Shown: piece after piece, positions 1-64,000 of the stretch
Position numbering within the stretch: the first letter of the stretch is position 1
How the letters are laid out: each line of letters begins with the position of its first letter
DNA from: an uncultured Pseudomonadota bacterium
GTDB lineage: Bacteria > Myxococcota_A > Polyangia > Fen-1088
Assembly (NCBI GenBank): GCA_963725905.1
Contig: CAVSAG010000003.1
Span: 449,546-513,545 of the forward strand
Direction of reading: 5' to 3'
DNA: 64,000 nucleotides
Program-made: the position numbers and the translations under genes
The notes under the pieces: generated by a model
What the model was told of the DNA's origin: nothing
Databases searched by the model: none
Seen by the model: only the letters and a program-made list of their open reading frames with translations

Positions 1-956
1 GTGACGTAGAGGGTCCTGCGGTCGGCGCCGCCGAACGTGCAGTTGGAGGGCGCGGCGGGCAAGGGGATACGGCCGAGGAGCTGGCCCGAGGGGTCGAACA
101 CCTCGATGGCCCTGATCTCGTCGCTGTTGTTCGCGATGTAGAGGTTGCCGGTGTCATCGACGCAGATCCCGTCGGGGACCTTGAAGCCGCCGGGGACGCG
201 CGCGCCGTCGATGAGCAGCGTCGGGGCGCCCGCGGCGGCGCCGGCGGCGTCGAGCGGGAGCTTCCAGACCTTCCCCTGCACGTCGCTGCCGATGTACAGC
301 GTCCACCCGTCGGGCGATAGCGCGACGCCGTTCGGTTTCTCGATCTGCAGCACGCGATCGAGAGGACCCCGCGGCGGCACCCGGTAGACCGCCATCGGCG
401 CGTGCGCCCCGCCGGGGCGCGCGCCCCAGTCGGTGTCGGTGAAGTAGATGTTCCCGTCGGCCCGCACGACGACGTCGTTCGGGGCGTTGAGCGGCATTCC
501 CGGGTGTCCCGGCGTCGAGGGTGGCCAGGCGTCGGCCAGCACCGTCCGCTCCCCTTCGGGCGAGACGCGGACCAGGCGCGCGTTCCAGCGCTCGCAGGCG
601 ATGAGGCCCCCGGCGGCGTCGAGCCCGAGGCCGTTGGTGCTGGTCGGCTCCCGGTCGGAAACCGCGTAAGGGAAGATCGAGAAGCGGCGCATCGCCGGAT
701 CGAAGCGGTAGATCACCGCGCCGGGGCCGTTTTTCTCCACGACGTCCGAGAAGAGCAGATAGGGGCCGTCGGCAACCCAGAGCGGGCCCTCGAGTGAGAT
801 GAAGGGAATGGGGATCGGGAGGGCGGACGGCCTCCCCGCGCCGGCCAGCAGCAGCGGCGGCGGACCCGCGGCCGATCTCACGGGGGCCGATGCGTCGGGC
901 GAGGTGGCGCAAGAGCAAGCGGCGACCGCGAACAGGATCGGCGCGAGGCGACTCAA
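1..956 (-). CDS. SMP-30/gluconolactonase/LRE-like (SGL) beta-propeller lipoprotein; 3' end lies outside the window
   Basis: Not in the ORF track: it has a TTG start at 956 and stays open to position 1. My minus-strand translation gives LSRLAPILFAVAACSCATS (signal/lipobox), then LEGPLWVADGPYLLFSDV, PNDVVVRADGNIYFTD, PNGVALSPDGWTLYI, PDGICVDDTGNLYIANN and NCTFGGADRRTLYV. These are the repeated blade motifs of the SGL family. The listed 154..918(-) ORF is the Arg-rich wrong frame. Confidence 0.75.
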   Translation of the reverse strand, partial: MSRLAPILFAVAACSCATSPDASAPVRSAAGPPPLLLAGAGRPSALPIPIPFISLEGPLWVADGPYLLFSDVVEKNGPGAVIYRFDPAMRRFSIFPYAVSDREPTSTNGLGLDAAGGLIACERWNARLVRVSPEGERTVLADAWPPSTPGHPGMPLNAPNDVVVRADGNIYFTDTDWGARPGGAHAPMAVYRVPPRGPLDRVLQIEKPNGVALSPDGWTLYIGSDVQGKVWKLPLDAAGAAAGAPTLLIDGARVPGGFKVPDGICVDDTGNLYIANNSDEIRAIEVFDPSGQLLGRIPLPAAPSNCTFGGADRRTLYV

Positions 957-1068
957 TCGGGGGCGCACGGAGCCTGCATCAAAGCACGCGGCGTGGATTC
1001 TGGCGACGGGTCGATTTGTTGCGACGATCTTCGGCGGCGGCTAGCATCGGGGGGCGGCCTGGCCGCGC

Positions 1069-1449
1069 GTGACGATGCGATTCTTGTTGGTCTGCCTGGG
1101 CGGCGCCGCCGGAACCGGCGCGCGGTACCTGTTCGGGGGATGGGCGCAGCGGACGCTGGGGGCTGGTTTCCCCTACGGCACGCTCATCATCAACGCCGTC
1201 GGATCGTTCCTGCTGGTGATCATCATGCACCTGTCGCTCGAGACCGGCGCGATCTCCCCGGACGCGCGCGTCATCCTCGGCACCGGGGTCATGGGGGGCT
1301 TCACCACCTACTCGACGTTCAACTACGAGAGCTTCCGGCTGATCCAGCAGGGGTCGTTCGGCGCGGCCGGGCTCTACCTCGCGGCGACGGTGTTCGGCTG
1401 CCTCGGCGCCGGGGCGCTCGGCCTCGTGCTGGCGCGCGCGCTCGGCTGA
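1069..1449 (+). CDS. crcB: Fluoride ion channel CrcB/FluC
   Basis: 126 aa with four hydrophobic segments. CrcB signature motifs are present: GGAAGTGARY, GTLIINAVGSFLL, GVMGGFTTYSTF. GTG at 1069; an alternative ATG lies at 1075. Confidence 0.9.
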   Translation: MTMRFLLVCLGGAAGTGARYLFGGWAQRTLGAGFPYGTLIINAVGSFLLVIIMHLSLETGAISPDARVILGTGVMGGFTTYSTFNYESFRLIQQGSFGAAGLYLAATVFGCLGAGALGLVLARALG

Positions 1450-1547
1450 GCTCCGCGCGCGCCGCCGGGCCGGGGCCATTCAGGAGTTTTCCGGGGAGTT
1501 TCCCCGATGGTCGGTGGTGCGCCCCGGATCCACGATGACGGAGGCGC

Positions 1548-2234
1548 GTGATGAAGCTGCTCGCGTCGGTGGCTCTGGTGGGCATGGTGGCGGTGGGATC
1601 CGCGTCGCGCGCCGCGGGCAACGAGCCGCCTGCGGCGCCCGCCGTGGCGAACGCTCCGCCCGCGGCGCCCGCCGCGGCGAACGAGCCGCCCGTCGAGCGA
1701 TTCTCGGCGACCGGGTACGGCTACGTCGTCCCCGACGCCCCCAACTTTCTCGTCGGGATGGCGGCGGCTGACCTCGCCTGGCTTCACTTCGAGGGACGCT
1801 ACAACTACGAGGCGCTGCGCACCGGGTCGGCCTTCGCGGGCGTGAACATCGGCCTCGGCCAGCGGCTGCGGCTGGAGCTCACGCCGATGGTCGGCGGCGC
1901 GTTCGGACGGGTCGACGGCATCGTCCCGGCGCTGCGCCTGACGGTCACCTGGTGGCGGTTCGACCTCTTCAGCGAATCCGAAGTGGTGATCCCTTTCACC
2001 GACCCCGGGGGCAGCAGCTTCTTCTACGACTGGACGGAGCTGGGTCTGTCGCCGCTGCCCGGGATCCGCGTCGGCGCGGCCATCCAGCGCAGCCTCGTCT
2101 TTCAGACCTCGCTGGCGGTCCAGCGCGGCCTCTTCGCGGGCCTCCACCTCGGCCCCTTCAACTTCACGGTCTACGAATACAACTGGGGCTGGCTCTCCCC
2201 GACCTTCGTCTTTGCCCTGGGTGTGACGATCTAG
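1548..2234 (+). CDS. Hypothetical exported protein, possibly an outer-membrane beta-barrel
   Basis: Signal peptide MMKLLASVALVGMVAVGSASRA. Ala/Pro linker, then an aromatic-rich alternating pattern (WLHFEGRYNYE, LTVTWWRFDLFSESE, FNFTVYEYNWGW). Normal amino-acid composition. No family recognised. Confidence 0.65.
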   Translation: MMKLLASVALVGMVAVGSASRAAGNEPPAAPAVANAPPAAPAAANEPPVERFSATGYGYVVPDAPNFLVGMAAADLAWLHFEGRYNYEALRTGSAFAGVNIGLGQRLRLELTPMVGGAFGRVDGIVPALRLTVTWWRFDLFSESEVVIPFTDPGGSSFFYDWTELGLSPLPGIRVGAAIQRSLVFQTSLAVQRGLFAGLHLGPFNFTVYEYNWGWLSPTFVFALGVTI

Positions 2235-2235
2235 C

Positions 2236-2418
2236 CTAGGTGCCGGCGTCGCCGGCGTCGACGTGTGCGGCGTCGGAGTGAGGGTCGACGCCGAGCGGGA
2301 CGTCGACGCTGCAGCGGGCGGCGGCCAGGGCGAGGGCGAGCGCGAGCGCGAAGGCGATCACCGCCGACCACGCGTTCGCCGCCCACGCGTTGGCCGCCCT
2401 TGGTCGCCCGGCGCTCAT
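2236..2418 (-). CDS. Small single-pass membrane protein (hypothetical)
   Basis: This is the last 60 codons of the listed 2236..2877(-) ORF: MSAGRPRAANAWAANAWSAVIAFALALALALAAARC... Its ATG (2418-2416) overlaps the TGA (2417-2415) of the upstream gene as ATGA, which suggests translational coupling. The rest of that listed ORF is off-frame junk. Confidence 0.35.
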   Translation of the reverse strand: MSAGRPRAANAWAANAWSAVIAFALALALALAAARCSVDVPLGVDPHSDAAHVDAGDAGT

Positions 2419-3335
2419 GGGGTGCTCGCCCGCCCATCGATGGTGTAGTTGAGCGACAGACCGAGCCACAGGGAAGGCGTTTCGCCGATCGTGCCGTAGG
2501 GGACCACCTGCAGGTGGTAGGGGCGGGGCTGCCAGCGGAGGTTGATCGCGGCGGCGACGCCGATGCCCCCGAACAGGCGCAGCGTCGCGCCGGCCATCGC
2601 CAGCACCCCGAGATCGAGCCGCCACTGCCGATCCGTCTCGACCAGATCCTGACCGAGGAGCGCCGTCGGCGTGGCGGATCCGCCGAGCACCAGCCAGGGG
2701 CGAAACCGCCCCAGGTACCAGGTCACGCGGGCGCCGGCGTCGAGCGGGAAGCGGAGCAGCTCCGCCTTGAAGCCGCCCTCGAAGGTCAGCGTGGCGGGGC
2801 CCCGCGCGCCGGCCGCCCCGACCAGCGACCAGCGCCCACTGCCGAGCGCGCCGCGAAACTCCGCGCCGGGAGCCCACGGCGTGCCGGCGCTCCCCGGCGC
2901 GACGTCGAACACGGCCCCTTTCTCGATCGTCCAGATGGGCGGTCCGAAGACCTGCTGGTGCGATCGGAGGTCGGCGGCGATGATGGCGGCTGCCTGCCGC
3001 GCGCGCGCGCCGCAGTCGCGCGCCGGATCGTCCAGCGTCGTCACCGTCTGGCGCACGGCGATGCGGTAGTGAGGTCCTTGATCCGAGATCGCGACGGGGA
3101 CGCCGCGCGCCTCGTCGGCGGTGACGAGCTCGGCCAGCAGGCGGCGCAGGGTTGCGGCGTCGGGGCAGGCGCCCACCACGTCGGGGGCGAGCCCGTCGTC
3201 GGCCCCGGCCTCGGCCCCGTCGTCCGACCCGGCGCTGGCCTCACCTTGGGTCGCCGCGGCCCCCGTCGTTTTCGCCGCGGCGGCCAGCAGCACCGTCAGA
3301 GCCACCAGCCCAGCTGCACGCGGCATCGCAGCCAC
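2415..3335 (-). CDS. Hypothetical exported protein
   Basis: 306 aa. Signal peptide MAAMPRAAGLVALTVLLAAAA, an acidic linker, and a C-terminal half with beta-strand-like alternation ending LSLNYTIDGRASTP. Balanced composition compared with the overlapping Arg-rich frames. Confidence 0.65.
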   Translation of the reverse strand: MAAMPRAAGLVALTVLLAAAAKTTGAAATQGEASAGSDDGAEAGADDGLAPDVVGACPDAATLRRLLAELVTADEARGVPVAISDQGPHYRIAVRQTVTTLDDPARDCGARARQAAAIIAADLRSHQQVFGPPIWTIEKGAVFDVAPGSAGTPWAPGAEFRGALGSGRWSLVGAAGARGPATLTFEGGFKAELLRFPLDAGARVTWYLGRFRPWLVLGGSATPTALLGQDLVETDRQWRLDLGVLAMAGATLRLFGGIGVAAAINLRWQPRPYHLQVVPYGTIGETPSLWLGLSLNYTIDGRASTP

Positions 3336-3413
3336 CCAACCTTATTCGGTGGCCGCGCCGAGGCGATGCGCCGTTCGCTGATTCGACGGCGCTCCGATCG
3401 CGGCGCCGCGTCG

Positions 3414-4640
3414 TCAGCGTGAAGCCGCCGAGGTGTCGAAGAGCACCTGGTCGTGGAGGTAGAGGCGCTCGAACAGGTTGGCGGCCTCCTCGCCCATCCC
3501 GGCGCAAAGCGCGATCTCGCCCGCCGAGCGCTCGCCGTCGATCTGGTCGTGCAGCGCGAGCTCCCGGTCGTCGAGCGGCAGACAGAGATCGCGGTAGGTG
3601 TGGGCGCGATTGACGAGCACGGCCGCCGCGCCGGTCGGCAGGCCGTCGCGAATCGTGATCGCGTCCGGGACCGGCAGCGGCACGTAGTCGCGCCAGGCGT
3701 CACCGGCGAAGTCGACGGCCGTCGCGGCCTCCTCGTCGTCGTCCCGGACGATGATCGCGCTGTGGCGGACCATGGTCCCCCGGTAGAGCTCGGCCGCCGC
3801 GTACTGCTCCCGCGGCGGAAGCCCGAGGAGGCGGCCGCCGTGCGGCAGGAGCTGCATGACGCCGCAGGCGGGACTGTAGGGCGCCTGCCTCAGCCAGCGC
3901 ACGAACCGGCAGCCGCCCCGCGCGAGGAGGTCGTAGAGCTGCGGCACCGAGTAGGCGCGATCTTGCGGGTGCAGCAGCGCGTCCGCGATCCCGGCCGGAT
4001 CGCGGAAGTCGGGCGCCTCTCGCGCGAGCGCCGCCAGCGGGTGCGACTGCGGCAAGACGCCGAGCGCGGCGCCGAGATCGGCGATCTCCCCGGCGGTCGC
4101 CCGCACGCCGATCATCCGGCAGAGCTCCTGGAACATGTAGACGCCGGTCCGCCCGTAGGGCGCGTAGACCATGAGGTGCATCGCGCCTCCCGGCGCCAGC
4201 ACCGACCGCAGCGCGCCGAGCCCCCCGACCGGATCGGCGAGGTGGTGGAGCACGCCCGTGCAGATGATCTGGTCGAACGTCGTCGCGAGCTCGCCGACCC
4301 GCTCGAGCGCCAGCTGGTGAACCTGAAGGTTGGCGAGCTCGTACTTTCGTTTGAGCACCTCGGTGCTGCGGACGGCCGTGGCGCTGAAATCGATGGCGGT
4401 CACCCGGGCGACGGGCCAGCGCAACGCGTGCTTCACCGCCTGCGAGGTGCCGCACCCGGCTACGAGGATCGACGGGTTCTCGGCGAACGGGCGCGCGGGC
4501 CAACAGAGGTGATGGTCCGCGCGCCGTCTCCAGGGGTCTTGCCAGCGTTCGCGATAGCCCTCGAGATCGTCGACCGGCGGTGGGTAGGGGTGGGCGTCGT
4601 AGAAGCTTCGAACCCTGTCGGCCACCGCGGCGTGATCCAC
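3414..4640 (-). CDS. Class I SAM-dependent methyltransferase
   Basis: 408 aa. Motif I ILVAGCGTSQ, then VTAIDFS, DQIICTGVLHHL and PGGAMHLMVY. Starts 4 nt after the sulfatase stop on the same strand, so it is probably co-transcribed. Confidence 0.85.
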   Translation of the reverse strand: MDHAAVADRVRSFYDAHPYPPPVDDLEGYRERWQDPWRRRADHHLCWPARPFAENPSILVAGCGTSQAVKHALRWPVARVTAIDFSATAVRSTEVLKRKYELANLQVHQLALERVGELATTFDQIICTGVLHHLADPVGGLGALRSVLAPGGAMHLMVYAPYGRTGVYMFQELCRMIGVRATAGEIADLGAALGVLPQSHPLAALAREAPDFRDPAGIADALLHPQDRAYSVPQLYDLLARGGCRFVRWLRQAPYSPACGVMQLLPHGGRLLGLPPREQYAAAELYRGTMVRHSAIIVRDDDEEAATAVDFAGDAWRDYVPLPVPDAITIRDGLPTGAAAVLVNRAHTYRDLCLPLDDRELALHDQIDGERSAGEIALCAGMGEEAANLFERLYLHDQVLFDTSAASR

Positions 4641-4644
4641 GGCG

Positions 4645-6124
4645 TTAGTGATGGACCTCGGTGACCTGGCGCATGACCTCGTCCAGGTTGAACGAGGCCG
4701 GCTTTTGGCGCGGCGGGAACCTGGCGAAGTCCTCGATGTTCTTCGCCACCACCTCCTGCATCTCGTAGATCATGAAGGCGTGGCTCGCCAGCCAGTCGTA
4801 GTAGGTGTTCGAGTTGTGCTGCGCGCGCTCGAACGGATCGCGCCGTAGGCTGAATATCATGGGGACGCGCAGCTTGTGCAGCGGCTCGGCCCAGACCTGC
4901 ATCCGCTGGGCGCGCTGCTCGCCGAGCACGAACTTCCAGTCGCCGTGGCGGAGCGCCATCACCTCACCGTCGTCGCTCATGTAGAAGAAGTCGTTGCGCG
5001 GGCTCTCTTTCACCTGGCCGGTCAGGTAGGGGAGCATGTTGAGGCCGTCGATGTGCACCTTGAAGGTCTTGTCGCCGACCTTCATCCCCTTGAGCAGCTT
5101 GGCGCTCGACGTCGGGGTCGCCGGCGACCGCCAGCAGCGTCGGCAGCATGTCCTGGTGCGAGACCATGCCGTTCAACACCGAGCCCGGCTTGATCTTCCC
5201 CGGCCAGCGGATGAACGCGGGGACGCGCCAGCCTCCCTCCCAGTTGGTGTCCTTCTGGCTGCGAAACGGCGTGTTCGCACCGTCGGGCCAGGTGTCGTTC
5301 TCGGGGCCGTTGTCGGTCGAGTACATGACGATCGTGTTGTCGGCGATGCCGAGCTCGTCGAGCTTGTCCAGCATCTGGCCGATCTGCTCGTCGTGCGTGA
5401 CCATGCGGTCGCTGTATTCATCCTGCCCGCTTTTGCCGCGATTTTTCTCGGCGAGGTGCGTGCGGAAGTGCATCGCGGTCGAGTTGTACCAGAGGAAAAA
5501 CGGCTGATCGCCCTGGGCCTGCTGCTCCATCCAGGCAAGCGCCTTGGTGGTGATCTCCTCGTCAATCGTCTCCATTCGTTTCTTGGTGAGCGGGCCGGTG
5601 TCGACGACCTTCTGGCCCCCCTTGCCGTCCGCGGTGGCCTGCAGCACCCCGCGCGGGCCGAACTTCTTCTTGAAGCCTGGATCCTTGGGGTAGTCGGGGT
5701 GCTCTGGCTCCTCCTCGGCGTTCAGGTGGTAGAGGTTACCGAAGAACTCGTCGAAGCCGTGCACCGTGGGAAGGAACTCGTCTCTGTCGCCGAGGTGGTT
5801 CTTGCCGAACTGCCCGGTCGCGTAGCCGAGCGGCTTGAGCAGCTCGGCGATCGTCGGATCTTCGGCATGTAACCCGACGGTGGCGCCCGGCATGCCGACC
5901 TTGGTGAGGCCGGTGCGGACCGGGTTCTGGCCGGTGATGAAAGCGGCGCGGCCGGCGGTGCAGCTCTGCTGCGCGTAGAAGTCGGTAAAGGCAACGCCCT
6001 CGTTGCCGACGCGATCGATGTTCGGGGTGCGGTACCCCATCTGTCCGCGGCTGAAATAACTGATGTTCCACATCCCGATGTCGTCGCCGAACAGGATCAG
6101 GATGTTGGGCTTCTTCGTCGCCAT
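4645..6124 (-). pseudogene. Cys-type arylsulfatase interrupted by a +1-nt frameshift near 5095-5108
   Basis: Two listed ORFs in different frames make one sulfatase: 4964..6124 (N-terminal 340 aa good) and 4645..5085. Motifs: NILILFGDDIGMW, formylglycine motif SCTAGRAAFITG (C-x-A-x-R), GKNHLGD, YSTDNGPE. The reading ...LPTLLAVAGDPDVE should continue KLLKGMKVGDKTFKVHIDG, which is found one frame over. One extra base in GAGCGCCAAG explains the break. Confidence 0.85.
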
Positions 6125-6240
6125 GGATTCCCCTCCTCGTCGAGAGTCACGAACACACGAAAACCGCGTTGACGATGGGCCCTGGGCGCGCGGTCGCCAG
6201 GGAGCCGGCGGCCGTTTACGCGAACGGCTGAGGGCGCCGA

Positions 6241-6543
6241 CTACTTGGACTTGGCGGCGCCGCTCTTCGACTCGATGGTCTTGGCCGACATCGTGTACTC
6301 GATGGTGACCTTGTCGCCGACCTTCACGTCAGCGGGCGACTTGGTCTCCTTGTCGCGCGCGAGCTGCCACTTCTCTTTGCCCTTTTGCACGGTGATGGTC
6401 GTGTCCGTGACCTCCAGGACCGGCCCGGTCACCTGATAGGTCTTGGTCGATTCCGCGCGCGCCGCGCCAGGGACGGCGCCCGCCGCGGCCAACGTCAGGA
6501 GGCCGGCCAACAGCACGGCGCGGATAAGGGTCGCGAGCTTCAT
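6241..6543 (-). CDS. Small exported protein (hypothetical)
   Basis: 100 aa. Signal peptide MKLATLIRAVLLAGLLTLAAAGAVPGAARA, then a Lys/Thr-rich beta-type sequence (YQVTGPVLEVTDTTITVQKGKEKWQL, KVGDKVTIEYTM). Confidence 0.7.
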   Translation of the reverse strand: MKLATLIRAVLLAGLLTLAAAGAVPGAARAESTKTYQVTGPVLEVTDTTITVQKGKEKWQLARDKETKSPADVKVGDKVTIEYTMSAKTIESKSGAAKSK

Positions 6544-6748
6544 GGGATCCTCCTGGCGGGGACCCTGCGGTCAGAGGCATGACGCGACAAGATGGGCCGT
6601 TCCCTGATTTCCCCCTGGATCGCCGGGTCCAGGCGGGCGGACATGTCCGATCATGTCGACGGCACCTCGCCCGGCTTCCATTCGCTTCGATGGGCGCCAA
6701 GCCCGCGGAAAAGCGGCGGCCGCGCGGGATCGCGGGCAGGCGCGTTCT

Positions 6749-6764
6749 TGGCATCACGGTTGCT
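6749..6764 (+). promoter_or_regulatory. Candidate sigma54 (-24/-12) promoter upstream of the ECF sigma gene
   Basis: TGGCATcacggTTGCT matches TGGCAC-N5-TTGCW with the correct GG-N10-GC spacing. It lies 13 nt upstream of the ATG at 6777 and 64 nt upstream of the second in-frame ATG at 6828, which has a GAGG four nt upstream. Confidence 0.4.
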
Positions 6765-6776
6765 CTAGGCGGCCGT

Positions 6777-7364
6777 ATGGGAAACAGCACCAAGAGGGTT
6801 GCCGACTCCTCCGCGGGGGACGAGGCGATGGCGCGCTATGCCGAGGGCGACGACGCCGCCTTCGCGGTGGTCTACACGGTCGTCACGCCGCGGCTGGATT
6901 GCTTCTTCCGTCGCCGGCTGTTCGACAAGAACGCGATCCCCGACCTCGTGCAGGAGACCCTGCTGCGCATCCATCGATATCGCGGGACGTTCGCCCGCGG
7001 ATCGGGGCTCATGCCCTGGGCGCTGACCATCGCCCGGCGCCTGCTCATCGACCTGCTTCGGCGCGCGGGCCGCGAGCAGCAGAGCGATCCGGCCTGGCTG
7101 GATGACCTCGGAGATCGCCTGTCGCGGGAGGGGCTTCCGACCGGAGAAGAGATCGTCGCGGCCAAGCAGATGGTCGCGCGGCTCGACGACGCCTGGTCGC
7201 GCGTCTCGGAGCCACAGCGCGCCGCGCTCCGGCTGGTGCGGGGCGAGGGGTTGTCGGTCGCCGAGGCGGCCGTCAGGCTCGGCACCACCGTCACGGGCGT
7301 CAAGCTGCGAACGCACCGCGCCTCGCGCACGCTGCAGGCGGGAATCGCGGCCTTCGCCGCCTAG
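6777..7364 (+). CDS. ECF-type RNA polymerase sigma-70 family factor
   Basis: Internal part of the listed 6579..7364 ORF. Region 2 DLVQETLLRIHRYRGTF...WALTIARRLLIDLLR; region 4 HTH PQRAALRLVRGEGLSVAEAAVRLGTTVTGVKLRTHRA. Start could be 6777 or 6828. Confidence 0.85.
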   Translation: MGNSTKRVADSSAGDEAMARYAEGDDAAFAVVYTVVTPRLDCFFRRRLFDKNAIPDLVQETLLRIHRYRGTFARGSGLMPWALTIARRLLIDLLRRAGREQQSDPAWLDDLGDRLSREGLPTGEEIVAAKQMVARLDDAWSRVSEPQRAALRLVRGEGLSVAEAAVRLGTTVTGVKLRTHRASRTLQAGIAAFAA

Positions 7365-7390
7365 TCGATGTCCTCGCCAGGGTTTCGTCT

Positions 7391-8395
7391 ATGCTCGCCC
7401 CGCAGATGGAATCGTGCGACCGACGCCGGTCCGCGGGAACGGCGAGGACCGGGGGGGCGTTGCTGGTGCTGGTGACGTTTGGCTCAATCGCCTGCGCGGT
7501 CGACAACCGGATGCTGAGTGGGCCGCCCGACGCAGGCAAGGGCGGCGCCGCCGGCATCGGTTCGGTCGGTTCGGCGGGCGGCGCCGGCGGTGCCGCGGGG
7601 GCGACGGTCATCGGCTCGTCCGACGCCGGCGGGAGCGACGCCCCTCTTCTGCCGCCGCTGACCTGGGTGGCGATCTCCGGCGGATTGTTCGCGATGGGCG
7701 CCGACGACAGCTACGGCGGCGACGACAACATGCCCATTCACACGGTCACTGTGCCGAGCTTCGAGATGACCCAGACCGAGATCACCGTCGCCGCGTACGA
7801 CGCCTGCATCAACGCCGGCTGGTGCCAGGACCCGCTCTCCACCAACGCTTCGAGCACATGTACCTGGTCGAGCGGCGAGCCCCAGCAATACGCAACCCTC
7901 CCTGTCGACTGCGTGAACTGGGTGGACGCGCACCGGTTCTGCAGTTGGGTGGGGGGCAGATTGCCCAGCGAGGCCGAGTGGGAATACGCGGCGCGCAGCG
8001 AGGGGCAGGCGACGACGTACCCCTGGGGCGAGGCGACGCCGACCTGCACTCTCGCGGCCAACGATCTGGCGGGTTGCAGCCTCTCGCTCCCCGATCCGGT
8101 CTGTTCGCATCCGTTGGGGAACACGGCGCAGGGGTTGTGCGACATGGCCGGCAACGTCTGGGAGTGGGTCGAGGACGCCTGGTCCTCGTCGGGGTACGCC
8201 GGCGCTCCGACCGACGGGTCGGCACCAGAAACCGGCGCGCCCTCGGGGCCCGACGGTCAGCCTCGGGTGGAGCGCGGGGGCGGCTTCAACGATGGGGTGA
8301 CCGACGTGCTCCGAAACGTTTACCGCGACCACCTGGGACAGCTCGCCGCCGGCTTCACGCTCGGCATCCGCTGCGCGCGATCCGCCACGCCCTGA
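7391..8395 (+). CDS. Exported FGE-sulfatase (SUMF1/EgtB/PvdO) domain protein lacking the FGE catalytic Cys pair
   Basis: 334 aa. Signal peptide plus Gly-rich linker. Domain motifs: WVAISGGLFAMG, VTVPSFEMTQTEITVAAYDAC, PVDCVNWVDAHRFCSWVGGRLPSEAEWEYAAR, MAGNVWEWVEDAW, RVERGGGF, LGIRCARS. Where true FGEs have C-x4-C after RGGS, this protein reads GGGFNDGVTDVLRNVYR. Confidence 0.85.
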   Translation: MLAPQMESCDRRRSAGTARTGGALLVLVTFGSIACAVDNRMLSGPPDAGKGGAAGIGSVGSAGGAGGAAGATVIGSSDAGGSDAPLLPPLTWVAISGGLFAMGADDSYGGDDNMPIHTVTVPSFEMTQTEITVAAYDACINAGWCQDPLSTNASSTCTWSSGEPQQYATLPVDCVNWVDAHRFCSWVGGRLPSEAEWEYAARSEGQATTYPWGEATPTCTLAANDLAGCSLSLPDPVCSHPLGNTAQGLCDMAGNVWEWVEDAWSSSGYAGAPTDGSAPETGAPSGPDGQPRVERGGGFNDGVTDVLRNVYRDHLGQLAAGFTLGIRCARSATP

Positions 8396-8451
8396 AGGAG
8401 CTTCGAGGGCGCGCTCACTTCAGGCAAAGAAGAGTCATCGCAAGAAAACAA

Positions 8452-9357
8452 ATGGAGAAAATTATGTTCGCATCGGGAGCGCAGATGGAAGATCGCAATG
8501 CAACGAGGGCTTTGGCCACCATCGGCGCGCTGTTTCTGGCGGCGTGCACGAGCGGCAGCGGAACGCCCGGCACGGGCGGCAGCGGCGGTGGCGCCGGAAC
8601 GATCGGGACCGGCGGTGCGGCGGGACAGGGAGGCGCCAGCGGCGCGGCCGGCGCGGGCGGCGGAATCGCCGGCGCGGGCGGCGGGGCAGGTCAAGGCGAT
8701 GGCGTGGCCTGCGGCGCGCCGACCGTGGACCCCGAGCAGGTGACCGGCACGCCCAACTGGACCGCGGTCGCCTGGGCCGTCTTCGTGGCGCCCCTCGGCA
8801 CCATCGATAGTCCACCTGCCACGCTCGCCGCGAGTGAGTCCGCGGTGTGGGCGCCCAAACACGTCTACGACACGGGGATGAACACCTTCAAGTCGGCCGT
8901 GCCCCACGCGCCACCGTACGACGGCGAGCTGGCGGCCGGTCTGGCCCAAACCACCTTCGTGAACACCGGGTGCTTCCCCGCCTCGGCCTTCCAGGCGCCG
9001 AGCGGCGTGTTCGTGGCGGGGATACTGGTGCCTTCCGCGACGGCTCCCACCGGGAGCTCGTACGAGGTGGCCTCGGATGGCCCGATCATTTCCGGGGAGT
9101 TGGTCGTGGACGGTGATCTCCTCCGGAACGGGGTCGTCATCGACCCGGCGTTCGACTCGACTTACCCGCCGGCGAAAACCATCTATGGGGGCACGGTTGC
9201 CTACGCCGGGTATCGACACATGATCCTCAACTTCGCCGAGAACAGCGACTTCTCCGGTGGGGCGGCGCTGACGGCAGGCGACTACACCTTTCGGGTGAAA
9301 ATCAGCGACGGCAGCGGCAGCTCGACGTCGCAGCTGATTCACTTCACCGTCAACTGA
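8452..9357 (+). CDS. Lipoprotein with Gly-rich linker (hypothetical)
   Basis: Tail of the listed 7102..9357 ORF. MEKIMFASGAQMEDRNATRALATIGALFLAACTSG (lipobox LAAC), a GGSGGGAG linker, then a globular domain ending YTFRVKISDGSGSSTSQLIHFTVN. Confidence 0.75.
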   Translation: MEKIMFASGAQMEDRNATRALATIGALFLAACTSGSGTPGTGGSGGGAGTIGTGGAAGQGGASGAAGAGGGIAGAGGGAGQGDGVACGAPTVDPEQVTGTPNWTAVAWAVFVAPLGTIDSPPATLAASESAVWAPKHVYDTGMNTFKSAVPHAPPYDGELAAGLAQTTFVNTGCFPASAFQAPSGVFVAGILVPSATAPTGSSYEVASDGPIISGELVVDGDLLRNGVVIDPAFDSTYPPAKTIYGGTVAYAGYRHMILNFAENSDFSGGAALTAGDYTFRVKISDGSGSSTSQLIHFTVN

Positions 9358-9360
9358 GGG

Positions 9361-10749
9361 TCAGCCCCGGCTGGTCTCCTTGCGGATCTGTTCGAGATCC
9401 AGCGAGTCGATCTTCTCCATCAAGCGGTAGAGGCGACCGCGGCCGACGCCCAGGTCGGCCGCCGCCCGCCGCACGTTGCCGCGGCACTTTCGCAGCGAGG
9501 CGAGGACGGCTGCCGGGTCGGGGTCGGCGTCGGTCCGCGTGTCGGCGCCGGCCGGATCGACATCGTCCGCGTCGTCGGCGTCGCCGGCGCCCTCCACGTC
9601 GTTCTTCAGGAGGTCCTCCAGCATCGCCCGGTCGACAAGCGTCGCCTCGGGGTGGATGGCCAGGAGGCGGATCACCAGCGACGTCATGTCCCGCATGTTG
9701 TGGGGCCAGGCGTGGGCACACAGCGTCTCCACCGCACCGGCGTCGAGGCGCGGGACGCGGTCGGGCGACGAGCGCTGGGCGAGCAGCTTGGCGAACAGCA
9801 GCGGAACCTCCTCGACGCGCTCGCGCAGCGTCGGCAGCTCGAGGATGAATCCCTTGAGGCGGGCGAAGAGATTGTCGCGGAACCGGCTCTTCGCCACCGC
9901 GGTCCGCAGCGGAACGTGCGTGGCGGCCAGGATTCGTACGTCGATCGGGACCGCCTTCGTCTCACCGAGGGGGACCACCTCGCGTTCCTGAATGGCTCGC
10001 AGCAGCTTGGCTTGAACGGCCAGCGAGAGGTCCGCGATCTCGTCGAGGAGCAGCGTTCCCCCCTCGGCCGCCCGCAGGAAACCCGGGCTCGGACGATCGG
10101 CGCCGCTGAAGGCGCCCTTTCGGTAGCCGAACAGCTCCCCCTCGGCCAGCGCCTCCGGCAGCGCCGCGCAGTTGAGGGCAAGAAAGGGTCCGGGGCGTCG
10201 GCTCCAGGCGTGGATGGCGCGCGCGGCGCCCTCCTTGCCCGCGCCGGTCGCTCCCTGGATGACGATCGACAGTTCGGTCCCGGCGATCAGGCGGGCCGCG
10301 GCCAGCCGGGCGCGCAGGGTGGGGCCGGCCCAGTAGCCCGGGGTCAGCTCCTCGAGGCTGAAGGAGGTGGCGGCGCCGGTGTCGGCGCTGGCGCCCGATT
10401 CGGCGACGCTGGTGACGACGCCGACCCAGTCGCCGAAGCGGACGACGTCGCAGAGCCGCAGCGGTGCCTGGCCGACGCGGCGCCCATTCAGGAACACACC
10501 GTTGCGGCTGTCGAGATCCCGCAGCATCGGGACCCCCGCCGCCTGGCGCCGGATCTCGGCGTGCCGGCGGGAGACCGACGGACCGGCGAGGCTGACGTCG
10601 ACGTCCGACTCGCGGCCGAACACGATCGTGCCCGAGGTGAGGCGGGTGACTCGGCCCGCCTCCTCCGGAAAGATCCATCGAATCGCCAGCGAGGCGGGCT
10701 TCTCGCCCGGCGGCGCGATGTCGGCGTGGGGGATCGTCGTGTCGCTCAA
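9361..10749 (-). CDS. FHA-domain sigma54-dependent transcriptional activator (bEBP)
   Basis: C-terminal 462 codons of the listed 9361..12309(-) ORF, with a TTG start at 10749. FHA: GRESDVDVSLAGPSVSRRHAEI...DLDSRNGVFLNGRRV. AAA+: GATGAGKE, GYRKGAFSGA (a GAFTGA variant), GGTLLLDEI, VRILAAT. C-terminal Fis-type HTH NVRRAAADLGVGRGRLYRLMEK. Confidence 0.85.
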   Translation of the reverse strand: MSDTTIPHADIAPPGEKPASLAIRWIFPEEAGRVTRLTSGTIVFGRESDVDVSLAGPSVSRRHAEIRRQAAGVPMLRDLDSRNGVFLNGRRVGQAPLRLCDVVRFGDWVGVVTSVAESGASADTGAATSFSLEELTPGYWAGPTLRARLAAARLIAGTELSIVIQGATGAGKEGAARAIHAWSRRPGPFLALNCAALPEALAEGELFGYRKGAFSGADRPSPGFLRAAEGGTLLLDEIADLSLAVQAKLLRAIQEREVVPLGETKAVPIDVRILAATHVPLRTAVAKSRFRDNLFARLKGFILELPTLRERVEEVPLLFAKLLAQRSSPDRVPRLDAGAVETLCAHAWPHNMRDMTSLVIRLLAIHPEATLVDRAMLEDLLKNDVEGAGDADDADDVDPAGADTRTDADPDPAAVLASLRKCRGNVRRAAADLGVGRGRLYRLMEKIDSLDLEQIRKETSRG

Positions 10750-10851
10750 ACAGCGCCAGCATGCGTGAACCGCCGCGAGAAGCCAACTCCCCCCTGCGGC
10801 CTGCTCTGCCCCTTCTTGACAGGCCGAATTCCGACGGGCTTTCATCAGTGG

Positions 10852-12168
10852 GTGGTGACGGGGAGTCCATCTTCGCGCGGCGGTCTGGAGCTGGCGGGGA
10901 GCGTCTTCGATGGGCGCTTCGAGATCGATCGGCGGATCGCGGAGGGCGGCTTCGCGGTCGTGTACAAGGCGCGGCAGGTCGCGCTCGATCGGGTGGTGGC
11001 GCTCAAGGTGTTGAAGGCGCGGGCGGCGGGTGACGACGCCGCGCACGTCGAGTTTCGGGCGAAGTTTGCGGCCGAGGCGCAGACCATCGCGCGGCTGCGC
11101 CACCCGCACATCGTCGACGTCTACGACTTCGCCGTCTCCGCGCTCCCGACCGGGGAGCTGGCGCCCTGGATGGCGCTCGAGTGGCTCGAGGGCGAGACGC
11201 TGGCCACGCGTCTTTTGCGCCGCCGCGAGGCGGGGGAGACCGGGCTGCCGCCGCGCGAGGCGCTGGCGCTCCTGCGCCCGGTCATGGAGGCGCTCGCGCA
11301 TGCGCACAGCCAGGGCGTCGTCCACCGCGACGTCAAGCCGTCGAACATCATGGTGACGCCGGCGCCGCACGGCGAGAGCCTGCGCGTCCTCGACTTCGGC
11401 ATCGCCAAGATTGTCGCCGCCGACGAGCTCCCGAAGACCGGCGACACGCGCACCGAGAGCGCGCCCGCGTTCTCCCCCGCCTACGCCGCGCCCGAGCAGG
11501 TCGCGTTTTCGCGCACCGGGGCCTGGACCGACGTCCACGCGCTCGGGCTCGTGCTGGTCGAGCTCATGACCGACACGCCGCCGTTCTTCGACCCCGACCC
11601 GGAGGCGCACCTGTTCGAGCAGGTGATGTCCCGGACGCGGCCGACACCGGCCAGCAAGGGGAAGGACGTGGGGGCGTTCGAGCCGGTGCTCGCCCGGGCG
11701 CTCGCGCTCTCGCCGCGCGATCGCTGGCGGAGCGCGCGCGAGCTGCTGGACGCGCTCGAGCAGGCCTCGCGGGCCCCCGCCGTCGCCAGCCTGGGCCCGA
11801 CGGTGCCGCCGGTGCGCTCGCGCCGCGCGGTGCGGGGCGTCGGGGTCGCGGTGTCGACCATCGCGCTCGCGGTCGGCTTCGGCTGGCGAAGGCACCTCGC
11901 GACCGAGAGAGCGCGCGCCTCCCGCGAGGGACAAATGCCCACCGCCATCGCGACGGCCCGGACGACGCCGATCGTTTCGGCCGCGCCGCCGCGGCCCGCC
12001 TTCCCGCCGAGGCCGGAGCCGCCGGCGTCGACCGAGCCCGCGGCGGCTCCGGCCGCCGACGAGGCGAAGCCTGCGCGTGGTTTGATCCGCCGGCGAAAGA
12101 AGCCGGCGCAGGTGCAGACGCAGGCGCCAGCGAACAACAGTCGTGACCTGTTCGATGACACGAAATAG
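10852..12168 (+). CDS. Hanks-type Ser/Thr protein kinase, membrane-anchored
   Basis: C-terminal 438 codons of the listed 9652..12168 ORF, with GTG starts at 10852/10855. Motifs: GGFAVVYKA, VALKVLK, HRDVKPSNIM, DFGIAK, APEQ. TM helix GVGVAVSTIALAVGFGW, then a Pro/Ala-rich tail. Divergent from the FHA-bEBP gene. Confidence 0.85.
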   Translation: MVTGSPSSRGGLELAGSVFDGRFEIDRRIAEGGFAVVYKARQVALDRVVALKVLKARAAGDDAAHVEFRAKFAAEAQTIARLRHPHIVDVYDFAVSALPTGELAPWMALEWLEGETLATRLLRRREAGETGLPPREALALLRPVMEALAHAHSQGVVHRDVKPSNIMVTPAPHGESLRVLDFGIAKIVAADELPKTGDTRTESAPAFSPAYAAPEQVAFSRTGAWTDVHALGLVLVELMTDTPPFFDPDPEAHLFEQVMSRTRPTPASKGKDVGAFEPVLARALALSPRDRWRSARELLDALEQASRAPAVASLGPTVPPVRSRRAVRGVGVAVSTIALAVGFGWRRHLATERARASREGQMPTAIATARTTPIVSAAPPRPAFPPRPEPPASTEPAAAPAADEAKPARGLIRRRKKPAQVQTQAPANNSRDLFDDTK

Positions 12169-13210
12169 CGACGCCGCGCGGGCGCTGGCGCTCGCCTGGC
12201 TCTGCGGCGCGCTGCTCGCGCTGTTTCCGCTGTCGGCTCGCGCCGTGGGGGACGAAGCGGGCGCGCGGGTGCTGTTCGGGGAAGCGCGAAAGCTGGTGGC
12301 CGCCGGCAAGTATCAGGAGGCCTGCCCCAAGTTCGTGGACAGCTACCGGCTCGACCCCGGAATCGGGACCAACTTCAATCTCGCCGACTGCCTCGAGCAT
12401 ATCGGGCGCACCGCCAGCGCCTGGGCGAGGTTCCTCGACGTCGCGGCCGCCACCAAGGCGGCCGGGCAGCCGGAGAGGGAGCGTGTCGCGCGCGCCCGGG
12501 CCGCCGCCCTCGAGCCTCGCCTACCGCGAATCTCGATCCAGGTGCAGTCGCCGGCGCCGGATCTCGTCGTCCTCCGTGACGACGTGCGGGTGGAGGCGCC
12601 CTCCTGGGGAATGGCGGTCCCTGTCGATCCGGGTTCGCACCAGATCGAGGCGTCGGCGCCCGACCGGAAGCTGTGGGCGAAGACGGTCGAGGTGCCGGCG
12701 CTCCCGGCGACCGTCGAGGTGCTCGTTCCGGCGCTCGAGCTCGCAGCACCGGCGCAGGCGCCCGTGGCCCCGCCGGGCGTGGTCTCGCTTGGGCCCGCGG
12801 CCGGGAAGGGGCCCGAGGGGCTGGTCGTCGCGCACGAGGAACGCCGGCGCTGGTCGCGTCCGGTCATCGTGCTCGGGAGCGTCGGGCTGGCCGCGCTGGT
12901 CGCCGGCGTCGTTTACGGGATCAAGTTCGAGATCGACAACGGCGACGCCCAGCAGATCTGCAGCAGCATGACCACCGCGACGAATTGCCCCGCTCCAGAC
13001 CAGCTCAAGCACTCCACGCTCGTGGATGCCGCCTACACCGATCGCACCGTCGAGCTCCTGAGCTTCGGCGTGGGCACCGCCGCGCTGGTGACGGCCGGTT
13101 ATTTGTGGTGGCAGGACGCGCGGCACCACGCCCATCGGTCGGAGACGCAGCTGTCGTTCGCGCCGCTCGCGCCGGGGTTTCCCGGCCTCGCGCTGAGCGG
13201 CGTCTGGTGA
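12155..13210 (+). CDS. Exported/membrane-anchored protein with TPR-like N-terminus and PEGA-like middle region (hypothetical)
   Basis: Listed as 12143..13210; the ATG at 12155 is the likelier start and overlaps the kinase stop. Signal ALALAWLCGALLALFPLSARA. LFGEARKLVAAGKYQEACPKFVDSYRLDP..GTNFNLADCLE. TM helix VIVLGSVGLAALVAGVVYGI. Confidence 0.7.
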   Translation: MTRNSDAARALALAWLCGALLALFPLSARAVGDEAGARVLFGEARKLVAAGKYQEACPKFVDSYRLDPGIGTNFNLADCLEHIGRTASAWARFLDVAAATKAAGQPERERVARARAAALEPRLPRISIQVQSPAPDLVVLRDDVRVEAPSWGMAVPVDPGSHQIEASAPDRKLWAKTVEVPALPATVEVLVPALELAAPAQAPVAPPGVVSLGPAAGKGPEGLVVAHEERRRWSRPVIVLGSVGLAALVAGVVYGIKFEIDNGDAQQICSSMTTATNCPAPDQLKHSTLVDAAYTDRTVELLSFGVGTAALVTAGYLWWQDARHHAHRSETQLSFAPLAPGFPGLALSGVW

Positions 13211-13241
13211 CGGGCCCGCGCGCTCGCGCGCCGGTCGCCCC

Positions 13242-14414
13242 TCAATAAGCCGTGGTGGTGATCCCCGAGACGGCGGCGTCGTAGGTCGTCACCGCGGCGC
13301 CGGACTTGGCCGTCACGCTGGAGCCGTTGATGAACGAGACGCCGGTGGCGTGGAAGATCTCCATGCCGCTGGTTCCGGAGAGCTTCACGTTGTCGAAGGT
13401 CATGTTGGAGATCTTGGCCTCGGGCAGGCCCCAGAGGATCCCCGCCGTCGTCGCGCCGGTGGCGGTGACGTTCTTGAGCGTGATGTTCTGCCAGTACGGC
13501 GTCGTCGAGGTGACCGCCATCGCCGTGTCGGTCGTCGGGTCGGTCGGCAGCGTCGGGTAGTACGACGTGATGTAGACCGGCGAAGGCACGTTGGTCATGG
13601 TGACGTTCGAGTAGGTGAGATCGGTGACCGTGCCCCCGCGATCGCGCGCCGACTTCATCCGGATGCCGGACGTCGTGCCGTTCATCGTCAGGTGATCGAC
13701 GGTGACGTGCGAGACGCCGTTCTGCGTGATGCTGCCGATCGAGCAGCCGTGACCGACGCCGAACGTCGAGTAACCGATGTAGAGGTTGGTCCCCGACATG
13801 GCGATGTTGTCGTCGCCGTCGGCGATGTTGTTGTTGCAGAAGAACATTCCCGTCGCCGTGACGTCGACGCCGTCGGTGTTCTTGGGCGCCGACTTCCCCG
13901 ACACCGCCAGCGTCGAGATGGTGATGCCGGTGATGGTGACGTTGGTGTCGCTCTTGACCCAGATGTGCTCTTCGGGCGAGTTCGTCAGCTTGATCCCGCT
14001 GATCTGGATGCGCGTCACCTTGCCCAGGTTCACCTCCTGGGGGCGCGTGATCGATGAGTCGGAAGCGAAGGCGTCCCACCAGTCCTGGCCTTGACCGTCG
14101 ATGGTCCCCGAGCCGGTGATGGCGATGTCGTGCGTGCTGCCGCCGGAGGTCGTGATGAACGCCGGCGCCGCCGTCGGGTAGCTGGCCCGCGGCAGCATCT
14201 TGAGCGTGGCGCCCGACGCGAGCTGCAGGTTGGTGCCGCTGCCGATCATGATCGGCCCCGACAGGAACGTCCCCGAGGGAACGACGACCGTGCCGCCGCC
14301 CGCGCTCTGCGCGGCGGTCAGCGCGGCCTGAATCGCGGTGGTGTTGTTGGTCGCGTTGTCGCCCTTGGCGCCGTAGGTGGTCACGTCGAACGTGCCCGCG
14401 GGGATCGTCGGCAA
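13242..14414 (-). CDS. Glycoside hydrolase family 28 (polygalacturonase-like), catalytic domain
   Basis: 390 aa. GH28 motifs NTDGVDV, DGDDNIAM, GVGHGCSIGS, GIRMKS in right-handed beta-helix repeats. The same frame stays open upstream through a Gly-rich linker with no start codon. The only signal peptide (MQSPRLRPVALVLSALLGASC, 14964..) is in another frame, so there is an apparent 1-nt indel near 14870-14900 (see findings). Confidence 0.85.
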   Translation of the reverse strand: MPTIPAGTFDVTTYGAKGDNATNNTTAIQAALTAAQSAGGGTVVVPSGTFLSGPIMIGSGTNLQLASGATLKMLPRASYPTAAPAFITTSGGSTHDIAITGSGTIDGQGQDWWDAFASDSSITRPQEVNLGKVTRIQISGIKLTNSPEEHIWVKSDTNVTITGITISTLAVSGKSAPKNTDGVDVTATGMFFCNNNIADGDDNIAMSGTNLYIGYSTFGVGHGCSIGSITQNGVSHVTVDHLTMNGTTSGIRMKSARDRGGTVTDLTYSNVTMTNVPSPVYITSYYPTLPTDPTTDTAMAVTSTTPYWQNITLKNVTATGATTAGILWGLPEAKISNMTFDNVKLSGTSGMEIFHATGVSFINGSSVTAKSGAAVTTYDAAVSGITTTAY

Positions 14415-15045
14415 CGGGACCGTGGCTGCGTTGCTCGACCCGCACGGATCGCCCGCGCCCGCCGCGCCTCCGGTTCCGGTGACGGCGCCTCCCGTTCCGG
14501 TACCTCCGCTGCCGGTACCGCCGCTGCCGGGCGCCCCGGCCGCGCCTCCGGTGCCGCTCCCGCCGCGTCCGGTCGCGCCCGCCGCGCCCCCGGTTCCAGT
14601 TCCGCCGGTTCCACCGCCGGCGCCGCCGAGCGGCGCGCCCCCGGCCCCGCCCTTGCCGCTGCCGCCCGTGCCGCTACCGGCGCCGCCGGTGCCGGTCGCG
14701 CCGCCCGTGCCGCTACCGGCGCCGCCCGTGCCGTTAGCGCTCGTGCCACCGGTCCCCGACCCTCCGCTGCCGGTCGTGCCTCCCGTTCCCGCGCCCCCGG
14801 TCCCGGTCGCGCCGCCCGTGCCCGAGCCGCCGCTGCCGTTGGCGCCGCCCGTCTCCGCCGCGCCCCCGGTGCCTTCTCCCGATTCCGCCGCCTCCGTTTG
14901 CGCAGCTCGCGCCGAGGAGGGCGCTCAGGACGAGGGCGACGGGACGCAGTCGTGGCGATTGCATGCGGGTGAATGCGCCACGGCGTGGAAATCGATCACC
15001 AAAACGCGCCCGGGCTTACGGCCCGAAATTCGGGGGTTTCTGGCC

Positions 15046-17049
15046 CTACGGGCAGGTCGCGCGGGCGTTGTTCTGGGTGATGTCGACGGACGTGGCGCCG
15101 GTCTGCGTGGCCAGGGCGCGGGCCTGACAGCCGGGGAGCTGCGGGTTGGCGGTGATCTCCAAATACGTGACCTGCTGGAGCGCCGCGAGCGGGGCGAGGC
15201 TGGTGAGCTTCGGGTTCGAGTCGATGTCCAGGTTTGTGACGGTCGTCAGGCTCTCGAGTCCCTGCAGCGAGGCGAGCGCGTTGTTGGAGGAGATCTGGAG
15301 GTTGGCGAGAGTCGTGACGCCGGCCAGGCCGGCGAGATTGGTGAGCTTCGGGTTGCTTGCCAGGGTCACCTGCGAGAGCCCGGACCCCTGGACGACGAGC
15401 GTCGACAGACTCGTGAGCAGCGGGTTCTGGTAGAGCTGGAGCGAGCCGGAGGCGTCGAAGGTGATCGCCCCCATCCCCTGCAAACTGGTCACCCGCGTGC
15501 TGGCGATGTTCAACCCGCCCAGCTCGGCGAGGTTGCGTAGCCCCGCGACCGTCGTGATGGGGCCGTCGATCTCGATCGTGCCCGCCTGCACCAGGCCACG
15601 CAGGCCCTCGAGACTGGTGAGCGTCTTGTTGTTCGAGATCTGCACATCGGCGGCGGTCGTCAGGCCGGCCAGCGACTCCAATGACTTCAGCAACGGGTTG
15701 TCGTTGATCGACAGGTTGTGGACGGACGTCATCGTGAGCCCGGTGATGTCAACCAGGCTCGGATTGAACGCGATCGCCACGTCGCCGAACGCGGTCGCCC
15801 CGCCGAGGCCCGTCAGGGTGGTGAGCGCGGCGTCATTGCTGATGTCGAGGTCGTAGGGGTTGCTGACGCCGCCGATGCCCGCGACGCTGGTGAGTGCGTC
15901 GTTCTGCGAGATCGTGAACAGACCGTCGACGGTCGTGAGCGCCGAGAGGTGGTCCAGATTGGTCAGGGCCGGGTTCAAGGAGATGGTCAAAGTTCCGACC
16001 TGGGTGAGGTGGTCGAGGCCGGCCAGGCTCGTCAGTTGATTGTCGCCCGAGATGAAGAGGTAGCCCACGGTCACGACGTTGGTCAGACCCGCGAGGCTGG
16101 TGAGGACGAGGTCTCCGGTGAGCGTGAGATCGCCGGTCACGGAGGTGAGCCCTTCGAGCCCGGTCAGATCGGTGAGAGAGGGGTTGTTCGTGACCGAGAT
16201 GGACCCAGTCACCGACCGGAGGCCGCCGAGGCCCGCCAGGTTGGACAGGAGGTCGGCGTCGTCGATCTGCAGATAGGCGCCGATCGATTCGAGCCGTTCG
16301 AGCCCGGCCAGCGACGCCAGCTGCTGGGCCAGCGTGATCACCACGCTCCCGGTGACCTTCCGCAAGCAGCCGAGATGACCCAGCCCGGCGACGTGCTCGG
16401 AGATGGAGAGATCGCCGTCGATCTCCGAGATGAGGGGCAGCGCATCCACCGTCGGCTGACCCAGCAGCGACAGCGATCCCGCGTAAGGTTGTGCGGCCGC
16501 GCAGTCGGCCTCCGTCAGAGCTCCGCCGCCGCCGCCACCGCCACCGGCCGCGGCGCCGCCCGCGCCGCCCACGGCGCCCGTGCCGCCCGTGCCGCCCGTG
16601 CCTGAAGAGACCGCGCCCCCGACGCCACCCGAGCCCGGCGCGCCGCCCGCGCCCGCGAGTCCGGTCTTCGCGCCGCCGGCCCCCGCGGCACCGGGAGCTC
16701 CGCCCCCCGCGCTCCTGCCGCCGGCCGCGCCACCCGTCCCGATGCTTCCCGCAGCGCCGCTCGGGCTGGTGCCGCCCGCAGCGCCGCTCGGGCTGGTGCT
16801 TCCCGCAGCGCCGCTCGGGCTGGTGCTTCCCGCGGCGCCGCTGGGGCTGATGCCGCCCGATCCGGTCAGGCCGCCGCCTGTGTTTCCGCCCGTCGGCGGC
16901 CGTCCGGAGGTGCCTCCGATGAGACCACCCGAGGTCCCGCCGGAGCCCGTCAACGACTCCGATCCGCCGCAGCCGACCTGACCGCCGATCGCCATGGCGA
17001 TCGATAGCACCCAGGCCCAACGTCGAACCCTCTCACCAAAGCCAGGCAT
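15046..17049 (-). CDS. Exported leucine-rich-repeat / receptor-L-domain-like repeat protein
   Basis: 667 aa. Signal peptide, a ~170-aa Gly/Ser/Ala linker, then about 18 repeats of ~22-24 aa (L.sL.GL..l..v.G.l.i..N..L), e.g. LTNLAGLAGVTTLANLQISSNNALASLQGLESLTTVTNLDIDSNPKLTSL. C-terminal Cys pair: PGCQA...ARATCP. Confidence 0.8.
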   Translation of the reverse strand: MPGFGERVRRWAWVLSIAMAIGGQVGCGGSESLTGSGGTSGGLIGGTSGRPPTGGNTGGGLTGSGGISPSGAAGSTSPSGAAGSTSPSGAAGGTSPSGAAGSIGTGGAAGGRSAGGGAPGAAGAGGAKTGLAGAGGAPGSGGVGGAVSSGTGGTGGTGAVGGAGGAAAGGGGGGGGALTEADCAAAQPYAGSLSLLGQPTVDALPLISEIDGDLSISEHVAGLGHLGCLRKVTGSVVITLAQQLASLAGLERLESIGAYLQIDDADLLSNLAGLGGLRSVTGSISVTNNPSLTDLTGLEGLTSVTGDLTLTGDLVLTSLAGLTNVVTVGYLFISGDNQLTSLAGLDHLTQVGTLTISLNPALTNLDHLSALTTVDGLFTISQNDALTSVAGIGGVSNPYDLDISNDAALTTLTGLGGATAFGDVAIAFNPSLVDITGLTMTSVHNLSINDNPLLKSLESLAGLTTAADVQISNNKTLTSLEGLRGLVQAGTIEIDGPITTVAGLRNLAELGGLNIASTRVTSLQGMGAITFDASGSLQLYQNPLLTSLSTLVVQGSGLSQVTLASNPKLTNLAGLAGVTTLANLQISSNNALASLQGLESLTTVTNLDIDSNPKLTSLAPLAALQQVTYLEITANPQLPGCQARALATQTGATSVDITQNNARATCP
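16748..16855. repeat. In-frame tandem repeat, 4 x 27 nt, within the LRR-protein linker
   Basis: cccgcagcgccgctcgggctggtgc(cg/tt) occurs four times with 0-4 mismatches. On the coding strand it encodes (SPSGAAGST)n. Confidence 0.85.
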
Positions 17050-17106
17050 TCGGTCTAGCCCTCGAATGTTATGGGCGGAAGGTCGGGATTCCTTCGTTCT
17101 GCTCGA

Positions 17107-18996
17107 TCAGCGGCTGCGCTCGATCGCCGGTCCCAAGATCGCGGCCAGGTCATCCCGTTCCAGCGTCTCGTGCTCCAAGAGCGCGACCACCAGTCGATCC
17201 AGCTCTCCCCGACGCTGCGAGAGCAGCACCGATGCTTCCTCCAGGGCGCGGGCGAGGACCCGCCGGGCCTCCTCCTCGATCACGGTGATCGTCGACGAGC
17301 TGGTTCCGCTCTCGGTGCCGATGCGCTGGCCGAGGAACGGATGCTCCGCCTCGTGGTCGTAGTAGACCGGGCCGAGGCGCTCGCTCATTCCGTAGTGGGC
17401 CATCATGTGGGAGGCGAGGCGGGTCGCCTCCTTGAGGTCGTTTTCAGCGCCCGTCGAGATGCTCCCCAAAACGAGGCGCTCGGAGGCGTAGCCGCCCATG
17501 AGGACGCGCAAGCGGGACTCGAGCTCCGCCTGCGCCATCAGGTGGCGATCCTCGCCGGGGCTCTGCTGCGTGGCCCCCAGCGCCATCCCGCGCGGGATGA
17601 TGGTCACCCGATGCAGCGGCTCCGCGTCGGACGAGAAGCGGGCGACGACGGCGTGTCCCGATTCGTGAACCGCGACGCGGCGCTTTTCCTTGGCGTCCAG
17701 CTTCGCCTCGCGCAGATCGCCGAGCACGATCTTGTCGAAGGCCTCGGCGAAGTCGTCAGCGGCGATGTTCTCGCGCGCCTTGCGCGTCGCCGACAGGGCC
17801 GCCTCGTTGACCAGGTTGGCGAGGTCCGCGCCGGAGAACCCCGGCGTGTTCTGGGCGACGACGTCCAGGTTCACGTCGGGGGCCAACGGCTTCCCCTTGG
17901 TGTGCACGCCCAGGATCGCCTTGCGGGCCGCCAGCTCGGGGCGGTCGACGAGGATGCGCCGGTCGAACCGACCTGGTCTCAGCAGCGCCGGGTCGAGCAC
18001 GTCGGGACGGTTGGTCGCGGCGATGACGACGACCAGATTGGTCCGGTCGAACCCATCCATCTCGGAGAGCAGCTGGTTCAACGTCTGCTCGCGCTCGTCG
18101 TTCCCGCCGCCGAGACCCGCGCCGCGCGAGCGACCCACGGCGTCGATCTCATCGATGAACACGATGGTGGGGGCGCTCTTCTTGGCCTCCTTGAAGAGGT
18201 CGCGCACGCGCGCAGCCCCGAGGCCGACGAACATCTCGATGAACTCCGACCCGCTGATGGAGAAGAACGGGACGCCCGATTCGCCGGCCACCGCGCGGGC
18301 CAGCAGCGTCTTGCCGGTGCCGGGCGGCCCCGCCAAGAGAACGCCGCGGGGAACCTTTCCGCCGAGGCGCTGGAACCGTTCCGGCTCCTTGAGAAACTGG
18401 ACGATCTCCTGCAGGTCCGACTTGGCCGCCTTCAGCCCGGCGATGTCGTTGAACGTCACGTTCACCGAGGTCGCCTTGTCGAACTTGCGGCTCTGGTTCT
18501 TGATGAGCCCCCCGAGGGGTCCGCCCGCGGCGAGCATTCCTTTCGCGCGCTTGGAGATCCAGAACCAGGCCCCGATGATCAGCACCCACGGCAGGAGGGT
18601 GAAGAGGATCTGGACGGCGAACGGCTGCCTCTGGCTCCTGACGCTGATGCGCACCCCTTTTTGCCGGAGCAGCGGGAGAAACTGTGGGTCGTTGGGCGCG
18701 ACATTGGTCTGGAGGTCCTTGATCTGCCGGCCATCGAGCGGCTCCGGCTTTTTCAAGGTGGCAGCGACCACCTCACCGTCGAGCACGACCGACTCCACCT
18801 TGTCCTGCTCGATCCACTGGTAAAGCTGCGAGTAGGCGACCGGCGGTTGTGCACTCCCTTCGGAGTAGCTCTTCCAGAGCCACATCCCCAGCAACATCAG
18901 CGGTAGAAACAGCAGCGTCCGGCGCGAGGCTCCTGGTTCGGGGGGCGCTCCCTTCAGTCGTCGGCTGTCGTTGTCCTTGGGCTCTGCGCCGGCCAT
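17107..18996 (-). CDS. ftsH: ATP-dependent zinc metalloprotease FtsH
   Basis: 629 aa. Two N-terminal TM segments. Walker A GPPGTGKT, Walker [33 protein letters not shown], zinc site HESGHAVV. Confidence 0.95.
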
Positions 18997-19075
18997 CTTC
19001 GATTCCGGTTCTAGCGCCTGATCGGCCCTTACGCTCTCGGCGAGTGCCGAACGGTCGCCGACCGAGCAGGTTGCG

Positions 19076-20341
19076 TCAGGAGGCGTGCGCGCCGAGCTCG
19101 TCGTCGAACAGCCGCCGCATGAGCGCGGCGGCCTCCACCTTGGCGCCCGCCGCGTGCGGGGCCACCGCCGCGGCGAACTCGGCCGCGCTCTGGAAGCGCT
19201 GCGCGCTGTCGACGGCGAGCGCTCGCTGGAGGATCGGGCCCGCGATGGGCAGCCGATCGAGCCGGGTCAGCTGCACGGGCGTCGGCCCCTGGCCGGCCCG
19301 CCGCAGGTGCTCGAAGCCGCCGTCGGCGCTCTGATAGAGGTGCTCGTCGGTGAGGGCGTGGTGGACGACCAGGCCCAGCGAGAAGAGGTCGGAGCGCGCG
19401 TCGACCGGCTCGCTGCGCGCCTGCTCGGGCGACATGAAGTCGATGTTTCCCTTGACCACGCCCTCCTCGCTCTTGGAGATGCGGCCGATCGACTTGACGA
19501 TGCCGAAGTCGAGCAGCTTCACCTCGCCCCGCTCGGTCAGCATGATGTTGCCGGGCGAGACGTCCCGGTGCACGAGGCCGAGCGGCCTCCCCGTCGCGTC
19601 GCGGAGCGCGTGCGCGTAGGCGAGCGCGTCGAGCACCTCGTGCGCGACGAAGAGCATCAGCTTGCCGTCGAGCGGGCGCCCGAGGCGTTCGACGTGACGC
19701 CGCAGGAGCTGCCCGATGTCGCGTCCCACGACGTACTCCTCGGCCAGGAAGTACTCGTCGCCGACCTTGCCGAAGTCGAACACGGGGACGATGTTGGGGT
19801 GGACCAGCGACGAGCCGAGGTTGGCCTCGTCGATGAACTGCTCGACGGCGTTGCGGCTGCGCGCCAGCTCCGGGCGCAGCCGCTTGATGACGAACAGCCG
19901 GCGAAACCCCTCCGCGCCGTGCAGGACGGCGGTGTAGATGTCGGCCATCCCGCCGCCGTCGATCCGCCGCAAGAGCTTGTAGCGGCCGAACGTCAGCGGC
20001 TCGGAGGCCGGCGAGCGGGGCGTCCCGATCTTCGAGGTGGAGCGCCGGTCCTCCCCGGTCCGTCCGGCACCGCTTCCGATGTAGACGGTCGCGTTGCGGT
20101 GGGTGGCGGTCTCCGCCGTCACCGCTGTCACCGCCGGCACCTCTGTCTTGGGTGCCGCGGCCGCGACGCCGGAGTCAGCGCCGCGACGCCAGAACAGCAC
20201 CGCCGACAGCGTCGAGAGCGCGGCGATAGCGAGCCAGATCCGTGGGTCGTGCGCGTCGACGAACACCGCGCGGGTGGCCGCCGCGGCGGCCGCGATCGCC
20301 GAGACCCAGAGGCCGATCGTCGCTTTGCCTCGAGGGTTCAT
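19076..20341 (-). CDS. Ser/Thr protein kinase with N-terminal membrane segments
   Basis: 421 aa. Two N-terminal hydrophobic helices. Kinase motifs GGGMADIYTA, FVIKRL, HRDVSPGNIML, DFGIVKS, MSPEQ. Confidence 0.85.
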   Translation of the reverse strand: MNPRGKATIGLWVSAIAAAAAATRAVFVDAHDPRIWLAIAALSTLSAVLFWRRGADSGVAAAAPKTEVPAVTAVTAETATHRNATVYIGSGAGRTGEDRRSTSKIGTPRSPASEPLTFGRYKLLRRIDGGGMADIYTAVLHGAEGFRRLFVIKRLRPELARSRNAVEQFIDEANLGSSLVHPNIVPVFDFGKVGDEYFLAEEYVVGRDIGQLLRRHVERLGRPLDGKLMLFVAHEVLDALAYAHALRDATGRPLGLVHRDVSPGNIMLTERGEVKLLDFGIVKSIGRISKSEEGVVKGNIDFMSPEQARSEPVDARSDLFSLGLVVHHALTDEHLYQSADGGFEHLRRAGQGPTPVQLTRLDRLPIAGPILQRALAVDSAQRFQSAAEFAAAVAPHAAGAKVEAAALMRRLFDDELGAHAS

Positions 20342-20440
20342 CTCGCTTCTTCGTCGTGGCGGTCACCGGGGCGGAGCGCCCCTTTCCGCAACGCATAGCA
20401 CCGGTCGACCGAGCGCGGAAGCGATTCGCGTCGCGGCGGC

Positions 20441-21625
20441 TCAGAACTCGATGCGCCCGAAGCCGGTGGTCATCGTGAACCAGAGGCGGCCGCCCGGGTC
20501 GAAGGCGAGGTCGACGGGGAGGGTCTGGTCGGCGAGCTGGATGAACGTCAGCTGACCGTCGGCGGTGACCCGGCCCAGCTGAGCCCGCTCGAACACGGCG
20601 AACCAGAAGCTGCCATCCGGGGCGCGCACGATCGAGCTCCCGCTCTTGTCCGAGGTCGGCGTGGCCGACGCTGGCAGGGGATAGGCCTGAAACGTTCCGT
20701 CGTGCGCCACGTGCCCAACCTCCTGCGGGTCACCGAGCGAGACGAACCAGATCGAACCGTCCGTGTCGGCGGCGAGTCCGGTGGGTGCGTTCGTGTCGCC
20801 GCCGAGGTCGGTCCAGACGAACCCGCTGCCGACGACACGCCCGATTCGTCCCTGCCAGTAATCGCTGACGAAGATCTGACCGTCGCTGGCGACGACCACA
20901 CCCGCGGTGGGTGGGGTCATGGGCACCGGCGTGTTGTCGACCGCCAACACGGAGACCTGAAGCGTCCCGTCGACGCTCCCCACGGCCGGCTGGCTCCCGC
21001 CGGTCACCCAGAAGCCGCCGCGGCCGTCGCTGGCGACGCCGCTCGGACGCGCGAGCGCATCGGGCAACTGCGGCGTTGCTAGGTTATGGGTCACCGTATC
21101 GAACCGGCCCACGCCCGAGAACGAGCCCCCGATGACCATCAGGAGCGCGCCCTGTCCATCGGAGACGAGGCCCCCGCCACCGCCGTTGCCCTCCGGAAGC
21201 AGCTGCACGGCGCCCACCGTGTCGTCCGGCGCGACCCGCAGCAGCTGGTTGGCGGCCCCGAACCAGGGCGCCCCGTCGGTCGCGATCGCGACACCCGCGG
21301 TTTGGTTGCTCAAGTCGCCGGTGAAGCCCAGGTTCGGGTTGAAATAGACAGCGGTCCCTCCCGCGGTGAGTGGGACCCGCTGGATGGTGACCGGGACCGG
21401 CGTGAAACCTGCCTCGCCGCCCGCCCCCGCCCGGCCGCCCGGCTGACCGCCCGGTGAGCTGCCGGCCTGGCCGCCGGTCCCCACCTGACCGCCCGGCGGG
21501 CCGCCCGCCTGACCAGTCATGCCCCCGTCGAGATTGTCGTTGGTGGTGCACGCGCCGAGCGCGAGCGACCCGAACAGAGCGGAGGCAACCACCGCGGACC
21601 TGAACGCCTTGGTTCGATTCAGCAC
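20441..21625 (-). CDS. Lipoprotein with Vgb-like (virginiamycin-B-lyase-type) beta-propeller repeats
   Basis: Listed as 20441..21712; the GTG at 21625 gives the start VLNRTKAFRSAVVASALFGSLALGAC (lipobox). Gly/Pro linker, then repeats such as DGSIWFVSLGDPQEVGHVAHDGTFQAYPLP and DGSFWFAVFERAQLGRVTADGQLTF. Confidence 0.75.
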   Translation of the reverse strand: MLNRTKAFRSAVVASALFGSLALGACTTNDNLDGGMTGQAGGPPGGQVGTGGQAGSSPGGQPGGRAGAGGEAGFTPVPVTIQRVPLTAGGTAVYFNPNLGFTGDLSNQTAGVAIATDGAPWFGAANQLLRVAPDDTVGAVQLLPEGNGGGGGLVSDGQGALLMVIGGSFSGVGRFDTVTHNLATPQLPDALARPSGVASDGRGGFWVTGGSQPAVGSVDGTLQVSVLAVDNTPVPMTPPTAGVVVASDGQIFVSDYWQGRIGRVVGSGFVWTDLGGDTNAPTGLAADTDGSIWFVSLGDPQEVGHVAHDGTFQAYPLPASATPTSDKSGSSIVRAPDGSFWFAVFERAQLGRVTADGQLTFIQLADQTLPVDLAFDPGGRLWFTMTTGFGRIEF

Positions 21626-21752
21626 GCCTGCAATCGTAGCAATTTGTGCGCCCCGGAGTCTGGCCCCGAGAAAGAAAGGTCTTTCGGCCCGCCGGCCCCA
21701 TTGCTGGGCCAAGGATCAGGACATTCCTGTCACGGGTGCGGAGATTCGGCGC

Positions 21753-23477
21753 TCAGCGCGAAAGCGATTCGCGCAGGCGGGCGAGGCGCGCGGCGGCTTC
21801 CGGATCGCCGCCGCTGCTGGTCATGGCCTTGGCCTTGGCCTTGTCGAGCGCGGGAATCGCCTCGGCGCCGTAGATGTCACGGATGGCGCGCGCGGCGCTC
21901 CGACTGGCGGTCGGATGCGCGGCGGCGGCGAGCAGATCGGTGAGCATCTGGGGGTCGCCGCGACAGGTTGAATCGACACCGGCGGCCCGCACGTATCTGT
22001 CGACGGAGTCGCTGTACCAATCGAGCCCGGCGTAAGCGTGTCCGAGCAGCAGCCAGGGGCGCGGGTCGCCGCGATTTTCGTTCGCGAACTCGTACACCGG
22101 GGCCAGCGCCCGCTGGCTGAGGTGCGCGCCGCGATTGAGGCGGTCGCGGATCGACTTGAGAGCGCGCGGGAGCGGCGCGCGCCAGGGGTTGCGGGCACGC
22201 GGCCGCGCCGGACGTTCGGTTTTCGGCGGCCCGGGCTCGGCCGACGGCGCTTCGTTGTCCGCTGGCGCTTGGGCGTGCGCCTCCGTCGGCGGCTTGCTCG
22301 GCGCAGGCTTCGGCGTCGCCGGCGCCGCCAGCTTGGCCGGCGCCGGTTCCGAGGAGAGCGCGCGCTTGGGCGGCGGCTCGGCGGGCCGCGCGGCGGTCTC
22401 GATCGGCGTCGCCCGTTCACGCCGCAGAACCACCGCCGCGGCCGCGATTCCCGCCGCGAGCGTGACCACCGTGATTGCGCGGCGCCCGAAATGCGCGCCC
22501 GACGGCGAGGCGCCGCGCGCACCAGCGGGGGTCGGTTTGCCGCGCGTGACGGCGCTGCGGGCGATCGCGGCCGCGACCTGCCGGCGGGCCACGACCGCCT
22601 CCAGCCCCGCCAGCATCGCCCCCGCGTCCTCGAATCGCTCGGCCGGCTTCTTCGCCATCGCGCGCTCGATGAACCGCTGGAACAGTCGCGCGGCCGGAAC
22701 CCTGGGCCGCACCTTCGCCAGTGAGGGAACCGGCTGCGTGAGGTGCGCCCCCATGTAGCCCTCGTAGGTGTCGGCGACGAACGGACGCCGACCGGCGAGC
22801 AGCTCGAAGAGCAGGATGCCGGCCGCGTACACGTCGCTGCGCGCATCCACCGCCCCCGCCTTCACCTGCTCGGGGGACATGTACGCGGGCGTGCCGAACA
22901 CGACCCCGGCGCGCGTCAGGTTCTCGGGCACGGTGCGCGAGCTCGAGCCCTCGAGAAACTTCGCCATCCCGAAGTCGAGCAGCCGCACGTGATCCGCCTG
23001 GTCCGGCAGCTCCTGCAGGAACACGTTGGCCGGTTTGAGATCGCGGTGGACGATCCCCTTGCCGTGCGCGAAGGCGAGCCCGCGCAGCGTCTGGCGGACG
23101 ATGTCCAGCGTTCGCGCGAGCGGCAGCGGTCCTGGCACTTCCTTGATCAGCTCCCCCAGCGTCTTGCCCTGCAGGAGCTCCATCACCAGAAACGGCACGC
23201 CGCCGTCGATCCCGAAGTCCGTCACCGGAACGACGTTGGGATGCGCCAGCGCCGACAGCGCCTTCGCCTCGCGCTCGAACCGCCGCCGCCACTCCGGAAT
23301 GCCGGCCGCATCCTGGTGCAGCACCTTGATCGCCACGAACCGCCCGAGGTGCGTCTGGCGCCCCCGGTAGACGACGCCGACGCCGCCCTCGCCGAGGCGC
23401 CCCAGCACCTCGTAGCGGGCGTCGAGGATCCGTCCGATGAGCGGATCGGGATCGGTCTTGGACAGATCTACGCCCAC
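21753..23477 (-). CDS. Ser/Thr protein kinase with TM segment and C-terminal helical (TPR-like) domain
   Basis: 574 aa. GEGGVGVVYRG, VAIKVL, HRDLKPANVFL, DFGMAKF, MSPEQ. TM helix ITVVTLAAGIAAAAVVL. Pro/Ala-rich spacer and a C-terminal helical domain. Confidence 0.9.
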   Translation of the reverse strand: MGVDLSKTDPDPLIGRILDARYEVLGRLGEGGVGVVYRGRQTHLGRFVAIKVLHQDAAGIPEWRRRFEREAKALSALAHPNVVPVTDFGIDGGVPFLVMELLQGKTLGELIKEVPGPLPLARTLDIVRQTLRGLAFAHGKGIVHRDLKPANVFLQELPDQADHVRLLDFGMAKFLEGSSSRTVPENLTRAGVVFGTPAYMSPEQVKAGAVDARSDVYAAGILLFELLAGRRPFVADTYEGYMGAHLTQPVPSLAKVRPRVPAARLFQRFIERAMAKKPAERFEDAGAMLAGLEAVVARRQVAAAIARSAVTRGKPTPAGARGASPSGAHFGRRAITVVTLAAGIAAAAVVLRRERATPIETAARPAEPPPKRALSSEPAPAKLAAPATPKPAPSKPPTEAHAQAPADNEAPSAEPGPPKTERPARPRARNPWRAPLPRALKSIRDRLNRGAHLSQRALAPVYEFANENRGDPRPWLLLGHAYAGLDWYSDSVDRYVRAAGVDSTCRGDPQMLTDLLAAAAHPTASRSAARAIRDIYGAEAIPALDKAKAKAMTSSGGDPEAAARLARLRESLSR

Positions 23478-23513
23478 GGGACGCGACTATAGCGCGGGCG
23501 CGCGAGCTCCGGC

Positions 23514-23873
23514 TCAGTTCGCGGCCGGCGGCGGGATGCGGAACCACAGGGTGCGCGGCGCGTGGCAGCGCCGGCAGACGAGCGCGATTTCGCGCAAGAC
23601 ACCGCGGGCGCTGGAGGTCGCGCGGTCGCCGCGCATCTCGAGCTCGGCGCCGCACTGGATGCAGGGCGTGGCGCGGGCCGCTCCCTCGACGACGGAGGCT
23701 GACGTGACGTCGATGGGTTGGTCGGGCGAGGCGCCCGGCAGCTCGCGCGCGAGCTGCTCGGTGTGACGGACCTGCTTGCGCAGCTCGCGGGCGTGCGCGC
23801 GTTGCGCGCGGCGGGGACGAGGCGGGCGGGCCACGGGTTCTTGTCGCACGTTACCGCGCGCCCGTCGGAGCAT
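23514..23873 (-). CDS. Small basic protein with C-terminal zinc ribbon (hypothetical)
   Basis: Last 119 codons of the listed 23514..24362(-) ORF, from the ATG at 23873. MLRRARGNVRQEP...CIQCGAELEM...VCRRCHAPRTLWF (CxxC-N29-CxxC). Ends 36 nt upstream of the kinase gene on the same strand. Confidence 0.45.
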   Translation of the reverse strand: MLRRARGNVRQEPVARPPRPRRAQRAHARELRKQVRHTEQLARELPGASPDQPIDVTSASVVEGAARATPCIQCGAELEMRGDRATSSARGVLREIALVCRRCHAPRTLWFRIPPPAAN

Positions 23874-23961
23874 CCATGTCGCGACGCGAACCTGACGCGG
23901 TCCGAAGCCCGTCCGGTGGAAGCGCTGGAGCTGGCGCGCGGGACCCTCTATCATCCGGCTC

Positions 23962-24777
23962 TTGCTTCGGCTGCCCCCGCATCTGTCGCTGCCCCTGGCG
24001 CTCGCCGTCTGGGTCGTCCCGATCTCGGGCGTCGCCGCGTCGGCCAAGCCGTCGCTGTCCAACTGGACGGCGGCCAAGCACGGCAAGGTCCTGGTGCCGG
24101 CGAAGGCGCCCGCGCCGAAGGCAGCCGCGCCGAAGGCAGCCGCGGCGAAGGCGCCCGCGGCGAAGGCGCCTGCGCCCGCGCCGCGGCCCGCCGCCGCGTC
24201 GCGGCCTACGGCCGCCGCCAGCGCTGGCACGAAGTCCAAGTCGAAATCGGAAGGCCCCGCTGTCGAAGGCCGGATCGCGGTGTTCGGCTTCACGGGTGAG
24301 GGCGCCGCGCGTGTCCAGCAGGTGGTCGTCAGCACGCTGCGCATGCGCGGGCTGCAGGTCACGACGACGCTGCGCCCGGTCGACAGCGCCGAGCAATTTC
24401 GCGAGATGGCTGCGACGCTGCGGCTCGCCGCCTACATCGAGGGGTCGGTCGGCGGCGCCGGGCCGCGCGGGCAGGCGACCGTGCACCTCCGCAGCGGCGT
24501 CACCGGACGGCGGATCGCCTCGGTCCATTTCTCCGGCGAGCGCGGCGCGCTGGCTGACGACGTCGGCAACGGGCTCTGGCCGCGGACCGGCGGCCAGCTC
24601 GCGCGCCTCTGCGCCGAGGCCAACAAGCCGCGCAAGGGTGGGCGGCGCGTGATGCGCATCGACGCGGGCACGCCGCTCGAGGCCACCGCGCCCGACGACT
24701 ACATCCCGCCGCACCTGCGCAACGAGCCTCCCAAGGGCCGCCAAAAGGACAATCCCTGGGCCGACGAAGGAACCTAG
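23962..24777 (+). CDS. Hypothetical exported protein with (A/P/K)-rich repeat region
   Basis: 271 aa. Signal-like N-terminus LSLPLALAVWVVPISGVAASA, a PAKAPAPKAAAPKAAAAKAPAAKAPAP low-complexity stretch, then a globular C-terminal half (GRIAVFGFTGEGAARVQQVVVSTLRMRG). Confidence 0.6.
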   Translation: MLRLPPHLSLPLALAVWVVPISGVAASAKPSLSNWTAAKHGKVLVPAKAPAPKAAAPKAAAAKAPAAKAPAPAPRPAAASRPTAAASAGTKSKSKSEGPAVEGRIAVFGFTGEGAARVQQVVVSTLRMRGLQVTTTLRPVDSAEQFREMAATLRLAAYIEGSVGGAGPRGQATVHLRSGVTGRRIASVHFSGERGALADDVGNGLWPRTGGQLARLCAEANKPRKGGRRVMRIDAGTPLEATAPDDYIPPHLRNEPPKGRQKDNPWADEGT

Positions 24778-24936
24778 CCGAATCCTTCGGCGTGGCCGCC
24801 GCCTCCGAGCGGCCGTAGACGATTCGGAGCGCGGCTCGGCCGCTCGCGCTGACAGCGACGTATCGTCGGGGAAGGCGGCGGCTATCCCACGGCCCGCAGC
24901 TTGCGCCGGGAATGGGAGTTGCAGAACGAGGCTCGC

Positions 24937-25719
24937 ATGAGAATCGGGTCGAGGGGAGCGACGAAGCGCGGGAGGGTGTTCGTTGCGGCGCTCGCCTGCC
25001 TCGCGGGCGGCTGCGCGACGGTGGACGACGGGCGCTACGGCGTGCCGGTCGATGCGGCGAACCGGCCGCAATCGGCGGCGGCACCGCAGCCGCTGATGGT
25101 CAGCGCCAGCGAGGCGGCGAGCTACTCGACCACTTACATGGGGCTGGTCGAGGTCACGTTCGAAAACCGTACATCTGTCTGGAAACAGGTCGACCACGTG
25201 GCGGTGGACTTCGGCAGCCCGGCCAAAAACCAGAGCGTCACGATCGCCTCGGCAGACGACATCGACGTCTGGGAGCGGGCGCTCGCGCTCAGCAGCGCGG
25301 TCACGCGCTGGCCCCTCGCCGCCACCGGGATAGAAGCGCTGGGGCTGGACGCCGGCGACACGCTCGGTGCCTGGGCCGGTCACCGCCGTCGGGCGTCGAC
25401 CGCAGGCGCCGGCGGCGCGCCGGACGTGGCCGCCCTCGAGCCGAGCGCCGTCCCGACGACGTCGTCCTACCCGGACCAGCACCTTCTCACCACGCCGATC
25501 CGCATCCCTCCGGGGCTGTTCACGAAGCGCTGGATCCTGCTCACCACGCCCGCCAACCCGCCCGGCGGCTGCATCGATTCGATGATCCTCAGCTACGAGA
25601 CCAGCGATCACGCGACCGGCCGGGTGAGCCTGACGTTCAAGATCCGCGGGACCGCCTGGCAGGGGCCGGCGTGCCCGATCTCGACCATCGACTACAACCG
25701 CTCGCTTCCGATGAACTAG
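24937..25719 (+). CDS. Lipoprotein (hypothetical)
   Basis: Listed as 24901..25719; the ATG at 24937 gives MRIGSRGATKRGRVFVAALACLAGGC (lipobox). Globular remainder. No family recognised. Confidence 0.65.
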   Translation: MRIGSRGATKRGRVFVAALACLAGGCATVDDGRYGVPVDAANRPQSAAAPQPLMVSASEAASYSTTYMGLVEVTFENRTSVWKQVDHVAVDFGSPAKNQSVTIASADDIDVWERALALSSAVTRWPLAATGIEALGLDAGDTLGAWAGHRRRASTAGAGGAPDVAALEPSAVPTTSSYPDQHLLTTPIRIPPGLFTKRWILLTTPANPPGGCIDSMILSYETSDHATGRVSLTFKIRGTAWQGPACPISTIDYNRSLPMN

Positions 25720-25835
25720 CCCCGGCGAGGCGGAAAACGGCCGATGGGTCGGGCAACCATTCTCCGAGTACTTCGTTCGCCTCGTGGCATCCACCTCTTA
25801 TGGCGCGCCGCGCGCGCGTCGAAGGAGAGACCGAC

Positions 25836-26222
25836 ATGAATAGACGTGAATTCGTGAACCTGACCACCGGAACCGTGATCGCCCTGGGGGGCTCGCTGTT
25901 TCTCGTGTCCTGCGGAAACGACAACGGCACGTCCAGCGGCGACAGTCCCGCGGCGCCGCCGCAGCAGAGCGGCACCCAGATCGTCTACACGACCAGTTTC
26001 GTCGGCGAGCACTCCCATACGTTCGGGGTCGAGACGTCGGCGTTCACCGCGCCCCCCACGGACGGCGTCATGGGCTCGACGAGCAACGACGCGGGGCACA
26101 TGCACACGGTCGCGATCTCCATGACCGACCTGCAGAACGTCGGCGCCGGCCAGACGGTCAGGGTGACGACCGGGCTAGACAGCGGCCACACGCACGTGCT
26201 GACGCTCGTGAAGCTCGCGTGA
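25836..26222 (+). CDS. Small Tat-signal lipoprotein with three H-x-H motifs (hypothetical metal-binding)
   Basis: Tail of the listed 24912..26222 ORF. GAAGGAGAGA Shine-Dalgarno 6 nt before the ATG at 25836. MNRREFVNLTTGTVIALGGSLFLVSC (RR motif plus lipobox). EHSHTF, GHMHTV and GHTHVL are spaced about 35-40 aa apart. Confidence 0.7.
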   Translation: MNRREFVNLTTGTVIALGGSLFLVSCGNDNGTSSGDSPAAPPQQSGTQIVYTTSFVGEHSHTFGVETSAFTAPPTDGVMGSTSNDAGHMHTVAISMTDLQNVGAGQTVRVTTGLDSGHTHVLTLVKLA

Positions 26223-26269
26223 GTCGCTGACGCGCTTCACGACCCGCGACGAAACAGCTGCTCTGACGC

Positions 26270-26662
26270 CTACCACTTCTTCAGCTGCGACACCTGCACC
26301 AGGTTCCCGCAGCCGTCTCGCAGGATCGCGACCTTCGCGTACCCCAGGTCCTTGGGCGGCTCGGTGAACTCCGCCCCGCGCCCCTTCATGCGGTCGTAGT
26401 CGGCCTGCACGTCGTCGCTGAAGAACATGGTCGCGGTCTGGTTCTGCTGGAACTTCGCCTGCTGGTAGGCCTTGTCGGCCGGGGCGCTGTTGAGCGCCAG
26501 CTGCAGCTCGGTCCCCTCCGGCTCCTCGGCCGAGGCGACGGTCAGCCAGCGGTACCCACCGTTGGTCATGTCCGCCTTCTTCACGAAGCCGAGCACCTCC
26601 GTGTAAAAGCGCAGCGCCCGGTCCTGGTCATCGACATACACGGTCGTCAGTTTGATCTTCAT
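26270..26662 (-). CDS. VOC/glyoxalase-bleomycin-resistance family protein
   Basis: 130 aa. MKIKLTTVYVDDQDRALRFYTEVLGFVKK...GAEFTEPPKDLGYAKVAILRDGCGNLVQVSQ. Typical paired beta-alpha-beta-beta-beta VOC fold sequence. Confidence 0.9.
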   Translation of the reverse strand: MKIKLTTVYVDDQDRALRFYTEVLGFVKKADMTNGGYRWLTVASAEEPEGTELQLALNSAPADKAYQQAKFQQNQTATMFFSDDVQADYDRMKGRGAEFTEPPKDLGYAKVAILRDGCGNLVQVSQLKKW

Positions 26663-26717
26663 TGGCTCCTCCTGGCTTGATGACGAAACCCAACTCCAGA
26701 ATGTGACCGACTGAAAC

Positions 26718-27613
26718 TCAGCCGATCTCGATATCGAGCGCGCCGAGCTGATCGTCGTCCATGATCAGGTCGATGCCGGTGATCTTGCCGCCCACGATCG
26801 TGAACACGAACGCCGAGCGCACCTGATCGCGCACCGCCCAAACCGCCCCCGGCTGGCCGTCGATGAGCGCGGGCAGCGCGGCGGTCGCGCGGCCCTGGAA
26901 GGCGTGCGCGACCTCGGCGGCGCCCCGCATCTCGGGCGCGAGGGCGGGGCCGCCCCGGTCCCGGTAGGCCGCCGCCACGCGCACGGAGGTGGCGTCGGCG
27001 CGCAGCACGGCGTCGGGCGACAGCACCGCCAGCAGGCGATCGAAGTCGCCGTCGCGGGAGGCGGCCAGAAAAGCGCCGACCAGCTCGCGGTGTTGCGCGA
27101 CGTCGGTGGGGGGAGGGCGGCGCCGCGGACGCGGCGGCGGGCGCGGCTGGCGAGCTGGCGGGCGGCCGCCGGCGTGCGCTCGACGATGGGCGCGATCTCT
27201 TCGAACGAGAGGTCGAACATGTCGTGCAGCACGAACGCGACGCGCTCCTGCGGCGCCAGCATGTCGAGGACGACCAGCAACGCGGGGCCGATCGCGTCGG
27301 CGAAGGCCACCTCGGACTCGGGGGTGGCGCCCGCCGGCAGCGCGTCGGCGTCCGGCCCCAGCGGCTGCTCGCCGCGCGCGCGGCGCGCGCGCAGCATGTC
27401 CAGGCAGACGCGCGCGACGACGGTGGTCAGCCAGCCGCCGAGGTTCTCGACGCCGGACGTCTCCGCGCGGCTGACCTTCAGCCAGGCCTCCTGCACGGCG
27501 TCGTCCGCCTCGCCGGCGGCGCCCAGCATCCGCAGCGCCACCGCCCGCAGGTGCGGGCGGCTGTCGTCGAACCGTTTGGCCAACCAGTCGTTGTCCTTCT
27601 CTTGGTCGTCCAT
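26718..27613 (-). pseudogene. SigJ-type ECF sigma factor (sigma2-sigma4 plus SnoaL-like C-terminal domain) with a 1-nt frameshift in a G6/C6 run
   Basis: The listed ORF 26765..27613 is good through ...RQLASRARRRVRGAA and then turns to junk. The SnoaL-like domain (PPTDVAQHRELVGAFLAASRDGDFDRLLAVLSPDAVLRADA...GKITGIDLIMD) is the tail of the listed ORF 26718..28121, in another frame. The frames switch at the homopolymer at 27108-27113; seven C's instead of six would restore one ORF. Confidence 0.8.
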
Positions 27614-27828
27614 CGCTTGCTCCCTCTACCAAACTACCTCCCTGACGGATCGGCGCGCGGGAATGTGACCGATGGGTGCCCGCGAGGCCCGGCGTAAGAT
27701 GGCGGTGGTGCCTGATCGCAAGCGCCTCGGGTGTTGGTTCGCTCGCTGCGCTGCCAGCATGCTTTTGGTGGTGGGGGCGAGATCCGCGCGCGCCGAGCCA
27801 GCCGAAGGCTACGCGATCTGAATGGCGG

Positions 27829-28039
27829 ATGAGGCGCCTCGAGGTGGCGGTGACGGTGGCTCTGGCGACGCTGGCCCTCGGCGGCTGCGCGACGACGAGC
27901 GGGACCGAATCGGCGAACGACAAGATGTATGGCGGCGGCGACGGGACGAGCTGCGCGCAGGCGGTCGTCGTCCACGCGCAGAACGAGTTCGCCGGAGGCA
28001 GCGTCCAGGGAGGCGCGCGCCAAGGTATCATTCGACCCA
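27829..28039 (+). pseudogene. Possible truncated lipoprotein gene fragment
   Basis: MRRLEVAVTVALATLALGGCATTSGTESANDKMYGGGDGTSCAQAVVVHAQNEFAG is a convincing lipoprotein start. After about 27990 the frame becomes Arg/Gly-rich and runs 275 nt into the next gene. I read it as a remnant. Confidence 0.3.
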
Positions 28040-28456
28040 ATGAGCGTCCGCGCGCCGCTGCTCGGAGGTCTCCTGCTGGCGGCGGTTGTCTCCTGTCTGA
28101 CGCCCCCGGCGCAGCCCGCAAAGGCGCCGGCCCCCCCCGAGCCTTCGAAGCCGGCCCTCAGCGGCGAATTGGATCCGCCGGCAGTCGCCAAGTACATCCG
28201 TTCACAACTACTCAACGTCAAGGCCTGCTACGAATCGGCACTCAAGACAGACCCGATGCTCGTCGGCAGAGTCGACACGCACTGGACCATCGATGTCGAC
28301 GGAGTCCCACGTAACGTCGCTGTCGAGTCTAACTCCATGCAGTCTTCGGCCGTGGCCGACTGCGTACGGGCCCTCATCGAAGAATGGCGTTTCCCGAAAC
28401 CGGCGGGCGGCAGCGTAGAGGTCAGCTTTCCCTTCGTGTTTCAGTCCCACAAGTGA
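28040..28456 (+). CDS. AgmX/PglI C-terminal-domain protein (TonB-C-like fold family)
   Basis: ATG at 28040, inside the listed 27929..28456 ORF. Signal MSVRAPLLGGLLLAAVVSC and a Pro/Ala linker. Domain: IRSQLLNVKACYESALKTDPMLVGRVDTHWTIDVDGVPRNVAVESNSMQSSAVADCVRALIEEWRFPKPAGGSVEVSFPFVF. Confidence 0.75.
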   Translation: MSVRAPLLGGLLLAAVVSCLTPPAQPAKAPAPPEPSKPALSGELDPPAVAKYIRSQLLNVKACYESALKTDPMLVGRVDTHWTIDVDGVPRNVAVESNSMQSSAVADCVRALIEEWRFPKPAGGSVEVSFPFVFQSHK

Positions 28457-28503
28457 CGCGTCAGGGCTCGGTTCCGTGCGGGTGACGAAGACACGCGTGG
28501 CGG

Positions 28504-28956
28504 TCAGGGGCTTCCCCGCGGCGAGGCGCTCAGGGTGTAGCTGCGTCTCGCGAAGCGCGCATACTGGATGCGCGAGCTGCTCTGGTAGCGGTCGGAGATG
28601 AGCGCGAGATCGTAGACGCCGTCGTCGTAGAGACCGCCCCCGCTCTTCTCGAAGCGGAAGTATCCGTGACCGTCGGTGCTGCTGGTGCCGAGCACCTTCC
28701 CGTTCTGGGAGAGGACCACGGTCTGGAAGGTGACGGGCTGGCTGGCGGCCAAGCTCTCGACCCGCACCACCCCCACGATGATCCCCACGCCGGTCTCCGT
28801 GGGCGACGAGACCTCCGGGCGTTGGGGCATCGCCGCGAGGTCCGTGGGCGCCGCCTCGTATTGCCCGCATCCGGAAGCGGCCGCCACCGCGGCGAGGGCC
28901 ACGGCCACGACCGAGGCCACGACGGACGCCACGATCGAGCCGAGCTGCCGCTTCAC
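28504..28956 (-). CDS. Lipoprotein with carboxypeptidase-regulatory-like beta-sandwich
   Basis: Listed as 28504..29097; the GTG at 28956 gives VKRQLGSIVASVVASVVAVALAAVAAASGC. GIIVGVVRVESLAASQPVTFQTVVLSQNGKVLGTSSTDGHGYFRFE is the typical CarboxypepD_reg-type pattern. Confidence 0.6.
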   Translation of the reverse strand: MKRQLGSIVASVVASVVAVALAAVAAASGCGQYEAAPTDLAAMPQRPEVSSPTETGVGIIVGVVRVESLAASQPVTFQTVVLSQNGKVLGTSSTDGHGYFRFEKSGGGLYDDGVYDLALISDRYQSSSRIQYARFARRSYTLSASPRGSP

Positions 28957-29011
28957 GCGGCCACCGTCGCACGGCCTGCCATCCGGGTCGATGGTGGCGA
29001 TCACGAACGGA

Positions 29012-29578
29012 TCAGAACGAGTATCCCCACGCGATTCGAGCCTGCGGGCCCCACACGCCGGCCACGGGCGAAAGCTTCTCTCCTGGTTCGCAGCCATCGA
29101 TCAGATTCGAGCAGTAGCTTCCGCCGCCGAGCCCATCGGTGATCCCCACGGCTGCCAGAAACGTGATGCCCTGGGTGGAAATGAGCTGCAGCCCCGCCGC
29201 GTCGACGTTGAGCCAGACGGGGTGCCCGGTCGAATTCAGGGGGTTCGTTGGGATCGCGACCGAGAGACCCACCCCGGCAACGAACTGCACCGCTCGGTTC
29301 CCGAGCACGAGCTTGGGCATGAGGGAGAGCTGCGTCCCCGAATCTCCGATTCCGACGCCAGCCTCGATCTGAAGGACATCGCCAAAGGTGCGTGCAAAGG
29401 TGATCCCCAGCTCACCGACGACCGACGCGATGCCGAGGTCCAGGCATATCGCGTTCGGGCGAGGGGTCCGCCCGTCGCCCTCGGCGAGGGTCTGGGCGCG
29501 AGCGGCGACCGGGGCGGCCACCAGGAAGATGACCGACGCGAGAGAGAGGATTGCTACCTGCGACCGCACGGCCATCAC
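29012..29578 (-). CDS. Small outer-membrane beta-barrel-like protein
   Basis: 188 aa. Signal MMAVRSQVAILSLASVIFLVAAPVAARA. Alternating hydrophobic strands. The C-terminal ...ARIAWGYSF has the terminal aromatic typical of OMPs. Confidence 0.7.
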   Translation of the reverse strand: MMAVRSQVAILSLASVIFLVAAPVAARAQTLAEGDGRTPRPNAICLDLGIASVVGELGITFARTFGDVLQIEAGVGIGDSGTQLSLMPKLVLGNRAVQFVAGVGLSVAIPTNPLNSTGHPVWLNVDAAGLQLISTQGITFLAAVGITDGLGGGSYCSNLIDGCEPGEKLSPVAGVWGPQARIAWGYSF

Positions 29579-29678
29579 GAGAGCAATCGGCGGACCACGA
29601 CGAAGGGCCGGCGATCAGCGCTGCGTCCTGGCGAATTGGCAAACCCCCCGTTTAAAAACGAACACCGCCCGACAGTGT

Positions 29679-29699
29679 CGCGCCGATCGCGACTACATC
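29679..29699. repeat. J-box repeat, truncated copy 1
   Basis: cgcgccgatcgcgactacatc is identical to the first 21 nt of the copy at 35007. The copy at 42561 starts at ccgatcgcgactacatc. Confidence 0.8.
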
Positions 29700-29902
29700 C
29701 GTCGGCCGACGCCGTATCGGGGACCAATCTTCGGTCTATTCGACCCCACCGTCGATCTGCGAAAGCTCCGGGTCGACGGCTTCCCGCCCGAGCTGGGTTT
29801 TCCTGCGTACGAGAAGAACCAAGCAGAGTTCAGTTGTGAGCTCGAAGACGAATGGGACGTGGCGATGCTGCTGCGCCTCGTTTTCCACGAGACCTGACAA
29901 CC

Positions 29903-30301
29903 TCAGCGGCGAATGATGGCGTCGAGATCGGCGCGAACGTCCCTTAAGTCTACGCCCTCGCCGCGATCGAGCGCTCTCCGAGTCCGCCCCTGGACGCTTC
30001 AGACGCGGACGAGCTCGAAGTCTGATCCCGTCTGCTTCTTTCCTGTCCACCGCTCGGTCCCGAGCGCATCGTCGAGCTCGTCCTCGACGTCAAACAACCA
30101 ATCTGGCGTTTTCGAGCAAGTCGGCAGGCCGCACCACTCGGATTGACCGTGAGCGCACAATCCCTCTTCGAGGCCCCCCGGCGCGTCGGGCACGGGCCTT
30201 GCTGCGATCACCGCCGATCGTGATTCGACATCGGCTTTGGTTCGTGGTGCTCGTGGGCTTCCTCGTCCTCCCCCTCGTAGCCTGTTCGGGCTCGGGAGCA
30301 C
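29903..30301 (-). pseudogene. Degenerate antitoxin-like gene with an in-frame TGA before a conserved ParD-like tail
   Basis: The listed ORF 29999..30301 ends ...SDFELVRV*. The same frame then continues SVQGRTRRALDRGEGVDLRDVRADLDAIIRR*. That 23-aa tail is nearly identical to the tail of the antitoxin at 38127..38342. No toxin gene follows. Confidence 0.4.
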
Positions 30302-30392
30302 GGGGAAGCGGCGGACCCGGTGGAGGCGCCGGTGCCGTTTGGCGACAGCCGTCGGTCAGTCTCACCCGTCCGGTGAGCGATGAAGGACTCGT

Positions 30393-31259
30393 TCAAGCCG
30401 CGGGAACATCGAGAGAGGGCGCTGGAGGCGCGGGCGGCTCTTGCCTCGACCGCCTTTCTGCCTGCCGGGCGTTGATCATGAACGCGATGGCACCGGCGGG
30501 AATTGAAAACGACAGAATCCATGGGCTGACGAGGCCGTCGTGCGCCGCGGAGAGACCGAAGAGTTGAACGGTGAGCGCCTGGATCGCGACGGCGCCGGTG
30601 ATCCAGTTGACCGACAATTTGAAAGGGCACGCCAGGGCGATCGCGAGCAACCACCACCACTTTCGCTTCGTGATGTGCCGCCGGCGAAACCATGACACCA
30701 GCGCGGCCACGATCGTTGCCGCGACCGCGATCATCGCGAGGATGAACGCATACTGGACGAGCCCCATGTTGCCGAGTGAGAAGGCGTTGAGCACCTCAAG
30801 GGAGACCGACAGAGCCTTCGCGTGCAAGCCCACAATTCGACGGTCTCCCTCGTCTACCCGACGCAAGACAACGTCGGTGACCACGTAGGCGCCGTCGTAT
30901 GTCGACTCGAACGTCACGTTGCTCATCTCGGTGGTCGAGCCACGGACCATCTTCACGAAACTGGTCCGATAACCAACGAGGCGAACGCCGATCGGGGCGC
31001 CCTGAGGGAACTGCGCCGCAAGGAGCTTAAGACTACTTTCGGGATCAGGAGTTCGCTGGGACTCGTCCAGACGAGCGGCGATCGCCACGATATCTCCGCG
31101 CGCGAGACTGTCGGTGATCTGTCGCGCTTCGACGGCGTCCGGGCGATTCGCAAACCTGGCGAGGTCTGGTGCGCCACAGCCTGCAAGCCCGCTCATCGCC
31201 AGCAGGAGCACCATTTTCATTGCTCGCGAGGGTCGTGCGACGAACATCCGAGAAATCAT
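30393..31259 (-). CDS. Lipoprotein/membrane protein (hypothetical)
   Basis: 288 aa. MKMVLLLAMSGLAGC lipobox (an internal Met may be the true start), a periplasmic domain, three or four C-terminal TM helices, and a Pro-rich tail. Its last ~25 codons are duplicated at 35053-35131. Confidence 0.7.
   Translation of the reverse strand: MISRMFVARPSRAMKMVLLLAMSGLAGCGAPDLARFANRPDAVEARQITDSLARGDIVAIAARLDESQRTPDPESSLKLLAAQFPQGAPIGVRLVGYRTSFVKMVRGSTTEMSNVTFESTYDGAYVVTDVVLRRVDEGDRRIVGLHAKALSVSLEVLNAFSLGNMGLVQYAFILAMIAVAATIVAALVSWFRRRHITKRKWWWLLAIALACPFKLSVNWITGAVAIQALTVQLFGLSAAHDGLVSPWILSFSIPAGAIAFMINARQAERRSRQEPPAPPAPSLDVPAA
30424..30499. repeat. 76-nt dispersed repeat, copy A (3' end of the 30393..31259 gene)
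   Basis: ggaggcgcgggcggctcttgcctcgaccgcctttctgcctgccgggcgttgatcatgaacgcgatggcaccggcgg matches 35053-35131 with about 4 differences. Confidence 0.85.
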
Positions 31260-31304
31260 AGTCCAGTGGAGGTGCCCCGGTCGATAACGCCCTGGGCCGC
31301 GGCA

Positions 31305-31913
31305 CTAGTCGCTACAGAAGGTCGCGCCCCAGACACCACACTCGCACACCATGGCCCCCCAGCTGCAGGCTTCCCCCCACTCTTGGCATCCGCCGTCCAT
31401 GGCGCAGGGCGTTCCGGCCCGGGGGCGCGTGGCCGGACAGTCATTCGGCCTGGCGGCGCACTCAAGGCCTCCGCCGCCGCACAGGCAGTTTCCTTCGGGA
31501 TAGACGCACTCGTACGACGGACCGGGCTGACAGCTGACGATCGCGTCCGGCGAGTCGGGGAAGGTCGGCGGGCAGGCGGGCTGTGGGGTCGGGCAGCCGC
31601 TCGCCGGGTCGGTGGCTGGCTGCTGCACACTCCAGCCGCTCGCCGTGCAGGTCGCGAGCGTATTGCAACTCCAGCGCGGGTCGTCCCCGTACTCGCAGGG
31701 ACTCGCGGTCAGCCCGCACGGCAGACCCTGAGCCGGGACCGTGAGCGGACAGGCGGAGGTGATGTAGCAGCCACCTTGCCCTGGAGTCCCCGCCGCGCCG
31801 GAGTCGGGCTGCGGGCGGAGACCGCCTGCCGGCGTCAGATTCTGCGCCTGACACCCCGCCCAAAGCGCCAGCGCCAGGGTAGCGCCTACCCGCAGCCACT
31901 CCCGAGACCTCAC
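31305..31913 (-). CDS. Cys-rich lipoprotein (hypothetical)
   Basis: 202 aa. Signal MRSREWLRVGATLALALWAGC. About 26 Cys in patterns such as CPTPQPACPP, CVYPEGNCLCGGGGLEC and CECGVWGATFC. Confidence 0.7.
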   Translation of the reverse strand: MRSREWLRVGATLALALWAGCQAQNLTPAGGLRPQPDSGAAGTPGQGGCYITSACPLTVPAQGLPCGLTASPCEYGDDPRWSCNTLATCTASGWSVQQPATDPASGCPTPQPACPPTFPDSPDAIVSCQPGPSYECVYPEGNCLCGGGGLECAARPNDCPATRPRAGTPCAMDGGCQEWGEACSWGAMVCECGVWGATFCSD

Positions 31914-32014
31914 CCCTCAACTATCGGAGGAATGGCGGCGGCAAGCAATCAGGGTCGCGATTCCGTCGCGTCCACGCACGCGGCCCGCTAGGGAACTGGT
32001 CCTTCGGCCACAGC

Positions 32015-32845
32015 GTGATGATCAGACTACGCTTCTATATGATGGGGGGCGGCGTGCAGCTTCGGCGTCTCCCATCCTTTGCGTTGCTCGCGCTCGCCGC
32101 GTGCGCCGGTAAGGCGCCTTCCGGTGCTGTTACGCCTCCACTCGCAAAGCCCGCCGCGCCGGTCGATGGCGGACGTGCACTCCCGAACCAGACCGACGTC
32201 AGTAGGGTAATCGGCGAAAATCGCGCCGACATCAGGACATGCTACCAACAGGCACTCCAACGAGACGACAGGCTCACCCACGGCAAGATTACGGTGAAGG
32301 TCACGATCGAGACCTCGGGGCAGGTCAAGAACGTCGAGATCCAAGGCCCACCGCAGTTTCAGTTGCTGCAGCCTTGCATCAAAGAGCGCATCGGCCTTTG
32401 GTCCTTTCCCCAATTCTCCGAACAATATGGAGCCGAGTTCGTCTACGTCTTTCGCGGGAATGAGGACCCGATCGCTGCAACCGAGACGGCGAAGGCAGCC
32501 AGGTCTGACCCCGAATTGGATCCACGCGCGGTCGCCCAGGTCGTCCGTTCGCAGCTGCCGAAGGTGAAGGAGTGCTGGACCAGGTCACTCAAGACAAACC
32601 CGACGCTTGCCGGGCGGGTCGTCATGCACTGGACGATCGACGCCGACGGACTCCCGTTTAACATCAGTGTCGAGTCCAACTCAATGCAGCCGTCGGCGGT
32701 GCCCGATTGCGTCCGGGCCCTCATCGAAGCGTGGCGCTTCCCGAAACCGTCGGGCGGTAAGGTAGAGGTCGCGTTTCCTTTTGTTTTTCGGCTGGACGAC
32801 GGCTCGGTGGAACCTCGCTCCGGAGGCGAGCAGACCCCGCGCTAG
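32015..32845 (+). CDS. Exported protein with two tandem AgmX/PglI C-terminal-type domains
   Basis: 276 aa. Signal LRRLPSFALLALAAC. Domain 1: IGENRADIRTCYQQAL...GKITVKVTIETSGQVKNVEI...CIKERIGLWSFPQ. Domain 2: VRSQLPKVKECWTRSLKTNPTLAGRVVMHWTIDADGLPFNISVESNSMQPSAVPDCVRALIEAWRFPKPSGGKVEVAFPFVF, about two-thirds identical by eye to the 28040 protein. Confidence 0.75.
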   Translation: MMIRLRFYMMGGGVQLRRLPSFALLALAACAGKAPSGAVTPPLAKPAAPVDGGRALPNQTDVSRVIGENRADIRTCYQQALQRDDRLTHGKITVKVTIETSGQVKNVEIQGPPQFQLLQPCIKERIGLWSFPQFSEQYGAEFVYVFRGNEDPIAATETAKAARSDPELDPRAVAQVVRSQLPKVKECWTRSLKTNPTLAGRVVMHWTIDADGLPFNISVESNSMQPSAVPDCVRALIEAWRFPKPSGGKVEVAFPFVFRLDDGSVEPRSGGEQTPR

Positions 32846-32938
32846 ACGGGCGCTAGACGTGCGGTCAATGTGTCAAGCCTTCCGTCGTCCAACCTTGAGG
32901 GAAATAGGTCGAGGTTGTGAGAACATTGCGGCGAAGCC

Positions 32939-33454
32939 GTGCATCGTTACTTCGTAGTCGCACTCTTCGCTGGCGTTGTGTCGATCGGATGCGCGTCCAG
33001 TCAGCCGGTCGCGGTCGTCGACATGTCGCGCGCGCTGCGAGAGTGCCGCGAGGGCCGCGCCGCGATCTCCGACCTCCACGGTGTCTACGTGACCTATCAA
33101 GCGCAACTCGACCAGCGTCAGGTGGCGCTCAAGCTCGCCCTCGAGAGGATGAAGGCCGAACGCGAGCGAGGTTTGCCTGTTGCGGCGGAGCGCGAGGCCG
33201 CTGCCCGCCGGGAAATGCAGGAGCTGGAGGCCGAATACCTGCAGCTGCAGAAACAGCTCTCGGACGAGGAGCGTCGGCGCGCGGCGCCAATCCAAGCGCG
33301 TCTCGAGGTGACGCTCAGCAAGCTGGCCGAGACTCGCCGGCTGGGCACGGTCAAGAGGGTCGGCTCGTTCGTTCCGGGAGTCGATCGAGAGCTCGACATC
33401 ACACCGGATCTGATCCAGGCCATGGACGCAGCAACTCCGCCCGCCAAGCCCTAG
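32939..33454 (+). CDS. OmpH/Skp-like periplasmic chaperone lipoprotein
   Basis: 171 aa. MHRYFVVALFAGVVSIGC lipobox. VAVVDMSRALRECREG..., a long coiled-coil (LEAEYLQLQKQLSDEERRR) and a C-terminal ITPDLIQAMD. This is the Skp family architecture. Confidence 0.65.
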   Translation: MHRYFVVALFAGVVSIGCASSQPVAVVDMSRALRECREGRAAISDLHGVYVTYQAQLDQRQVALKLALERMKAERERGLPVAAEREAAARREMQELEAEYLQLQKQLSDEERRRAAPIQARLEVTLSKLAETRRLGTVKRVGSFVPGVDRELDITPDLIQAMDAATPPAKP

Positions 33455-33555
33455 ACCCGCCATCGAAGGGGTCGCCACTGAGCCGCCGTTCGTAAACAAT
33501 GAAGACATGAGATAGTTCGTTTCGGTCCGCGACTAACGTCAAACCAGGGAGCGCC

Positions 33556-34977
33556 ATGCGCCGATTCAGTCTCCGTTTCCCCGTGGCATTTGCGATGGCG
33601 CTCGGCGCTTGCGGATCGTCCGGCGGAGGCGGCGCTGGTGGAAGCGCCGGCGGCGGAGCCGGGGGGACCGCGGTTGGCGCTGGCGGAGCAACGGGCGGCG
33701 CGAGTGGGCGCGCCGGTGGCGGAGCCGGGGGGACCACCGTTGGCACCGGTGGAACAGCGGGCGGCGCTGGTGCCGTCGCTGGTCATGGTGGCTCGGGCGG
33801 CGGCGGCGCGGGCGCCGGCGGCGGAACTGCTGGCTCCCCGGGTGGAACGACCGGTGGCGCGGGCGGTGGCGCGGGCGCGGCGGGCAAGGGGGGCGGGTCA
33901 GGTGGCGCGAGCGCCACGGGTGGCGGGGGCGCGGCGGGCAAGGGGGGCGCGTCGGGTGCCTCGGGAGGCGTGGGTGGCCGCAACACGGGCGCAGCGGGCG
34001 GCGCGGGCACGTCGGGGGCCGCTGGTTCGACAGGAAGCGCCGGCGCGCCGGGGACGGGTGGCACCTGGCCGCCAGCGCTCAAGGAATTCCCGCTCAGTCA
34101 CTCGGACGCCGCGGCCTGCAACTTGGTTGCGGGGCCCGACGGCAACATCTGGTTCGCCGAATATCACCGCAGCAACATCGGCCGCATCACGCCTGCGGGC
34201 GTGATCACCGAGTTTCCCACGCCCAAGATCAGCAGTGGCCCTTGCGAGATGACGGTCGGCTCGGACGGCGCCCTCTGGTACATCGAGGTGGCTGGGATCG
34301 GGAGAGTGACCGTCGCCGGATCGTTCACCGAGTATCCGACCACCTATCGACCGCGGTCCATCACCGCGGGGCCTGACGGCAATCTTTGGTTCATCGAGGG
34401 AACCGACGTGAACGACGTGGACGCCAACGCGATCGCCGCCATGTCGGTCGCGGGGACGATCGTGGCCGAATACCCGATCCCCACCGCCAATGCGGACGCG
34501 ACGAGCATCACCACCGGGCCCGACGGCAATCTCTGGTTCACCGAGGAGTACTTCACCGCGAACCAGCTCGGGCGCCTCACGCCCGCGGGCGTCTTCACGG
34601 AGTTTCCGCTGCCCATCGCCGAGGTGCAGTCGGATTGGATCATCGCCGGGCTCGGGCAGACGCTGCTGTACTCCGAGTCGGAGTTCATGCCGAACATCCA
34701 AGACTGGGTCGGCCAGATCACGACCGGCGGGGCGTATTCGCAGACGCTCGTCCCGACCATCCAGGGGGGCGTCGCACGCCTCGCGGTGGGGCCCGACGGC
34801 AACATCTGGTTCACGCAGTACCTCGGCAACAACGTCTACCGGATGACGTCCTCGGGGACCTTGTCGCTCGCGTTCAACCGGAACGCCACCTATCCGCAGG
34901 ACATCGTCGGCGGTCCGGACGGCAACATCTGGTTCGTCGAGTCCTACACCGGCGTGATCGCCCGGCTGACGCTCTGA
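33556..34977 (+). CDS. Lipoprotein with Vgb-like beta-propeller repeats
   Basis: 473 aa. MRRFSLRFPVAFAMALGAC, a ~170-aa Gly-rich linker, then about 7 repeats of GPDGN(I/L)WF.E.....IGR(I/L)TP.G..TE(F/Y)P. Confidence 0.8.
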   Translation: MRRFSLRFPVAFAMALGACGSSGGGGAGGSAGGGAGGTAVGAGGATGGASGRAGGGAGGTTVGTGGTAGGAGAVAGHGGSGGGGAGAGGGTAGSPGGTTGGAGGGAGAAGKGGGSGGASATGGGGAAGKGGASGASGGVGGRNTGAAGGAGTSGAAGSTGSAGAPGTGGTWPPALKEFPLSHSDAAACNLVAGPDGNIWFAEYHRSNIGRITPAGVITEFPTPKISSGPCEMTVGSDGALWYIEVAGIGRVTVAGSFTEYPTTYRPRSITAGPDGNLWFIEGTDVNDVDANAIAAMSVAGTIVAEYPIPTANADATSITTGPDGNLWFTEEYFTANQLGRLTPAGVFTEFPLPIAEVQSDWIIAGLGQTLLYSESEFMPNIQDWVGQITTGGAYSQTLVPTIQGGVARLAVGPDGNIWFTQYLGNNVYRMTSSGTLSLAFNRNATYPQDIVGGPDGNIWFVESYTGVIARLTL

Positions 34978-35006
34978 CCTGTGACCGCGAGCTGGACGAC
35001 GCGTGG

Positions 35007-35131
35007 CGCGCCGATCGCGACTACATCATCGCCGACACGAACGGCTCCGCCCGGAGGCGGCGCGGGCGGCTCTTGCCTCGACCGCTTTTCTGACTGCCGG
35101 GCGTTGATCATGAACGCGATGGCACCGGCGG
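35007..35131. repeat. Composite repeat: J-box copy 2 (35007-35051) followed by copy B of the 76-nt repeat (35053-35131)
   Basis: cgcgccgatcgcgactacatcatcgccgacacgaacggctccgcc matches 42561-42601 with 1 mismatch. The following ggaggcggcgcgggcggctcttgcctcgaccgcttttctgactgccgggcgttgatcatgaacgcgatggcaccggcgg matches 30424-30499. No intact ORF covers it. Confidence 0.85.
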
Positions 35132-35243
35132 AGGGGGTGGGGGCCGGACCCGGCCGAGTCCCTTAGGGTCGGCGCGACCTTGGTCAGGAACGGGCCTTCC
35201 GCGGCCAAGCCAGGTCGGATCGACTCTGACCTATAGTTATCCG

Positions 35244-36953
35244 GTGAACAGGCCATGGCTCGCCCGGTCGGCGACGTGGTGTTGGTGTGTCTCGACACTG
35301 GCCGTCGCGCTCGTCGTTCAGCCGGCGTTTGCCGAAACGCCCGAACCTCATCCCACCGATGCCTGGGTTGACGACTGCCTCGACCGGATCGAATGGAGCG
35401 ATCCGGCCAGCTTTGCAGGTGAGTGTGTTCGACTGGCGCAGGAGGAGAAGCGATTCGGCGATGTCCTCGTCGCGTTTCTTCCACGCCGGCAGGAGGTGCG
35501 CGTCGCGGCGACGAAGAGCCTCGGCAAGAGATACGAGCAGTGCGTCCTGAACGCCCTCGGTAGCAAAGCCTGCCTTCTTCACCCACCTGCGAGAGCCGAC
35601 GCCTTCGAGTGGACTCGCCTCTACGACCTCCAGATCGGCAAGGCGGTGCCCAATCTCCCCGAGGCTCATCGGCTGAGCGAGGCCTGGGCGGCCGACAGGA
35701 ATGCCTCGTTCTGGACGCGCCAAGGGGCCCGAGCGGCTCTACGAAAGTTGTTGCCGGAGGACATGACGGTCGAGGCGAATGGGTGTCTGAGACAGCCCGC
35801 GACCGCCGCCTTGGGTAGCGCGCTGACGTCCTGGCTTTCAGGAGCGGGGAGAGCGGTACCGCCGATTTGGCGCCAGCCACTGGACGCCATTGTCGGGGAC
35901 GGCATTCGACACGACGAATGGGTTCGGATAGGGCCGAATCTCCTGGTGAACCTCGTCACCCGCAGTTGGTCCGGGTCCGAGCCGCCGGAAGATCTTCGAG
36001 AGATCCTGGAGCCCAGGAGCTCCCTCCAGGGGACCACCCTCTGTCTGCGGCCGATCGATGCTGCTGCCGAGGCTGGGATTCACGCTCGCATGAACGCCGT
36101 GGGAAGAGGGTGGCAAGGGAGCTTTGACGATGTACTGATGAACCCGACGGTGGCTCTCCCCGCCGATCGACGCTACCGTGACCTCGCACTGCCCGACCGG
36201 GCCATCTGCGGTGTCGACGAGGCAGGTGCCTTGTTCTGCGCTGGCTCTCGCGCCGTTGCCCCGGCGTTGACAGGGCGGTTCGTGGAGATCGCGGCAGCGG
36301 GACGGCGTGTCTGCGCAAGATCGGGGGACGGGGCGTTCTCCTGTCAGGCAGAAGGCCGAGCGATCGAGGTCGCTCCACCCGGGGTCTACAAGACCATGTC
36401 CACATCCGCGGATCGGACGTGCGGCGTGAAGTCCGATGGAGCCCTTTCGTGTTGGATGTTCACCGGCGGCTCAGAGCCGACCCCCCCCGGCCATTTCGTC
36501 AGCCTCGCGCCCAATGGTGGTCGCTGTGCGCTCCGAGACGATGGCCACGCCATCTGCTGGAGCACGAACGCCCAGCTCCGGGTCAGTGCCTGGGACGTGG
36601 CCGGCGACGTGGTCTCGGTGGATGGCGCCCCGGTCGGCGGGTGCATCGTCCGGAAGGATGGCAGCGCATCCTGTTGGTCCAGAGGCAGAGTCCTCAAGCC
36701 CGTAGCGGCAGACGCGCCTCTTCGACAGATCTCCATGGGAAGCGATGCCTCATGGTGCGGAGTCACGACACACAGTGACGTCCTTTGTTCGGAGGGCGGG
36801 GGTTCCGCGACGCTTCATCGGGGCGCCTTCCGTCGCGTCGTCAAGGGGCCGGGAAATGCCTGCGCGCTGGCCGAGGCCGGCGCCGTCAGTTGCTGGGGCT
36901 CGTTCTGGCCCTGGGCCGCGATGGGAAGCTCATCTCAACTGGGGCTGCACTAG
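35244..36953 (+). CDS. Exported protein with C-terminal RCC1-like repeats (hypothetical)
   Basis: 569 aa. GTG start; signal VNRPWLARSATWCWCVSTLAVALVVQPAFA. The C-terminal ~270 aa contains a recurring C(G/A)v..DG...CW pattern (ICGVDEAGALFCAG, TCGVKSDGALSCW, RCALRDDGHAICW, GCIVRKDGSASCW, ACALAEAGAVSCWG). Confidence 0.7.
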   Translation: MNRPWLARSATWCWCVSTLAVALVVQPAFAETPEPHPTDAWVDDCLDRIEWSDPASFAGECVRLAQEEKRFGDVLVAFLPRRQEVRVAATKSLGKRYEQCVLNALGSKACLLHPPARADAFEWTRLYDLQIGKAVPNLPEAHRLSEAWAADRNASFWTRQGARAALRKLLPEDMTVEANGCLRQPATAALGSALTSWLSGAGRAVPPIWRQPLDAIVGDGIRHDEWVRIGPNLLVNLVTRSWSGSEPPEDLREILEPRSSLQGTTLCLRPIDAAAEAGIHARMNAVGRGWQGSFDDVLMNPTVALPADRRYRDLALPDRAICGVDEAGALFCAGSRAVAPALTGRFVEIAAAGRRVCARSGDGAFSCQAEGRAIEVAPPGVYKTMSTSADRTCGVKSDGALSCWMFTGGSEPTPPGHFVSLAPNGGRCALRDDGHAICWSTNAQLRVSAWDVAGDVVSVDGAPVGGCIVRKDGSASCWSRGRVLKPVAADAPLRQISMGSDASWCGVTTHSDVLCSEGGGSATLHRGAFRRVVKGPGNACALAEAGAVSCWGSFWPWAAMGSSSQLGLH

Positions 36954-36985
36954 AACGCGGAGACGCCACCCCGACGGCCTGGCGT

Positions 36986-37025
36986 GCGTCTGCCTGCTCG
37001 CCGACGCGGCGGCGCGCGCGCACGG
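36986..37025. repeat. R-family repeat, copy 1
   Basis: gcgtctgcctgctcgccgacgcggcggcgcgcgcgcacgg has 1 mismatch to 37800-37839. It sits 34 nt upstream of the 37059 lipoprotein gene. Confidence 0.8.
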
Positions 37026-37058
37026 GATCCGCGCCACCCGGATGTTCAGTCGACTACT

Positions 37059-37412
37059 ATGGTCTCGATGAGCTCGCGCACACTGGCGTTCGCGCTGCTC
37101 GTTGCGACGGCCGCCGGGTGCGCGCACGTGGAAGCGACTCGCCTGCGGATCCGCTGTTGCATCGAACGCGACAAGCCGGACGGCACCTGCGACGAAACCC
37201 GCAACGCTCCAGTCCTCCTGGACGGCGCGGCCGCCGGTGTGTGCCGGGACTGGGGAGGCGAGGGACGGATCACGACCGCCGAGGGCCACCAAATTCGCGT
37301 CAACTCGGGGGGCGCCGCTGACTCGTGCTGCATGTCGTCCGAGGTCTACGTCGAAGTCCCCGCCGGGAAACGAACCGACGTTCGCGTTTATCTTTCGCTG
37401 TACCCGGACTGA
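37059..37412 (+). CDS. Small Cys-rich lipoprotein (paralog of 41491..41838)
   Basis: ATG at 37059 inside the listed 36984..37412 ORF. MVSMSSRTLAFALLVATAAGCAH...RIRCC...VLLDGAAAGVC.DWGG...SCC...VEVPAGKRTDVRVYLSLYPD. About 45% identical by eye to the 41491 product. Confidence 0.7.
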   Translation: MVSMSSRTLAFALLVATAAGCAHVEATRLRIRCCIERDKPDGTCDETRNAPVLLDGAAAGVCRDWGGEGRITTAEGHQIRVNSGGAADSCCMSSEVYVEVPAGKRTDVRVYLSLYPD

Positions 37413-37767
37413 CGCCTCGATGGGTCTACAGCCGATGGTGACCCCCGCCGAGACCACCGCCGCCTTTCTGCTCGCGCGCGTGCGGGCGGCGCGCGGGGCG
37501 GCGTGGGACGAGGGGCGCGGTCGCGTGCCGGCGCCGGCGCCGCCGTCCGGCCCGGCGTTGCGGACGTTCGCCTCACTCGGGAACCCTGGGAGGGTTCCCG
37601 AACCCTCCCGCGACGGACGCCGCCGGGCAAAGCCCGGCTACGTCCACGCGCCGAGCGGCGCGTCCGCGGCGTCCCCGAGGCGGTGGTCCGCGGCCTGCCC
37701 GCCTGGGACCGCGGCGAGCGGACGATCGACGCTGGGACCTCCTCTTCGAGGTCCCCCCGGCGCGCCG

Positions 37768-37839
37768 GGTGCTCGCCCTCCAGGCGCGCGGGCGGCGCTG
37801 CGTCTGCCTGCTCGACGACGCGGCGGCGCGCGCGCACGG
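37768..37839. repeat. R-family repeat, copy 2 (full-length hybrid)
   Basis: gtgctcgccc..gcgcgcgggcggcgctgcgtctgcctgctcgacgacgcggcggcgcgcgcgcacgg. The 5' half matches copy 4 (41420-41455) and the 3' half matches copy 1. It ends 4 nt from the ParE stop codon. Confidence 0.8.
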
Positions 37840-37842
37840 ACC

Positions 37843-38130
37843 CTACTTCTTCGCGATGGGGCGCCTGGCGTGGTGATAGACGCGGACGATTCGCAGCGCT
37901 TCCGCTGATCGCTGGTAGTAGATTCGGAACGACGCCACCGGCCAGCTCCTCACGACGGCGCCCGATCGCAATTGCACCTCCGGTCCCTGGAACTCACCTC
38001 GCGCGAGCCTTTCGATCATCGAGAGCAGCTGATCCTTCAGCTCGGTCGCCGCGATCGGGTTACTCGCTGCGAGGTACTCGACGGCGGAACGAAGATCTTG
38101 TCGCGCGCGTGGGGAGAACCTGACCTTCAA
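37843..38130 (-). CDS. parE: Type II toxin, ParE/RelE family
   Basis: 95 aa. KVRFSPRARQDLRSAVEYLAASNPIAATELKDQLLSMIERLARGEF...SFRIYYQRSAEALRIVRVYHHARR. Its TTG start overlaps the antitoxin stop as TTGA. Confidence 0.85.
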   Translation of the reverse strand: MKVRFSPRARQDLRSAVEYLAASNPIAATELKDQLLSMIERLARGEFQGPEVQLRSGAVVRSWPVASFRIYYQRSAEALRIVRVYHHARRPIAKK

Positions 38131-38342
38131 CGGCGGACGATCGCGTCGAGGTCAGCGCGAACTTCATCCAGATCGGCGCCTTCGCCGCGATCCAACGCAG
38201 CGAGCGCCTCTTCCAAGCCCTGTTCCTGCTCGGGCGTGAGCGCCGGCACAGCGTCGAGCGATTCGATCACATAGCGGCCTTCGGGCAGCTTGCGAAGCTC
38301 GTCCGGCAAGTCCCGGCCGTTCCACTTGAGCACCGTCGCCAT
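38127..38342 (-). CDS. Putative ParD-like antitoxin
   Basis: ATG at 38342 inside the listed 38127..38393 ORF. 71 aa: MATVLKWNGRDLPDELRKLPEGRYVIESLDAVPALTPEQEQGLEEALAALDRGEGADLDEVRADLDAIVRR. Acidic, and located upstream of and overlapping the toxin gene. Confidence 0.7.
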   Translation of the reverse strand: MATVLKWNGRDLPDELRKLPEGRYVIESLDAVPALTPEQEQGLEEALAALDRGEGADLDEVRADLDAIVRR

Positions 38343-38779
38343 ACCAGGACAATCATACACGAGGGTCCTTCGCCAGGGGGGAGCGTGGCGCACGGCACCG
38401 GGCTCCGCCCAAGGATCGAGACGTCGTCCAAAACATCATCGACGACGTTCCGCCCCCCAAGCCGGTGGACGATCTGGAAGGCGATCTCCTGGGCCTCTAC
38501 CTGACCACGGGACGCCTGCTGGCGGCGGGCGGTGCCGAGATCGAGCACGCCGGCGTGCAACCGGACGTCGAGATGGCCTGGCCCCCCGGCCAGCACCGGC
38601 AACCGGATGAAGACTGCGTGCGCCAGTTCGCGGAGGCCTTGATCGCTCGGGCCCGCGGTCCGGAGCGTTCGACGCTGCTCGCGACCGCGAAGACGCTCCC
38701 GGCCGAGGGGTTGTGCCGGTCGGTCGGGTTGCGCGGAGGCTAGCTCCGGGAGACGCGGCGCCGTTGCGCCTGCGCCTGG

Positions 38780-38816
38780 CATGCCTGCGGGGCGACGCGG
38801 CGGCGCGCGCGCACGG
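38780..38816. repeat. R-family repeat, copy 3
   Basis: catgcctgcggggcgacgcggcggcgcgcgcgcacgg lies about 20 nt 3' of the second ParE/RelE toxin gene. It shares gacgcggcggcgcgcgcgcacgg(g)gatcc with copy 1. Confidence 0.75.
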
Positions 38817-38835
38817 GGATCCCGCGGTGGGGCAG

Positions 38836-39141
38836 TTACGGCGCGTCTTGCAGCCGAGGCCCGCGGCGGCGGCTGGCGCCCCAGACGGCGCGGACGACGA
38901 TGCCTTCTTTGTCGAAGGTGAAGTAGACGTGCACGCCGATTCTTTCCACGAAGACCCGACGAACGCCCGGCACTCGTGGATACGACGTGCTCGCACCAGA
39001 TAGCCTGGCAATCAGGTCGATCGTCCGCTCGAGGTCCGACGTGAACGCCTCGACGTGATCGCGGTTACTGGTCCACCAATCGCGCTCGTGGAGGACGTGA
39101 CGTCGTGCCGTCGCGGTGAACTGAACGCGTCGCCGTTTCAC
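38836..39141 (-). CDS. Type II toxin, RelE/ParE family
   Basis: 101 aa. VQFTATARRHVLHERDWW...FTSDLERTIDLIARLSGASTSYPRVPGVRRVFVERIGVHVYFTFDKEGIVVRAVW. Its start overlaps the upstream antitoxin stop. Confidence 0.75.
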   Translation of the reverse strand: MKRRRVQFTATARRHVLHERDWWTSNRDHVEAFTSDLERTIDLIARLSGASTSYPRVPGVRRVFVERIGVHVYFTFDKEGIVVRAVWGASRRRGPRLQDAP

Positions 39142-39362
39142 GGCCGGCGGAGTTCGCGCAGCACGTCTTCGGCGCTGACGAGTCGACCGGCTTCGACGTC
39201 GCTCTCGGATTCCCGGAGCGCATCGTGAAGACGTGCTCGATCGGACTCGTCGAGCCAGTCCCCGGGGTCGAGCGGAAGAAGTTCGACCTCCGTCCCTTCG
39301 GGCAGATCCGTCGGCTCATCGACCACCAGCCGCCCGCCCTTCACGCGTGCCTTCAGGGTCAT
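39138..39362 (-). CDS. Putative antitoxin (swapped-hairpin/DUF104-like N-terminus)
   Basis: 74 aa. MTLKARVKGGRLVVDEPTDLPEGTEVELLPLDPGDW..., acidic C-terminus, 4-nt overlap with the toxin gene. Confidence 0.7.
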   Translation of the reverse strand: MTLKARVKGGRLVVDEPTDLPEGTEVELLPLDPGDWLDESDRARLHDALRESESDVEAGRLVSAEDVLRELRRP

Positions 39363-39603
39363 GGGGAGAGTCTACTGCACGGGCCGCGGGTCGACAGATC
39401 GCGACGCGCGCGAAGGGAGAATCGGACCTTCAACGGCGAACGATGGCGTTGAGGTCGGCCCGAACGTCCTCGAGGTCCGCGCCCTCGCCGCGATCGAGCG
39501 CGTCTACCCCGAGGGCGCCGATCGGAAAGAACGTGCTCTTCCCGCTTCCCGGCGGGCCCGCCACGACGATCATGACCGGGCGGGCGGGCTTCTTCGCGGC
39601 CAC
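39359..39603 (-). pseudogene. Chimeric TA wreckage: P-loop (zeta-like) toxin N-terminus fused to a ParD-like tail, followed by a 24-codon ParE 5' remnant
   Basis: My minus-strand translation of 39603..39430 is VAAKKPARPVMIVVAGPPGSGKSTFFPIGALGVDALDRGEGADLEDVRADLNAIVRR*. That is a Walker A N-terminus joined to the same 23-aa antitoxin tail seen at 38127 and 29903. Overlapping its stop (TTGA), LKVRFSLRARRDLSTRGPCSRLSP* (39433..39359) copies the first 13 codons of the 37843 ParE gene. Confidence 0.5.
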
Positions 39604-39609
39604 GGCGAC

Positions 39610-39855
39610 TTAGCCGGTTTCGACGCTGGTCAGCGACGCCGGACGCATGTCCGGGGGGAGCTCCCGAGAGACGAGGCGACCGTCGCCATCGATCACACCC
39701 ATCTGCTCCAGCCGCGACCGCGCTTGCTGTATCCGCCGCTCGGCCATGGCGTCCATGCGCGCGTCCCACGTCGCAACGTCAGCTTCGTCGTCGAGGTCGA
39801 GATCGTCGACACGAGCCTCTGGAATGGGGGACTCGTCCAGGGCGGTGGCGGCCAT
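39610..39855 (-). CDS. Small acidic protein, probable orphaned antitoxin of the truncated P-loop toxin
   Basis: 81 aa. MAATALDESPIPEARVDDLDLDDEADVATWDARMDAMAERRIQQARSRLEQMGVIDGDGRLV... Its stop lies 6 nt before the P-loop remnant. Confidence 0.5.
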   Translation of the reverse strand: MAATALDESPIPEARVDDLDLDDEADVATWDARMDAMAERRIQQARSRLEQMGVIDGDGRLVSRELPPDMRPASLTSVETG

Positions 39856-39901
39856 GATTCCTATTTTAGCACCGGCCTTCGGCGAGGGCGCTGACCTTCG
39901 G

Positions 39902-40744
39902 TCAGGGCCCTCTGCGGTCGTTCGGCGAGGAGATTACGGTCTGGGACCTGGAAAGAATGCCGGAGCCGTCGCTGGCAAAACGAATCACCACGGCCGAGAT
40001 GCGGTTGAAGGATTGGTAGTTCGCGGCCACGAGACGAATGGCTCCCGCCACGTCCTCCGCGGGCACGTCGCCGATGACTGTCCCCTGGTCGGTTTCGGCG
40101 AACAGACGCCAATGTGTCCAAGGCGGCTCGACGGCGGGAAGGCGGCGCTCCCACTTGGCTCGGAGTCCTGCACCCGGAAGGACGGGAGAGCCGGTCAGCA
40201 TCGCGGCCACCTCGTCCGTATCCCACCGTGCGGCACCGATGTGCTGCGAGATGATGTCGCCGTCCTTGACGATGAAGGTCGCTGGAATGGAGCGTGTCTC
40301 GAAGATCGGTGGCGTGTCGTCGGCGAGGACGAAGATCGGGATCCTCCACGGCTTACGAGAGGCAAAGGCCTTCACCTTCTCGAGCGGCTCGGTGGTGACG
40401 CACGCGAAGGCGACGTTCGCGCCCTCCAATCGACGCATCAAACGTTCGATGCTGGGCAACTCGGCCACGCAGGGCGCGCACCAAGTCGCCCAGAAATTCA
40501 GGAAGAGCGTCTGGCCCCGAAAAGTGCTCGCGCTGACGACCTCGCTCTCCAAAGTCCGCAACCGCATCTCGTAGTCCCAGCCCTTGAGCAGCTGCGGCCG
40601 CGCCGATTCAAGGCGGGAGGGCAGACGCCGCCGGACGAGCCGCAGGCCGAACCACAGCAGCACCCCGAGCAGCGCCAGCGTGACCAGCACCCCCAGCGCG
40701 ACGCCTATCAAGAGATCGTGCCTCACGGTGGTGACACCCGACAC
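39902..40744 (-). CDS. TlpA-family thiol:disulfide oxidoreductase, membrane-anchored, with an extra C-terminal domain
   Basis: 280 aa. TM helix LLIGVALGVLVTLALLGVLLWFGL. Thioredoxin motif LFLNFWATWCAPCVAELP; IPATFIVKDGDII. A ~100-aa C-terminal extension of unknown type. Confidence 0.8.
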   Translation of the reverse strand: MSGVTTVRHDLLIGVALGVLVTLALLGVLLWFGLRLVRRRLPSRLESARPQLLKGWDYEMRLRTLESEVVSASTFRGQTLFLNFWATWCAPCVAELPSIERLMRRLEGANVAFACVTTEPLEKVKAFASRKPWRIPIFVLADDTPPIFETRSIPATFIVKDGDIISQHIGAARWDTDEVAAMLTGSPVLPGAGLRAKWERRLPAVEPPWTHWRLFAETDQGTVIGDVPAEDVAGAIRLVAANYQSFNRISAVVIRFASDGSGILSRSQTVISSPNDRRGP

Positions 40745-40816
40745 TACTCGCCCCTTTGATGGATCGGCCAGGGGGAATCTGAGTCGACGCTGCGGCGGAG
40801 AGCTAGGACGGCTCGT

Positions 40817-41113
40817 TCAGCGCCGGGTCCAGTATCCCGAACGTCGCTTCAGATGCGCGACCGCAACGATCTCGATCTCGTCATCCGAAATCAGTCGATA
40901 GACGAGGGCGTAAGGAAACCGTCCCATCAACGTCCGTCGAGATCCCCGGGCCGCGGCCCAGCGCTCGGGTGCCTCCACGATCTCGTCCGCCTTCTTGCGA
41001 ACTGCGTGTACGAATCGGAGGCCGAGGCCGGGCGAGCGTTCGTCGTACCAAGCTGCAGCATCCTGCAGCTCGGCCTCGGCCATCGGGTTGAACCGCAGCC
41101 GTCTACTTGCCAC
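40817..41113 (-). CDS. Type II toxin, RelE/ParE family
   Basis: 98 aa. LRFNPMAEAELQDAAAWYDERSPGLGLRFVHAVRKKADEIVEAPERW...FPYALVYRLISDDEIEIVAVAHLKRR. Confidence 0.8.
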   Translation of the reverse strand: MASRRLRFNPMAEAELQDAAAWYDERSPGLGLRFVHAVRKKADEIVEAPERWAAARGSRRTLMGRFPYALVYRLISDDEIEIVAVAHLKRRSGYWTRR

Positions 41114-41330
41114 CGAATCGCTGCTCGAGACGCGCGAAAACGTCTTCGGCCGGGACCGTCTTCACGCGGCCGGTGTCCACGTCCTCCATCCGCCGCTTGA
41201 TCTCGCCCTCCCAATACTCGCCCAGATCCGACAGATCGAGACTGGCTGACAGCTCGTCGACGAGCTCTTCGCGCTCCTCGGGCCGAAGCTTGAGCGCGGC
41301 CTCGAGAACAGCCTTCGTGGCGGCGGACAT
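41103..41330 (-). CDS. Antitoxin of the 'putative addiction module component' type
   Basis: 75 aa. LKLRPEEREELVDELSASL...YWEGEIKRRMEDVDTGRVKTVPAEDVFARLEQR. 11-nt overlap with the toxin gene. Confidence 0.75.
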   Translation of the reverse strand: MSAATKAVLEAALKLRPEEREELVDELSASLDLSDLGEYWEGEIKRRMEDVDTGRVKTVPAEDVFARLEQRFGGK

Positions 41331-41419
41331 GGATTGATTTTACTTAGTAAACGCGGTTCTGGCGAGGCCATGGTACCGCGCCGGGACGGACTGCCCTTCG
41401 AGGCTCTGCCTTCGCCCCC

Positions 41420-41455
41420 GTGCTCGCCCGGGAAGCGCGCGGGCGGCGCTGCGTC
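41420..41455. repeat. R-family repeat, copy 4 (5' half only)
   Basis: gtgctcgcccgggaagcgcgcgggcggcgctgcgtc matches the 5' half of copy 2. It lies 36 nt upstream of the 41491 lipoprotein gene. Confidence 0.7.
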
Positions 41456-41490
41456 GCACCCCATGCAGGCGTTGGCTAAGATGGTCTTGG

Positions 41491-41838
41491 ATGCGTTTGC
41501 GCAGACTGGCTTTCGCGCTGCTCGTTGTCGGGGCGGCGGGGTGTGCGCACATGCAACCGACCCGCCTGTGGATCCGCTGCTGCGCGGGGGATGAACGCCC
41601 GGGCGGAGCCTGCGAAGAAGAGCAACGCTTCGCACAAGTCGTCCTGGACGGCACGGCGGCGGGTAAATGCGAGGACTGGGGAGGCGCCGGACGGTTGCTG
41701 GCGCCGGGGTGGCACCACATCGACGTCCAGGTTCGAGACGGTCGGGAAGGCTGTTGCTTCGCCGCCGACGTGGACCTCGAGGTCCCACCCGGCCAAACGA
41801 CCGCCTTTCGAGCCTACCTCGGTCGATTCCCCGATTGA
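41491..41838 (+). CDS. Small Cys-rich lipoprotein (paralog of 37059..37412)
   Basis: 115 aa. MRLRRLAFALLVVGAAGCAH...WIRCC...VVLDGTAAGKCEDWGG...GCC...LEVPPGQTTAFRAYLGRFPD. Confidence 0.7.
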   Translation: MRLRRLAFALLVVGAAGCAHMQPTRLWIRCCAGDERPGGACEEEQRFAQVVLDGTAAGKCEDWGGAGRLLAPGWHHIDVQVRDGREGCCFAADVDLEVPPGQTTAFRAYLGRFPD

Positions 41839-41911
41839 GGGCCCCGGTGACCCCCGTGGCGGAAGTAAGTGGGCAACCGGGTAAGCTCGATCGCAACCAG
41901 GAGCAGAATCG

Positions 41912-42590
41912 GTGCCTGTATCGACCACGATCAGAGCGGCAAATGCGGACGAGCTGGGGGTGATCGCGCGGCGGATGGACCGCGGGCGCGAAGGTGCCTT
42001 CGCCAGGGGGGGAGCGTGGCGCCGGGAAGCGGTTCGCGTGGGCGTCATTGGCGCCGTGGCGACGGTGGCTTCTGCGGTCCTGGTCCTCCGGACGCAGACA
42101 GGCGCCTTCGTCATCGGCGGCGCGCTCGGACTGACGTTCGTGGCCTTTGGTCTGCTGGGCTCGCGGCGTGCTAGCCGGTCGATCGAGGTTCGGCTGGCGG
42201 AATGGGGGCAGGCGCGCCATCACGGAATACCGGATCACGGCTGATCGGATCGTCACCGCCGCGGGCGAGGACGGAGACGTGTGGTGGCTGTTCCGGATCG
42301 ACCCTGGTGCTTGGCTGGCCTTCGAGCAAGGACAGTGGGATGGCGTCGACGGGTCGGCGCACCTGTGGTGCCGTGAGGCACGAATCGGCGTGGATGCTCA
42401 TCGCACGGTTGTTTCGATCGAGAGCACGGGCGACCCCATCGTGGTCGAACGACGCGACCTGCGACCACCGGACTTCGCGCCGACACCCGAGACACTGTTC
42501 TGGTCGCCGCCCGACGAGGCCGGCCCGTTACCCGTGCAGATCGCCGGTGATCCGACCGTCCCGATCGCGACTACATCATCGCCGACATGA
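41912..42590 (+). pseudogene. Two-TM membrane protein with a probable 1-nt insertion in a G5 run
   Basis: The listed ORF 41912..42244 has two TM helices (VGVIGAVATVASAVLVL, FVIGGALGLTFVAFGLL). The listed ORF 42147..42590 is only protein-like from ...AITEYRITADRIVTAAGEDGDVWWLFRIDP onward. The frames meet at the G5 run 42204-42208; G4 would give ...IEVRLAEWGRRAITEYRIT... The last 30 nt overlap J-box copy 3. Confidence 0.5.
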
Positions 42591-42730
42591 ACGGCTCCGC
42601 CGTGTTCCTGCTCGCCGCGCTGAAGATGCGGCTCGGCCTGGCGGCGCGGCGGTGTGGGGTCGGCGCGGAGGCGGCGGGACGGGGCGGGGGAGGCGGGGCG
42701 GGTGTTGGGGTGGTTCGAGGGGCTGGGGCG
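42561..42730. repeat. J-box copy 3 (42561-42601) plus G-rich cassette leader copy L (42651-42730)
   Basis: ccgatcgcgactacatcatcgccgacatgaacggctccgcc, followed 50 nt later by ggtgtggggtcggcgcggaggcggcgggacggggcgggggaggcggggcgggtgttggggtggttcgaggggctggggcg. The latter aligns with 46521-46597 at about 70-75% identity by eye, with the blocks in the same order. Confidence 0.7.
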
Positions 42731-42852
42731 CGGCTCGAAAACGGGAAACCCGCCGAGCCATTGATTCTTCCAGTAGGTTGGTAGTAATGTTGTGGTGAAC
42801 GTTGAGCTAGGAAGACGGGCCGCGCAATCGACATCCGCCACAGTAGGGAGAG

Positions 42853-44050
42853 ATGGCCGGCAAAGGATGAAACGTCCTAGAAGTTGGGAGGCTAAAAGCC
42901 GTCGCACCTGGGCAGGCGCTCGGCTACAGCCTCCAGTTCACCCGACTCACGGAGATGCTTCTTGCCGCGGCGCCAGGAACGTCGTGCACCTTGGAGGTTC
43001 TCGATGCGGAGATTGGCACCCATTGGCAGGTTGTCCTTGGGCAATCCAAGAGTGCGTTGACGGACAATCCAGTCGCCGACAGGGCACTTCCGCTCTGGAA
43101 GACGATCTCGACGGCTTGAAGGTTGCGAAGGAAGGCCTTGTCGAGCCTGAGCGCAAGACAACAATGTTCGAGCTCTATGTCTCGCGCCCGGTCAGTGGGA
43201 CGCTGATCGACGCATTCAACGCTGCCCGAACTCATGAGGACGCTGTGTTGGCGTTAGAGAAGGCGCGCCACGAACTCTGGGGCGACGGCCCCGATCTCTC
43301 TTCGCCCTTCCCTGTCGACCGCGATCGCCCCATACGTAAACGAGGTACTCGAAACCGAGGATTGTCTCCTCGCGCCGATCGTGATGGGCGACCTTACTGC
43401 GGCTCAGGGAGCCCTCAAGCCGATATCGAGGCGGCGATCCGCCAGGGGCCCGTGTCGGATGCGAAGGTCTTCACGATTGCGGACAAAATGTGCGGCTGGG
43501 TAAAACGACAGGTCGACAAACAGCTTGAGCGCGGGCTTCCGGCATTAGTTCAACGGGACGATTTTCATCGCGAGTATGTGGCGTTTGTTCGAAGTGTTGA
43601 CCGAGATATCATTCTTAGGAGCTTCGCAAAAAAGCCGTCTCAGTCCGATCTCCTGAGAGCACTTACCGGACCTATTTGTCCAGCAGCTCGACTGGATAGA
43701 CTTGGGGTTCGACGAGAAGTTGGAAGCTGTCAGTGACTATCTCAGATCTTCGATCGGGTCACCTGGAGCAAATCCGGTGATGTGCATGAAGACTCGTTCA
43801 TTGGCCTCAACGAGCAGCTGTGCCGCGTCTGGCGGAATAGCGCTCGTGCAGCCAGCCTAGAAGGCGCGGCGAGTTCAGACACCGAGCGTGAAAGGCGTGC
43901 ACTCGCTGTATGACCTACGAAACAAACGTGCAAGGCATGGAGGCCCCGGCGCACTTTGTTCCAGGATGTTTTCATCGGCTCGCCGACGAAGCGACCATTG
44001 GCTGGCATCCAGCGTATAAGGCCCGCTTGAAAGCTCGCTCCGCGTCATGA
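42853..44050 (+). pseudogene. ABC-3C-type effector gene (DUF4297/Cap4-like nuclease N-terminus plus ABC-3C C-terminal domain), multiply disrupted
   Basis: Conceptual translation pieced from three frames. MAGKG*NVLEVGRLKAVAPGQALGYSLQFTRLTEMLLAAAPGTSCTLEVLDAEIGTHWQVVLGQSKSALTDNPVADRALPLWK / LDGLKVAKEGLVEPERKTTMFELYVSRPVSGTLIDAFNAARTHEDAVLALEKARHELWG / LSTAIAPYVNEVLETEDCLLAPIVMGDLTAAQGALKPI / VFTIADKMCGWVKRQVDKQLERGLPALVQRDDFHREYVAFVRSVDRDIILRSFAKKPSQSDLL / HLPDLFVQQLDWIDLGFDEKLEAVSDYLRS / IFDRVTWSKSGDVHEDSFIGLNEQLCRVWRNSARAA / NVQGMEAPAHFVPGCFHRLADEATIGWHPAYKARL. Lesions: TGA at 42868, and frameshifts near 43100, 43290, 43425, 43658, 43745 and 43900. Confidence 0.55.
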
Positions 44051-44548
44051 CGGCGCTGGCGCGAGAGATACGGAATATCCAAAACCCCGCTCTCGGTGCC
44101 GGTCTAGTTTGGCGGTTCGTCTGCTGGCTACACGTCGGATCACCCGACCCGTGATCCGGCTCCGCTTCCCGCCTTGTTTCTTGTACTGCCCATTGTCTTG
44201 CACGAAGAGACTGACTCGTTCGTCCGGAGCACTCTACTGTCTTCCGGCCTTCGGTCATTCGCGGCGAAGTTCGGCACCTCCGCAAACTCAAAGCAAGATC
44301 TGCTGCTGGCGATTCACGCACGGATGCTTGCTCTGCGTCCGTTGACCCTCGCCTCAGTGCGCATCGCGCTCGCGACGCGACTCCTTCACCTTGAGACGGC
44401 CGCCGTGATTCCACTCTCGACGACCAAGGCCCAGGCCGGCATCCTCCCTGACACAAAACGGCTGATGAAGAGTGCGGAAAAACTTGGGGCGTGGTGCGGT
44501 CGCCTGACCTTGCACGAGATTGCGACAACCTTGAAAGTGAGATTGTGA
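44047..44548 (+). pseudogene. ABC-3C middle-component gene with one frameshift
   Basis: The ATG overlaps the upstream stop (ATGA). MTALAREIRNIQNPALGAGLVWRFVC, then a shift near 44122-44150, then GYTSDHPTRDPAPLPALFLVLPIVLHEETDSFVRSTLLSSGLRSFAAKFG...DLLLAIHARMLALRPLTLASVRIALATRLLHL... (listed ORF 44174..44548). The pattern matches what I recall for three-component ABC system middle components. Confidence 0.55.
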
Positions 44549-44551
44549 AAC

Positions 44552-46599
44552 GTGTTGTTCCAAATCAGAGAACTTGTCCTCTGGCCGCGCGACACAGCCT
44601 TCGCTCCGCGACGCGTGCCATTTGCGCCGGGGAAGGTCACGGTGATCAGCGGTGCTTCACGCACAGGAAAGTCTGCCGTCATACCAATAATCGACTATTG
44701 CTTGGCCTCCAGTGCCTGCCTGATCCCTGTCAAGACGATCCGTGAGGCCTCTGAGTGGTTTGGGATCGTGGTCAGCACCGCCAATGGCGATAAGTTGCTC
44801 GCGCGTCGGGAGCCCGGGAGTCAGCGGTCTACAGATGACAGGTTTCTCCTCGAGGCTCCCACAATTTCAGAGGTGCCTAGAGTCATCAGAAAGAACACGA
44901 GTGCGCCCGAGGTGCGCAGACTTCTCGATGAACTGGCAGGTCTCGAACCTGGACTTCGGTAGCGGTGAGACGCAGCAAGGCTTCGACGCGAGGCCGAGTT
45001 TCCCAGACCTAAGTGCCTTCACATTCCAGCCAGAATGTTGTCGCCAACCGAGAGATCCTGTTTTCAAAACGGATCGCTACGAACATCGTGAAAGCTTCGC
45101 AAGATATTCCCCTACGTTCTCGGCGCTATCACCCCGACTTTGCTGGCCGAACAACACGAGCTTAGGCGGCTGCAGACGGAATTGAAGCGAAAAGAACGAG
45201 AACTGCGCGATGCGCAGCAGATATCCGCGCAGTGGATTGCTGAGCTGAGAGCGCGGGTCAGCGAGGCGCGAGAGCTCGGCTTGCTGCCGATGGCGGCATC
45301 AGGTGATCTCGCTGAAGCGATGATCGTGCTCCTGAGGAAATTGTAACAGCGGACGGACGCGACTTTAGCCGTCAGTGCATCGACGATCTCGGACGCTGTT
45401 CGCGAACTGAATGCGCTCGACAATGAGGAGTCGAGTGTATCCCACGACCTAACAAGGCTTCGCTGGCGCCTTACGGAAATGAACCGCGTGCGCGAGAGCG
45501 TCACTAGCTATCGCGACGCTCTGCGGATACAGCGTGATCGACTTAGCTTGGCGGACTGGCTTGGAACCCACAGATCGGGCGATGAAAAGTGTCCGCTGTG
45601 TGGTGGAGGAACGGAGCCCAGCGAGAAAATGCTGCATGAACTCCAGGCATCCCTAGTGGAGCTTGCTCGTGAGGCGGGCGATACGTTCGAGGTTCCCGAA
45701 GTTTGACCGGGAATTCGAGAGGGTTCAGACGGACGTAAATGACGTCGCCGACAAGCTGAAGGCTGTGCAGATTCGCAAGCGAGCGCTGTCGCAGCGGTCG
45801 AAGGAGTAGATGATATGCAATACCAGGCGAAGAAGGTCGAGCGCTTCATAGGTAATCTCGAGAACGCGCTGACGTTGTACCGACGCCTCGGCGAGGACGG
45901 AGGGATCGCGACGGAGGTCGAGATGTTGCGCCTGCAGGTCGCGAAACTGACCGAAGAACTCCGTGCGCAAAACCTCGACGAACGGAAACGCCGCGCTTTG
46001 CGTATCGTCAACGGAAACGCTGGTCGCCTAATGCCGCTGCTGGATACCGAACGACCAACCGATCCTGTATCGCTGACATCAACGATCTGACGATCAGGGT
46101 AACGGGCACGGCGCGTGAAGACTACCTCTCCGAGATCGGCAGCGGATCAAATTGGCTCTCGTATCACCTCGCCATGAGTCTCGGCCTTCAGCAGTTTCTG
46201 ATCACCTTAGACCACAACGCAGTCCCGAGCTTTCTCGTGTTCGATCAGCCGAGTCAGGTCTATTTTCCTAAGAGAGCGGCGATTCGCGACTCGGAGGTGC
46301 CGGACGATCCGGGGCTCAGAGACGAAGACACCGAGGCCGTTCGGAAGGCATTCGAGGTAATGGGTCTGGTTGTAGGTAGTGCCAAGGGTCGACTCCAGAT
46401 CATTGTTCTCGACCATGCGCCTCGTGAAGTGTGGGGATCGGTTCCCAACGTGGTTGAGTTCGAGGAGTGGCGCGGCGGGAAGAAGCTCGTCCCTCCGGAG
46501 TGGATTCTAAGTAGCCGTCAGGCGTGGGCGGTAGCGGAGGCGGCCGGACGGGCTGGGGAGGCGGTGAGGTGTTGCGGCCGCTTGAGGGGTGAGTGCTAG
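44552..46599 (+). pseudogene. DUF3732-type ABC/SMC-like ATPase of an ABC-3C system, multiply disrupted
   Basis: N-terminus [65 protein letters not shown] (Walker A). Then FTFQP/QNVVANREILFSK/TDRYEHRE/KLRKIFPYVLGAITPTLLAEQHELRRLQTELKRKERELRDAQ. Coiled coil with KCPLCGG (~45589-45606). C-terminus DINDLTIRVTGTAREDYLSEIGSGSNWLSYHLAMSLGLQQFL...VPSFLVFDQPSQVYFP...LQIIVLDHAP. Lesions: frameshifts near 44930, 45030, 45068, 45093, 45705, 45808 and 46075, plus an in-frame TAA at 45344-45346. The native stop was probably near 46510; the ORF tail runs into leader copy M. Confidence 0.75.
46521..46597. repeat. G-rich cassette leader, copy M
   Basis: ggcgtgggcggtagcggaggcggccggacgggctggggaggcggtgaggtgttgcggccgcttgaggggtgagtgc. 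This is a high-GC patch inside the low-GC island, collinear with 42651-42730. Shared blocks: GCGGAGGCGGC.GGACGGG, GGGGAGGCGG, GGTGTTG.GG, GAGGGG.TG.G.GC. Confidence 0.7.
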
Positions 46600-46842
46600 A
46601 CAGGACCGTCAATGACACTTCGTAGGTATGACGGTAGACACTCGAGGGCGGCCATCTCCATGGGCTCAACCTCACGCCGGGCGGTGGGTGACCTGTGTTG
46701 TCTTGTGACCGGCGACGGTATACAGTTGTTCAGGTATGGTCCTCCGGCTTCTCGATGGCCTCCAGAACCGAAGAACGAAGCCCATCCAAAAATGCGCTTC
46801 GGTGAGCGGCAGGTAGAGTCATGCTCCGCTTATCTCGTCACC

Positions 46843-47727
46843 ATGAACATCTTCGACTCGCCGGCCCAAACGCTGGTGAATACGGTGAATACCGTCGGGA
46901 TCATACTGGGCAAGGGAATCGCCGCCGAATATAAGAAACGATACCCCGAGATGTTCCACCGGTACGCCGAGTTCTGCGCCAACGGAATGCTAACCACCGG
47001 GATGTTGTACCTCTATCGAAGCCCGAACAAGTGGGTGCTGAACTTCCCAACCAAGCGTCATTGGCGGAATCCTTCCAAAGTAGAATACATTGAGGAGGGA
47101 CTTAAGAAGTTCGTGGCCACCTGGGCTGAGTACGGCATCACGAGCATCTCGTTTCCACAGTTGGGTACAGGCAACGGCGGGCTGGACTGGGAAAAGGCCG
47201 TTCAGCCCCTGATGGAGCGACACCTAAAGGATCTGCCCCTATCGATATTCATCCACGTTGCGAAGACCCGCTCCGATTTGTCCCTGAGCAGAAGAACGCG
47301 GTCAGCCGGAAGCACTTGCTCAAACCGAGAGTGGACGTCAGTTTCAATGAGTTTTTTTCTGATTCCTCTCGGAACACGCGAGTGGCGTGGAGCCGGTGGC
47401 GAGCAATGAGACCGGACGAGAGGAGCCAGAACCTCTTCCGCGGCTCCGATGCTCCGATCGTCTGACCATAGCCGGGGAGGATTTGCGCTCTCTGTGGCTC
47501 TATTAACCTTGCGCGGGGCGTTGCGGATCGACGAATTCCCCGCCAGCCTCAAGAAGCATTCTGAGGTCGTAACTTCGTTACTTCTTCAGCTCGGCTACAT
47601 CCGTCCGGCTCAGTTCACGGGCGATAGCGCGCGCAACATGAGAGGAATCCGCTTCGCTCCTGCTGCCGATGAGTCTCCTGAGTCAACTCAGCCGATGACG
47701 CCCGAGCTTGAAGCCCTGGGCCGGTAA
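46843..47727 (+). pseudogene. DarG-like macrodomain protein with a C-terminal extension, disrupted by frameshifts
   Basis: From the ATG at 46843: MNIFDSPAQTLVNTVNTVGIILGKGIAAEYKKRYPEMFHRYAEFCANGMLTTGMLYLYRSPNKWVLNFPTKRHWRNPSKVEYIEEGLKKFVATWAEYGITSISFPQLGTGNGGLDWEKAVQPLMERHLKDLPLSIFIHV. These are the macrodomain hallmarks VNTVN..G..GKGIA, FPTKRHWR and GNGGLDW. The reading continues in other frames: EDPLRFVPEQKNAVSRKHLLKPRVDVSFNEFFSDS... and ...LTLRGALRIDEFPASLKKHSEVVTSLLLQLGYIRPAQF. Frameshifts near 47255, 47463 and 47505. Confidence 0.8.
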
Positions 47728-47773
47728 GCTTCGGCAGCATGTCTTTGGCTGGCAGAAAACGCTGCCAAAGGAC

Positions 47774-48609
47774 ATGGCCCAGTTCGTCTATCGCTTCGAC
47801 GAACTTAAGAATGCCATCAATATCTTAAACCAGGGGTACTGGCCCAGTTGAGCCGAGTGCGAGAGGCGGGGTGTTCCGTTCGTAGATTGCGCGAGTTCAA
47901 CCGTCATCGCGAACACCCTCGGCTCCCATAAGGACTTCGTCCGCATTCTATCCTCGAACCCCGACGCAGTACCACAACGAAGGGATCCGGCCCGTATCGT
48001 CCTATTCGAACCAGGGGGCTCACTGCGCTGTACCCGTGTTCATGATGTTCGATTTCGTGAACTTGCTCGCCGACGACCAGACGCAGTTTTCGATAGGAAA
48101 CATGGCGAGCGCTGGCGTTGAGTTCGGCGCCAGTGAGGCACTCTTCGCAGAGTATTCCATTCGACCTCGTATATCACCGAGGATCGACCTGGGGCCATCA
48201 GAATGCCGGTACGATTACGTTTCATCGCCACGCCGAAGTGCTGGTGCCCGTGAGCTTGTCCACAGAGGGAATCAAGCGGATCGTTTGCCGTTCGCATCCC
48301 GAACGCCGAACGCTCCTGTACGGGTTGAGCCCGGGAATCCGTGCGCGCTTTGAAAACGTAGTTAGCGTCGAGGCAAGTGAGTTTTTCGAGCGCGCTTGGG
48401 CGTTTGTTGAAAAGGTCGAGCCGGGAAACGGTTCTTTGAAATTTACCTTTCATGCTGCCGATTCTCTCCCATCACCCCTGCGTGTGACCTTCAGGTACGA
48501 GGACGGGACCCGTACGTGGGGCTGGCAAGAACACTGGCAACTTCGCAGGCCGTTGACTATGGACCTCTCGAAGGCCGGTCCTATGGGAGTGGCGACGCTC
48601 TGGATTTGA
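47774..48609 (+). pseudogene. DarT-like ADP-ribosyltransferase with a C-terminal extension, disrupted
   Basis: Pieced translation: MAQFVYRFDELKNAINILNQGYWPS*AECERRGVPFVDCASSTVIANTLGSHKDFVR / FYPRTPTQYHNEGIRPVSSYSNQGAHCAVPVFMMFDFVNLLADDQTQFSIGNMASAGVEFGASEALFAE / IPFDLVYHRGSTWGHQNAGTITFHRHAEVLVPVSLSTEGIKRIVCRSHPERRTLLYGL..., followed by ~100 aa more. The motif order (N-terminal ..NIL..G, F.PRTP..Y, FS.GN.AS, RHAEVLVP) parallels DarT/DUF4433 as I remember it. Lesions: in-frame TGA at 47849-47851 and frameshifts near 47945 and 48155. Confidence 0.5.
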
Positions 48610-48667
48610 AGGAGCCAAGGCGTTCCAAGACAAGGTTATTCTCACTGAAGCGCCACTCTGATCGCAG

Positions 48668-48700
48668 GCCGCCCCACCCTCGACACCCCGCCCCCTCCTC
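48668..48700. repeat. Possible inverted partial copy of the G-rich leader at the right island edge
   Basis: The reverse complement gaggagggggcggggtgtcgagggtggggcggc resembles ggggaggcggggcgggtgt...tcgaggggctggggcgcggc of copy L. It is short and low-complexity, so this is tentative. Confidence 0.3.
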
Positions 48701-48716
48701 TGCTAAACCCGCGCCC

Positions 48717-49913
48717 ATGAAACTCTTCGTCGAGGACCTCCCCGTCACTGGCAAGCGCGTCATCGTGCGCGTCGACTTCAACGTCCCCCTGAAGGACGGG
48801 AAGGTGGAGAGCGACAAGCGGCTCCGGGAGTCGCTGCCGACCATCGAGTACCTGCGCAAGAAAGAGGCGAAGGTGATCTTGATGTCGCACCTCGGGCGGC
48901 CCGACGGGAAGCGCGTGCCGGAGATGAGCCTGCGGCCCGTCGCCGATGCGCTCTCCGCGCTCCTCAACTCGCCCGTCGCCTTCGCCGAGGACTGCGTCGG
49001 GCCGGCCGCCGAGAAGGCCGTCTCCGCGCTCGCCCCCGGCGGCGTGCTCCTGCTCGAGAACCTCCGCTTTCACGCCGCCGAGGAGGAGAACGATCCCGCG
49101 TTTGCCAAGCAGCTCGCCGCGCTGGCCGACGTCTACGTGAACGACGCGTTCGGCAGCGCCCACCGCGCGCACGCGTCGACCGAGGGGATCACCAAGTTCG
49201 TGCCGCAGGCGGCGTCGGGGTTCCTCATGAAGAAGGAGCTCGACTACCTGGGCGAGGCGCTCGGGAATCCGAAGCGGCCGTTCGTCGCGGTGATCGGCGG
49301 GTCGAAGGTGTCGGGGAAGATCGACGTCATCAAGAACCTCCTGCCGCGCGTCGACAAGCTGCTGATCGGCGGCGGCATGACCTACACGTTCCTGAAGGCG
49401 CAGGGGCTGGAGGTCGGCAAGTCGATCGTGGAGAACGACAAGATCGAGCTCGCCAAGAGCCTGATGGCCGAGGCCGGCGACAAGCTGGTGCTGGGGACCG
49501 ACTTCGTGGCGACCGACAAGCTGGACTTCAAGGCGCGCACCGTGGGGGCGACCAAGGTCGTGACCAGGACGACCATCCCGGCCGACTGGGAGTGCGTCGA
49601 CATCGGGCCGGAGACCACGGCGGAGTTCACCAAGATCCTGCTCGGCGCCAAGACCGTCTGCTGGAACGGCCCGGTGGGCGTGTTCGAGATTGATGCCACC
49701 GCCAAGGGGACGATCGCCGTCGCCGAGGCGCTGGCCAAGGCGACCGCGGCCGGCGCGACCACCATCATCGGCGGCGGCGATTCGGCGTCTGCCGTGAAGA
49801 AGGCGGGCGTCGCCAGCAAGGTGTCGCACGTCTCGACCGGCGGCGGCGCGTCGCTGGAGTTCCTCGAGGGCAAGGTGCTCCCGGGCGTCGCGGCGCTCAG
49901 CGACAAGAAGTGA
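48717..49913 (+). CDS. pgk: Phosphoglycerate kinase
   Basis: ATG at 48717 inside the listed 48516..49913 ORF. 398 aa. VIVRVDFNVPL, LMSHLGRPDG, NDAFGSAHRAHAST, AVIGGSKVSGKI, LLIGGGMTYTF, WNGPVGVFE, STGGGASLEFLEG. Confidence 0.95.
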   Translation: MKLFVEDLPVTGKRVIVRVDFNVPLKDGKVESDKRLRESLPTIEYLRKKEAKVILMSHLGRPDGKRVPEMSLRPVADALSALLNSPVAFAEDCVGPAAEKAVSALAPGGVLLLENLRFHAAEEENDPAFAKQLAALADVYVNDAFGSAHRAHASTEGITKFVPQAASGFLMKKELDYLGEALGNPKRPFVAVIGGSKVSGKIDVIKNLLPRVDKLLIGGGMTYTFLKAQGLEVGKSIVENDKIELAKSLMAEAGDKLVLGTDFVATDKLDFKARTVGATKVVTRTTIPADWECVDIGPETTAEFTKILLGAKTVCWNGPVGVFEIDATAKGTIAVAEALAKATAAGATTIIGGGDSASAVKKAGVASKVSHVSTGGGASLEFLEGKVLPGVAALSDKK

Positions 49914-49948
49914 GCGACGGCCTGCGCGCGTAGGGAATTCGAACAGGG

Positions 49949-49965
49949 CGTCTCAAAACGAGACG
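49949..49965. terminator. Weak hairpin between the convergent pgk and 49953(-) genes
   Basis: cgtctc-aaaac-gagacg: a 6-bp stem with no U-tract, overlapping the stop codon of the minus-strand gene. Confidence 0.2.
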
Positions 49966-50630
49966 GTCGCACCGCCGAACGCGAAGCGCTGGGCCGGGTC
50001 GTAGCCCAGCTGCCATTGCAGCGGCTGCTTGCTCAGCCGATTGTTCTTGTTCACCAGGTCCGTCAGCTCCTGGTGGGTGGGCCAGCTGGCGTAGGCGACC
50101 AAGCCTCCGGCAATCATCGCGCCGACACCCAGAAAGCCGAACGCCGCCATCTTCTCGACGTTCCCCTGGTTGCAAGCGCCCCAGGCCGCGGAGTCCGCCG
50201 CGAAATTGGGGTCGGTGATCGAGGGTTGGGCGCAGTTGTCCGCGCTCGCCACGCCATAGATCACGGAAATTAGACCGACGGCGATTCCGCCCGCCAAGAC
50301 GACCTTCGCCCTGTCTTCCCGGGACTCGAGGCGCGCCGCATCCGGCGCCAGCTGCCCGTAGAGACCGGGATCGCTCGACCTGATGCTCTCCAGGTACGCC
50401 TGGAACCCGGTGACGCTGGCGTCGAAGCGCTGGTTCCCGGCCTGGAGGTGCTCGGGAATCACGACCGCGCTCTGATTCGAGGCGGCCTGCTGCTGGAGCA
50501 TCTGTTGATTCATATTCTGCTGGAGCAGTTGCTGTTGCAGGATCTGATCCTCCTGCGCTCGCCCGGCACGCGGCGCGAGGACCGCGGCAACCAGCAGGCT
50601 CACTCCCAACGACACTCGATATTTCGTCAT
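49953..50630 (-). CDS. Exported Gln-rich protein with C-terminal membrane segments (hypothetical)
   Basis: ATG at 50630 inside the listed 49953..50927 ORF. MTKYRVSLGVSLLVAAVLAPRAGRAQ signal, a QQQLLQQNMNQQMLQQQ stretch, two hydrophobic helices, and the ending ...AFGGATVSF. Confidence 0.65.
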   Translation of the reverse strand: MTKYRVSLGVSLLVAAVLAPRAGRAQEDQILQQQLLQQNMNQQMLQQQAASNQSAVVIPEHLQAGNQRFDASVTGFQAYLESIRSSDPGLYGQLAPDAARLESREDRAKVVLAGGIAVGLISVIYGVASADNCAQPSITDPNFAADSAAWGACNQGNVEKMAAFGFLGVGAMIAGGLVAYASWPTHQELTDLVNKNNRLSKQPLQWQLGYDPAQRFAFGGATVSF

Positions 50631-50740
50631 GACTCCTCCCGATCGACGCTCCGGGCAGAAACCACAGCAATCAGAGGGCCAACCACCCGCTGGCGTTTTT
50701 GGTGAGCACCCGCAGAAGGGAGGTCTAAGCTCGAACGACA

Positions 50741-51385
50741 ATGTATGGGCGGGTTGGTCGTTCGCTAGCTCTGACCGCGTTGCTCGTTGCTTGCTCGAGC
50801 GCGCCGTTGACGCCGACGGGTGGTGGGGGCTTCGGTGCGTTGGGTGGAAGAGGCGCGGGCGGGAGAGGCGCGGCCGGAGCCGGCGGTCGGATGGCCGGAG
50901 GCGGAGGCGCGGCGGGCCCGGGTGCACCCGTCGATGCTTCGGCCCCCGATCCCTGGACGTACAACGGGCAGCCCGTGACCAAGATCGACGTCAAAGGGTG
51001 TCGCCCTTACTACGGGTGCGACGTCTGCACCCTGACGCTGGCTGGCTCTGCGGACGCGGCCGTGCCCAACAACTATGGTTTGCCTTCGCAGCTGCTCTGC
51101 TCCCCGCCGCCGGCCGAGCCCGGCACGGTCGATTCGTCGTCGCTCGTGGACCAAGGCGGCCTTTCGCTGCCCGCGCTTTGTGGATTCTCCGCTCCGGATG
51201 GGGGCTCCTCCCCGACGATCACCGAGATCGTCCTTCAGCCGGACGTCGGCCCGTCGCCCCGCAGCGGATTCCCGAACGCCTACTGTCAGTTCCTGCCCGG
51301 CCCGACGATCGCCGAACCGGATGGATGCCTCTTCCTGAACCTCCAGGATGATTTCTGCGTCTCCGATTGCTCGCAATGTCCGTAG
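50741..51385 (+). CDS. Cys-rich lipoprotein (paralog of 56217..56993)
   Basis: 214 aa. LALTALLVACSS lipobox and a Gly linker. Motifs shared with the paralog: APVDAS.PDPW.Y.G.PVT.IDVK.C, AYCQFLP, CVSDCS.CP. Confidence 0.7.
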   Translation: MYGRVGRSLALTALLVACSSAPLTPTGGGGFGALGGRGAGGRGAAGAGGRMAGGGGAAGPGAPVDASAPDPWTYNGQPVTKIDVKGCRPYYGCDVCTLTLAGSADAAVPNNYGLPSQLLCSPPPAEPGTVDSSSLVDQGGLSLPALCGFSAPDGGSSPTITEIVLQPDVGPSPRSGFPNAYCQFLPGPTIAEPDGCLFLNLQDDFCVSDCSQCP

Positions 51386-51482
51386 GTGGGCACGCCGTGG
51401 CGAGGACGTTCCTCGTCCTCGAGTTGCATGTCCCGGACCTGGGGCCGGTCGCTTTCCCGCAGGCCCGAAGCGCGCCGGGTCG

Positions 51483-52136
51483 TCAGCGCTTCTGGTAGGT
51501 CTCGGCCCGATCGGAGTTCGGGCTGCTCGTGCCCGAGTTCTTGATGAAGATCGTGAACGTCGTGGGGGTCGCCGTGAAGGTAGCCGTCGAGGTGTCGAGC
51601 GACAAGGGCCCACCGTCGACGCCAAGGTCGATGCAGGTCACGGTCCTGCTGATGGTCGCCCCCGACACCGTGCGGGTGGTGGAGACGGTCACCGGGATTG
51701 GCAAGCTGGTCACCTCCTGGACGCACGCGCCCGCGATCTCCAGCGTTGCGTTGACCGGTGTCGACGAGCAAGCCGTCGTGCCGTAGTAGGTCTGCGAGGT
51801 GAGCGTGTACGTCCCGTCGACGATTGTTCCCCCTCTCCCGGTCGGAATCGCTCCGGCCACGCAGGTCGGCGTGACTGCCGCGCCGACGCTCGCGACCGTG
51901 TTGCAGGCCTGACCGGCGGGGACGTTGGCGCTGCAGCTCCCGGCGCCGGCGTCCGACGCTGGGCCGTTGCCGGCGTCCGATGCGGCGTCGCCAGCATCCG
52001 CGACGGTCTTGCTGGCGTCCGATGTTGGGCCGTTGCCGGCGTCCGATGCGGCCTGGGGTGACCCGCAAGCGGCCCCAGCACAGAGGTACGCGATGGCCGC
52101 AACCCAAAGACAGCTCGCCCCGTATCGATAAGTCAT
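51483..52136 (-). CDS. Lipoprotein (paralog of 54820..55719)
   Basis: ATG at 52136 inside the listed 51483..52286 ORF. MTYRYGASCLWVAAIAYLCAGAACGS. DAG/DAS repeats. GGTIVDGTYTLTSQTYYG and the C-terminal ...FTATPTTFTIFIKNSG are shared with the paralog (GGTIVDGTYYLSESISYTG). Confidence 0.7.
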   Translation of the reverse strand: MTYRYGASCLWVAAIAYLCAGAACGSPQAASDAGNGPTSDASKTVADAGDAASDAGNGPASDAGAGSCSANVPAGQACNTVASVGAAVTPTCVAGAIPTGRGGTIVDGTYTLTSQTYYGTTACSSTPVNATLEIAGACVQEVTSLPIPVTVSTTRTVSGATISRTVTCIDLGVDGGPLSLDTSTATFTATPTTFTIFIKNSGTSSPNSDRAETYQKR

Positions 52137-52194
52137 GTGTGAGAGCGTACGCCGAAGCTCCACTGCCGCATAAATCGGGCGGCGGACGTCGGAG

Positions 52195-52659
52195 TTGTGG
52201 AATGCTTGCGCAATGGTCGATCGCCGCGCGTTCTCGGTCGCCGTCTTCTGCCGCAACGGCGGGGAGATCCTGCTCGTGCGCCACAAGCGCCTCGAGCTTT
52301 GGTTGCCGGTGGGGGGCGAGATCGAGCCGGGCGAGACGCCGCTCGAGGCCGCGCGCCGCGAGCTCCGCGAGGAGACCGGCCTCGAGGGCGTCTTCCCGAC
52401 CGTCTATCCGGCCGGCCAGGCGGCCGGCTTTGGCGTCGACGGCACGCCGCCCGGCCTCATCGGCTACGAGGAGCACCCGGCCGGCAGCAAGGGGCTGCAC
52501 CTGAACTTCGCGTTCGTCGCCGACGTCGCAAGTCGCGCGCTCGTTGCCTGCGACGAGTACACCGCCGTCCGTTGGGTCGGCGATCCCGTCGACGTCGAGT
52601 GCCCGCTCAACGTCCGCCAGCTGGTCCGCCTCGCGCTTGCCGCGGGTCGACCGGGATAA
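52195..52659 (+). CDS. NUDIX hydrolase
   Basis: 154 aa. Nudix box GGEIEPGETPLEAARRELREETGL. The start may be the Met at 52213. Confidence 0.85.
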   Translation: MWNACAMVDRRAFSVAVFCRNGGEILLVRHKRLELWLPVGGEIEPGETPLEAARRELREETGLEGVFPTVYPAGQAAGFGVDGTPPGLIGYEEHPAGSKGLHLNFAFVADVASRALVACDEYTAVRWVGDPVDVECPLNVRQLVRLALAAGRPG

Positions 52660-52664
52660 CGGCC

Positions 52665-53345
52665 GTGTGGTGGGTCGTCGGCGGGGTCCTGATCGCGGCG
52701 GCGGTCGTGCGGTGGGTCTCCGGCCGGGATCGCCCGGACGCCGTTCTCGACCAGCCCGAACGGGTCCGGCGCGCGTTCGAGGCGGTTCACCGCCGGCGGC
52801 GGACGGCGATCGCCGCGGCGGGGGAGGGGCCGGTGCTGATTGCCGGGAAGGTCGCCGCGCGGGACGAGCCGCTCACCTCGCTCCTGACCCGGCGACCCTG
52901 CGTGCTCTACGACGTGCGGATCGACGATCTCATGGCGTCGAGAAATGATTCCCGATGGACCGATCGGCAACCGTCGACGGTGATATTCAAGCGGCGCGAC
53001 GTGCGACCCTTCTTCGTCACCGACGAAACCGGTACGGCGCTGGTCGCGTTCGACGGCTTCGCGGAGGTGTCGTTCGTGGTGGCCGCACAGAGCTTCTCGG
53101 GCCGAAAGCTCCGGGAAGCAACCGCCATCCAGGAGGCGTTGTTCGAGCTCGGGGTGGCGTCTCACGGCGCCATCTCCGTCCAGGAGGCGGCCATCTTCGT
53201 CGGGGACGAGGTCAGCGTGGCCGGCGTGGGGATGCGCGAGGTCGCGCCGGACGGCGAGGTAGCCGGGCTACGTTCCGCGCCAACCCGGTACGTGGTTCGC
53301 GCCGATACCGAGCACTTCCTGGCGATCTTGAAGCGGAAGCACTGA
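52665..53345 (+). CDS. N-terminally anchored membrane protein (hypothetical)
   Basis: GTG at 52665 inside the listed 52197..53345 ORF. VWWVVGGVLIAAAVVRWV TM helix, then a globular domain (VLIAGKVAARDEPLTSLLTRRPCVLYDVRIDD...FFVTDETGTALVAFDG...VGDEVSVAGVG). Confidence 0.6.
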   Translation: MWWVVGGVLIAAAVVRWVSGRDRPDAVLDQPERVRRAFEAVHRRRRTAIAAAGEGPVLIAGKVAARDEPLTSLLTRRPCVLYDVRIDDLMASRNDSRWTDRQPSTVIFKRRDVRPFFVTDETGTALVAFDGFAEVSFVVAAQSFSGRKLREATAIQEALFELGVASHGAISVQEAAIFVGDEVSVAGVGMREVAPDGEVAGLRSAPTRYVVRADTEHFLAILKRKH

Positions 53346-53454
53346 GCACGTCGGCAACCGCCCGTTCGGCTTCCTCTTCTTCTTCGTTTCTTCTTCGTCC
53401 TCTTGGCCGGCGCGCTTTCTGTGAATCCGTAAATGCGTTAATAGTGAGCTCCTA

Positions 53455-54756
53455 ATGAGCTCTTGTTGCGCGCGCACGAGGTTCGCTGTTTCTCGATTTT
53501 CCTCGGCTGCACGACTCACCCGCGTGGCGGCGGTGCTCCTGGCCGTGTCGGGCTGCGATGGCTCTTCCGGCTCTGGCACCTCGGCCGGAAGCGGAGGTGG
53601 CGGCGGGGTGACCGGGAGCGGCGGGAGCGGCGCGGTGGGCGGGATGAGCGCCGGCGGCGCCGGTGGACTTTCCGGCGGCGCCGGCGGTGCCGCGAACGGA
53701 GGCTCGGCCGGCGGCGCTCCGCCCGGAATCGGCGGGGACTGCTGCGCTCCGCTCGGAACCGGCGGGACCGGCGGCGCGACGCTCGGGGGCGGCGGTGCGG
53801 CCGGCCATCCCGCGGGCGGAGGCGCTGCCGGCAGCGGTGGCGCCGGGGGACATCCCGCGGGGGGAGGCGCTGCCGGCAGCGGTGGCGCCGGGGGACATCC
53901 CGCGGGGGGAGGCAGCGGGGGCGCGGGCGGTCAGGGCGCGCACGGCGGCGTCGGCGGAGGCGCGGCCGGTAGCGGCGGCGCGGGCGGCAAGGCGGGCAAC
54001 ACAGCTCAGATCTGCACGCCGGGCGAGCACGCTTGCCTCGGAAGCGCTCTTTACGTCTGCAACACCGCCGGCACGGCTCGAACGCAGCAGATTCTCTGCG
54101 CCGCCGGCACGTATTGCGACGTCCCGACGCTCGGCTGCCTGCCCCAGATCTGCACGCCGCAGGATCCGGCGTGCGACGGCCAGGTCGCCACGACCTGCAA
54201 CATCACCGGTTCCGGCTACGAGGGGACGCGCACCGATTGCTCGGCGACGCCCGGCCAGCACTGCGAGAGCGGGATGTGCACCTCGCTCACCACCGCCACG
54301 GTCGGCTCGCCGCAGGACACCGGCGCGGTCGGCTCCAGCGAGATGACGTTCAACTTCTACGCCGTGACGGTCAACGTGGCCCTCGCCGAGATCGACGAGC
54401 AGCTGGAAACGAACGCCACCACGAACGTCGCCTGGGCGGTGTACGACGCGGGGACCAATCCCCAGGACGAGTACTACCTGGTCTCGTGGGCGGAGATGTA
54501 CACCTTCTCGAGCTACTACACCTCCTCCGGGCCGATCAGCGTCCCCTTGCTGGCCGGTCACAACTACGCCATCGGCATCTCCGTGCTCGGGTCGTCGCTG
54601 TTTTATTCGGAGACGGGAGCTCTCCCGCAAACGACCAGCTTCGGCACGCTCATCAGCGCGGGGAGCTATTCCGGTGCGCCGCCCCCCTCGACCGGAATCC
54701 CCTGGCGCGCGCCCGCGGGCTTCTTCTATCCGCAAATCCTGAAGACCCAGCACTAA
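53455..54756 (+). CDS. Lipoprotein with a long Gly-rich linker and a Cys-rich/beta domain (hypothetical)
   Basis: 433 aa. VAAVLLAVSGC lipobox. A ~150-aa Gly linker containing the 45-nt repeats. Cys-rich segment ICTPGEHACLGSALYVCN...CESGMC, then a globular C-terminus. Confidence 0.7.
   Translation: MSSCCARTRFAVSRFSSAARLTRVAAVLLAVSGCDGSSGSGTSAGSGGGGGVTGSGGSGAVGGMSAGGAGGLSGGAGGAANGGSAGGAPPGIGGDCCAPLGTGGTGGATLGGGGAAGHPAGGGAAGSGGAGGHPAGGGAAGSGGAGGHPAGGGSGGAGGQGAHGGVGGGAAGSGGAGGKAGNTAQICTPGEHACLGSALYVCNTAGTARTQQILCAAGTYCDVPTLGCLPQICTPQDPACDGQVATTCNITGSGYEGTRTDCSATPGQHCESGMCTSLTTATVGSPQDTGAVGSSEMTFNFYAVTVNVALAEIDEQLETNATTNVAWAVYDAGTNPQDEYYLVSWAEMYTFSSYYTSSGPISVPLLAGHNYAIGISVLGSSLFYSETGALPQTTSFGTLISAGSYSGAPPPSTGIPWRAPAGFFYPQILKTQH
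53806..53916. repeat. In-frame tandem repeat, about 2.4 x 45 nt
   Basis: catcccgcggg(c/g)ggaggcgctgccggcagcggtggcgccggggga repeated; it encodes (HPAGGGAAGSGGAGG)n. Confidence 0.85.
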
Positions 54757-54819
54757 ATCCTGAAGACCCGGCGCTGAGCCAGGTGAGCCGATGCCGGCGC
54801 GACGTTCGCCGGCCGTTGC

Positions 54820-55719
54820 TCACTGCTTGATGTAGAGGCTGGCGCTGTTGCCCAGGATGGGCATGAAGGTGGTGGCGGTCGCCGTGTAGCCGAAGCTCAA
54901 TGAGTCCGGCGTGGGGCAGGTGACCGCGGCGGTCGCCATCGTTCCCACCGGCGTGAAGGTGAACGAGGTGCGTTCGTCCGGAGCGGCGTTGCTCGAGGTC
55001 ACCTCCTCGACGGTGGCGATCCCCGAAGCGGCGTTCGTGATGACCAGCGTGTCCTGGATGGTCATCCCGGTAGGACCCGAGGCTCCGTTCGGACCCGTGT
55101 AGCTGATCGACTCCGAAAGGTAGTACGTCCCGTCGACGATTGTCCCCCCGAGCGGAACCGGCGGATTCGCGGTGGCCTGGAACTCCCCGACCACCGGCGC
55201 GGAGTTCACCACGGAATTGCAGCCGCCCGCGGAGGAGCCAGCGCTTCCACTCGCCCCGGCGATTCCCCCGGTGCCCGTCGCCCCACCGACGCCGCTCGCG
55301 CCGCTCGCGCCGGTTGTGCCCGTCGCCCCACCGACGCCGCTCGCGCCGCTCGCGCCGGCTGTGCCCGCTCTCCCACTGGCGCCGCCGGCGCCGGGAGCTC
55401 CGCCTCTGCCGGCCGTCCCGCCTGCGCCCGTCGCCCCACCGATCCCCATCATGCCGGCGGCTCCGGCAGCGCCGGTCGCTCCGGAGGCTCCCCCGGCGCC
55501 CCCGTTCGTACCCACAGCGCCACCGATCGCGCCCGCCTTGCCCGCGGTTCCGCCACCGGCGGCAGCAATGGCCCCGCCTGCGCCGGCGCCCCCGCGACCC
55601 GCGTCCGAGTCCGTCAAGGTCTCCGACCCGCAGGCCGCCAGCGCGAGGGACGCAGCGACGAAGAGAGCAACGAGGAGAACCCGCCTCGAGACCGGACGAC
55701 ACGCCATGCCGCCCACCAT
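54820..55719 (-). CDS. Lipoprotein (paralog of 51483..52136) with an expanded Gly linker
   Basis: ATG at 55719 or 55707 inside the listed 54820..56022 ORF. MACRPVSRRVLLVALFVAASLALAACGS, a ~170-aa Gly/Ala/Thr/Ser linker, GGTIVDGTYYLSESISYTG, ending ...TATTFMPILGNSASLYIKQ. Confidence 0.7.
   Translation of the reverse strand: MVGGMACRPVSRRVLLVALFVAASLALAACGSETLTDSDAGRGGAGAGGAIAAAGGGTAGKAGAIGGAVGTNGGAGGASGATGAAGAAGMMGIGGATGAGGTAGRGGAPGAGGASGRAGTAGASGASGVGGATGTTGASGASGVGGATGTGGIAGASGSAGSSAGGCNSVVNSAPVVGEFQATANPPVPLGGTIVDGTYYLSESISYTGPNGASGPTGMTIQDTLVITNAASGIATVEEVTSSNAAPDERTSFTFTPVGTMATAAVTCPTPDSLSFGYTATATTFMPILGNSASLYIKQ
55271..55368. repeat. In-frame tandem repeat, about 2.2 x 45 nt
   Basis: gtgcccgtcgccccaccgacgccgctcgcgccgctcgcgccgg(t/c)t repeated. 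On the coding (minus) strand it encodes (TGASGASGVGGATGT)n. Confidence 0.85.
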
Positions 55720-55827
55720 CGTACGCTGCCGGAGGCGCCGCTGCGACTCTGCCTGGTTTCGCGATGGTCGCTCGCGCCTGGAAACCACCGGGCAACATCG
55801 TTCGAGCGCTTCGGGTAAGATGGGGGC

Positions 55828-56046
55828 ATGAGCCGGTTGCAGACGCAGGACGAGGTGGATGCGCTGGTTCGTGATCGCGTGGCGAAGCAGCTTTCGAAGG
55901 ACATCTCCGCGTATCGCGGCGCGCCCGCCGCCGCGAAGGAGATTCTCCGGGGGTTCGCCTCGGCGCGGATGTTGAACATCGATCTGCGGCCGTTCGAGGA
56001 CGCGCTGGCCGACAAGCATCAAGAGCTGGACTCCAGCGCCGCCTGA
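55828..56046 (+). CDS. Small hypothetical protein
   Basis: 72 aa. MSRLQTQDEVDALVRDRVAKQLSKDISAYRGAPAAAKEILRGFASARMLNIDLRPFEDALADKHQELDSSAA. Balanced composition. Its last 8 codons form the left copy of the 24-bp direct repeat. Confidence 0.5.
   Translation: MSRLQTQDEVDALVRDRVAKQLSKDISAYRGAPAAAKEILRGFASARMLNIDLRPFEDALADKHQELDSSAA
56023..56046. repeat. 24-bp perfect direct repeat, left copy
   Basis: gagctggactccagcgccgcctga is identical to 58761-58784. Confidence 0.9.
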
Positions 56047-56216
56047 CGCTCGCCGCTCGCGCCGAAACCCCGGACAACTGAGCCGGGCGGTCTCAGCTTT
56101 CTGAGGGGCGCGGTCGTCAGGGCGGCGCGCCGTGCAGGGTCTGCTCTGGTCCGGAGGTTGCTTCGTTCAACGCGACGATGCGACCAAACGTTCGGTCTGA
56201 TCTAAGCTCGAGCGAC

Positions 56217-56993
56217 ATGTGCTGGCGCGCGGTTCGCCGTTCCATTGTTCTGACCGCGTTGCTTCTTGGTTGCGCGCAGCAGTCGTTGATGTCGACCAGC
56301 GGCGGGGGCGCAGGTGGGTTCGCCGGCGGGGCCGTCGGTGGGGGCGCAGGTGGGGTCGCCGGCGGGGGCGCGACGGCTGGAACCGCGGGCGGGCTCGCCG
56401 GAGGCGGAGGCATGGCGGGCGGCGGCGGCGCGGGTGGGGTGGCGGGCACGCAGGGGGGGTATGCAGGCATTGCCGGCGCGATCGCCGGTGCGGCCGGTGC
56501 GGCCGCCGGCGCGAGCGGAACGGGCGGTGCGCCCGTCGACGCTTCCGTGCCCGATCCTTGGTCGTATGGCGGGCGCCCGGTGACCCAGATCGACGTGAAG
56601 TGGTGCCCCGCGTACAACTTTCGTTGCGCCGTCTGCAGCTACACGCTCGGGGGGACACCGGATGCGGGCCCCCCGCCGAGCACGCCCTATGTTTGGCCGG
56701 CACCGGTCTGCGAGCCGCGGCCGGTCGATGCCGGCACGGACGGTGCGTCGTCGGCCGTCGCGCACCGGGTCGGTCCCGTTCCCTGCCTAGGCGGAACTCT
56801 CGACGGCGGCGCCCCCGAGTTCACCGAGGTGGTCGTGCAACCGAACGGCGGGACGGCGTCGCTCCCGCAGGCCTACTGTCAGTTCCTCCCTGCCAACCCC
56901 ATTGCGACCAACATGTATGCCTGCCAGTTGCTGAACTTGAACAAGAGCTGCGTGTCCGACTGCTCGGACTGTCCGCTGGCATTTCCGCCGTAG
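56217..56993 (+). CDS. Cys-rich lipoprotein (paralog of 50741..51385)
   Basis: ATG at 56217 inside the listed 56178..56993 ORF. MCWRAVRRSIVLTALLLGC, a ~90-aa Gly linker, and the shared motifs APVDASVPDPWSYGGRPVTQIDVKWC, AYCQFLP, CVSDCSDCP. Confidence 0.7.
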   Translation: MCWRAVRRSIVLTALLLGCAQQSLMSTSGGGAGGFAGGAVGGGAGGVAGGGATAGTAGGLAGGGGMAGGGGAGGVAGTQGGYAGIAGAIAGAAGAAAGASGTGGAPVDASVPDPWSYGGRPVTQIDVKWCPAYNFRCAVCSYTLGGTPDAGPPPSTPYVWPAPVCEPRPVDAGTDGASSAVAHRVGPVPCLGGTLDGGAPEFTEVVVQPNGGTASLPQAYCQFLPANPIATNMYACQLLNLNKSCVSDCSDCPLAFPP

Positions 56994-57010
56994 TGAACGG
57001 AGGCAAGGAG

Positions 57011-58723
57011 ATGCTGCGTCCGGGTCCAAAGTCGCTGGTCGTCTGGGGGTGGGTCGCCCTGGCGATGGCCGGCTGCACGTCGTCGAACGGCGCACCGACC
57101 GGTCCGGGTGGCCAGGGAGGGCCCGGCGGCGCGGCGGGACTGGCGGGGGCCCCAAGCACGGGCGGCGCCGCGGGGATCGGCGGCGCCGCGGGCATCGGTG
57201 GCGCCGCGGGCATCGCGGGCGCTCCGGGAATCGCCGGGGCGGCGGGAACCGGGATCCTCCCCGGTACGGGCGGGGCCGGGGGAGCGTCGCCCCCGTTCGG
57301 GGTCGTTTATGCCGGCACCGAGGTCGAGTTCGTGGACCTCGTCAATCCGACCAACATGGTCGACATCCTCTTCGTGATCGACGACTCCCCCGCGATGGCC
57401 TCCGCGCAGCAGAAGCTGTTCTCTGAAGTGCCGGGTTTCCTGACGGCCTTGAACCAGATGTCGCCCACGCCGTTGAACCTGCACATCGCCGTGACCTCGG
57501 CGGACATGGGCGCGCCCGGGGATGCGGGTGTCTGCTCGACGACCGGCGACGCGGGTGAATTTCAATTCGCGCCGCGTGGGTCCTGCGCCGCCACGACGCT
57601 GGCCCCCGGCGCGACCTTCCTGACGATCGATGAAAACGGCGTCTCCAACTCGACCGACCCGCCAGAGCAGGTCTTGCAGTGCATCGGGCTCCTGGGTGGG
57701 GGCGGCTGCGGATTCAGCCAGCCGGTGGCGGCGGCGCTGGCCGCGCTGGGTGTCAGCAGCGCGGGCTTCCCGCTCGACCCGCCCCCCGCGAACGTGGGGT
57801 TCGCCCGGCAGGGCGCGGTCCTGGCCGTCATCATCCTCACGGACCAGGACGACTGCTCGGCGCCGGCGACCACCGACATGTTCTCGTTGCTCGGGTACCC
57901 GAACAATCTCGAGAACCCGCTGGGCCCGCTCACGCCGTTTCGCTGCAATCGATATGGACACCTCTGCACGAATCAGGCGGGCGCCACGGGCGTCAGCCCG
58001 CCGCTCAAGATGCCGGCGGGGACCAGCGTCGTCGAGCTCGATGACTGCGTCTCGAACGACAGCCAGAGCAGGCGGATCGCGTCGGTCGGCGATCTCCTCG
58101 ATGAATTCAGGTACGTCGCGCCGTTTCCAAGCTCCCGGCTCGTGATGGCCGGCCTGATGCCGCCGGCCTCCCCCTATGGTGTGCAGTGGTACCAGGAGAC
58201 GGCGACCGGCGAGGCGTGGCCCGAGGTGCAGCACAGCTGCGGTCCGGCCGGGGGCGCCGACGTGTCGCCGGAGGCCACCTCGACCAGCGACGGGTCCTTC
58301 GGCGACCCGGCGGTCCGGCTCACGCAGCTCGCGACGTCGATCGAAAATCACGTCATCGCGTCGAGCTGCGACGCCAGCTACGGCGCGTCGCTCGCGGCGA
58401 TCGCACAGAAGGTCATCCGCGCCGCGACCGTCTCCTCCTGCGTGCAGGGACCGATACAACGCGACAGCCAGGGACAGCCCAACTGCGTCACTTACGAGGC
58501 CTATCCGGACAATTCCTCTTCGACGTTCGAGATGGTTTCCAACTGCGCCGAGAACGGCGGCGCGGTTCCCTGTCTCACCGCCACGCCGGACCCGGAGTGT
58601 CCCCAAGGTGGCTACGTCTTCAACGCCAGCCTGGACCCGCGCATCACCGACCAGACGCGCTACGACCTCACGGTGGAATGCATCCACTGCCAGCCCGGCT
58701 CGACGGCGCCAGGCTGCGACTAG
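57011..58723 (+). CDS. Lipoprotein with a vWA-like domain (hypothetical)
   Basis: AGGAG Shine-Dalgarno, then the ATG at 57011 (tail of the listed 56219..58723 ORF). 570 aa. LVVWGWVALAMAGC lipobox. (GGAAGI)n linker. VDILFVIDDSPAM (MIDAS-like), VLAVIILTDQDDCS. Many conserved Cys toward the C-terminus. Confidence 0.75.
   Translation: MLRPGPKSLVVWGWVALAMAGCTSSNGAPTGPGGQGGPGGAAGLAGAPSTGGAAGIGGAAGIGGAAGIAGAPGIAGAAGTGILPGTGGAGGASPPFGVVYAGTEVEFVDLVNPTNMVDILFVIDDSPAMASAQQKLFSEVPGFLTALNQMSPTPLNLHIAVTSADMGAPGDAGVCSTTGDAGEFQFAPRGSCAATTLAPGATFLTIDENGVSNSTDPPEQVLQCIGLLGGGGCGFSQPVAAALAALGVSSAGFPLDPPPANVGFARQGAVLAVIILTDQDDCSAPATTDMFSLLGYPNNLENPLGPLTPFRCNRYGHLCTNQAGATGVSPPLKMPAGTSVVELDDCVSNDSQSRRIASVGDLLDEFRYVAPFPSSRLVMAGLMPPASPYGVQWYQETATGEAWPEVQHSCGPAGGADVSPEATSTSDGSFGDPAVRLTQLATSIENHVIASSCDASYGASLAAIAQKVIRAATVSSCVQGPIQRDSQGQPNCVTYEAYPDNSSSTFEMVSNCAENGGAVPCLTATPDPECPQGGYVFNASLDPRITDQTRYDLTVECIHCQPGSTAPGCD
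57161..57232. repeat. In-frame tandem repeat, 4 x 18 nt
   Basis: ggcggcgccgcggg(g/c)atc units encoding GGAAGI GGAAGI GGAAGI AGAPGI. Confidence 0.8.
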
Positions 58724-58760
58724 TTTCGCGGTGGACGGCTCGCTGCCGCCCGCGTCCCCG

Positions 58761-58784
58761 GAGCTGGACTCCAGCGCCGCCTGA
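58761..58784. repeat. 24-bp perfect direct repeat, right copy
   Basis: gagctggactccagcgccgcctga, non-coding here, 38 nt after the stop of the 57011 gene. Confidence 0.9.
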
Positions 58785-58867
58785 TCCGCCTGCCGTCGCC
58801 GGGGTTCGTGGCTCAGATCACCCAACGCGCGGTGGCCATTTCCGGGATCATTGCCTAGCCTCTGGGC

Positions 58868-59887
58868 ATGGCTTCCGCGCGATCGGCGACGCCGCGGCCG
58901 GCGTGGCAGCGCTACGGCGCGGCTGTCGTGCTGACCTGTGTGGCTGTGGCGGGGCGGCTGGCGCTCGATCCGGTGTGGGGACACCAGCACAACCGCCACC
59001 TGGTTTTTCTTCCGATGGTGATGGTGGCGGCGTGGCTCGGGGGGCTTGGCCCGGGCGTCGTCTCGGCCGTGCTCTCCACGGCGGCGCTGGGATACTTCTG
59101 GGCCGACGGCGCGCGCGAGCCGGTCGCGGTGACCGTCGTCGATCTGGCGCTGTTCTTCGCCATCGGCGCGGCGTTGAGCGCGATGGTCGAGTCTCTGCAC
59201 CGGGCGCGCGCCCGCGCCGAGGCCGCCGTCCGTTCGCGGGCGCGGGTGATGGAGATCGTCGCCCACGATCTGCGCAATCCCCTGGGCGCGATCGGGATGA
59301 GCGCCGAGGCGCTGCTGCGCCGGGCTGTGGACGAGCCGGAGCGGCGTCCCATCGAGCGAATCGTGAACGCGGTGTCGCGGATGGACGGCCTCATCGGGGA
59401 TCTGGTCGACGTCACCGGGATCGAACACGAGACGCTGGCCGTGACGCGCACCCGCGAGGCGGTCGAGCCGATCGTGCGCGAGACGGCCGAGGCCTTCCTG
59501 CCCAGGGCCGAGCAGCGCAACATCACGCTGGAGGTCAGCAACCCAGCCGCCGAGCTCACGATCGCCGCCGACCGCGCCCGGATCGTTCAGCTGCTGGGGA
59601 ACCTGATGGGGAACGCGCTGAAGTTCACGCCCGAGGGGGGCCACGTGGCGCTCCGGGTCTCGGGGCAGGAGCGCGAGGTGCGCTTCGAGGTCGCCGACAC
59701 GGGTCCCGGGATCGCGGCTGAAAACGTCCCGCACATCTTCGAGCAGTACTGGAAGGGCGACACTCAGGGATCGGGGCTGGGGCTGTTCATCGCGCGGAGC
59801 ATCGCGCAGGCCCACCGCGGCGAGCTGGGGGTGAGGACCGCGCCCGGCGCCGGCGCCACCTTCTTCTTGACGCTGCCACGCGAATGA
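58868..59887 (+). CDS. Sensor histidine kinase (membrane N-terminus, HisKA plus HATPase_c)
   Basis: 339 aa. Three or four N-terminal TM segments. H-box VAHDLRNPLGAI; N-box LLGNLMGNALKFTPEGG; G1 DTGPGI; G2 GSGLGLFIARS. No response-regulator gene is adjacent. Confidence 0.85.
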   Translation: MASARSATPRPAWQRYGAAVVLTCVAVAGRLALDPVWGHQHNRHLVFLPMVMVAAWLGGLGPGVVSAVLSTAALGYFWADGAREPVAVTVVDLALFFAIGAALSAMVESLHRARARAEAAVRSRARVMEIVAHDLRNPLGAIGMSAEALLRRAVDEPERRPIERIVNAVSRMDGLIGDLVDVTGIEHETLAVTRTREAVEPIVRETAEAFLPRAEQRNITLEVSNPAAELTIAADRARIVQLLGNLMGNALKFTPEGGHVALRVSGQEREVRFEVADTGPGIAAENVPHIFEQYWKGDTQGSGLGLFIARSIAQAHRGELGVRTAPGAGATFFLTLPRE

Positions 59888-59911
59888 ACCGTCGTTGCGG
59901 GAAGACTCCCA

Positions 59912-60604
59912 ATGGCGGCGCGGCCCGGCGCCCCAAACATTGTCGAGGTGGGGAAGGGGCCATTGCGGCGCGTGCTCGTGCTGGTGGGGTCGGTGGTGGC
60001 GCTGGTCGCCGGAAGCGCCGCCGGCGGGCGCGCGCTCACGGCGTCGCTCGCGCCGCGGCTCGTCCCGGTGCCGCTGATCTCGCAGTCGTCCCCGTGGACC
60101 TGCGGTCCGGCCGCCTTGATGGCGGTGCTCGTCTATTTCGGGGTCTACGACGGGGCCGAGTCGCAGCTCGACGCCGAGCTGGCCGTCACGCCGGAGGACG
60201 GAACCCGCGTCCGCGACATGGTCGCCGTCGCGCGCCGCTTCGGTCTCCGGGCCGACGCGCGGACCGGGCTCGGGTTCGAGGATCTGAGGCGGGAGCTGGC
60301 GCGGGGCGCCGTCGTCATCGTGGCGCTGCAGGCCTGGGCCACCGGGCAGGTGACCGACTGGCGCTCGGACTGGGAGGACGGCCACTACGTGGTCGTCGTC
60401 GGCGTCGGCGGCGATCGCGTCTACTTCATGGATCCTTCCGTGCGCACGGGATACGCCTACCTGCCGCGGGCCGAGTTCGTCGACCGCTGGCACGACTACG
60501 ACCTCGACCGCGGCCGGAAGGTCGTCTGGGACCGGCTGGGGATCGTGATCCGGGGCGGGGCGGGGCTCGGGCGGTACCCGGCCGAGCCGACGCCGGTCCA
60601 ATAG
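59912..60604 (+). CDS. C39-like (papain-fold) cysteine peptidase domain protein, membrane-anchored
   Basis: 230 aa. TM helix VLVLVGSVVALVAGSAA. QSSPWTCGPAALMAVLVYFG (catalytic Cys context), DGHYVVVVGVGGDRVYFMDP (His), and the C-terminal WHDYD. Confidence 0.7.
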   Translation: MAARPGAPNIVEVGKGPLRRVLVLVGSVVALVAGSAAGGRALTASLAPRLVPVPLISQSSPWTCGPAALMAVLVYFGVYDGAESQLDAELAVTPEDGTRVRDMVAVARRFGLRADARTGLGFEDLRRELARGAVVIVALQAWATGQVTDWRSDWEDGHYVVVVGVGGDRVYFMDPSVRTGYAYLPRAEFVDRWHDYDLDRGRKVVWDRLGIVIRGGAGLGRYPAEPTPVQ

Positions 60605-60635
60605 CGCCCGCCTCGCGTAGGATGCCCCGGGATCC

Positions 60636-61499
60636 ATGAGCGCCCGGCGGACAACCGCGTCTTCGTTCGCGTCTTCGCTCGCGTCTTCGCTCGCGTCCTC
60701 GCTCGCGTTCGCGTCCTCGTTCGCGCTCGCGCTCGCGCTCGTGCTCGCCCTAGCGTTGGCGGTGGGATGCAGCGCTACGCAGCCGCCCGTGACAGTCAAT
60801 CCGTTCGACGGCAGCGCGAGCGCGTGGCCCGACGTCGCCCCGCCGTTCAACGTCCTGCTCTTCAGCCGCACCGCCGGCTTCCGGCACCAGTCGATCCCGA
60901 CGGCGATCGCGGCGCTGAAGGCGCTGCAGTCGGCGGGCGACTACGTTGCCGAGGCGACCGAGGACGCGACGCAGTTCTCGCCCGCCAACCTGGCGCGGTT
61001 TCAGGTGGTGGTGTTCCTGCTGACCACCGGCGACGTGCTCGACGCCGACCAGCAGGCCGCCTTCGAGGCCTGGATCGGCGCGGGCGGAAACTACCTCGGC
61101 GTGCACTCGGCCGCCGACACCGAGCACGACTGGCCGTTCTACGGCACGCTGGTCGGCGCGTACTTCGTCAGCCACCCGGACGTGCAGTCGGCGAGCGTCG
61201 ACCCCGAGGCAGCGGGCAACCCGATCGTCGCCGGGCTGCCTTCGCCCTGGGTGCGCACCGACGAGTGGTACAACTTCGACGTCGACCCCCGCCCCAACGT
61301 CACCGTGCTAGCGACCGTCGACGAATCGACGTACACGGGCGGCACGATGGGCGCCGACCATCCGATCATGTGGCAGCACCCGACGGGCGGCGGCGGCCGC
61401 GCGTTCTACACCGCCATGGGCCACACCGACGACAGTTACCGCGATCCTCTGTTCCAGCGTCTGCTGGTCGGCGGCCTGCGTTGGGCCGCGGGCCGCTGA
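60636..61499 (+). CDS. ThuA-domain protein (exported lipoprotein)
   Basis: 287 aa. Repeat-encoded signal peptide ending LALAVGCS. VLLFSRTAGFRHQSIP, GGNYLGVHSAADT, YFVSHP, DEWYNF, HPIMWQH, RAFYTAMGHT. Confidence 0.85.
   Translation: MSARRTTASSFASSLASSLASSLAFASSFALALALVLALALAVGCSATQPPVTVNPFDGSASAWPDVAPPFNVLLFSRTAGFRHQSIPTAIAALKALQSAGDYVAEATEDATQFSPANLARFQVVVFLLTTGDVLDADQQAAFEAWIGAGGNYLGVHSAADTEHDWPFYGTLVGAYFVSHPDVQSASVDPEAAGNPIVAGLPSPWVRTDEWYNFDVDPRPNVTVLATVDESTYTGGTMGADHPIMWQHPTGGGGRAFYTAMGHTDDSYRDPLFQRLLVGGLRWAAGR
60655..60746. repeat. Degenerate 6/12-nt tandem repeat inside the signal-peptide coding region
   Basis: gcgtcttcg(t/c)tc x3, gcgtcctcgctc, then gcg(c/t)tc units. It encodes SSFASSLASSLASSLAFASSFALALALVLAL. 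Confidence 0.8.
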
Positions 61500-61551
61500 G
61501 CGCGCACCTCTACCTCTGTACGCTCGCCGCCGCCGGCCTCACAATGAGCGT

Positions 61552-62529
61552 GTGGACAGAAACCTGGCGCTGGAGGTGGTTCGGGTGACCGAGGCGGCGG
61601 CGCTGGCGGCGGCCCGCTTCGTCGGGCGCGGCGATCGGGACGGCGCGGACCGCGCGGCCACCGAGGCGATGCGCAAGACGTTCGGGTTCATCCACGTCCG
61701 CGGGCGCGTCGTGATCGGGGAGGGGGAGCGCGATGAGGCGCCGATGCTCTACATCGGCGAGCCGGTCGGGGACGGCGCCGGTGACGCGCCCGAGGTCGAC
61801 ATCGCGGTCGATCCGCTGGAGGGGACCAACCTGGTCGCGAACGGACTGGCCGACGCGCTGGCCGTGGTCGCCATCGCCGAGCACGGGCAGTTCCTGAACG
61901 CCCCCGACACCTACATGGACAAGATCGCCGTGGGGCCGCAGGCGCGCGGCACGATCGACATCCGCAAGAGCGCGACGCACAACCTCGCTGCCGTCGCCGA
62001 GGCCAAGCGGGTCGAGGTCAGCGATCTGACCGCTGTCATCCTCGATCGCCCGCGCCACGCGGCGCTGATCGCCGAGGTCCGCAAGACGGGCGCGCGCATC
62101 CGCCTCATCTCCGACGGCGACGTCGGTGGCGCGCTGGCCACCGCCGATCCTTCGACAGGCGTCGACATCTTGCTCGGCATTGGCGGGGCGCCCGAGGGGG
62201 TGCTGGCCGCGGCCGCCCTGCGCTGCGTGGGCGGCGAGATGCAGGGGGTGCTCAAGCCCCGCAGCGTCGAGGAGCGGGATCGCGCGACGGCGATGGGGAT
62301 CGCCGACCTCGATCACGTCTTCGCGATCGACGAGCTCGCGCGCGGCGACGTCATGTTCGCGGCGACCGGCGTCACCGAGGGGTTTCTCCTGCGCGGCGTC
62401 CGCTTCACCGCGACGGGTGCGGACACGAACTCGATCGTCATGCGCTCGCGCTCCGGCAGCGTCCGGTTTCTCGAGACGCGCCACCGCTTCGAAGGGCACC
62501 CGGTCTACGGGGCCGCGCGGCAGCGGTAG
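61552..62529 (+). CDS. glpX: Class II fructose-1,6-bisphosphatase
   Basis: 325 aa. LEVVRVTEAAALAAARFVGRGD, IAVDPLEGTNL, MDKIAVGP, VILDRPRH, RLISDGDV, LGIGGAPEGVLAAAALRC, MFAATGVT. Confidence 0.92.
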   Translation: MDRNLALEVVRVTEAAALAAARFVGRGDRDGADRAATEAMRKTFGFIHVRGRVVIGEGERDEAPMLYIGEPVGDGAGDAPEVDIAVDPLEGTNLVANGLADALAVVAIAEHGQFLNAPDTYMDKIAVGPQARGTIDIRKSATHNLAAVAEAKRVEVSDLTAVILDRPRHAALIAEVRKTGARIRLISDGDVGGALATADPSTGVDILLGIGGAPEGVLAAAALRCVGGEMQGVLKPRSVEERDRATAMGIADLDHVFAIDELARGDVMFAATGVTEGFLLRGVRFTATGADTNSIVMRSRSGSVRFLETRHRFEGHPVYGAARQR

Positions 62530-62574
62530 GTCGCGCTCTCACGATCCGTCACATCTTCGGCGGTACCCACATCC

Positions 62575-63009
62575 GCGCAATCAAGATCGAGCCGTCCGCG
62601 CGCCGACGCGCCCGACCCATCCGCTTCCCGGCGCCGCCGACCGGACCTCCGCGGAATCAAGTCACGCGGGTGCCCCGCAGCAGCCGACAAGTCACGCGAG
62701 CGCCGCGGTCCCAGCGGAATCAAGTCGCCGCGGTCGCCGCGGCGGTCGGCCTCACACCGCGCAACCCGCCGCGGTCCGCGCCCGACAACGGGACATGCGC
62801 GGAATCAAGACGGTGCGACGGCGTCAGCTCAACTTGCCCCTCGGGGCGCCACGCACCTGGGGTGGCGCTCGCAAGGGCGCCGGGCGGAAACCGCGCGGCC
62901 GTCTCTCGATGCCCCACGACACGCGGCCGAAGGTCGATCCGCGATACCCGGTGCAGGTCACCATTCGCGCGACACCGGGGCTGCCGTCGCTCCGCTCTTG
63001 AATCCGCGG
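62575..63009. repeat. Cluster of GCGGAATCAAG motifs (4 direct, 1 inverted)
   Basis: gcgcaatcaaga at 62575; gcggaatcaagtc at 62651 and 62714; gcggaatcaaga at 62799; inverted cttgaatccgc at 62997. aagtcacgcg also recurs at 62659 and 62689. Confidence 0.75.
62795..63001 (+). pseudogene. N-terminal fragment (68 codons) of an IS200/RAYT-like transposase-family gene
   Basis: MRGIKTVRRRQLNLPLGAPRTWGGARKGAGRKPRGRLSMPHDTRPKVDPRYPVQVTIRATPGLPSLRS*. The WGG.RKGAGRKP...H..RP......PV.VT.R...GLPSLR pattern is the N-terminus I recognise from myxobacterial Y1-transposase-like (REP-associated) proteins. The HUH/Tyr catalytic part is absent. Confidence 0.4.
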
Positions 63010-63079
63010 ATGTTTGGCGGCCCGGAGATGTGGCGAATCGTGAGAGGCCCGCGCTAAGCCCGCCGCGAAGCTTGGGGCG

Positions 63080-63760
63080 TCAGCAGCCGTCGTTGGGACT
63101 GCCGCAGGTGTCCAGGCCGGGCCTGGTTGGATCGCAGATCTCGCCGCCGCAGGCGGCTGGGTTGAAGGTCCCACAGTCGTCCAGGCAGTTCGTCGGATCG
63201 ACGCAGAGGATCCAGCAGGAGGCGTCCGGTTGGCCGCAGCTGTCCTCGCAGGCGCTGCCGCATGCCTGGCCCCCGCAGGCGTAGGGGTCGAAGTTTCCGC
63301 AATCGTCGGCGCAGATTGAAACGGTCGTGCAGGTCGTCGGAACACAACAGCATCTGGAAGCGTACCGGCCGCAGGTGTCCTGACAGCTTCCTGGATAGCG
63401 CGGATCGCACTCCACGCCGGCACAGGCTGCGGTGTCCGCGATGCCGCAGTTGTCGACGCAGGTGTCCGGATGGGCACAAAAGGTGGCGCAGGCGTTGTCG
63501 GGGTTGCCGCACTCGTCGACGCACGCCGAGGATGACCGGCAGGATCCGACGACGCAGGGGACGCATGTTCCGCCGCTGTCGCATACGTCCCCCTGCGCGC
63601 AAGGACAGGTCAGGCCGCCGCAGCTGTCCCTGCAGCTCGAGGTGTCGGAGCAGGACGGAACGCAGGTGACGGTCTTCGTCGCGTCTCCGCACCCGAGCAG
63701 CACGAGGGCGCCGGCAAAAGCCATCGCCCGCCCCAGACCTGCTGCGCCGTTGAAGTCCAA
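63080..63760 (-). CDS. Cys-rich repeat lipoprotein
   Basis: 226 aa. MAFAGALVLLGC lipobox. About 45 Cys in recurring C.D.CG..D..AC units (ACVDECGNPDNAC, TCVDNCGIADTAAC, ICADDCGNFDPYAC, ACEDSCGQPDASC, NCLDDCGTFNPAAC). Confidence 0.75.
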   Translation of the reverse strand: MDFNGAAGLGRAMAFAGALVLLGCGDATKTVTCVPSCSDTSSCRDSCGGLTCPCAQGDVCDSGGTCVPCVVGSCRSSSACVDECGNPDNACATFCAHPDTCVDNCGIADTAACAGVECDPRYPGSCQDTCGRYASRCCCVPTTCTTVSICADDCGNFDPYACGGQACGSACEDSCGQPDASCWILCVDPTNCLDDCGTFNPAACGGEICDPTRPGLDTCGSPNDGC

Positions 63761-63893
63761 TGCCCCCCGCCTGGGGCGTCATCGACCGAACCGCGCTCGG
63801 ACTTGACCCGCGGATGGGCTGGCGCTACCGGCCCAGACGACCCGCGCTTAGGTTCAGATCATTGGTCCGGCAGACCAGGTGGGAGGGGAAGGC

Positions 63894-64000
63894 ATGGCGA
63901 TCCAGGGGGCAGAGAGTGGCGGGCGAGCGCCGAAGCGCGGGAAGGACGAGCTGGTGAGAGAGATCGCCACCGTCCGGACGGATCTCGCCGGGACGATCGG
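63894..64000 (+). CDS. 5' end of a CDS that runs off the window (hypothetical)
   Basis: GGGAGGGGAAGG Shine-Dalgarno, then the ATG at 63894. MAIQGAESGGRAPKRGKDELVREIATVRTDLAGTI..., open to the window end. Not in the ORF track because it is truncated. Confidence 0.4.
   Translation, partial: MAIQGAESGGRAPKRGKDELVREIATVRTDLAGTI

Follow-up and report, generated by a model that had tools for sequence, protein, structure and literature searches.

Core defense hotspots have been described between conserved genes in Pseudomonas aeruginosa, as cDHS1 and cDHS2 (PMC10250203), and in E. coli, as integration hotspots (PMC10121019). The locus considered here lies in a window of 64,000 nucleotides, which is the whole stretch of DNA that was analyzed. 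It is an interval between a conserved Polyangia gene of about 250 amino acids and unknown function, which was named JP, and pgk, encoding phosphoglycerate kinase (48717-49913, plus strand). The latter is the right core flank and has 79-94% amino acid identity to the loci of Polyangia metagenome-assembled genomes. JP is found upstream of pgk in L002, L093, L099, L105, and L109 as well as in the window. The genes between the two differ. A 2-Hacid_dh dehydrogenase gene is present in L002, a lipoprotein gene in L109, a 1316-amino acid NACHT-like ORF in L105, and Lamassu and DarTG in the window. As in the core defense hotspots (PMC10250203, PMC10121019), constant core genes thus flank varied cargo that includes defense systems across relatives, namely Lamassu, DarTG, and a NACHT-like STAND protein. 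Unlike in those hotspots, the cargo is small (0.9-5.9 kb), has no recognizable mobile-element genes, and is fully pseudogenized, and the left flank gene JP is itself fragmented and partly duplicated. In addition, the interval is known here from a handful of metagenomic relatives and not from a population sample. The window's island spans 5.9 kb of low-GC DNA (42731-48672). Its borders were set by comparison with L105, whose homology ends at about 42728-42730 and returns at 48673; homology to L002 returns at 48679. The interval is marked as a small variable, defense-bearing spot in Polyangia with exact borders at 42731 and 48672. To our knowledge, defense hotspots have hardly been described in this group. 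Most likely, recombination at this variable spot 5' of pgk has left an ordinary scar.

The island possesses two blocks of genes, all on the plus strand. The first corresponds to Lamassu (LmuA-LmuC-LmuB/ABC-3C), with every component matched by HMM and homology and in the canonical order. An LmuA-like effector pseudogene of the ABC-3C CTD7 type (42847-44040) was identified by tblastn with LmuA of L082, whose matches run through frames 1, 3, and 2; its residue 18 falls at 42898, and the start is projected to about 42847. LmuC, or ABC-3C middle component MC3 (44047-44548; Pfam PF20131, E=6e-22; PADLOC LmuC), has one frameshift near 44120, and its tblastn match is split over two frames. The LmuB pseudogene (44552-46509), a DUF3732 SMC-like ATPase, was followed by frame translation. 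It is interrupted by several stops in frame and, near 46075, by a frameshift, and the PADLOC LmuB profile is covered in full by five ORF pieces. Its natural end (…PPEWI-) is at about 46506-46509, while intact 657-amino acid homologues finish ...PPNWIS. Unlike in intact Lamassu, all three genes are interrupted by stops and/or frameshifts. No close DNA relative of this block was found, the best match being 63-64% at the amino acid level, and we infer its true ends for this reason.

The second block is a DarG-DarT module (46690-48668), which over 1988 nt is 83.5% identical in nucleotides to L083/L084; identity to L081 is 86%. The DarG macro-domain antitoxin begins at 46843 (PADLOC, E=4.5e-54). 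The DarT ADP-ribosyltransferase (PF14487; about 47774-48658) has tblastn matches in three frames; intact relatives have 293-299 amino acids. The pair has the canonical order of DarTG defense and is homologous to intact pairs; unlike in these, both genes are split across frames. Because stops or frameshifts are present in every gene, neither Lamassu nor DarTG can be active here. Beyond the variable spot, all genes of the locus are dead and no function is evident.

The first-pass annotation had placed the same G-rich leader ahead of both blocks and considered it a reusable cassette head. This is not supported, as the repeat is coding DNA of JP, the core gene at the flank, for which 567 homologues were found. 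The JP tail reads ...RRRRDGAGEAGRVLGWFEG, and the closest JP protein tails are ...AARRCGVGAEAAVDVLL...RRRRDGAGEGGRVVGWFE. Just before the island is a JP 3' fragment of about codons 194-233 (42561-42677, plus strand) with 99.1% nucleotide identity to the intact JP of L086/L131. It includes the J-box (DYIIADMNGSAVFLLAALK...) of the first-pass annotation, which corresponds to JP codons of about 194-207, and its protein tail matches P0337 up to ...RRCGVGAEAA. The first copy of the repeat (copy 1; 42650-42730, plus strand) was identified by global alignment to L086 as the JP tail, …DGAGEAGRVLGWFEG in the JP frame. It is joined out of frame via a 74-nt internal deletion at 42677/42678. In the alignment this gap is exact and lies between GGCGGCGG microrepeats; it is common to L105, and beyond it the JP tail of the window is about 90% identical to that of L086. 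Deletions of this microrepeat type recur: the window has lost 74 nt and L105 74+11 nt, and L087 shows another junction. Copy 1 is the last conserved flank ahead of the island. By its alignment, it is the damaged 3' coding end of the resident JP and not a leader. The left end of the island follows as a spacer ahead of the LmuA remnant (42731-42846), in which GC falls to 53% after 42765. It holds the GTAGGTTGGTAG word and has no homologue in any fetched locus.

The second copy (copy 2; 46520-46597, plus strand) is an isolated JP-tail relic of about codons 243-268 with four small indels. It starts about 10 nt past the natural LmuB stop and ends 93 nt ahead of the homology of the DarG-DarT module. 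The 92-nt spacer in between (46598-46689), of unknown origin, is outside the module homology and has no match in any fetched locus. Collinear identity of 70-75% between the two copies had been claimed by eye, and it holds: local alignment of 42650-42722 with 46520-46589 gives about 80% identity over 73 columns. In a blastn search within the window, the core of the pair is 58 nt with 81% identity (E=5e-8). On one strand, G makes up 57-67% of the element. Copy 2 was also correctly seen as a high-GC patch in low-GC DNA, with 75% GC and 57% G against 55-61% GC around it. The GTAGGT..GGTAG words noted downstream of the copies are present, but these flanks score 14 against a shuffle mean of 15, which is chance level.

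A chance likeness of two G-rich, low-complexity patches was considered, since the pair was chosen by eye from many possible ones. Across the window there are 78 G-rich 90-nt windows and 17 motifs of the G4 type, and JP tails score up to 43-50 against unrelated patches. The score of 59 between the copies, however, was reached by none of 2000 dinucleotide-preserving shuffles (mean 24.3 +/- 4.3, maximum 49), which was the comparison proposed in the first-pass annotation. A Gumbel fit to the shuffle mean and standard deviation, calculated by hand, gives a probability of about 2e-5 per pair, or about 0.01-0.05 after a few hundred to 3000 possible pairs. Copies 1 and 2 are also reciprocal best matches among the 78 G-rich windows, with next best scores of 43 and 39. 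When 167 other loci (1.8 Mb) were searched with copy 2, it matched only JP tails, five times: those of L105, L087/L089, and L086/L131 (E 2e-5 to 2e-4). Its scores against single orthologous JP tails barely exceed those of the window's G-rich background (51 vs 50 for L087, 46 vs 42 for L086). Chance is therefore a very unlikely source of the pair, and copy 2 is, by these matches, a JP-tail relic of about 75 nt inside the island. A striking "shared leader" can thus be a stranded fragment of a neighboring gene. For this reason, a repeat at an island junction should first be checked against the core genes that flank the site in relatives, and only then be read as a regulatory element or attachment site.

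A functional shared promoter, leader RNA, or G-quadruplex regulator that drives each block would place each copy 5' of the next block on the same strand. This is the arrangement found, with 117 nt to the projected LmuA start and 246 nt to DarG, and copy 1 holds a canonical G4 motif (42676-42710). Both blocks begin about 90-120 nt 3' of a copy. By its position after the LmuB stop, however, copy 2 is equally the tail of the first cassette and the head of the second, and most G-runs are gone from it. No promoter-like sites, sigma-70-like ones included, were found in 42400-48800, and Rfam gave 0 matches at E<=1. Folding z-scores of +0.9 and -0.6 are no better than shuffles, with no structure common to the copies. 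The DarG-DarT module brings its own conserved 150-nt upstream region, and in four other contexts where this module occurs (L081, L083, L084, and L085) the G-rich element is absent. All downstream genes are pseudogenes. A regulatory role is thus extremely unlikely, and we infer that the repeat does not now serve as a leader or promoter.

The repeat is best read as a recombination footprint at one site. Part of the JP tail was probably duplicated when the Lamassu block, which the two copies bracket as a direct repeat, recombined in. The block may have entered by recombination inside the JP tail, either through a single (Campbell-type) crossover with a circular intermediate carrying JP-tail homology or through an exchange, unequal or illegitimate, between JP copies in tandem. 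The tail, with its (GGC)n/G-run sequence, would be prone to slippage and breaks that favor such events, and both copies would afterwards have decayed along with the cassette genes. An identity of only about 80% between the copies excludes a recent duplication in situ. An intermediate that is empty or has a single copy, with the JP tail followed by DarG-DarT and no Lamassu, was not found. In the window JP restarts at about codon 243. L087 twice shows the JP end, then a cassette, and then a restart of JP upstream, at codons 175 and 4. Such variation would be less expected of a fixed att core than of exchange driven by homology. The suggestion of the first-pass annotation that two cassettes were inserted in tandem at a similar kind of site stands in part, in that the repeat does lie at the junctions of acquired blocks; it does not do so as a reusable head.

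The attL/attR repeats of genomic islands and Campbell-type integration offer a close comparison. Here as well, a block is bracketed by a direct repeat at the boundary of core and foreign DNA, and one copy is the 3' end of the neighboring chromosomal gene. A site-specific integrase, with its gene lost or outside the window, could have used the JP tail as its attachment site, and the Lamassu block would then be an integrative element whose attP resembles the JP 3' end. The repeated filling of the JP-pgk interval by differing cargo in relatives agrees with this, as do three independent junctions that stop at one JP position, ...TTCGAGGGG. That shared end point is, however, where the conserved JP coding sequence stops. 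Pfam and PADLOC on all island ORFs gave only Lamassu and DarG components, and no integrase or recombinase domain was found in these or in about 20 other ORFs of the window; the absence reported earlier for the whole window holds to this extent. Unlike in attL/attR-type islands, the target is a G-rich protein-gene tail and not a tRNA gene, the extent of the duplication varies among related loci (restarts at codons 243, 175, and 4 in quite different parts of JP), and only one of the two blocks is bracketed. The longest identical block between the copies, which are only about 80% identical, is 11 nt, GCGGAGGCGGC, a motif common in this DNA (24 near-matches vs 13.8 expected), although a longer shared core may have been lost through decay after the insertion. 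The sequence does not recur as a second copy in the L081, L083, L084, and L085 relatives or in the L105 island, which differs from that of the window and has a single resident JP tail only, and a metagenome pattern scan for the repeat gave 0 hits. An integrase origin is thus unlikely. Integron cassette arrays (attC; CALINs) also have a short repeat between co-oriented blocks with no adjacent integrase. The element here, unlike attC, has no GTTRRRY/RYYYAAC cores (GTTGGGG and GTTGCGG do not fit GTTRRRY), and it cannot fold as an attC hairpin, since it consists of 57-67% G and lacks a complementary arm. Integron cassettes also differ from the blocks here, each of which is an operon of several genes with an upstream region of its own. 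The repeat belongs to the coding sequence of a gene on the flank, and no intI integrase or attI was found among the island ORFs and the about 20 other window ORFs.

There is also no third copy on the pgk side. An inverted look-alike noted earlier at 48668-48700 is at chance level (its score against the two copies is equalled or exceeded in 266 and 590 of 1000 shuffles) and was rejected. It corresponds to a native C-rich box just 5' of pgk (48673-48716, plus strand; CTCGACA.CCCGCCCCCTC..TGCTAAACC), which is kept in L002, L093, L105, and L109. This box and the JP tail both score as G4 motifs, each within about 40 nt of an island border. It is conceivable, if quite unlikely, that the G-run/(GGC)n tail of JP and the C-rich box, in the opposite orientation, form a fragile, recombination-prone landing pad. 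Defense cassettes that lack a recombinase of their own would then be captured time and again, with a part of the JP tail duplicated on each occasion. The JP tail would in that case be a real, reused attachment sequence for cassette capture driven by the host and not by an integrase in Polyangia.

Partial duplication during entry of the Lamassu block has one further competitor, which was judged somewhat unlikely. Copy 2 could be the remnant of a once complete second JP paralogue 5' of DarG-DarT, that lost its 5' part, by deletion or overwriting, on the arrival of Lamassu, with no duplication at insertion. The close relative L087 does have tandem full JP copies that are parted by small cassettes, and at least 8 other JP fragments are present in the window between 29.7 and 42.7 kb. 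Copy 2 aligns to the intact L087 tail without the 74-nt gap and as well as it does to copy 1, and its distance from all JP tails is much the same (16-19%). This origin requires an extra JP copy exactly here and a deletion that ended about 10 nt from the LmuB stop. Both GAGGGG and GGTGTTG occur in copy 1 as well as in copy 2, in line with the origin of copy 2 from a JP tail. The GGTGTTG of copy 2 was found only in copy 1 among the JP tails compared, which also speaks against a separate paralogue. The present data do not separate such a remnant from partial duplication. The other fragments (all on the plus strand where assigned) include a JP 5' relic of codons 5-109 (37438-37838; 90-97% identity to the L086 JP), split at 37576-37657 by a double-hairpin element of about 80 nt. 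With the L086 JP as blastn query, a relic of about codons 71-97 (41378-41455) was located beside a ParE/antitoxin pair, and further small relics at 29675-29699, 36964-37024, and 38782-38815. The relic at 34983-35069 holds a second J-box copy (codons 185-207; 95.7% identity to L086 1844-1912) fused directly to R-E-A-A-R-A codons, and a homologous relic is present at L087 12025-12120. The CGGAGGCGGCGCGGGCGG core that follows 35051 had been described as related to the two copies. It does belong to the same gene, but to a different part of it, the R-E-A-A-R-A codons. The relic holding CGGAGGCGGCGCGGGCGG is repeated at 30424-30499.

The two G-rich stretches described in the first-pass annotation as heads of two island cassettes (copy 1, 42650-42730, and copy 2, 46520-46597) do align collinearly. 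The local alignment of 42650-42722 with 46520-46589 covers 73 columns and scores 59, above all of 2000 dinucleotide-preserving shuffles (24.3 +/- 4.3, maximum 49). Within the window, blastn aligns a 58-nt core of the pair with 81% identity (E=5e-8). When 78 G-rich windows of 90 nt are compared, each copy has the other as its best match, ahead of next-best scores of 43 and 39. A Gumbel fit to the shuffle values, calculated by hand, gives about 2e-5 per pair, or about 0.01-0.05 when the pairs that a reader could choose are allowed for. Thus, the core observation of a repeat stands. The likenesses reported around it were not upheld. Downstream of the copies, where the GTAGGT..GGTAG words were supposed to be shared, the alignment does not surpass that of shuffles, and the similarity of the copies to the inverted look-alike at the right island edge (48668-48700) is at chance level. 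A shared promoter or leader had also been proposed; a sigma-70 promoter scan, an Rfam search and RNA folding were all negative and give no support to such a role. Readings as attC sites or transposon ends were ruled out by sequence.

The window has a GC content of about 70%, and a low-GC stretch (57-60%) lies directly upstream of pgk (48717-49913). The protein encoded by pgk is 79-94% identical to those of Polyangia (Myxococcota) MAGs. The match between the window and L105, a 49-kb metagenomic contig, ends at about 42728-42730 and picks up again at 48673, and this break gives the borders of the island. For L002, the locus with the nearest pgk relative, the match picks up again at 48679. The C-rich box upstream of pgk (48673-48716) is kept in L002, L093, L105, and L109. 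It is native sequence and not an inverted copy of the G-rich element.

In L002, the J-box (codons ~194-207) falls within a 247-aa ORF upstream of pgk, the conserved Polyangia gene termed JP. There are 567 JP homologues in soil metagenomes. JP has no sequence match in Pfam, NCBIfam or PDB, and its AlphaFold model (pLDDT 77.6) has no Foldseek match in PDB (best E=0.58). The closest JP proteins end in ...DMNGSAVFLLAALKMRLGLAARRCGVGAEAAVDVLLRAMGLPEEVREAARAVRRRRDGAGEGGRVVGWFE..., and the window agrees with this tail to ...GAEAA and then runs on one frame over as DGAGEAGRVLGWFEG. The frame changes because of a gap relative to the intact JP of L086. Positions 42561-42677 are 99% identical to that gene; next comes a gap of exactly 74 nt, set between GGCGGCGG microrepeats, and then the tail at ~90% identity. 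By this alignment, copy 1 is the 3' coding end of JP itself. The JP of L105 has the same 74-nt gap and lacks 11 nt more besides. Truncation of JP by the island at ~42655 was ruled out, since JP runs on in another frame past the deletion.

Copy 2 was compared with all 167 fetched loci (1.8 Mb), and its matches are confined to JP tails, those of L105, L087/L089, and L086/L131. Its GGTGTTG is common only to copy 1. Judged from these matches, copy 2 is a relic of the JP tail. Against single orthologous tails it ranks second in the window, barely above unrelated G-rich patches, which calls for caution with this reading. The idea that copy 2 necessarily had the 74-nt deletion of copy 1 was dropped, as its alignment with the intact L087 tail is just as good. 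A stringent 38-base pattern fitting both copies gave 0 matches in the metagenome contigs scanned, and neither copy had a blastn match in the first 80 pgk loci.

The first block of the island is a Lamassu/ABC-3C operon that encodes an LmuA-like effector, LmuC (Pfam MC3, E=6e-22), and LmuB (DUF3732). Stops or frameshifts break all three genes, and the PADLOC match to LmuB is spread over five ORF pieces. The start of LmuA is projected to ~42847. For LmuB, identity to the best relatives reaches just 63-64%. Those proteins have 657 aa and a ...PPNWIS terminus, which places the natural end of LmuB in the window at ~46506-46509, about 10 nt ahead of copy 2.

The second block is a DarG-DarT pair. Positions 46690-48668 are 83.5% identical to L083/L084 over 1988 nt and 86% identical to L081. 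Intact relatives have a 293-299-aa DarG followed by DarT (PF14487), and the window's two genes are each distributed over more than one frame. The homology of the module starts 93 nt downstream of copy 2 and takes in the module's own conserved 150-nt upstream region. Elsewhere its upstream neighbor is a tRNA 3' end (L083, also L085) or a gene fragment (L081), and the G-rich element is absent ahead of DarG-DarT in all four other contexts examined. The neighbors of the L081 macro gene were tried as a syntenic comparator, and none maps to the window. In L083 (1-35) and L085 (~600-660), a tRNA-like 3' end (GGTTCAAATCC.../GGGTTCGAGTCCC...CCA) lies 140-290 nt upstream of the intact pair. This is a classical integration position, unlike the place of the module in the window. 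No tRNA gene is found within the 64-kb window.

Part of the JP tail is present as a direct duplication whose two copies, each at a junction, flank the Lamassu block. The block would have entered by recombination inside the JP tail. A circular intermediate bearing JP-tail homology could have integrated by a single crossover, or JP copies could have undergone unequal or illegitimate exchange. The tail could instead be a dedicated att site. Against this, the codon at which JP restarts varies among relatives, no recombinase is found among the ORFs tested, and there is no third copy on the pgk side. In L087, the pattern of a JP end, a cassette and JP restarting at an upstream codon occurs twice, at codons 175 and 4; in the window JP restarts at codon ~243.

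GGC and G-run repeats abound in the JP tail, which shows independent slippage deletions in three genomes. There are 17 canonical G4 motifs in the window, two of them within ~40 nt of the island borders and on opposite strands: 42676-42710 (+), in copy 1 and the native JP tail, and 48672-48695 (-), in the native 5' box of pgk. Their placement may be a coincidence or a fragile-site effect. Together, the repeats, deletions and motifs make it plausible that a break-prone flank would contribute to the recombination. The divergence between the copies (~20%, with four indels) and the heavy decay of the cassette genes fit an old event. The repeat is real, a relic of the 3' end of the flanking gene, and it marks a recombination junction. 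The defence island around it is small and decayed and occupies a variable site between JP and pgk. The explanation is ordinary, and the repeat is a new instance of an already known kind of structure.

The interval between JP and pgk is variable among relatives. In L109 it contains a lipoprotein gene, and in L099 it is similarly short (~0.9 kb). L002/L093 carry a 2-hydroxyacid dehydrogenase here, L105 has a single NACHT-like ORF of 1316 aa, and the window has Lamassu and DarG-DarT. Defence cargo between conserved core genes agrees with the published picture (PMC10250203, PMC10121019). The opposite flank of pgk may be a second variable spot. A segment of ~2.3 kb directly downstream of pgk (49914-52215), encoding a secreted or membrane-like 324-aa ORF without a clear family, is missing from L002, L003, L005, L007, L009, and L010, where the match to 52215-52645 comes right after pgk. 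L105 has a different insert of ~3 kb at the same place.

From 29.7 to 42.7 kb, ParE/antitoxin pairs, lipoprotein paralogues and other small genes are interspersed with at least eight further JP fragments. The supposedly related core after 35051 (CGGAGGCGGCGCGGGCGG) is a different piece of JP, codons R-E-A-A-R-A, fused to the J-box via another internal deletion. A homologous relic is present in L087. Of 82 loci, 80 have one JP copy; extra copies or fragments are limited to the closest relatives of the window, L086 and L087. A transposase or recombinase function for JP, which could account for the many fragments, was rejected on this copy number and on the lack of database matches. In 3.4 kb, L087 (JGI Ga0209060_10003372; 5702-5705 region and 9379-13438) has two full JP copies as well as scrambled JP relics. 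Immediately upstream of the JP copies is a ParE/antitoxin pair, and a SIR2_2 and nSTAND1/TPR gene pair is nearby, so the JP neighborhood gathers defence-like genes in that genome too.

The flanking core genes meet a filter of GC3 >= 0.82, and almost no ORF from ~26.8 to 48.7 kb (22 kb) does. This stretch is a patchwork of ParE/antitoxin pairs, JP fragments and short duplicated segments (28165-28442 = 32512-32789; 37059-37268 = 41481-41694; 38084-38198 = 39386-39501 = 29903-29974). All of it seems to form a single large accessory region, of which the 6-kb island is just one part. The gene at 33556-34977 codes for a Vgb-lyase-like beta-propeller protein of 473 aa; it has six repeats of ~41 nt (GPDGNIWF motif), and its 3' end overlaps a JP relic starting at ~34938-34983. 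An ~80-nt element with two strong hairpins (GGGAACCCTGGGAGGGTTCCC ... GACGGAC..GGGCAAAGCCC..GTCCAC) is found once in the window (37576-37657) and once in the 87 loci compared (L086, 1624-1702). The L086 element is in frame within an otherwise intact JP (P0337 residues 110-137) and is missing from most JP homologues. The window copy is 88.6% identical and sits at a different JP position, and the element looks like a small MITE/REP-like insertion.

Follow-up and report, generated by a model that had tools for sequence, protein, structure and literature searches.

Two defense systems of known kinds, Lamassu and DarTG, occupy a 5.9-kb island of lower GC content directly upstream of pgk in a soil myxobacterium of the class Polyangia, and as assembled all five of the island genes are broken. 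We put the probability at roughly 0.55 that the lesions arose in a long-read consensus that was left unpolished, or had thin coverage, across an island that varies among strains, in which case the genes would probably be intact in the cells that bear it.

Composition and setting of the island

The island spans positions 42740-48666 on the plus strand of the window (the whole 64,000-nucleotide stretch of DNA that was analyzed). Its GC content is 0.578, compared with 0.697 in the rest of the window, and the lowest value in any other 5.9-kb stretch is 0.658. The five island genes have GC3 values of 0.65-0.71, compared with 0.97 for pgk, and the tetranucleotide L1 distance of the island (0.453) is 2.6 times the largest value found in other stretches (at most 0.174). 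All of these measures agree with the first-pass annotation that the segment is foreign, and the three A/T-rich words quoted there as specific to the island occur once each in the window, all inside the island. At the 11 pgk loci of Polyangia and Myxococcota compared, other, variable accessory genes lie upstream of pgk, among them further defense and toxin-antitoxin genes where the island lies here, and the island is present in none; Pgk identity to the closest of these relatives is just 94%, and a true empty site is not among them. The segment is a real defense islet, acquired horizontally, and the site that it occupies immediately before the pgk core promoter of a Polyangia genome is a variable hotspot.

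The best matches to the island elsewhere reach 71% for LmuB, 83% for DarTG DNA and 74-80% for DarT (no closer copy was found), and a plasmid search in distant mode returned only fragments at 71-73%. AT-to-GC changes dominate the extra synonymous changes on the window's DarG and DarT branch (60 versus 22), an enrichment that suggests the genes were still functional as they ameliorated. The window has no tRNA, tmRNA or Rfam match, no integrase or transposase domain was found in the island or in 20 neighboring ORFs, and a scan of the island for sigma-70 promoters and terminators gave nothing exceeding shuffled expectation. The sole flanking-repeat candidate seen is an imperfect, G-rich direct repeat of about 72 nt that brackets the Lamassu cassette, with copy 1 on its left edge (42651-42722) and copy 2 between the two cassettes (46520-46589). 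When copy 1 was searched as a 72-mer against both strands of the window, copy 2 was its best match with a score of 59, compared with 41 for the next best unrelated site and a mean of 21 (SD 5).

The left flank holds a C-terminal remnant (amino acids 168-194) of a gene that we call geneX, found on the plus strand at 42561-42670 by blastn and tblastn against a relative (L002) in which geneX is an intact 247-aa ORF upstream of pgk. Positions 42561-42601 of this flank repeat 35011-35051 with 97.6% identity over 41 nt.

On the right, the darT stop codon (48659-48661) is followed by the native pgk leader from about 48676 and the pgk start codon at 48717. The pgk gene itself (48717-49913, plus strand) is intact and encodes 398 amino acids. 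Its nearest Pgk matches, among 5.8 billion proteins and among GTDB representatives alike, reach 94% identity, and exact-protein look-ups of Pgk and of a 100-aa backbone protein returned no match. An alignment of seven Polyangia pgk upstream regions delimits a 41-nt leader and core-promoter block (48676-48716, plus strand) that lies outside the island. It consists of TCGACA, an 18-nt spacer whose terminal TGC overlaps a TGnTAAA element, and TAAACC, with the ATG 7 nt farther on; a leaderless start is predicted 6-8 nt downstream of TAAACC. TGnTAAA is invariant in all seven regions, and L002, L089 and L091 retain the block despite unrelated upstream genes. The proposal that pgk expression might now depend on island sequence is not supported, as this conserved native leader still stands between the island and the ATG.

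The Lamassu cassette

All five plus-strand genes have Pfam and PADLOC matches, and these uphold both their division into two cassettes and the conflict systems proposed for them. By its domain content and gene order, the first cassette is a short (type II), Cap4-type Lamassu in which LmuA, LmuC and LmuB can all be recognized. Intact, syntenic lmuA-lmuC-lmuB genes occur at three related loci (L081-L083) within defense islands that also carry BREX/TIR or CBASS. In the window, the reading frames of the cassette as assembled contain 15-16 frameshifts and one TAA stop.

The lmuA gene (42867-44050, plus strand) encodes a predicted effector that combines an N-terminal Cap4-like domain with a C-terminal CTD7 domain (Pfam CTD7, E = 6.7e-12; PADLOC LmuA, E = 2.3e-16), as would be expected of Lamassu. 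Over a frameshift-aware alignment, the product is 57-59% identical to the intact LmuA proteins of L081 and L082. Its N-terminal 95 residues align to intact homologs, and a GQSK motif is found in the N-terminal domain. An intact homolog matches the Cap4-type LmuA chains 9hqu_C (4e-124) and 9nxx_A (4e-40) in the PDB. The gene has about seven frameshifts, near positions 42892, 43107, 43303, 43389-43398, 43657, 43749 and 43897-43904.

The lmuC gene (44047-44548, plus strand) lies between lmuA and lmuB, and its start overlaps the lmuA stop codon (ATGA). It encodes MC3, the middle component of ABC-3C systems; the Pfam MC3 match (E = 1.2e-32) spans 3-158 of 159 profile positions, and PADLOC LmuC matches as well. 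The 166-aa product shares 122 of 166 residues with LmuC of L081 and is 68-73% identical to its nearest intact homologs. A single +1 frameshift occurs near 44126.

The lmuB gene (44552-46512, plus strand) encodes an SMC-like ABC ATPase (DUF3732/LmuB_C) that matches Pfam PF12532 (E = 6.8e-50) and PADLOC LmuB in both its N-terminal (3.8e-50) and C-terminal (2e-57) halves. It is 71% identical to intact 657-aa homologs over 99% of their length and retains the Walker A (GASRTGKS) and FDQPSQ motifs. Seven frameshifts, all of them losses, are found near 44943, 45031, 45063, 45092, 45702, 45806 and 46075, and there is an in-frame TAA stop at 45344-45346. The native stop codon is removed by a probable -1 change near 46503, and the frame continues to 46599. 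Four of about 121 columns that are invariant in 117 homologs have changed, which is the highest number in the set (others have 0-3) and a slight excess. The window's LmuB is an outgroup to all of its close homologs.

By homology to characterized systems (10.1101/2025.03.14.643221; PMC12663957), an LmuB2-LmuC complex would keep the LmuA nuclease inactive. On sensing DNA ends, the complex would free LmuA, which could then assemble into an active tetramer.

The DarG-DarT cassette

The second cassette is, on its domain matches, a macrodomain-first DarG-DarT toxin-antitoxin pair in which a predicted DarT is encoded next to a macrodomain protein by genes that overlap as in an operon. The canonical DarTG order is the toxin gene followed by the antitoxin gene. 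Here the macrodomain gene comes first instead, as it does at all five related loci (L084-L088), which carry intact, syntenic Macro and DarT genes. If the homology extends to function, then DarT would ADP-ribosylate single-stranded DNA, and the macrodomain would take the modification off.

The darG-like antitoxin gene lies at 46821-47727 on the plus strand (alternative start at 46842; Pfam Macro, E = 5e-18; PADLOC DarG, E = 4e-54). Compared with L085 and L084, it has a 4-nt gain at about 46831 in the N-terminus, 1-nt losses at 47280 and 47504, and a 2-nt gain at about 47364. An additional in-frame gain of 3 nt at 46904-46906 falls within the conserved Gly-rich GIMGKG loop. The DNA of the DarTG cassette aligns to L085 with 83% identity, and 263 of 301 DarG residues are identical after frame correction.

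The darT gene (47708-48661, plus strand, TTG start) encodes a DNA ADP-ribosyltransferase toxin of a long (~320 aa) subfamily. The stitched protein matches Pfam DarT (PF14487, E = 2.2e-10) over 1-176 of 201 profile positions and PADLOC DarT with E = 5e-6, and its homologs P0121-P0128 carry precomputed PF14487 assignments. It is 69-74% identical to P0121 and P0122 and keeps the HAEVLVP motif. Its lesions are a 5-nt loss at 47945, 1-nt gains near 48153 and 48605, and a TGA stop at 47849-47851 where homologs have CGA. A first search with 10 matches had made this subfamily appear rare, and an exhaustive search showed that it is not, with 249 clusters (50% identity) at E <= 1e-30. No solved structure matches the long subfamily by sequence.

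Lesions in the island and in the backbone

Lesions were catalogued by aligning intact homologs to the DNA with a frameshift-aware dynamic programming method, and the DarTG cassette was also aligned DNA to DNA. The island has 21-24 frameshifting indels and two in-frame stops, and all five genes are affected, as had been read from the frames directly; the earlier count was at least 19 frameshifts and three stops. No indel is longer than 5 nt. All five genes have their full length, and the operon overlaps are kept. Lesion density is about 1 per 250 nt in the Lamassu and DarTG cassettes alike. Some of the indels shorten small homopolymer runs, from T5 to T4 or from A4 to A3, or fall within dinucleotide repeats, and overall they amount to about 0.4% with a bias to deletion.

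Only two frameshifts were confirmed in the other 58 kb, where about four had first been reported. One, at about 5100 in an arylsulfatase gene, is a probable contraction of GAGAGC to GAGC. The other, at about 27108 in an ECF sigma factor gene, is in a C6 run, and C7 would restore the frame. Lesion density is at least 50 times higher in the island than in this backbone. Two further candidates from a GC3/Viterbi frame-switch scan were rejected: position 2437 is a normal gene boundary with an ATGA overlap, and 14421 is a low-complexity stretch rich in Gly and Thr. A second heuristic for backbone frameshifts was too noisy to use. The accessory genes adjoining the island (ParE toxins and an AhpC-like gene) are intact, as is pgk.

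As a possible signature of homopolymer compression, runs of at least 5 nt number 2 in the Lamassu cassette compared with 17 and 11 in homologs, where nearly all are A/T runs at 50% GC. This deficit is not significant once scaled for GC, and there is none in DarTG. A link between lesions and a methylation motif was also rejected. Eight of 24 lesions are within 12 nt of a GATC (p = 0.054), a weak proximity at most. GATC comes fourth among the 129 tetramers tested, its uncorrected p of about 0.04 is unremarkable in a set of that size, and its density is equal in island and backbone.

A relative-rate test of DarG and DarT, with L085 as the sister and L084 as the outgroup, counted 87 synonymous and 43 nonsynonymous changes on the window's branch and 60 and 37 on that of L085 (Fisher p = 0.48). 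These genes have no excess of nonsynonymous change on their lineage, as a true pseudogene would, and show no relaxed selection. A substitution-to-indel ratio of 10:1 would have put about 60 more nonsynonymous changes on the window's branch. The damage is almost purely small indels, because it lacks a nonsynonymous excess, every lesion is 5 nt or less, and the genes are full length.

Consensus error or pseudogenization

The choice posed from the outset, between rapid decay and a locally error-rich assembly, was the right one, and sequence-internal tests lean to error. They do so because there is no nonsynonymous excess and no indel above 5 nt, the two cassettes have equal lesion densities, and the backbone frameshifts are of the homopolymer and dinucleotide-contraction type. 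That the backbone is not error-free (the C6 run and the GAGAGC contraction) fits a long-read assembly. In real bacterial pseudogenes, deletions average about 19-40 nt, with 23 of 104 exceeding 15 nt (PMC6054270). From this spectrum, the chance of seeing no deletion above 15 nt among about 15 is about 0.02. A definitely dead neighbor provides a contrast: the geneX remnant at 37438-37853 is truncated and has gained 8 nt as well as a hairpin insertion of 80 nt. We infer both that the lesions are artefactual and why they are local. Long-read coverage might be thin over an island that only some members of the population carry, or the polishing of a long-read draft might have failed there.

Genuine and very recent pseudogenization, after long functional residence in high-GC hosts, is a serious contender to which we assign less than even odds. 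The systems would have lost selective value or been counter-selected as toxic, and small, slippage-type indels would have accumulated in a lineage with an indel-rich spectrum. This explanation fits the limitation of lesions to a dispensable island next to intact genes that include pgk, whereas consensus error requires a process that stops exactly at the island edges, because the adjacent accessory genes are intact. In the surroundings at 35-48.7 kb, fragments of geneX and nested insertions attest to real decay and rearrangement, and one of the two stops is a CGA-to-TGA change. Three more observations favor pseudogenization and count against error. The multi-base indels (+4, +3, +2 and -5) are unusual for a polished consensus and fit only near-raw coverage. 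The changes at four otherwise invariant LmuB columns mean that some substitutions, real or erroneous, accompany the indels. Natural substitution-to-indel ratios are as low as about 3:1 in some bacteria (PMC8717266), and such a ratio appears compatible with the window data. If the assembly is short-read only, then pseudogenization is the sole viable reading. Against it stand the nonsynonymous counts (43 versus 37), the occurrence of just two stops beside more than 20 frameshifts, the full length of all five genes, and the lack of any deletion above 5 nt in about 22 events when the real spectrum is long-tailed (PMC6054270). Equal lesion density in two independently inserted cassettes would also need a simultaneous loss of constraint.

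It is improbable that the lesions are real and record a short burst of small indels that disabled two unrelated, potentially self-toxic systems at once with almost no substitutions and no large deletions. If true, such a burst would be a distinct and fast route to switching off a defense island.

A chimeric join, in which the assembler spliced in the island from a different, low-abundance organism, would explain the sharp compositional edges and a lesion density typical of poorly covered sequence. We consider it very unlikely. Both junctions return to the same locus, with the left geneX remnant belonging upstream of pgk in L002 and the right edge leading into the pgk leader. An insertion is expected here, as relatives carry other defense or toxin-antitoxin genes at the position, and neither junction has a long repeat by which an assembler might be misled. 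Least probable of all is local DNA damage by a biological process, such as self-inflicted DarT lesions or error-prone repair targeted to the island once silenced. The limitation of an indel-rich spectrum to about 6 kb and the T-rich contexts of several indels would suit it, but the lesions lack a motif association, DarT acts genome-wide on single-stranded DNA, and no mechanism is known to restrict such mutagenesis to an island.

Implications

If the indels are artefactual, then a strain-variable defense island in a metagenome-assembled genome can mimic a pseudogene graveyard. Automated annotation would miss two complete defense systems, which would skew pseudogene counts and defense censuses. 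If they are real, then Lamassu and DarTG are being discarded together at an insertion hotspot beside pgk in ordinary defense turnover. In both cases, two small observations can be reused in Polyangia genomics: the hotspot next to pgk and the conserved TGnTAAA leader.

Comparison with known systems

With decaying defense islands and bacterial pseudogenes, the island shares dispensable acquired genes, multiple disabling lesions and a variable hotspot. Unlike them (mean deletion 19-40 nt with a long tail; PMC6054270), it has no large deletion, truncation or nonsynonymous rise. Frameshift-rich regions of low-coverage long-read (Nanopore) metagenome assemblies offer the other comparison, and coverage-dependent indel errors and truncated genes are reported for them (PMC9262707). 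The window resembles these in its roughly 0.4% of small, deletion-biased indels, its few substitutions and its backbone frameshift of the C7-to-C6 type; it differs in that the errors would be confined to one 5.9-kb island.

The second cassette resembles DarTG2-type toxin-antitoxin and phage-defense systems, which combine DarT with a macrodomain DarG, in that a DarT-family ADP-ribosyltransferase is encoded beside a macrodomain protein by overlapping genes. It departs from them in its macrodomain-first order, in the length of its DarT (about 300-320 aa, of which roughly 100 form a C-terminal extension past the Pfam domain), and in having both genes broken as assembled.

The first cassette corresponds to short (type II) Lamassu with a Cap4-nuclease LmuA, an ABC-3C system with MC3 and CTD7 that is known from Salmonella enterica LmuACB (PDB 9HQU/9HQX) and Vibrio cholerae Lamassu Vc-Cap4 (PDB 9NXX, 9NY5). 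The likeness extends to the lmuA-lmuC-lmuB order with overlapping or adjacent gene ends, an LmuB that has Walker A, ends in DUF3732 and is about 657 aa long, a 166-aa MC3 as LmuC, and CTD7 in LmuA, and the nearest intact homologs match the solved Lamassu chains with E values of 1e-124 to 1e-261. The window's cassette stands apart in its interrupted frames, in the G-rich imperfect direct repeat around it, and in a GC content of 0.58 compared with 0.50 in its nearest homologs.

Composition of the Island and the pgk Control Region

The island directly upstream of pgk (42740-48666) has a GC content of 0.578, compared with 0.697 in the rest of the window, where no 5.9-kb stretch falls below 0.658. 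In 1-kb windows, GC is 0.57-0.59 from 43 to 48 kb and 0.60 in the edge window at 48-49 kb, and all remaining windows lie between 0.61 and 0.76. GC3 is 0.65-0.71 in the island genes and 0.97 in pgk. In tetranucleotide L1 distance the island lies 0.453 away from the rest of the window, and other stretches reach at most 0.174. By all three measures, the compositional break described in the first-pass annotation is real and sharp, and the three A/T-rich words that it listed occur once each, only in the island.

The further proposal that pgk expression may depend on island sequence is not supported, because the native control region is intact. The darT stop codon lies at 48659-48661, and likeness to other DarTG loci is gone by ~48666. 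From ~48676 to the pgk ATG (48717) the sequence is conserved with three Polyangia pgk loci (L002, L089 and L091) that have unrelated genes upstream. A TGnTAAA motif 13-16 nt upstream of the start codon is invariant in seven of seven aligned Polyangia loci (the window, L001, L002, L007, L010, L089 and L091), and no Shine-Dalgarno sequence is evident before pgk in these seven. In order, the region has TCGACA, a spacer of 18 nt that ends in TGC and overlaps TGnTAAA, TAAACC, 7 nt and ATG. We infer from this arrangement a putative extended -10 promoter, with a pgk mRNA that may be leaderless or nearly leaderless.

An Insertion Hotspot

The organism belongs to the Polyangia (Myxococcota), and the closest match to its Pgk across genome, metagenome and protein collections is 94% identical. 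Among eleven related loci, the syntenic genes are pgk and, in six, the NUDIX gene directly following it. The upstream side of pgk is different in every related genome and often holds defense or toxin-antitoxin genes (SIR2, nSTAND, ParE, ORF6N). In L002, the closest relative with data, a dehydrogenase gene and an intact 247-aa ORF, geneX (L002:16-759), precede pgk. The window retains geneX residues 1-105 (37438-37853), 140-177 (34938-35051) and 168-194 (42572-42652, in a remnant region at 42561-42670 directly left of the island), three remnants scattered over 8 kb. The first is interrupted by a hairpin-containing insertion of 80 nt and by 8 additional nt, and is cut short by a ParE toxin-antitoxin block; a 41-nt direct repeat with 97.6% identity (35011-35051 and 42561-42601) joins the other two. 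This scatter suggests that accessory DNA has inserted repeatedly into or beside one gene. Because the geneX pieces and the ParE block lie leftward, the island is the pgk-proximal part of a nested accessory stack of ~11 kb.

Within the ~80-nt insertion in geneX (37571-37650), GGGAACCCTGGGAGGGTTCCC is a strong hairpin of -20 kcal/mol across 45 nt. The insertion has no second copy in the window and may be a small REP/MITE-like element. ParE-type toxin genes occupy 37.8-41.2 kb: the ParE/RelE-type cluster (37846-41161, minus strand) has Pfam ParE matches at 37846-38151 and 40820-41161 and a reading frame at 38839-39315 that resembles ParE by eye. The toxin genes come with small partner ORFs upstream and have an AhpC/TSA-like gene in their midst (39905-40816), and all of these genes are intact. 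Small Cys-rich lipoprotein-like paralogous ORFs (…AAGCAH…RCC…) at 36954-37409 and 41491-41838 flank the toxin-antitoxin block; a Pfam scan of the first gave no match. On the other side of pgk, an extra 2.3 kb (49914-52213) before the NUDIX gene (52174-52659) is a second variable spot, with ORFs that have no Pfam match, such as 49953-50927 on the minus strand. No tRNA or Rfam family was found in the window, and no integrase in the island or the scanned neighbors.

A G-rich imperfect direct repeat of ~72 nt (42651-42722 and 46520-46589) brackets the Lamassu cassette, which suggests that the two cassettes came in separately. The second copy is the best match to the first in the window (score 59, versus 41 for the next best unrelated stretch). 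Since the native stop codon of lmuB is missing, its frame reads through the second copy.

Two Defense Cassettes

Island proteins were scanned as stitched open segments of the three plus-strand frames. The first cassette has the order lmuA-lmuC-lmuB and matches Lamassu/ABC-3C systems in Pfam and PADLOC: lmuA hits CTD7 (E=6.7e-12) and LmuA (E=2.3e-16), lmuC hits MC3 (E=1.2e-32), and lmuB hits DUF3732 (E=6.8e-50) and LmuB (E=3.8e-50 and 2e-57). LmuB relatives of 657 aa share 71% identity over 99% of its length. Their contigs carry complete operons (lmuA of 398-407 aa, lmuC of 166 aa, and lmuB) in defense islands beside BREX and TIR genes or CBASS. The intact homologues match solved LmuA and LmuB chains of the Salmonella and Vibrio types with E values of 1e-40 to 1e-261, and by homology this is a short Cap4-type Lamassu. 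In characterized Lamassu, LmuA is kept sequestered by an LmuB2-LmuC complex; the sensing of DNA ends frees it to form a tetramer with nuclease activity (10.1101/2025.03.14.643221; PMC12663957). The window system would by homology work likewise, with LmuB2-LmuC holding LmuA and DNA ends triggering its release as a tetrameric nuclease.

The second cassette is a DarTG system with the macrodomain gene darG (Pfam Macro E=5e-18; PADLOC DarG E=4e-54) upstream of the ADP-ribosyltransferase gene darT (Pfam DarT E=2.2e-10). DarT relatives of 292-318 aa are 69-74% identical, and a macrodomain gene of 299-300 aa precedes each. This arrangement is not new, because the macro-first order and long DarT are common to a sizeable and widespread subfamily, which counts 249 clusters (50% identity, E<=1e-30). 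Members of the subfamily (loci L084-L088, proteins P0251-P0398) are ~300-335 aa long and extend ~100 aa beyond the Pfam DarT domain at the C-terminus, and no solved structure for it is detectable by sequence.

Lesions in the Island Genes

Lesions were counted by a protein-to-DNA dynamic programme allowing codon steps of 1, 2, 4 or 5 nt, with two or three intact, concordant references per gene. The total is 21-24 indels and two in-frame stops in 5.8 kb. There are seven frame changes in lmuA, one in lmuC, seven in lmuB (plus TAA at 45344 and a probable -1 near 46503 that deletes the native stop), three in darG and three in darT (plus TGA at 47849). The first-pass annotation had counted at least 19 frameshifts and three stops, and its observation that every island gene is broken is confirmed.

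DNA alignment to two related loci with intact Macro-DarT, L085 (83% identical) and L084, fixes the cassette 2 events exactly as +4, +3, -1, +2, -1, CGA to TGA, -5, +1 and +1; the +3 is in frame, within the conserved GIMGKG loop. L085 and L084 are 24% divergent with zero internal indels. Each of the seven lmuB events removes 1-2 nt, and several lie within a short run or repeat (T5 to T4, A4 to A3, probably T5 to T3, GG to G twice, and CTCTCG to CTCG).

About four frameshifts had been proposed for the remaining 58 kb, and two are confirmed, both on the minus strand. An ECF sigma factor gene switches frame inside a C6 run where C7 is needed (~27108), and an arylsulfatase gene does so at GACGTCGAGCGCC (~5100), possibly by a GAGAGC-to-GAGC contraction. 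These are either real pseudogenes or signs of long-read assembly. Two further candidates were false on inspection.

Origin of the Lesions

The lesion signal is almost purely small indels without relaxed selection. A local assembly-quality problem explains most economically why every gene is broken, and we give it a probability of roughly 0.55 from the sequence. An island segment of long-read-derived sequence would have escaped effective consensus or polishing, either because the island is present in only part of the population and has low depth or because the polishing reads did not cover it. This reading fits because of the homopolymer and probable dinucleotide contractions in the backbone, together with four sequence-internal tests. 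Against it, the errors would need to end precisely where the island does, and some indels are multi-base. Both points favor genuine, very recent decay, a serious but more doubtful alternative.

A relative-rate test over 582 codons of DarG and DarT (L085 as sister, L084 as outgroup) bears on this choice. Synonymous and non-synonymous changes number 87 and 43 on the window branch, compared with 60 and 37 on that of intact L085 (Fisher p=0.48). The excess of non-synonymous changes is thus 6 (error ~9), where ~15-60 extra would be expected if the ~8 cassette 2 indels came with the usual several-fold substitution excess. These data rule out a substitution:indel ratio of 10:1 and are compatible with one near 3:1, which is the most indel-rich that we found reported (PMC8717266). 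The extra synonymous changes are AT-to-GC enriched (60, versus 22 on the L085 branch) and GC3 is above that of the homologues, which indicates long functional residence in GC-rich hosts. LmuB alters 4 of ~121 columns invariant in 117 homologues; no other member of the set has more than 3 (range 0-3), yet 3-4% neutral divergence would predict far more, ~10.

Indel sizes also argue against decay. All ~22 events are of 5 nt or less and every gene keeps its full length, whereas curated bacterial pseudogenes have a mean deletion of 19-40 nt, with 23 of 104 deletions longer than 15 nt (PMC6054270); from those sizes, the probability that none of ~15 deletions exceeds 15 nt is ~0.02. The only certainly dead gene nearby, geneX, carries such larger lesions. 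Lesion density is also equal (~1 per 250 nt) in the two independently inserted cassettes, which under decay would mean that both lost constraint at the same time. The lesions show no association with methylation motifs, and a shortage of homopolymers in the Lamassu cassette is not significant once scaled for GC. A chimeric join and local mutagenesis of the island are both very improbable.

If the lesions are real, the island would represent ordinary defense-island turnover with an unusually indel-rich spectrum. The two systems found at this insertion hotspot beside pgk, a Lamassu-Cap4 system and a macro-first DarTG pair, belong to known families, and neither is new in its architecture.

Follow-up and report, generated by a model that had tools for sequence, protein, structure and literature searches.

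Three collinear genes on the plus strand, in the order lmuA-lmuC-lmuB, occupy positions 42853-46599 of the window (the whole 64-kb stretch of DNA that was analysed), and the question they raise is what kind of system they belong to and whether it could still work. The operon is an unremarkable pseudogene remnant: it belongs, in degraded form, to a family that is known and structurally solved, and does not represent a system of a new type. Taken as a whole, the locus is very probably a type II ('short') Lamassu operon pseudogenised by real mutations, which accumulated once the island carrying it lost selection. The subtype is recognised by a Cap4-like nuclease joined to CTD7, an MC3 middle component and an LmuB with a zinc hook.

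Features of the decayed island and the evidence by which each was assigned
Feature	Coordinates	Strand	Basis or remark
lmuA pseudogene	42853..44050	+	frameshift-aware alignments to L001/L002 LmuA and P0267-P0269; PDB 9HQU_C; Pfam CTD7
lmuC pseudogene, MC3 family	44047..44548	+	Pfam MC3; PADLOC LmuC; PDB 9HQU_D
lmuB pseudogene	44552..46599 (homology stops at 46509)	+	PADLOC LmuB; Pfam DUF3732; PDB 9HQU_A
darG-like pseudogene, macro-domain antitoxin	46821..47727	+	Pfam Macro; PADLOC DarG; alignment to intact L016/L017 genes
darT pseudogene, ssDNA ADP-ribosyltransferase toxin	47774..48661	+	Pfam DarT PF14487; PADLOC DarT; alignment to L017
direct repeat, left copy, G-rich, imperfect, ~70 nt	42651..42722	.	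local alignment
direct repeat, right copy	46521..46589	.	between lmuB end and darG upstream region

The gene order, with overlapping or abutting frames, is that of Lamassu. The stop TGA of lmuA shares bases with the start ATG of lmuC in an ATGA overlap at 44047-44050, and the stop TGA of lmuC (44546-44548) is followed, after a gap of 3 nt (44549-44551), by the GTG start of lmuB at 44552. The sequence-only reading had proposed a three-gene order of the ABC-3C type from these two junctions, and both are found where it placed them, as are all the motifs it listed. The searches it suggested have also borne fruit, with CTD7, MC3 and DUF3732 matched in Pfam and LmuB and LmuC in PADLOC, and intact orthologous operons were found, e.g. 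L001 and L002, in which the overlap and gap are arranged identically, the gene order is unchanged and the products are of 407, 166 and 657 aa; these intact operons are located in BREX/TIR and CBASS defence islands. When the broken frames are stitched, LmuA, LmuC and LmuB match chains C, D and A of PDB 9HQU with E = 3.7e-98, 2.1e-55 and 3.1e-225, much too strongly for a chance likeness, and the V. cholerae structures 9NXX/9NY5 with 3e-21, 3e-11 and 9e-119. Foldseek names 9HQU, 9HQX and 9HR5 as 'Salmonella enterica Lamassu LmuACB/LmuA', and the residue numbering of the published mutants K68 (LmuA), K40 and S536 (LmuB; bioRxiv 10.1101/2025.03.14.643221) is consistent with the alignments.

The effector gene lmuA encodes an N-terminal Cap4-like PD-(D/E)xK nuclease domain and a C-terminal CTD7 oligomerisation domain, with GYSLQF, EVLDAE and GQSKS at the N-terminus and HFVPGCFHRLADEATIGWHP at the C-terminus; frame-corrected residues 7-385 align with the Salmonella LmuA. 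The C-terminal assignment of the sequence-only reading, an ABC-3C CTD, is borne out by that alignment and by Pfam CTD7, which matches the intact orthologs over its gathering score (E = 1e-13 to 1e-14). In the window itself CTD7 matches a 46-aa fragment with E = 4.3e-5 and 24.2 bits, under the gathering score of 27.6, and the invariant HFVPGC.H.LAD...GWHP is still present. PADLOC LmuA PDLC03848 matches the intact ortholog with E = 5.9e-40.

The claim that the N-terminus is Cap4(DUF4297)-like holds at the level of fold and not at that of sequence. DUF4297 was absent from a Pfam scan of two intact LmuA orthologs at E up to 10, CTD7 alone being matched, and a profile of 30 LmuA sequences run against PDB sequences did not find Cap4, matching only LmuA chains. 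With the AlphaFold model of the intact ortholog P0270 (pLDDT 81.5) Foldseek returns LmuA structures first, then the HerA-associated DUF4297 9C1M (E = 9e-5), followed by Cap4 6WAM (E = 2.5e-3, probability 1.00), Avs3 8DGC and Cap4 7YIB. The Cap4/DUF4297-like nature of the domain is thus supported as a likeness of predicted fold, with which the conserved acidic and QxK catalytic motif goes together. E50, D53, D54, Q68 and K70 are invariant across 30 LmuA homologues; the window gene keeps the E, one D, the Q and the K, the second D having been lost through an in-frame 6-nt (2-codon) deletion between 43005 and 43006 that turns LDD into LD. A further six lesions are frameshifts, located by frameshift-aware protein-to-DNA alignment at ~43105-17, 43284-302, 43387-96, 43656, 43747 and 43893-902, and one more lies at the N-terminus, being either a TGA at codon 6 (42868-70, if ATG 42853 is the start) or a 1-nt shift at ~42885.

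The middle gene, lmuC, has a single 1-nt insertion at 44125 in the frameshift-aware alignment, by which it is divided into a head of 26 codons and an ORF of 124 aa (44174-44548). It carries NPALGAGLVWRF, LFLVLPIVLHEET and DLLLAIH, and its identification as an ABC-3C middle component, encoded between effector and ATPase, agrees with the matches to Pfam MC3 (E = 6.1e-22) and PADLOC LmuC (5e-8) and with the alignment of stitched residues 4-166 to the chain annotated 'LmuC' in 9HQU_D.

The third gene, lmuB, encodes an SMC/Rad50-like ABC ATPase with a coiled coil and an LmuB_C/DUF3732 C-terminus, in which GASRTGKS (Walker A), CPLCGG (zinc hook, aligned with CPMCGS of 9HQU_A), IGSGSNW (signature) and FLVFDQPSQVYFP (Walker B with Q, as FDQ in FLVFDQPSQ) can all be read. 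The stitched product (649-657 aa) matches PADLOC LmuB PDLC03859 over its full length (E = 2.3e-117), the C-terminal fragment matches Pfam DUF3732, now named LmuB_C (E = 8.6e-42), and intact homologues of 657 aa are 71 % identical, so that here too the earlier assignment as a DUF3732 ATPase was right. The gene has seven frameshifts (44942, 45033, 45061, 45090, 45695, 45807 and 46076) and a premature TAA at 45344-46. Its own stop codon has probably been removed by a 1-nt deletion at ~46505, as a result of which the ORF continues to 46599; the spurious C-terminal extension is supplied by the right copy of the direct repeat.

The nearest characterised relative is LmuACB of Salmonella enterica serovar Tennessee (PDB 9HQU, 9HQX, 9HR5; Li et al., bioRxiv 10.1101/2025.03.14.643221), which has the same gene order, the same LmuA with a Cap4-like NTD and CTD7, an MC3 LmuC and a zinc-hook LmuB, and which aligns from end to end. 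The window still encodes the equivalents of K68 in LmuA (QSK) and of K40 (Walker A) and S536 (signature) in LmuB, together with the DQ variant of Walker B and the CxxC hook. It differs in being untranslatable, in missing one Asp of the invariant LEVLDD motif and in residing in a ~70 % GC genome of the Polyangia type, and the Salmonella LmuA chains are 42-51 % identical to the intact ortholog model in the fold-search alignments. The Vibrio cholerae DdmABC, or Lamassu Vc-Cap4 (PDB 9NXX, 9NY1, 9NY5, 9NYG, 9UXH-L), is likewise a type II/short system of three components with a Cap4-like LmuA, and its anti-plasmid and anti-phage abortive infection has been tested experimentally (PMC12663957; PMC11707656), but by the E-values above it is more distant than Salmonella, its LmuB is described as being without a zinc hook (PMC12663957) whereas the window lmuB has CPLCGG, and the window copy is dead. 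CBASS Cap4 and HerA-associated DUF4297 (PDB 6WAM, 6VM6, 7YIB, 9C1M, 8ZIR) appear from the model to have the N-terminal nuclease fold in common with LmuA, although the partner domain is SAVED or HerA-binding there and CTD7 in LmuA. The computationally defined ABC-3C families Pfam CTD7 PF20283, MC3 PF20131 and DUF3732/LmuB_C PF12532 are all matched in the expected order, and ABC-3C is no separate kind, having since been absorbed into the Lamassu superfamily (PMC10586767). The description of ABC-3C systems as known mainly from computational work is therefore outdated, since the Cap4-like NTD-CTD7 / MC3 / LmuB subtype has been through phage and plasmid defence assays and has cryo-EM structures (bioRxiv 10.1101/2025.03.14.643221; PMC12663957).

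What an intact version would do can be proposed from published homologues that are ~50-60 % identical, from which the anti-phage and anti-plasmid abortive-infection activity is likewise taken (bioRxiv 10.1101/2025.03.14.643221; PMC12663957; PMC11707656). A single LmuA would be bound, by way of CTD7, to one LmuC and two LmuB protomers, which are Rad50/SMC-like and have a zinc hook, and the Cap4-like PD-(D/E)xK nuclease of LmuA would be inactive because the protein is kept monomeric. When the complex detects DNA ends or replication intermediates of a phage or plasmid, LmuA would be released, and the free protein would then tetramerise via CTD7 and cleave DNA, with the infection aborted.

The host is a member of the Polyangia (myxobacteria) with a ~70 % GC genome, in which the operon forms part of a 6-kb island of ~57 % GC (Lamassu 0.58, DarTG 0.56, flanks 0.70) immediately upstream of pgk. 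A relative that is 97-98 % identical (L010) shares pgk from window position 48679 on and has unrelated genes upstream, the island being absent at the site. The pair of direct repeats brackets the Lamassu cassette, with an alignment score of 37 against 15.7 ± 2.6 for shuffled sequences (maximum 29), and nothing comparable occurs elsewhere in the 64-kb window. The decayed module that was first noticed is only half of the decayed low-GC island, as a dead darG-darT pair comes directly after it.

This pair (46821-48661) is recognisable as DarTG from a macro-domain DarG (Pfam Macro 5e-18; PADLOC DarG 4.3e-54) beside an ADP-ribosyltransferase DarT (stitched, Pfam DarT PF14487 E = 1.5e-17, over the gathering score; PADLOC DarT 1e-7). 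The more familiar order of DarTG is darT then darG, and in the window darG comes first; the order darG-darT is also found with intact genes in the related contigs L017 and L018. The window genes differ from these in both being broken, by six frameshifts and one stop. DNA alignment to L016 and L017 places -1 nt at 47280, +2 nt at 47364 and -1 nt at 47504 in the C-terminal half of darG, and against the intact L017 gene darT has CGA>TGA at 47849-51, -5 nt at 47947, +1 nt at 48153 and +1 nt at 48605. For darG and darT dN/dS against L017 is 0.08-0.13, equal to the value between two intact copies.

The Lamassu operon carries 16-17 lesions in frameshift-aware protein-to-DNA alignment against five intact orthologs (14-15 frameshifting indels, two premature stops and the probable loss of the lmuB stop), close to the figure of about 16 first put forward. 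Every gene is interrupted and, due to these disabling lesions, the operon is not translatable, which shows that none of its three products can be made. With the invariant Asp gone as well, it is a Lamassu member by descent, yet a pseudogene.

The most serious alternative is that the operon and darGT are intact in the organism and that the frameshifts are local consensus errors of a metagenome, in a strain-variable island of lower GC that was poorly covered or polished. Its source is a 650-kb contig, likely from a long-read assembly, and the lesions of the island are overwhelmingly small indels (frameshift to nonsense ~20:3), a few of them in short homopolymers (T5 to T4 at 45061, A4 to A3 at 45090). 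Private changes of LmuB at conserved columns, 9 against 4.3 ± 2.4, are only in mild excess and these replacement counts, like dN/dS, are near the values of intact genes. An intact operon with errors in its local consensus would be expected to give the same picture, heavy in indels and with almost no extra replacement or change of dN/dS. However, when the window is aligned with independent assemblies of 97-99 % identical relatives, one stretch of 9.3 kb has 104 mismatches and 7 gaps, each of a length divisible by 3, and a second of 3.0 kb has 27 mismatches and no gap; since host sequence is so nearly free of frame-breaking indels the lesions are local and not assembly-wide. Host coding sequence of ~32 kb has two frameshifts and one stop and the 5.5 kb of island coding sequence 23-24 lesions, a density ~45-fold greater. 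The lesions are also unlike read errors, because they include three substitutions that create stops (TGA 42868, TAA 45344 and CGA>TGA 47849 in darT), multi-base indels of -5, +2, -2 and -4 nt and single-base events outside homopolymers, and the in-frame deletion that takes out the invariant Asp speaks further against errors of consensus. On this evidence the explanation is improbable, and the preferred reading of the lesions is that of genuine mutations which built up once selection on the island had ceased. A near-identical sister copy, intact or decayed, was not found in genome and metagenome collections, whose best matches reach 70 % and 74 % identity, and for that reason the lesions cannot be polarised against a close relative. 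Set against the divergence from the closest intact homologues the decay looks recent, and small indels dominate it.

It is also quite improbable that, whilst the locus has decayed for defence, some of its surviving ORFs have been kept for a function, the candidates being the darG macro-domain ORF (46.8-47.4 kb), the 124-aa LmuC fragment and a 136-aa LmuB N-terminal head fragment. The first ~149 codons of darG are open and free of lesions, with dN/dS of 0.079 against an intact homologue, and the ORF was called as a 205-aa protein (P0147) in the source annotation; a candidate role would be that of an orphan anti-DarT or an ADP-ribose hydrolase. Yet at the lesion density of the remaining DarTG ~2.25 lesions are expected in those 450 nt, and the probability of zero is ~0.1, which is non-significant. 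No comparable argument applies to the Lamassu fragments, and neither LmuC nor the LmuB head is known to be active apart from the complex. That programmed recoding or phase variation bypasses the frameshifts so that full-length proteins are still made is scarcely credible: all catalytic motifs are kept in their local frames and nothing else favours it, whereas recoding would have to take place independently at many sites to get past the in-frame stops and the 14 or more shifts, differing in sign and size, that are spread over three genes; a slippery-site or repeat-tract pattern was not found at the shift points, and the intact orthologs need no recoding.

Decay of the island stands as the preferred reading, and the way in which it died may be glimpsed from the frameshift density, which is near equal in Lamassu (~3.8 per kb) and DarTG (~3.2 per kb), neither having a measurable rise in dN/dS. 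It is conceivable, though unlikely, that both cassettes turned neutral simultaneously, in one event (silencing, for instance, or the loss of a common trigger) or because the island was already dead when it was acquired. If this is true, the mutations of this lineage of Polyangia would have to be unusually biased to indels, the island would be usable as a small internal clock for the turnover of defence systems, and the still-open macro domain of DarG might persist as an orphan antidote.

The stretch at 42853-46599 (+) contains no long ORF and its coding signal switches among all three frames, with a G+C content of 0.58 against ~0.70 in the flanks, the value still being 0.56 up to ~48.66 kb. 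A sequence-only reading had placed a three-gene ABC-3C-like module here, with a middle component as gene 2 and a DUF3732 ATPase as gene 3, and profile searches confirm each of these assignments. When single ORF fragments were scanned against Pfam, a 46-aa fragment at 43910-44050 matched CTD7 of the ABC-3C systems (E = 4e-5, below the gathering score), 44174-44548 matched MC3 (E = 6e-22) and the last fragment matched DUF3732, which is LmuB_C in the precomputed Pfam hits (E = 9e-42). Among the PADLOC profiles LmuC is matched by gene 2, and LmuB by the hand-stitched gene 3 over its full length (E = 2e-117). Therefore, the module is a Lamassu operon, ABC-3C being the older computational name of the Lamassu superfamily (PMC10586767). 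Used as a query, the stitched gene 3 brought up hundreds of intact homologues, 656-660 aa long and at best 71 % identical, and two of the contigs that encode them carry the complete operon, encoding proteins of 407 or 398 aa (CTD7), 166 aa (MC3) and 657 aa (LmuB_C). Both intact operons have the gene order and the ATGA overlap that had been read from the window, their neighbours are BREX and TIR genes on one contig and CBASS on the other.

It is apparent which Lamassu this is from the structures already solved. The frame-corrected products match chains C, D and A of the Salmonella enterica complex 9HQU with E = 3.7e-98, 2.1e-55 and 3.1e-225, whereas the matches to the Vibrio cholerae complex (9NXX, 9NY5 and related entries) are weaker; 9HQU, 9HQX and 9HR5 are labelled by Foldseek as Salmonella enterica Lamassu LmuACB or LmuA tetramer. 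The numbering of the mutants of Li et al., LmuA K68A and LmuB K40I and S536R, falls on QSK, GKS and IGSGS in the alignments. The subtype is that with an NTD-Cap4-CTD7 effector and MC3, it is related to DdmABC and has been studied in phage and plasmid defence assays (bioRxiv 10.1101/2025.03.14.643221). In the published mechanism the CTD of one LmuA is sequestered by the LmuB dimer and LmuC, LmuA is then released upon a DNA-end trigger and forms a tetramer, with the active site made by two nuclease domains. By analogy with its homologues, the ancestor of the window copy would have followed the same course of sequestration, release and tetramer formation. The intact counterpart is a Lamassu subtype already characterised in structure and function.

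The Cap4(DUF4297)-like N-terminus proposed for gene 1 stands as a fold and falls as a sequence match. Pfam at E values up to 10 returned CTD7 only, and a 30-sequence profile run against PDB sequences returned LmuA chains only. The AlphaFold model of an intact LmuA ortholog, P0270 (pLDDT 81.5), has LmuA chains as its first Foldseek matches, followed by HerA-DUF4297 9C1M (9e-5) Cap4 (6WAM, 2.5e-3, probability 1.00, as well as 6VM6 and 7YIB) and Avs3. Judged from this predicted structure, the Cap4/DUF4297 relation of LmuA holds at the level of the fold only.

Lesions were mapped by a frameshift-aware dynamic programme, aligning the window DNA with the operon proteins of the two contigs and three more LmuA homologues, with the junctions inspected. 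The Lamassu operon has 16-17 lesions in total, in agreement with the earlier estimate of about 16. The 3' end of lmuB reads TGG-(A/G/C)T(T/C)-TCN-stop in all orthologs and TGGATTCTAAGTAGC in the window, which is best explained by the loss of one T. With this base gone the stop is no longer in frame, and the ORF runs on as far as 46599.

Disrupted genes of the window and their lesions
Feature	Coordinates	Strand	Lesions and remarks
lmuA	42853-44050	+	six frameshifts: ~43105-17, 43284-302, 43387-96, 43656, 43747, 43893-902
lmuA, N-terminal	42868-70 or near 42885	+	one lesion: TGA at codon 6 after ATG 42853, or 1-nt shift near 42885
lmuA, LEVLDD		+	in-frame 6-nt deletion removing the second Asp, invariant in 111 homologues
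lmuC	44047-44548	+	sole lesion: 1-nt insertion at 44125
lmuB	from 44552	+	seven frameshifts: 44942, 45033, 45061, 45090, 45695, 45807, 46076; TAA at 45344
darG-darT pair	46821-48661	+	second dead defence module, directly downstream of the Lamassu operon
darG		+	three frameshifts in 3' half: -1, +2, -1 nt (DNA alignment)
darT		+	CGA>TGA stop; indels -5, +1, +1 nt (DNA alignment)
ECF sigma-70 gene	~27107	-	split by one frameshift relative to close relatives
Sulfatase gene	~5100	-	split by one frameshift relative to close relatives
Methyltransferase gene	3345-4613	-	one in-frame stop relative to close relatives

The module that follows is DarTG. The ORF at 46612-47409 encodes a DarG-type macro domain (Pfam 5e-18, PADLOC DarG 4e-54), the macro-domain part of darG remaining open as an ORF of 205 aa, and its homologues in Polyangia MAGs are 293-299 aa long and 89-90 % identical. 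A six-frame Pfam scan of 46550-48700 found the macro domain only, DarT being detected once three frames had been stitched by eye and rescanned (PF14487, 1.5e-17). The Polyangia-type contigs L016 and L017 carry intact darG/darT copies with a DNA identity of 83-86 %, and on L017 and L018 a gene for a 292-296-aa DarT comes after the macro gene. Positions 1-40 of L017, just upstream of its intact darG-darT, resemble the 3' terminus of a tRNA gene (GGTTCAAATCC...), and this sequence suggests that the DarTG cassette there may be mobile and sit at a tRNA-associated integration site.

The pseudogenisation of the Lamassu operon is very probably real, being favoured by the low lesion rate of the host genes, the substitutions to stop codons and the variety of the indels. 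Three independent assemblies of close relatives, 97-99 % identical, were recovered (L010, L012/L014 and L013), the regions shared with the window differing by 104 mismatches and 7 gaps, each a multiple of three, in 9.3 kb, and in a second comparison by 27 mismatches with no gap in 3.0 kb. At the protein level 3 of ~42 host genes (~32 kb) are damaged in the window, whether through true pseudogenisation or through an occasional error of assembly, and they set the background at ~0.1 lesions per kb. Over the 5.5 kb of coding sequence in the island the count is 23-24 lesions, ~45 times denser than in the host genes. It is unlikely that the frameshifts are a local consensus artefact, for although such an error would suit a decay that is strikingly indel-dominated, it has against it this density, the three base substitutions to stop codons, one of them CGA>TGA, and the events of -5, +2, -2 and -4 nt that occur together with single-base indels outside homopolymers. 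General mutation spectra give a frameshift to nonsense ratio of ~2.5-4:1, a rough expectation that is not derived from the host genome, and the observed ~20:3 is high yet not incompatible with it. Assembly-wide indel error is rejected, as the regions shared with relatives show substitutions and hardly any frame-breaking gaps, and programmed frameshifting is rejected since the shifts are too many and too varied.

The age of the decay is constrained by the signals of relaxed selection, which are weak and do not by themselves prove decay. LmuB has 9 private replacements at conserved columns against 4.3 +/- 2.4 in equally isolated intact homologues, a mild excess, and LmuA has 3 against 1.6 +/- 1.4, without excess. 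For darG and darT the dN/dS against an intact copy is 0.08-0.13, the value found between two intact copies. Together the replacement counts and dN/dS fit ~1-3 % of neutral divergence after inactivation.

Homology with L017 stops at 48668 and synteny with the pgk region of a relative begins at 48679. Upstream of pgk L010 has other genes (L010 1-3228), one for a protein kinase and one for a protein of 418 aa, neither of which is in the window, therefore the island is strain-specific at this site and the site is strain-variable. A direct repeat, G-rich and imperfect, of ~70 nt and ~80 % identity flanks the Lamassu cassette precisely, at 42651-42722 and 46521-46589, with an alignment score of 37 against 15.7 +/- 2.6 for shuffles; no second match of this kind occurs in the window, and the loci of the relatives lack the repeat. 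The repeat may be an insertion footprint of the cassette or a chance low-complexity match. The borders of the island show no tRNA, no Rfam family and neither an integrase nor a transposase. Immediately left of the repeat, 42551-42648 holds an extra copy of the promoter-proximal part of a host gene, the start and ~20 codons (MNGSAVFLLAALKMRLGLAA), with the remainder of that gene 7 kb further left at 35170-35568. In the relative L014 (2487-1999; 98-99 % identical) both parts are contiguous, with a common 7-nt junction, CGGCGCG, and compared with that relative the window from 30 to 42.6 kb is mosaic in structure, several inserts being specific to the window. The arrangement of these sequences points to illegitimate recombination in a region prone to rearrangement. 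Among species-representative genomes no Lamassu relative exceeds 70 % identity (Nitrospiraceae, Gammaproteobacteria and Thiobacillaceae MAGs), and among metagenomes none exceeds 74 %. As the nearest intact operons, from MAGs of the same three groups, are at most 74 % identical (GC 48-53 %), no close donor or sister of the cassette is on record.

Other features of the window deserve mention. At 40817-41330 (-), 1.5 kb upstream of the dead island, there is a type II toxin-antitoxin pair that looks intact, the gene of a ParE-family toxin of 98 aa (Pfam ParE_toxin 5e-9) overlapping that of an antitoxin of 75 aa (Unstab_antitox PF09720). The intact ftsH at 17107-18996 (-), of 629 aa, marks another strain-variable site, L012 (98 % identical) having an unrelated 275-aa gene there. 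The segments 49916-52188 and 53347-54771 are window-specific and missing from L010, the latter encoding a 433-aa protein that is rich in Gly/Ala and probably secreted (53455-54756), and truncating the adjacent 307-aa gene.

What was observed in the bases is confirmed and the interpretation reached from them is supported. The locus holds the pseudogenes of a defence system whose family is known and has solved structures, and it lies within a small defence island that has itself decayed; it is no new kind of system and reveals no new mechanism, family or architecture. Its interest is modest: it illustrates the turnover of defence systems and calls for a correction of the annotation, in which the so-called 'macro domain protein' of 205 aa, like the fragmentary ORFs, should be marked as a pseudogene remnant. 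Such a locus will escape defence-system finders that need intact genes. It is one more documented defence island lost through mutation and not deletion, with Lamassu and DarTG, both toxic systems of the abortive-infection type, dead side by side in a myxobacterial, Polyangia-type genome whose close relative is without the island. This loss, together with the absence in the relative, agrees with the expectation that systems of this type are gained and lost rapidly.
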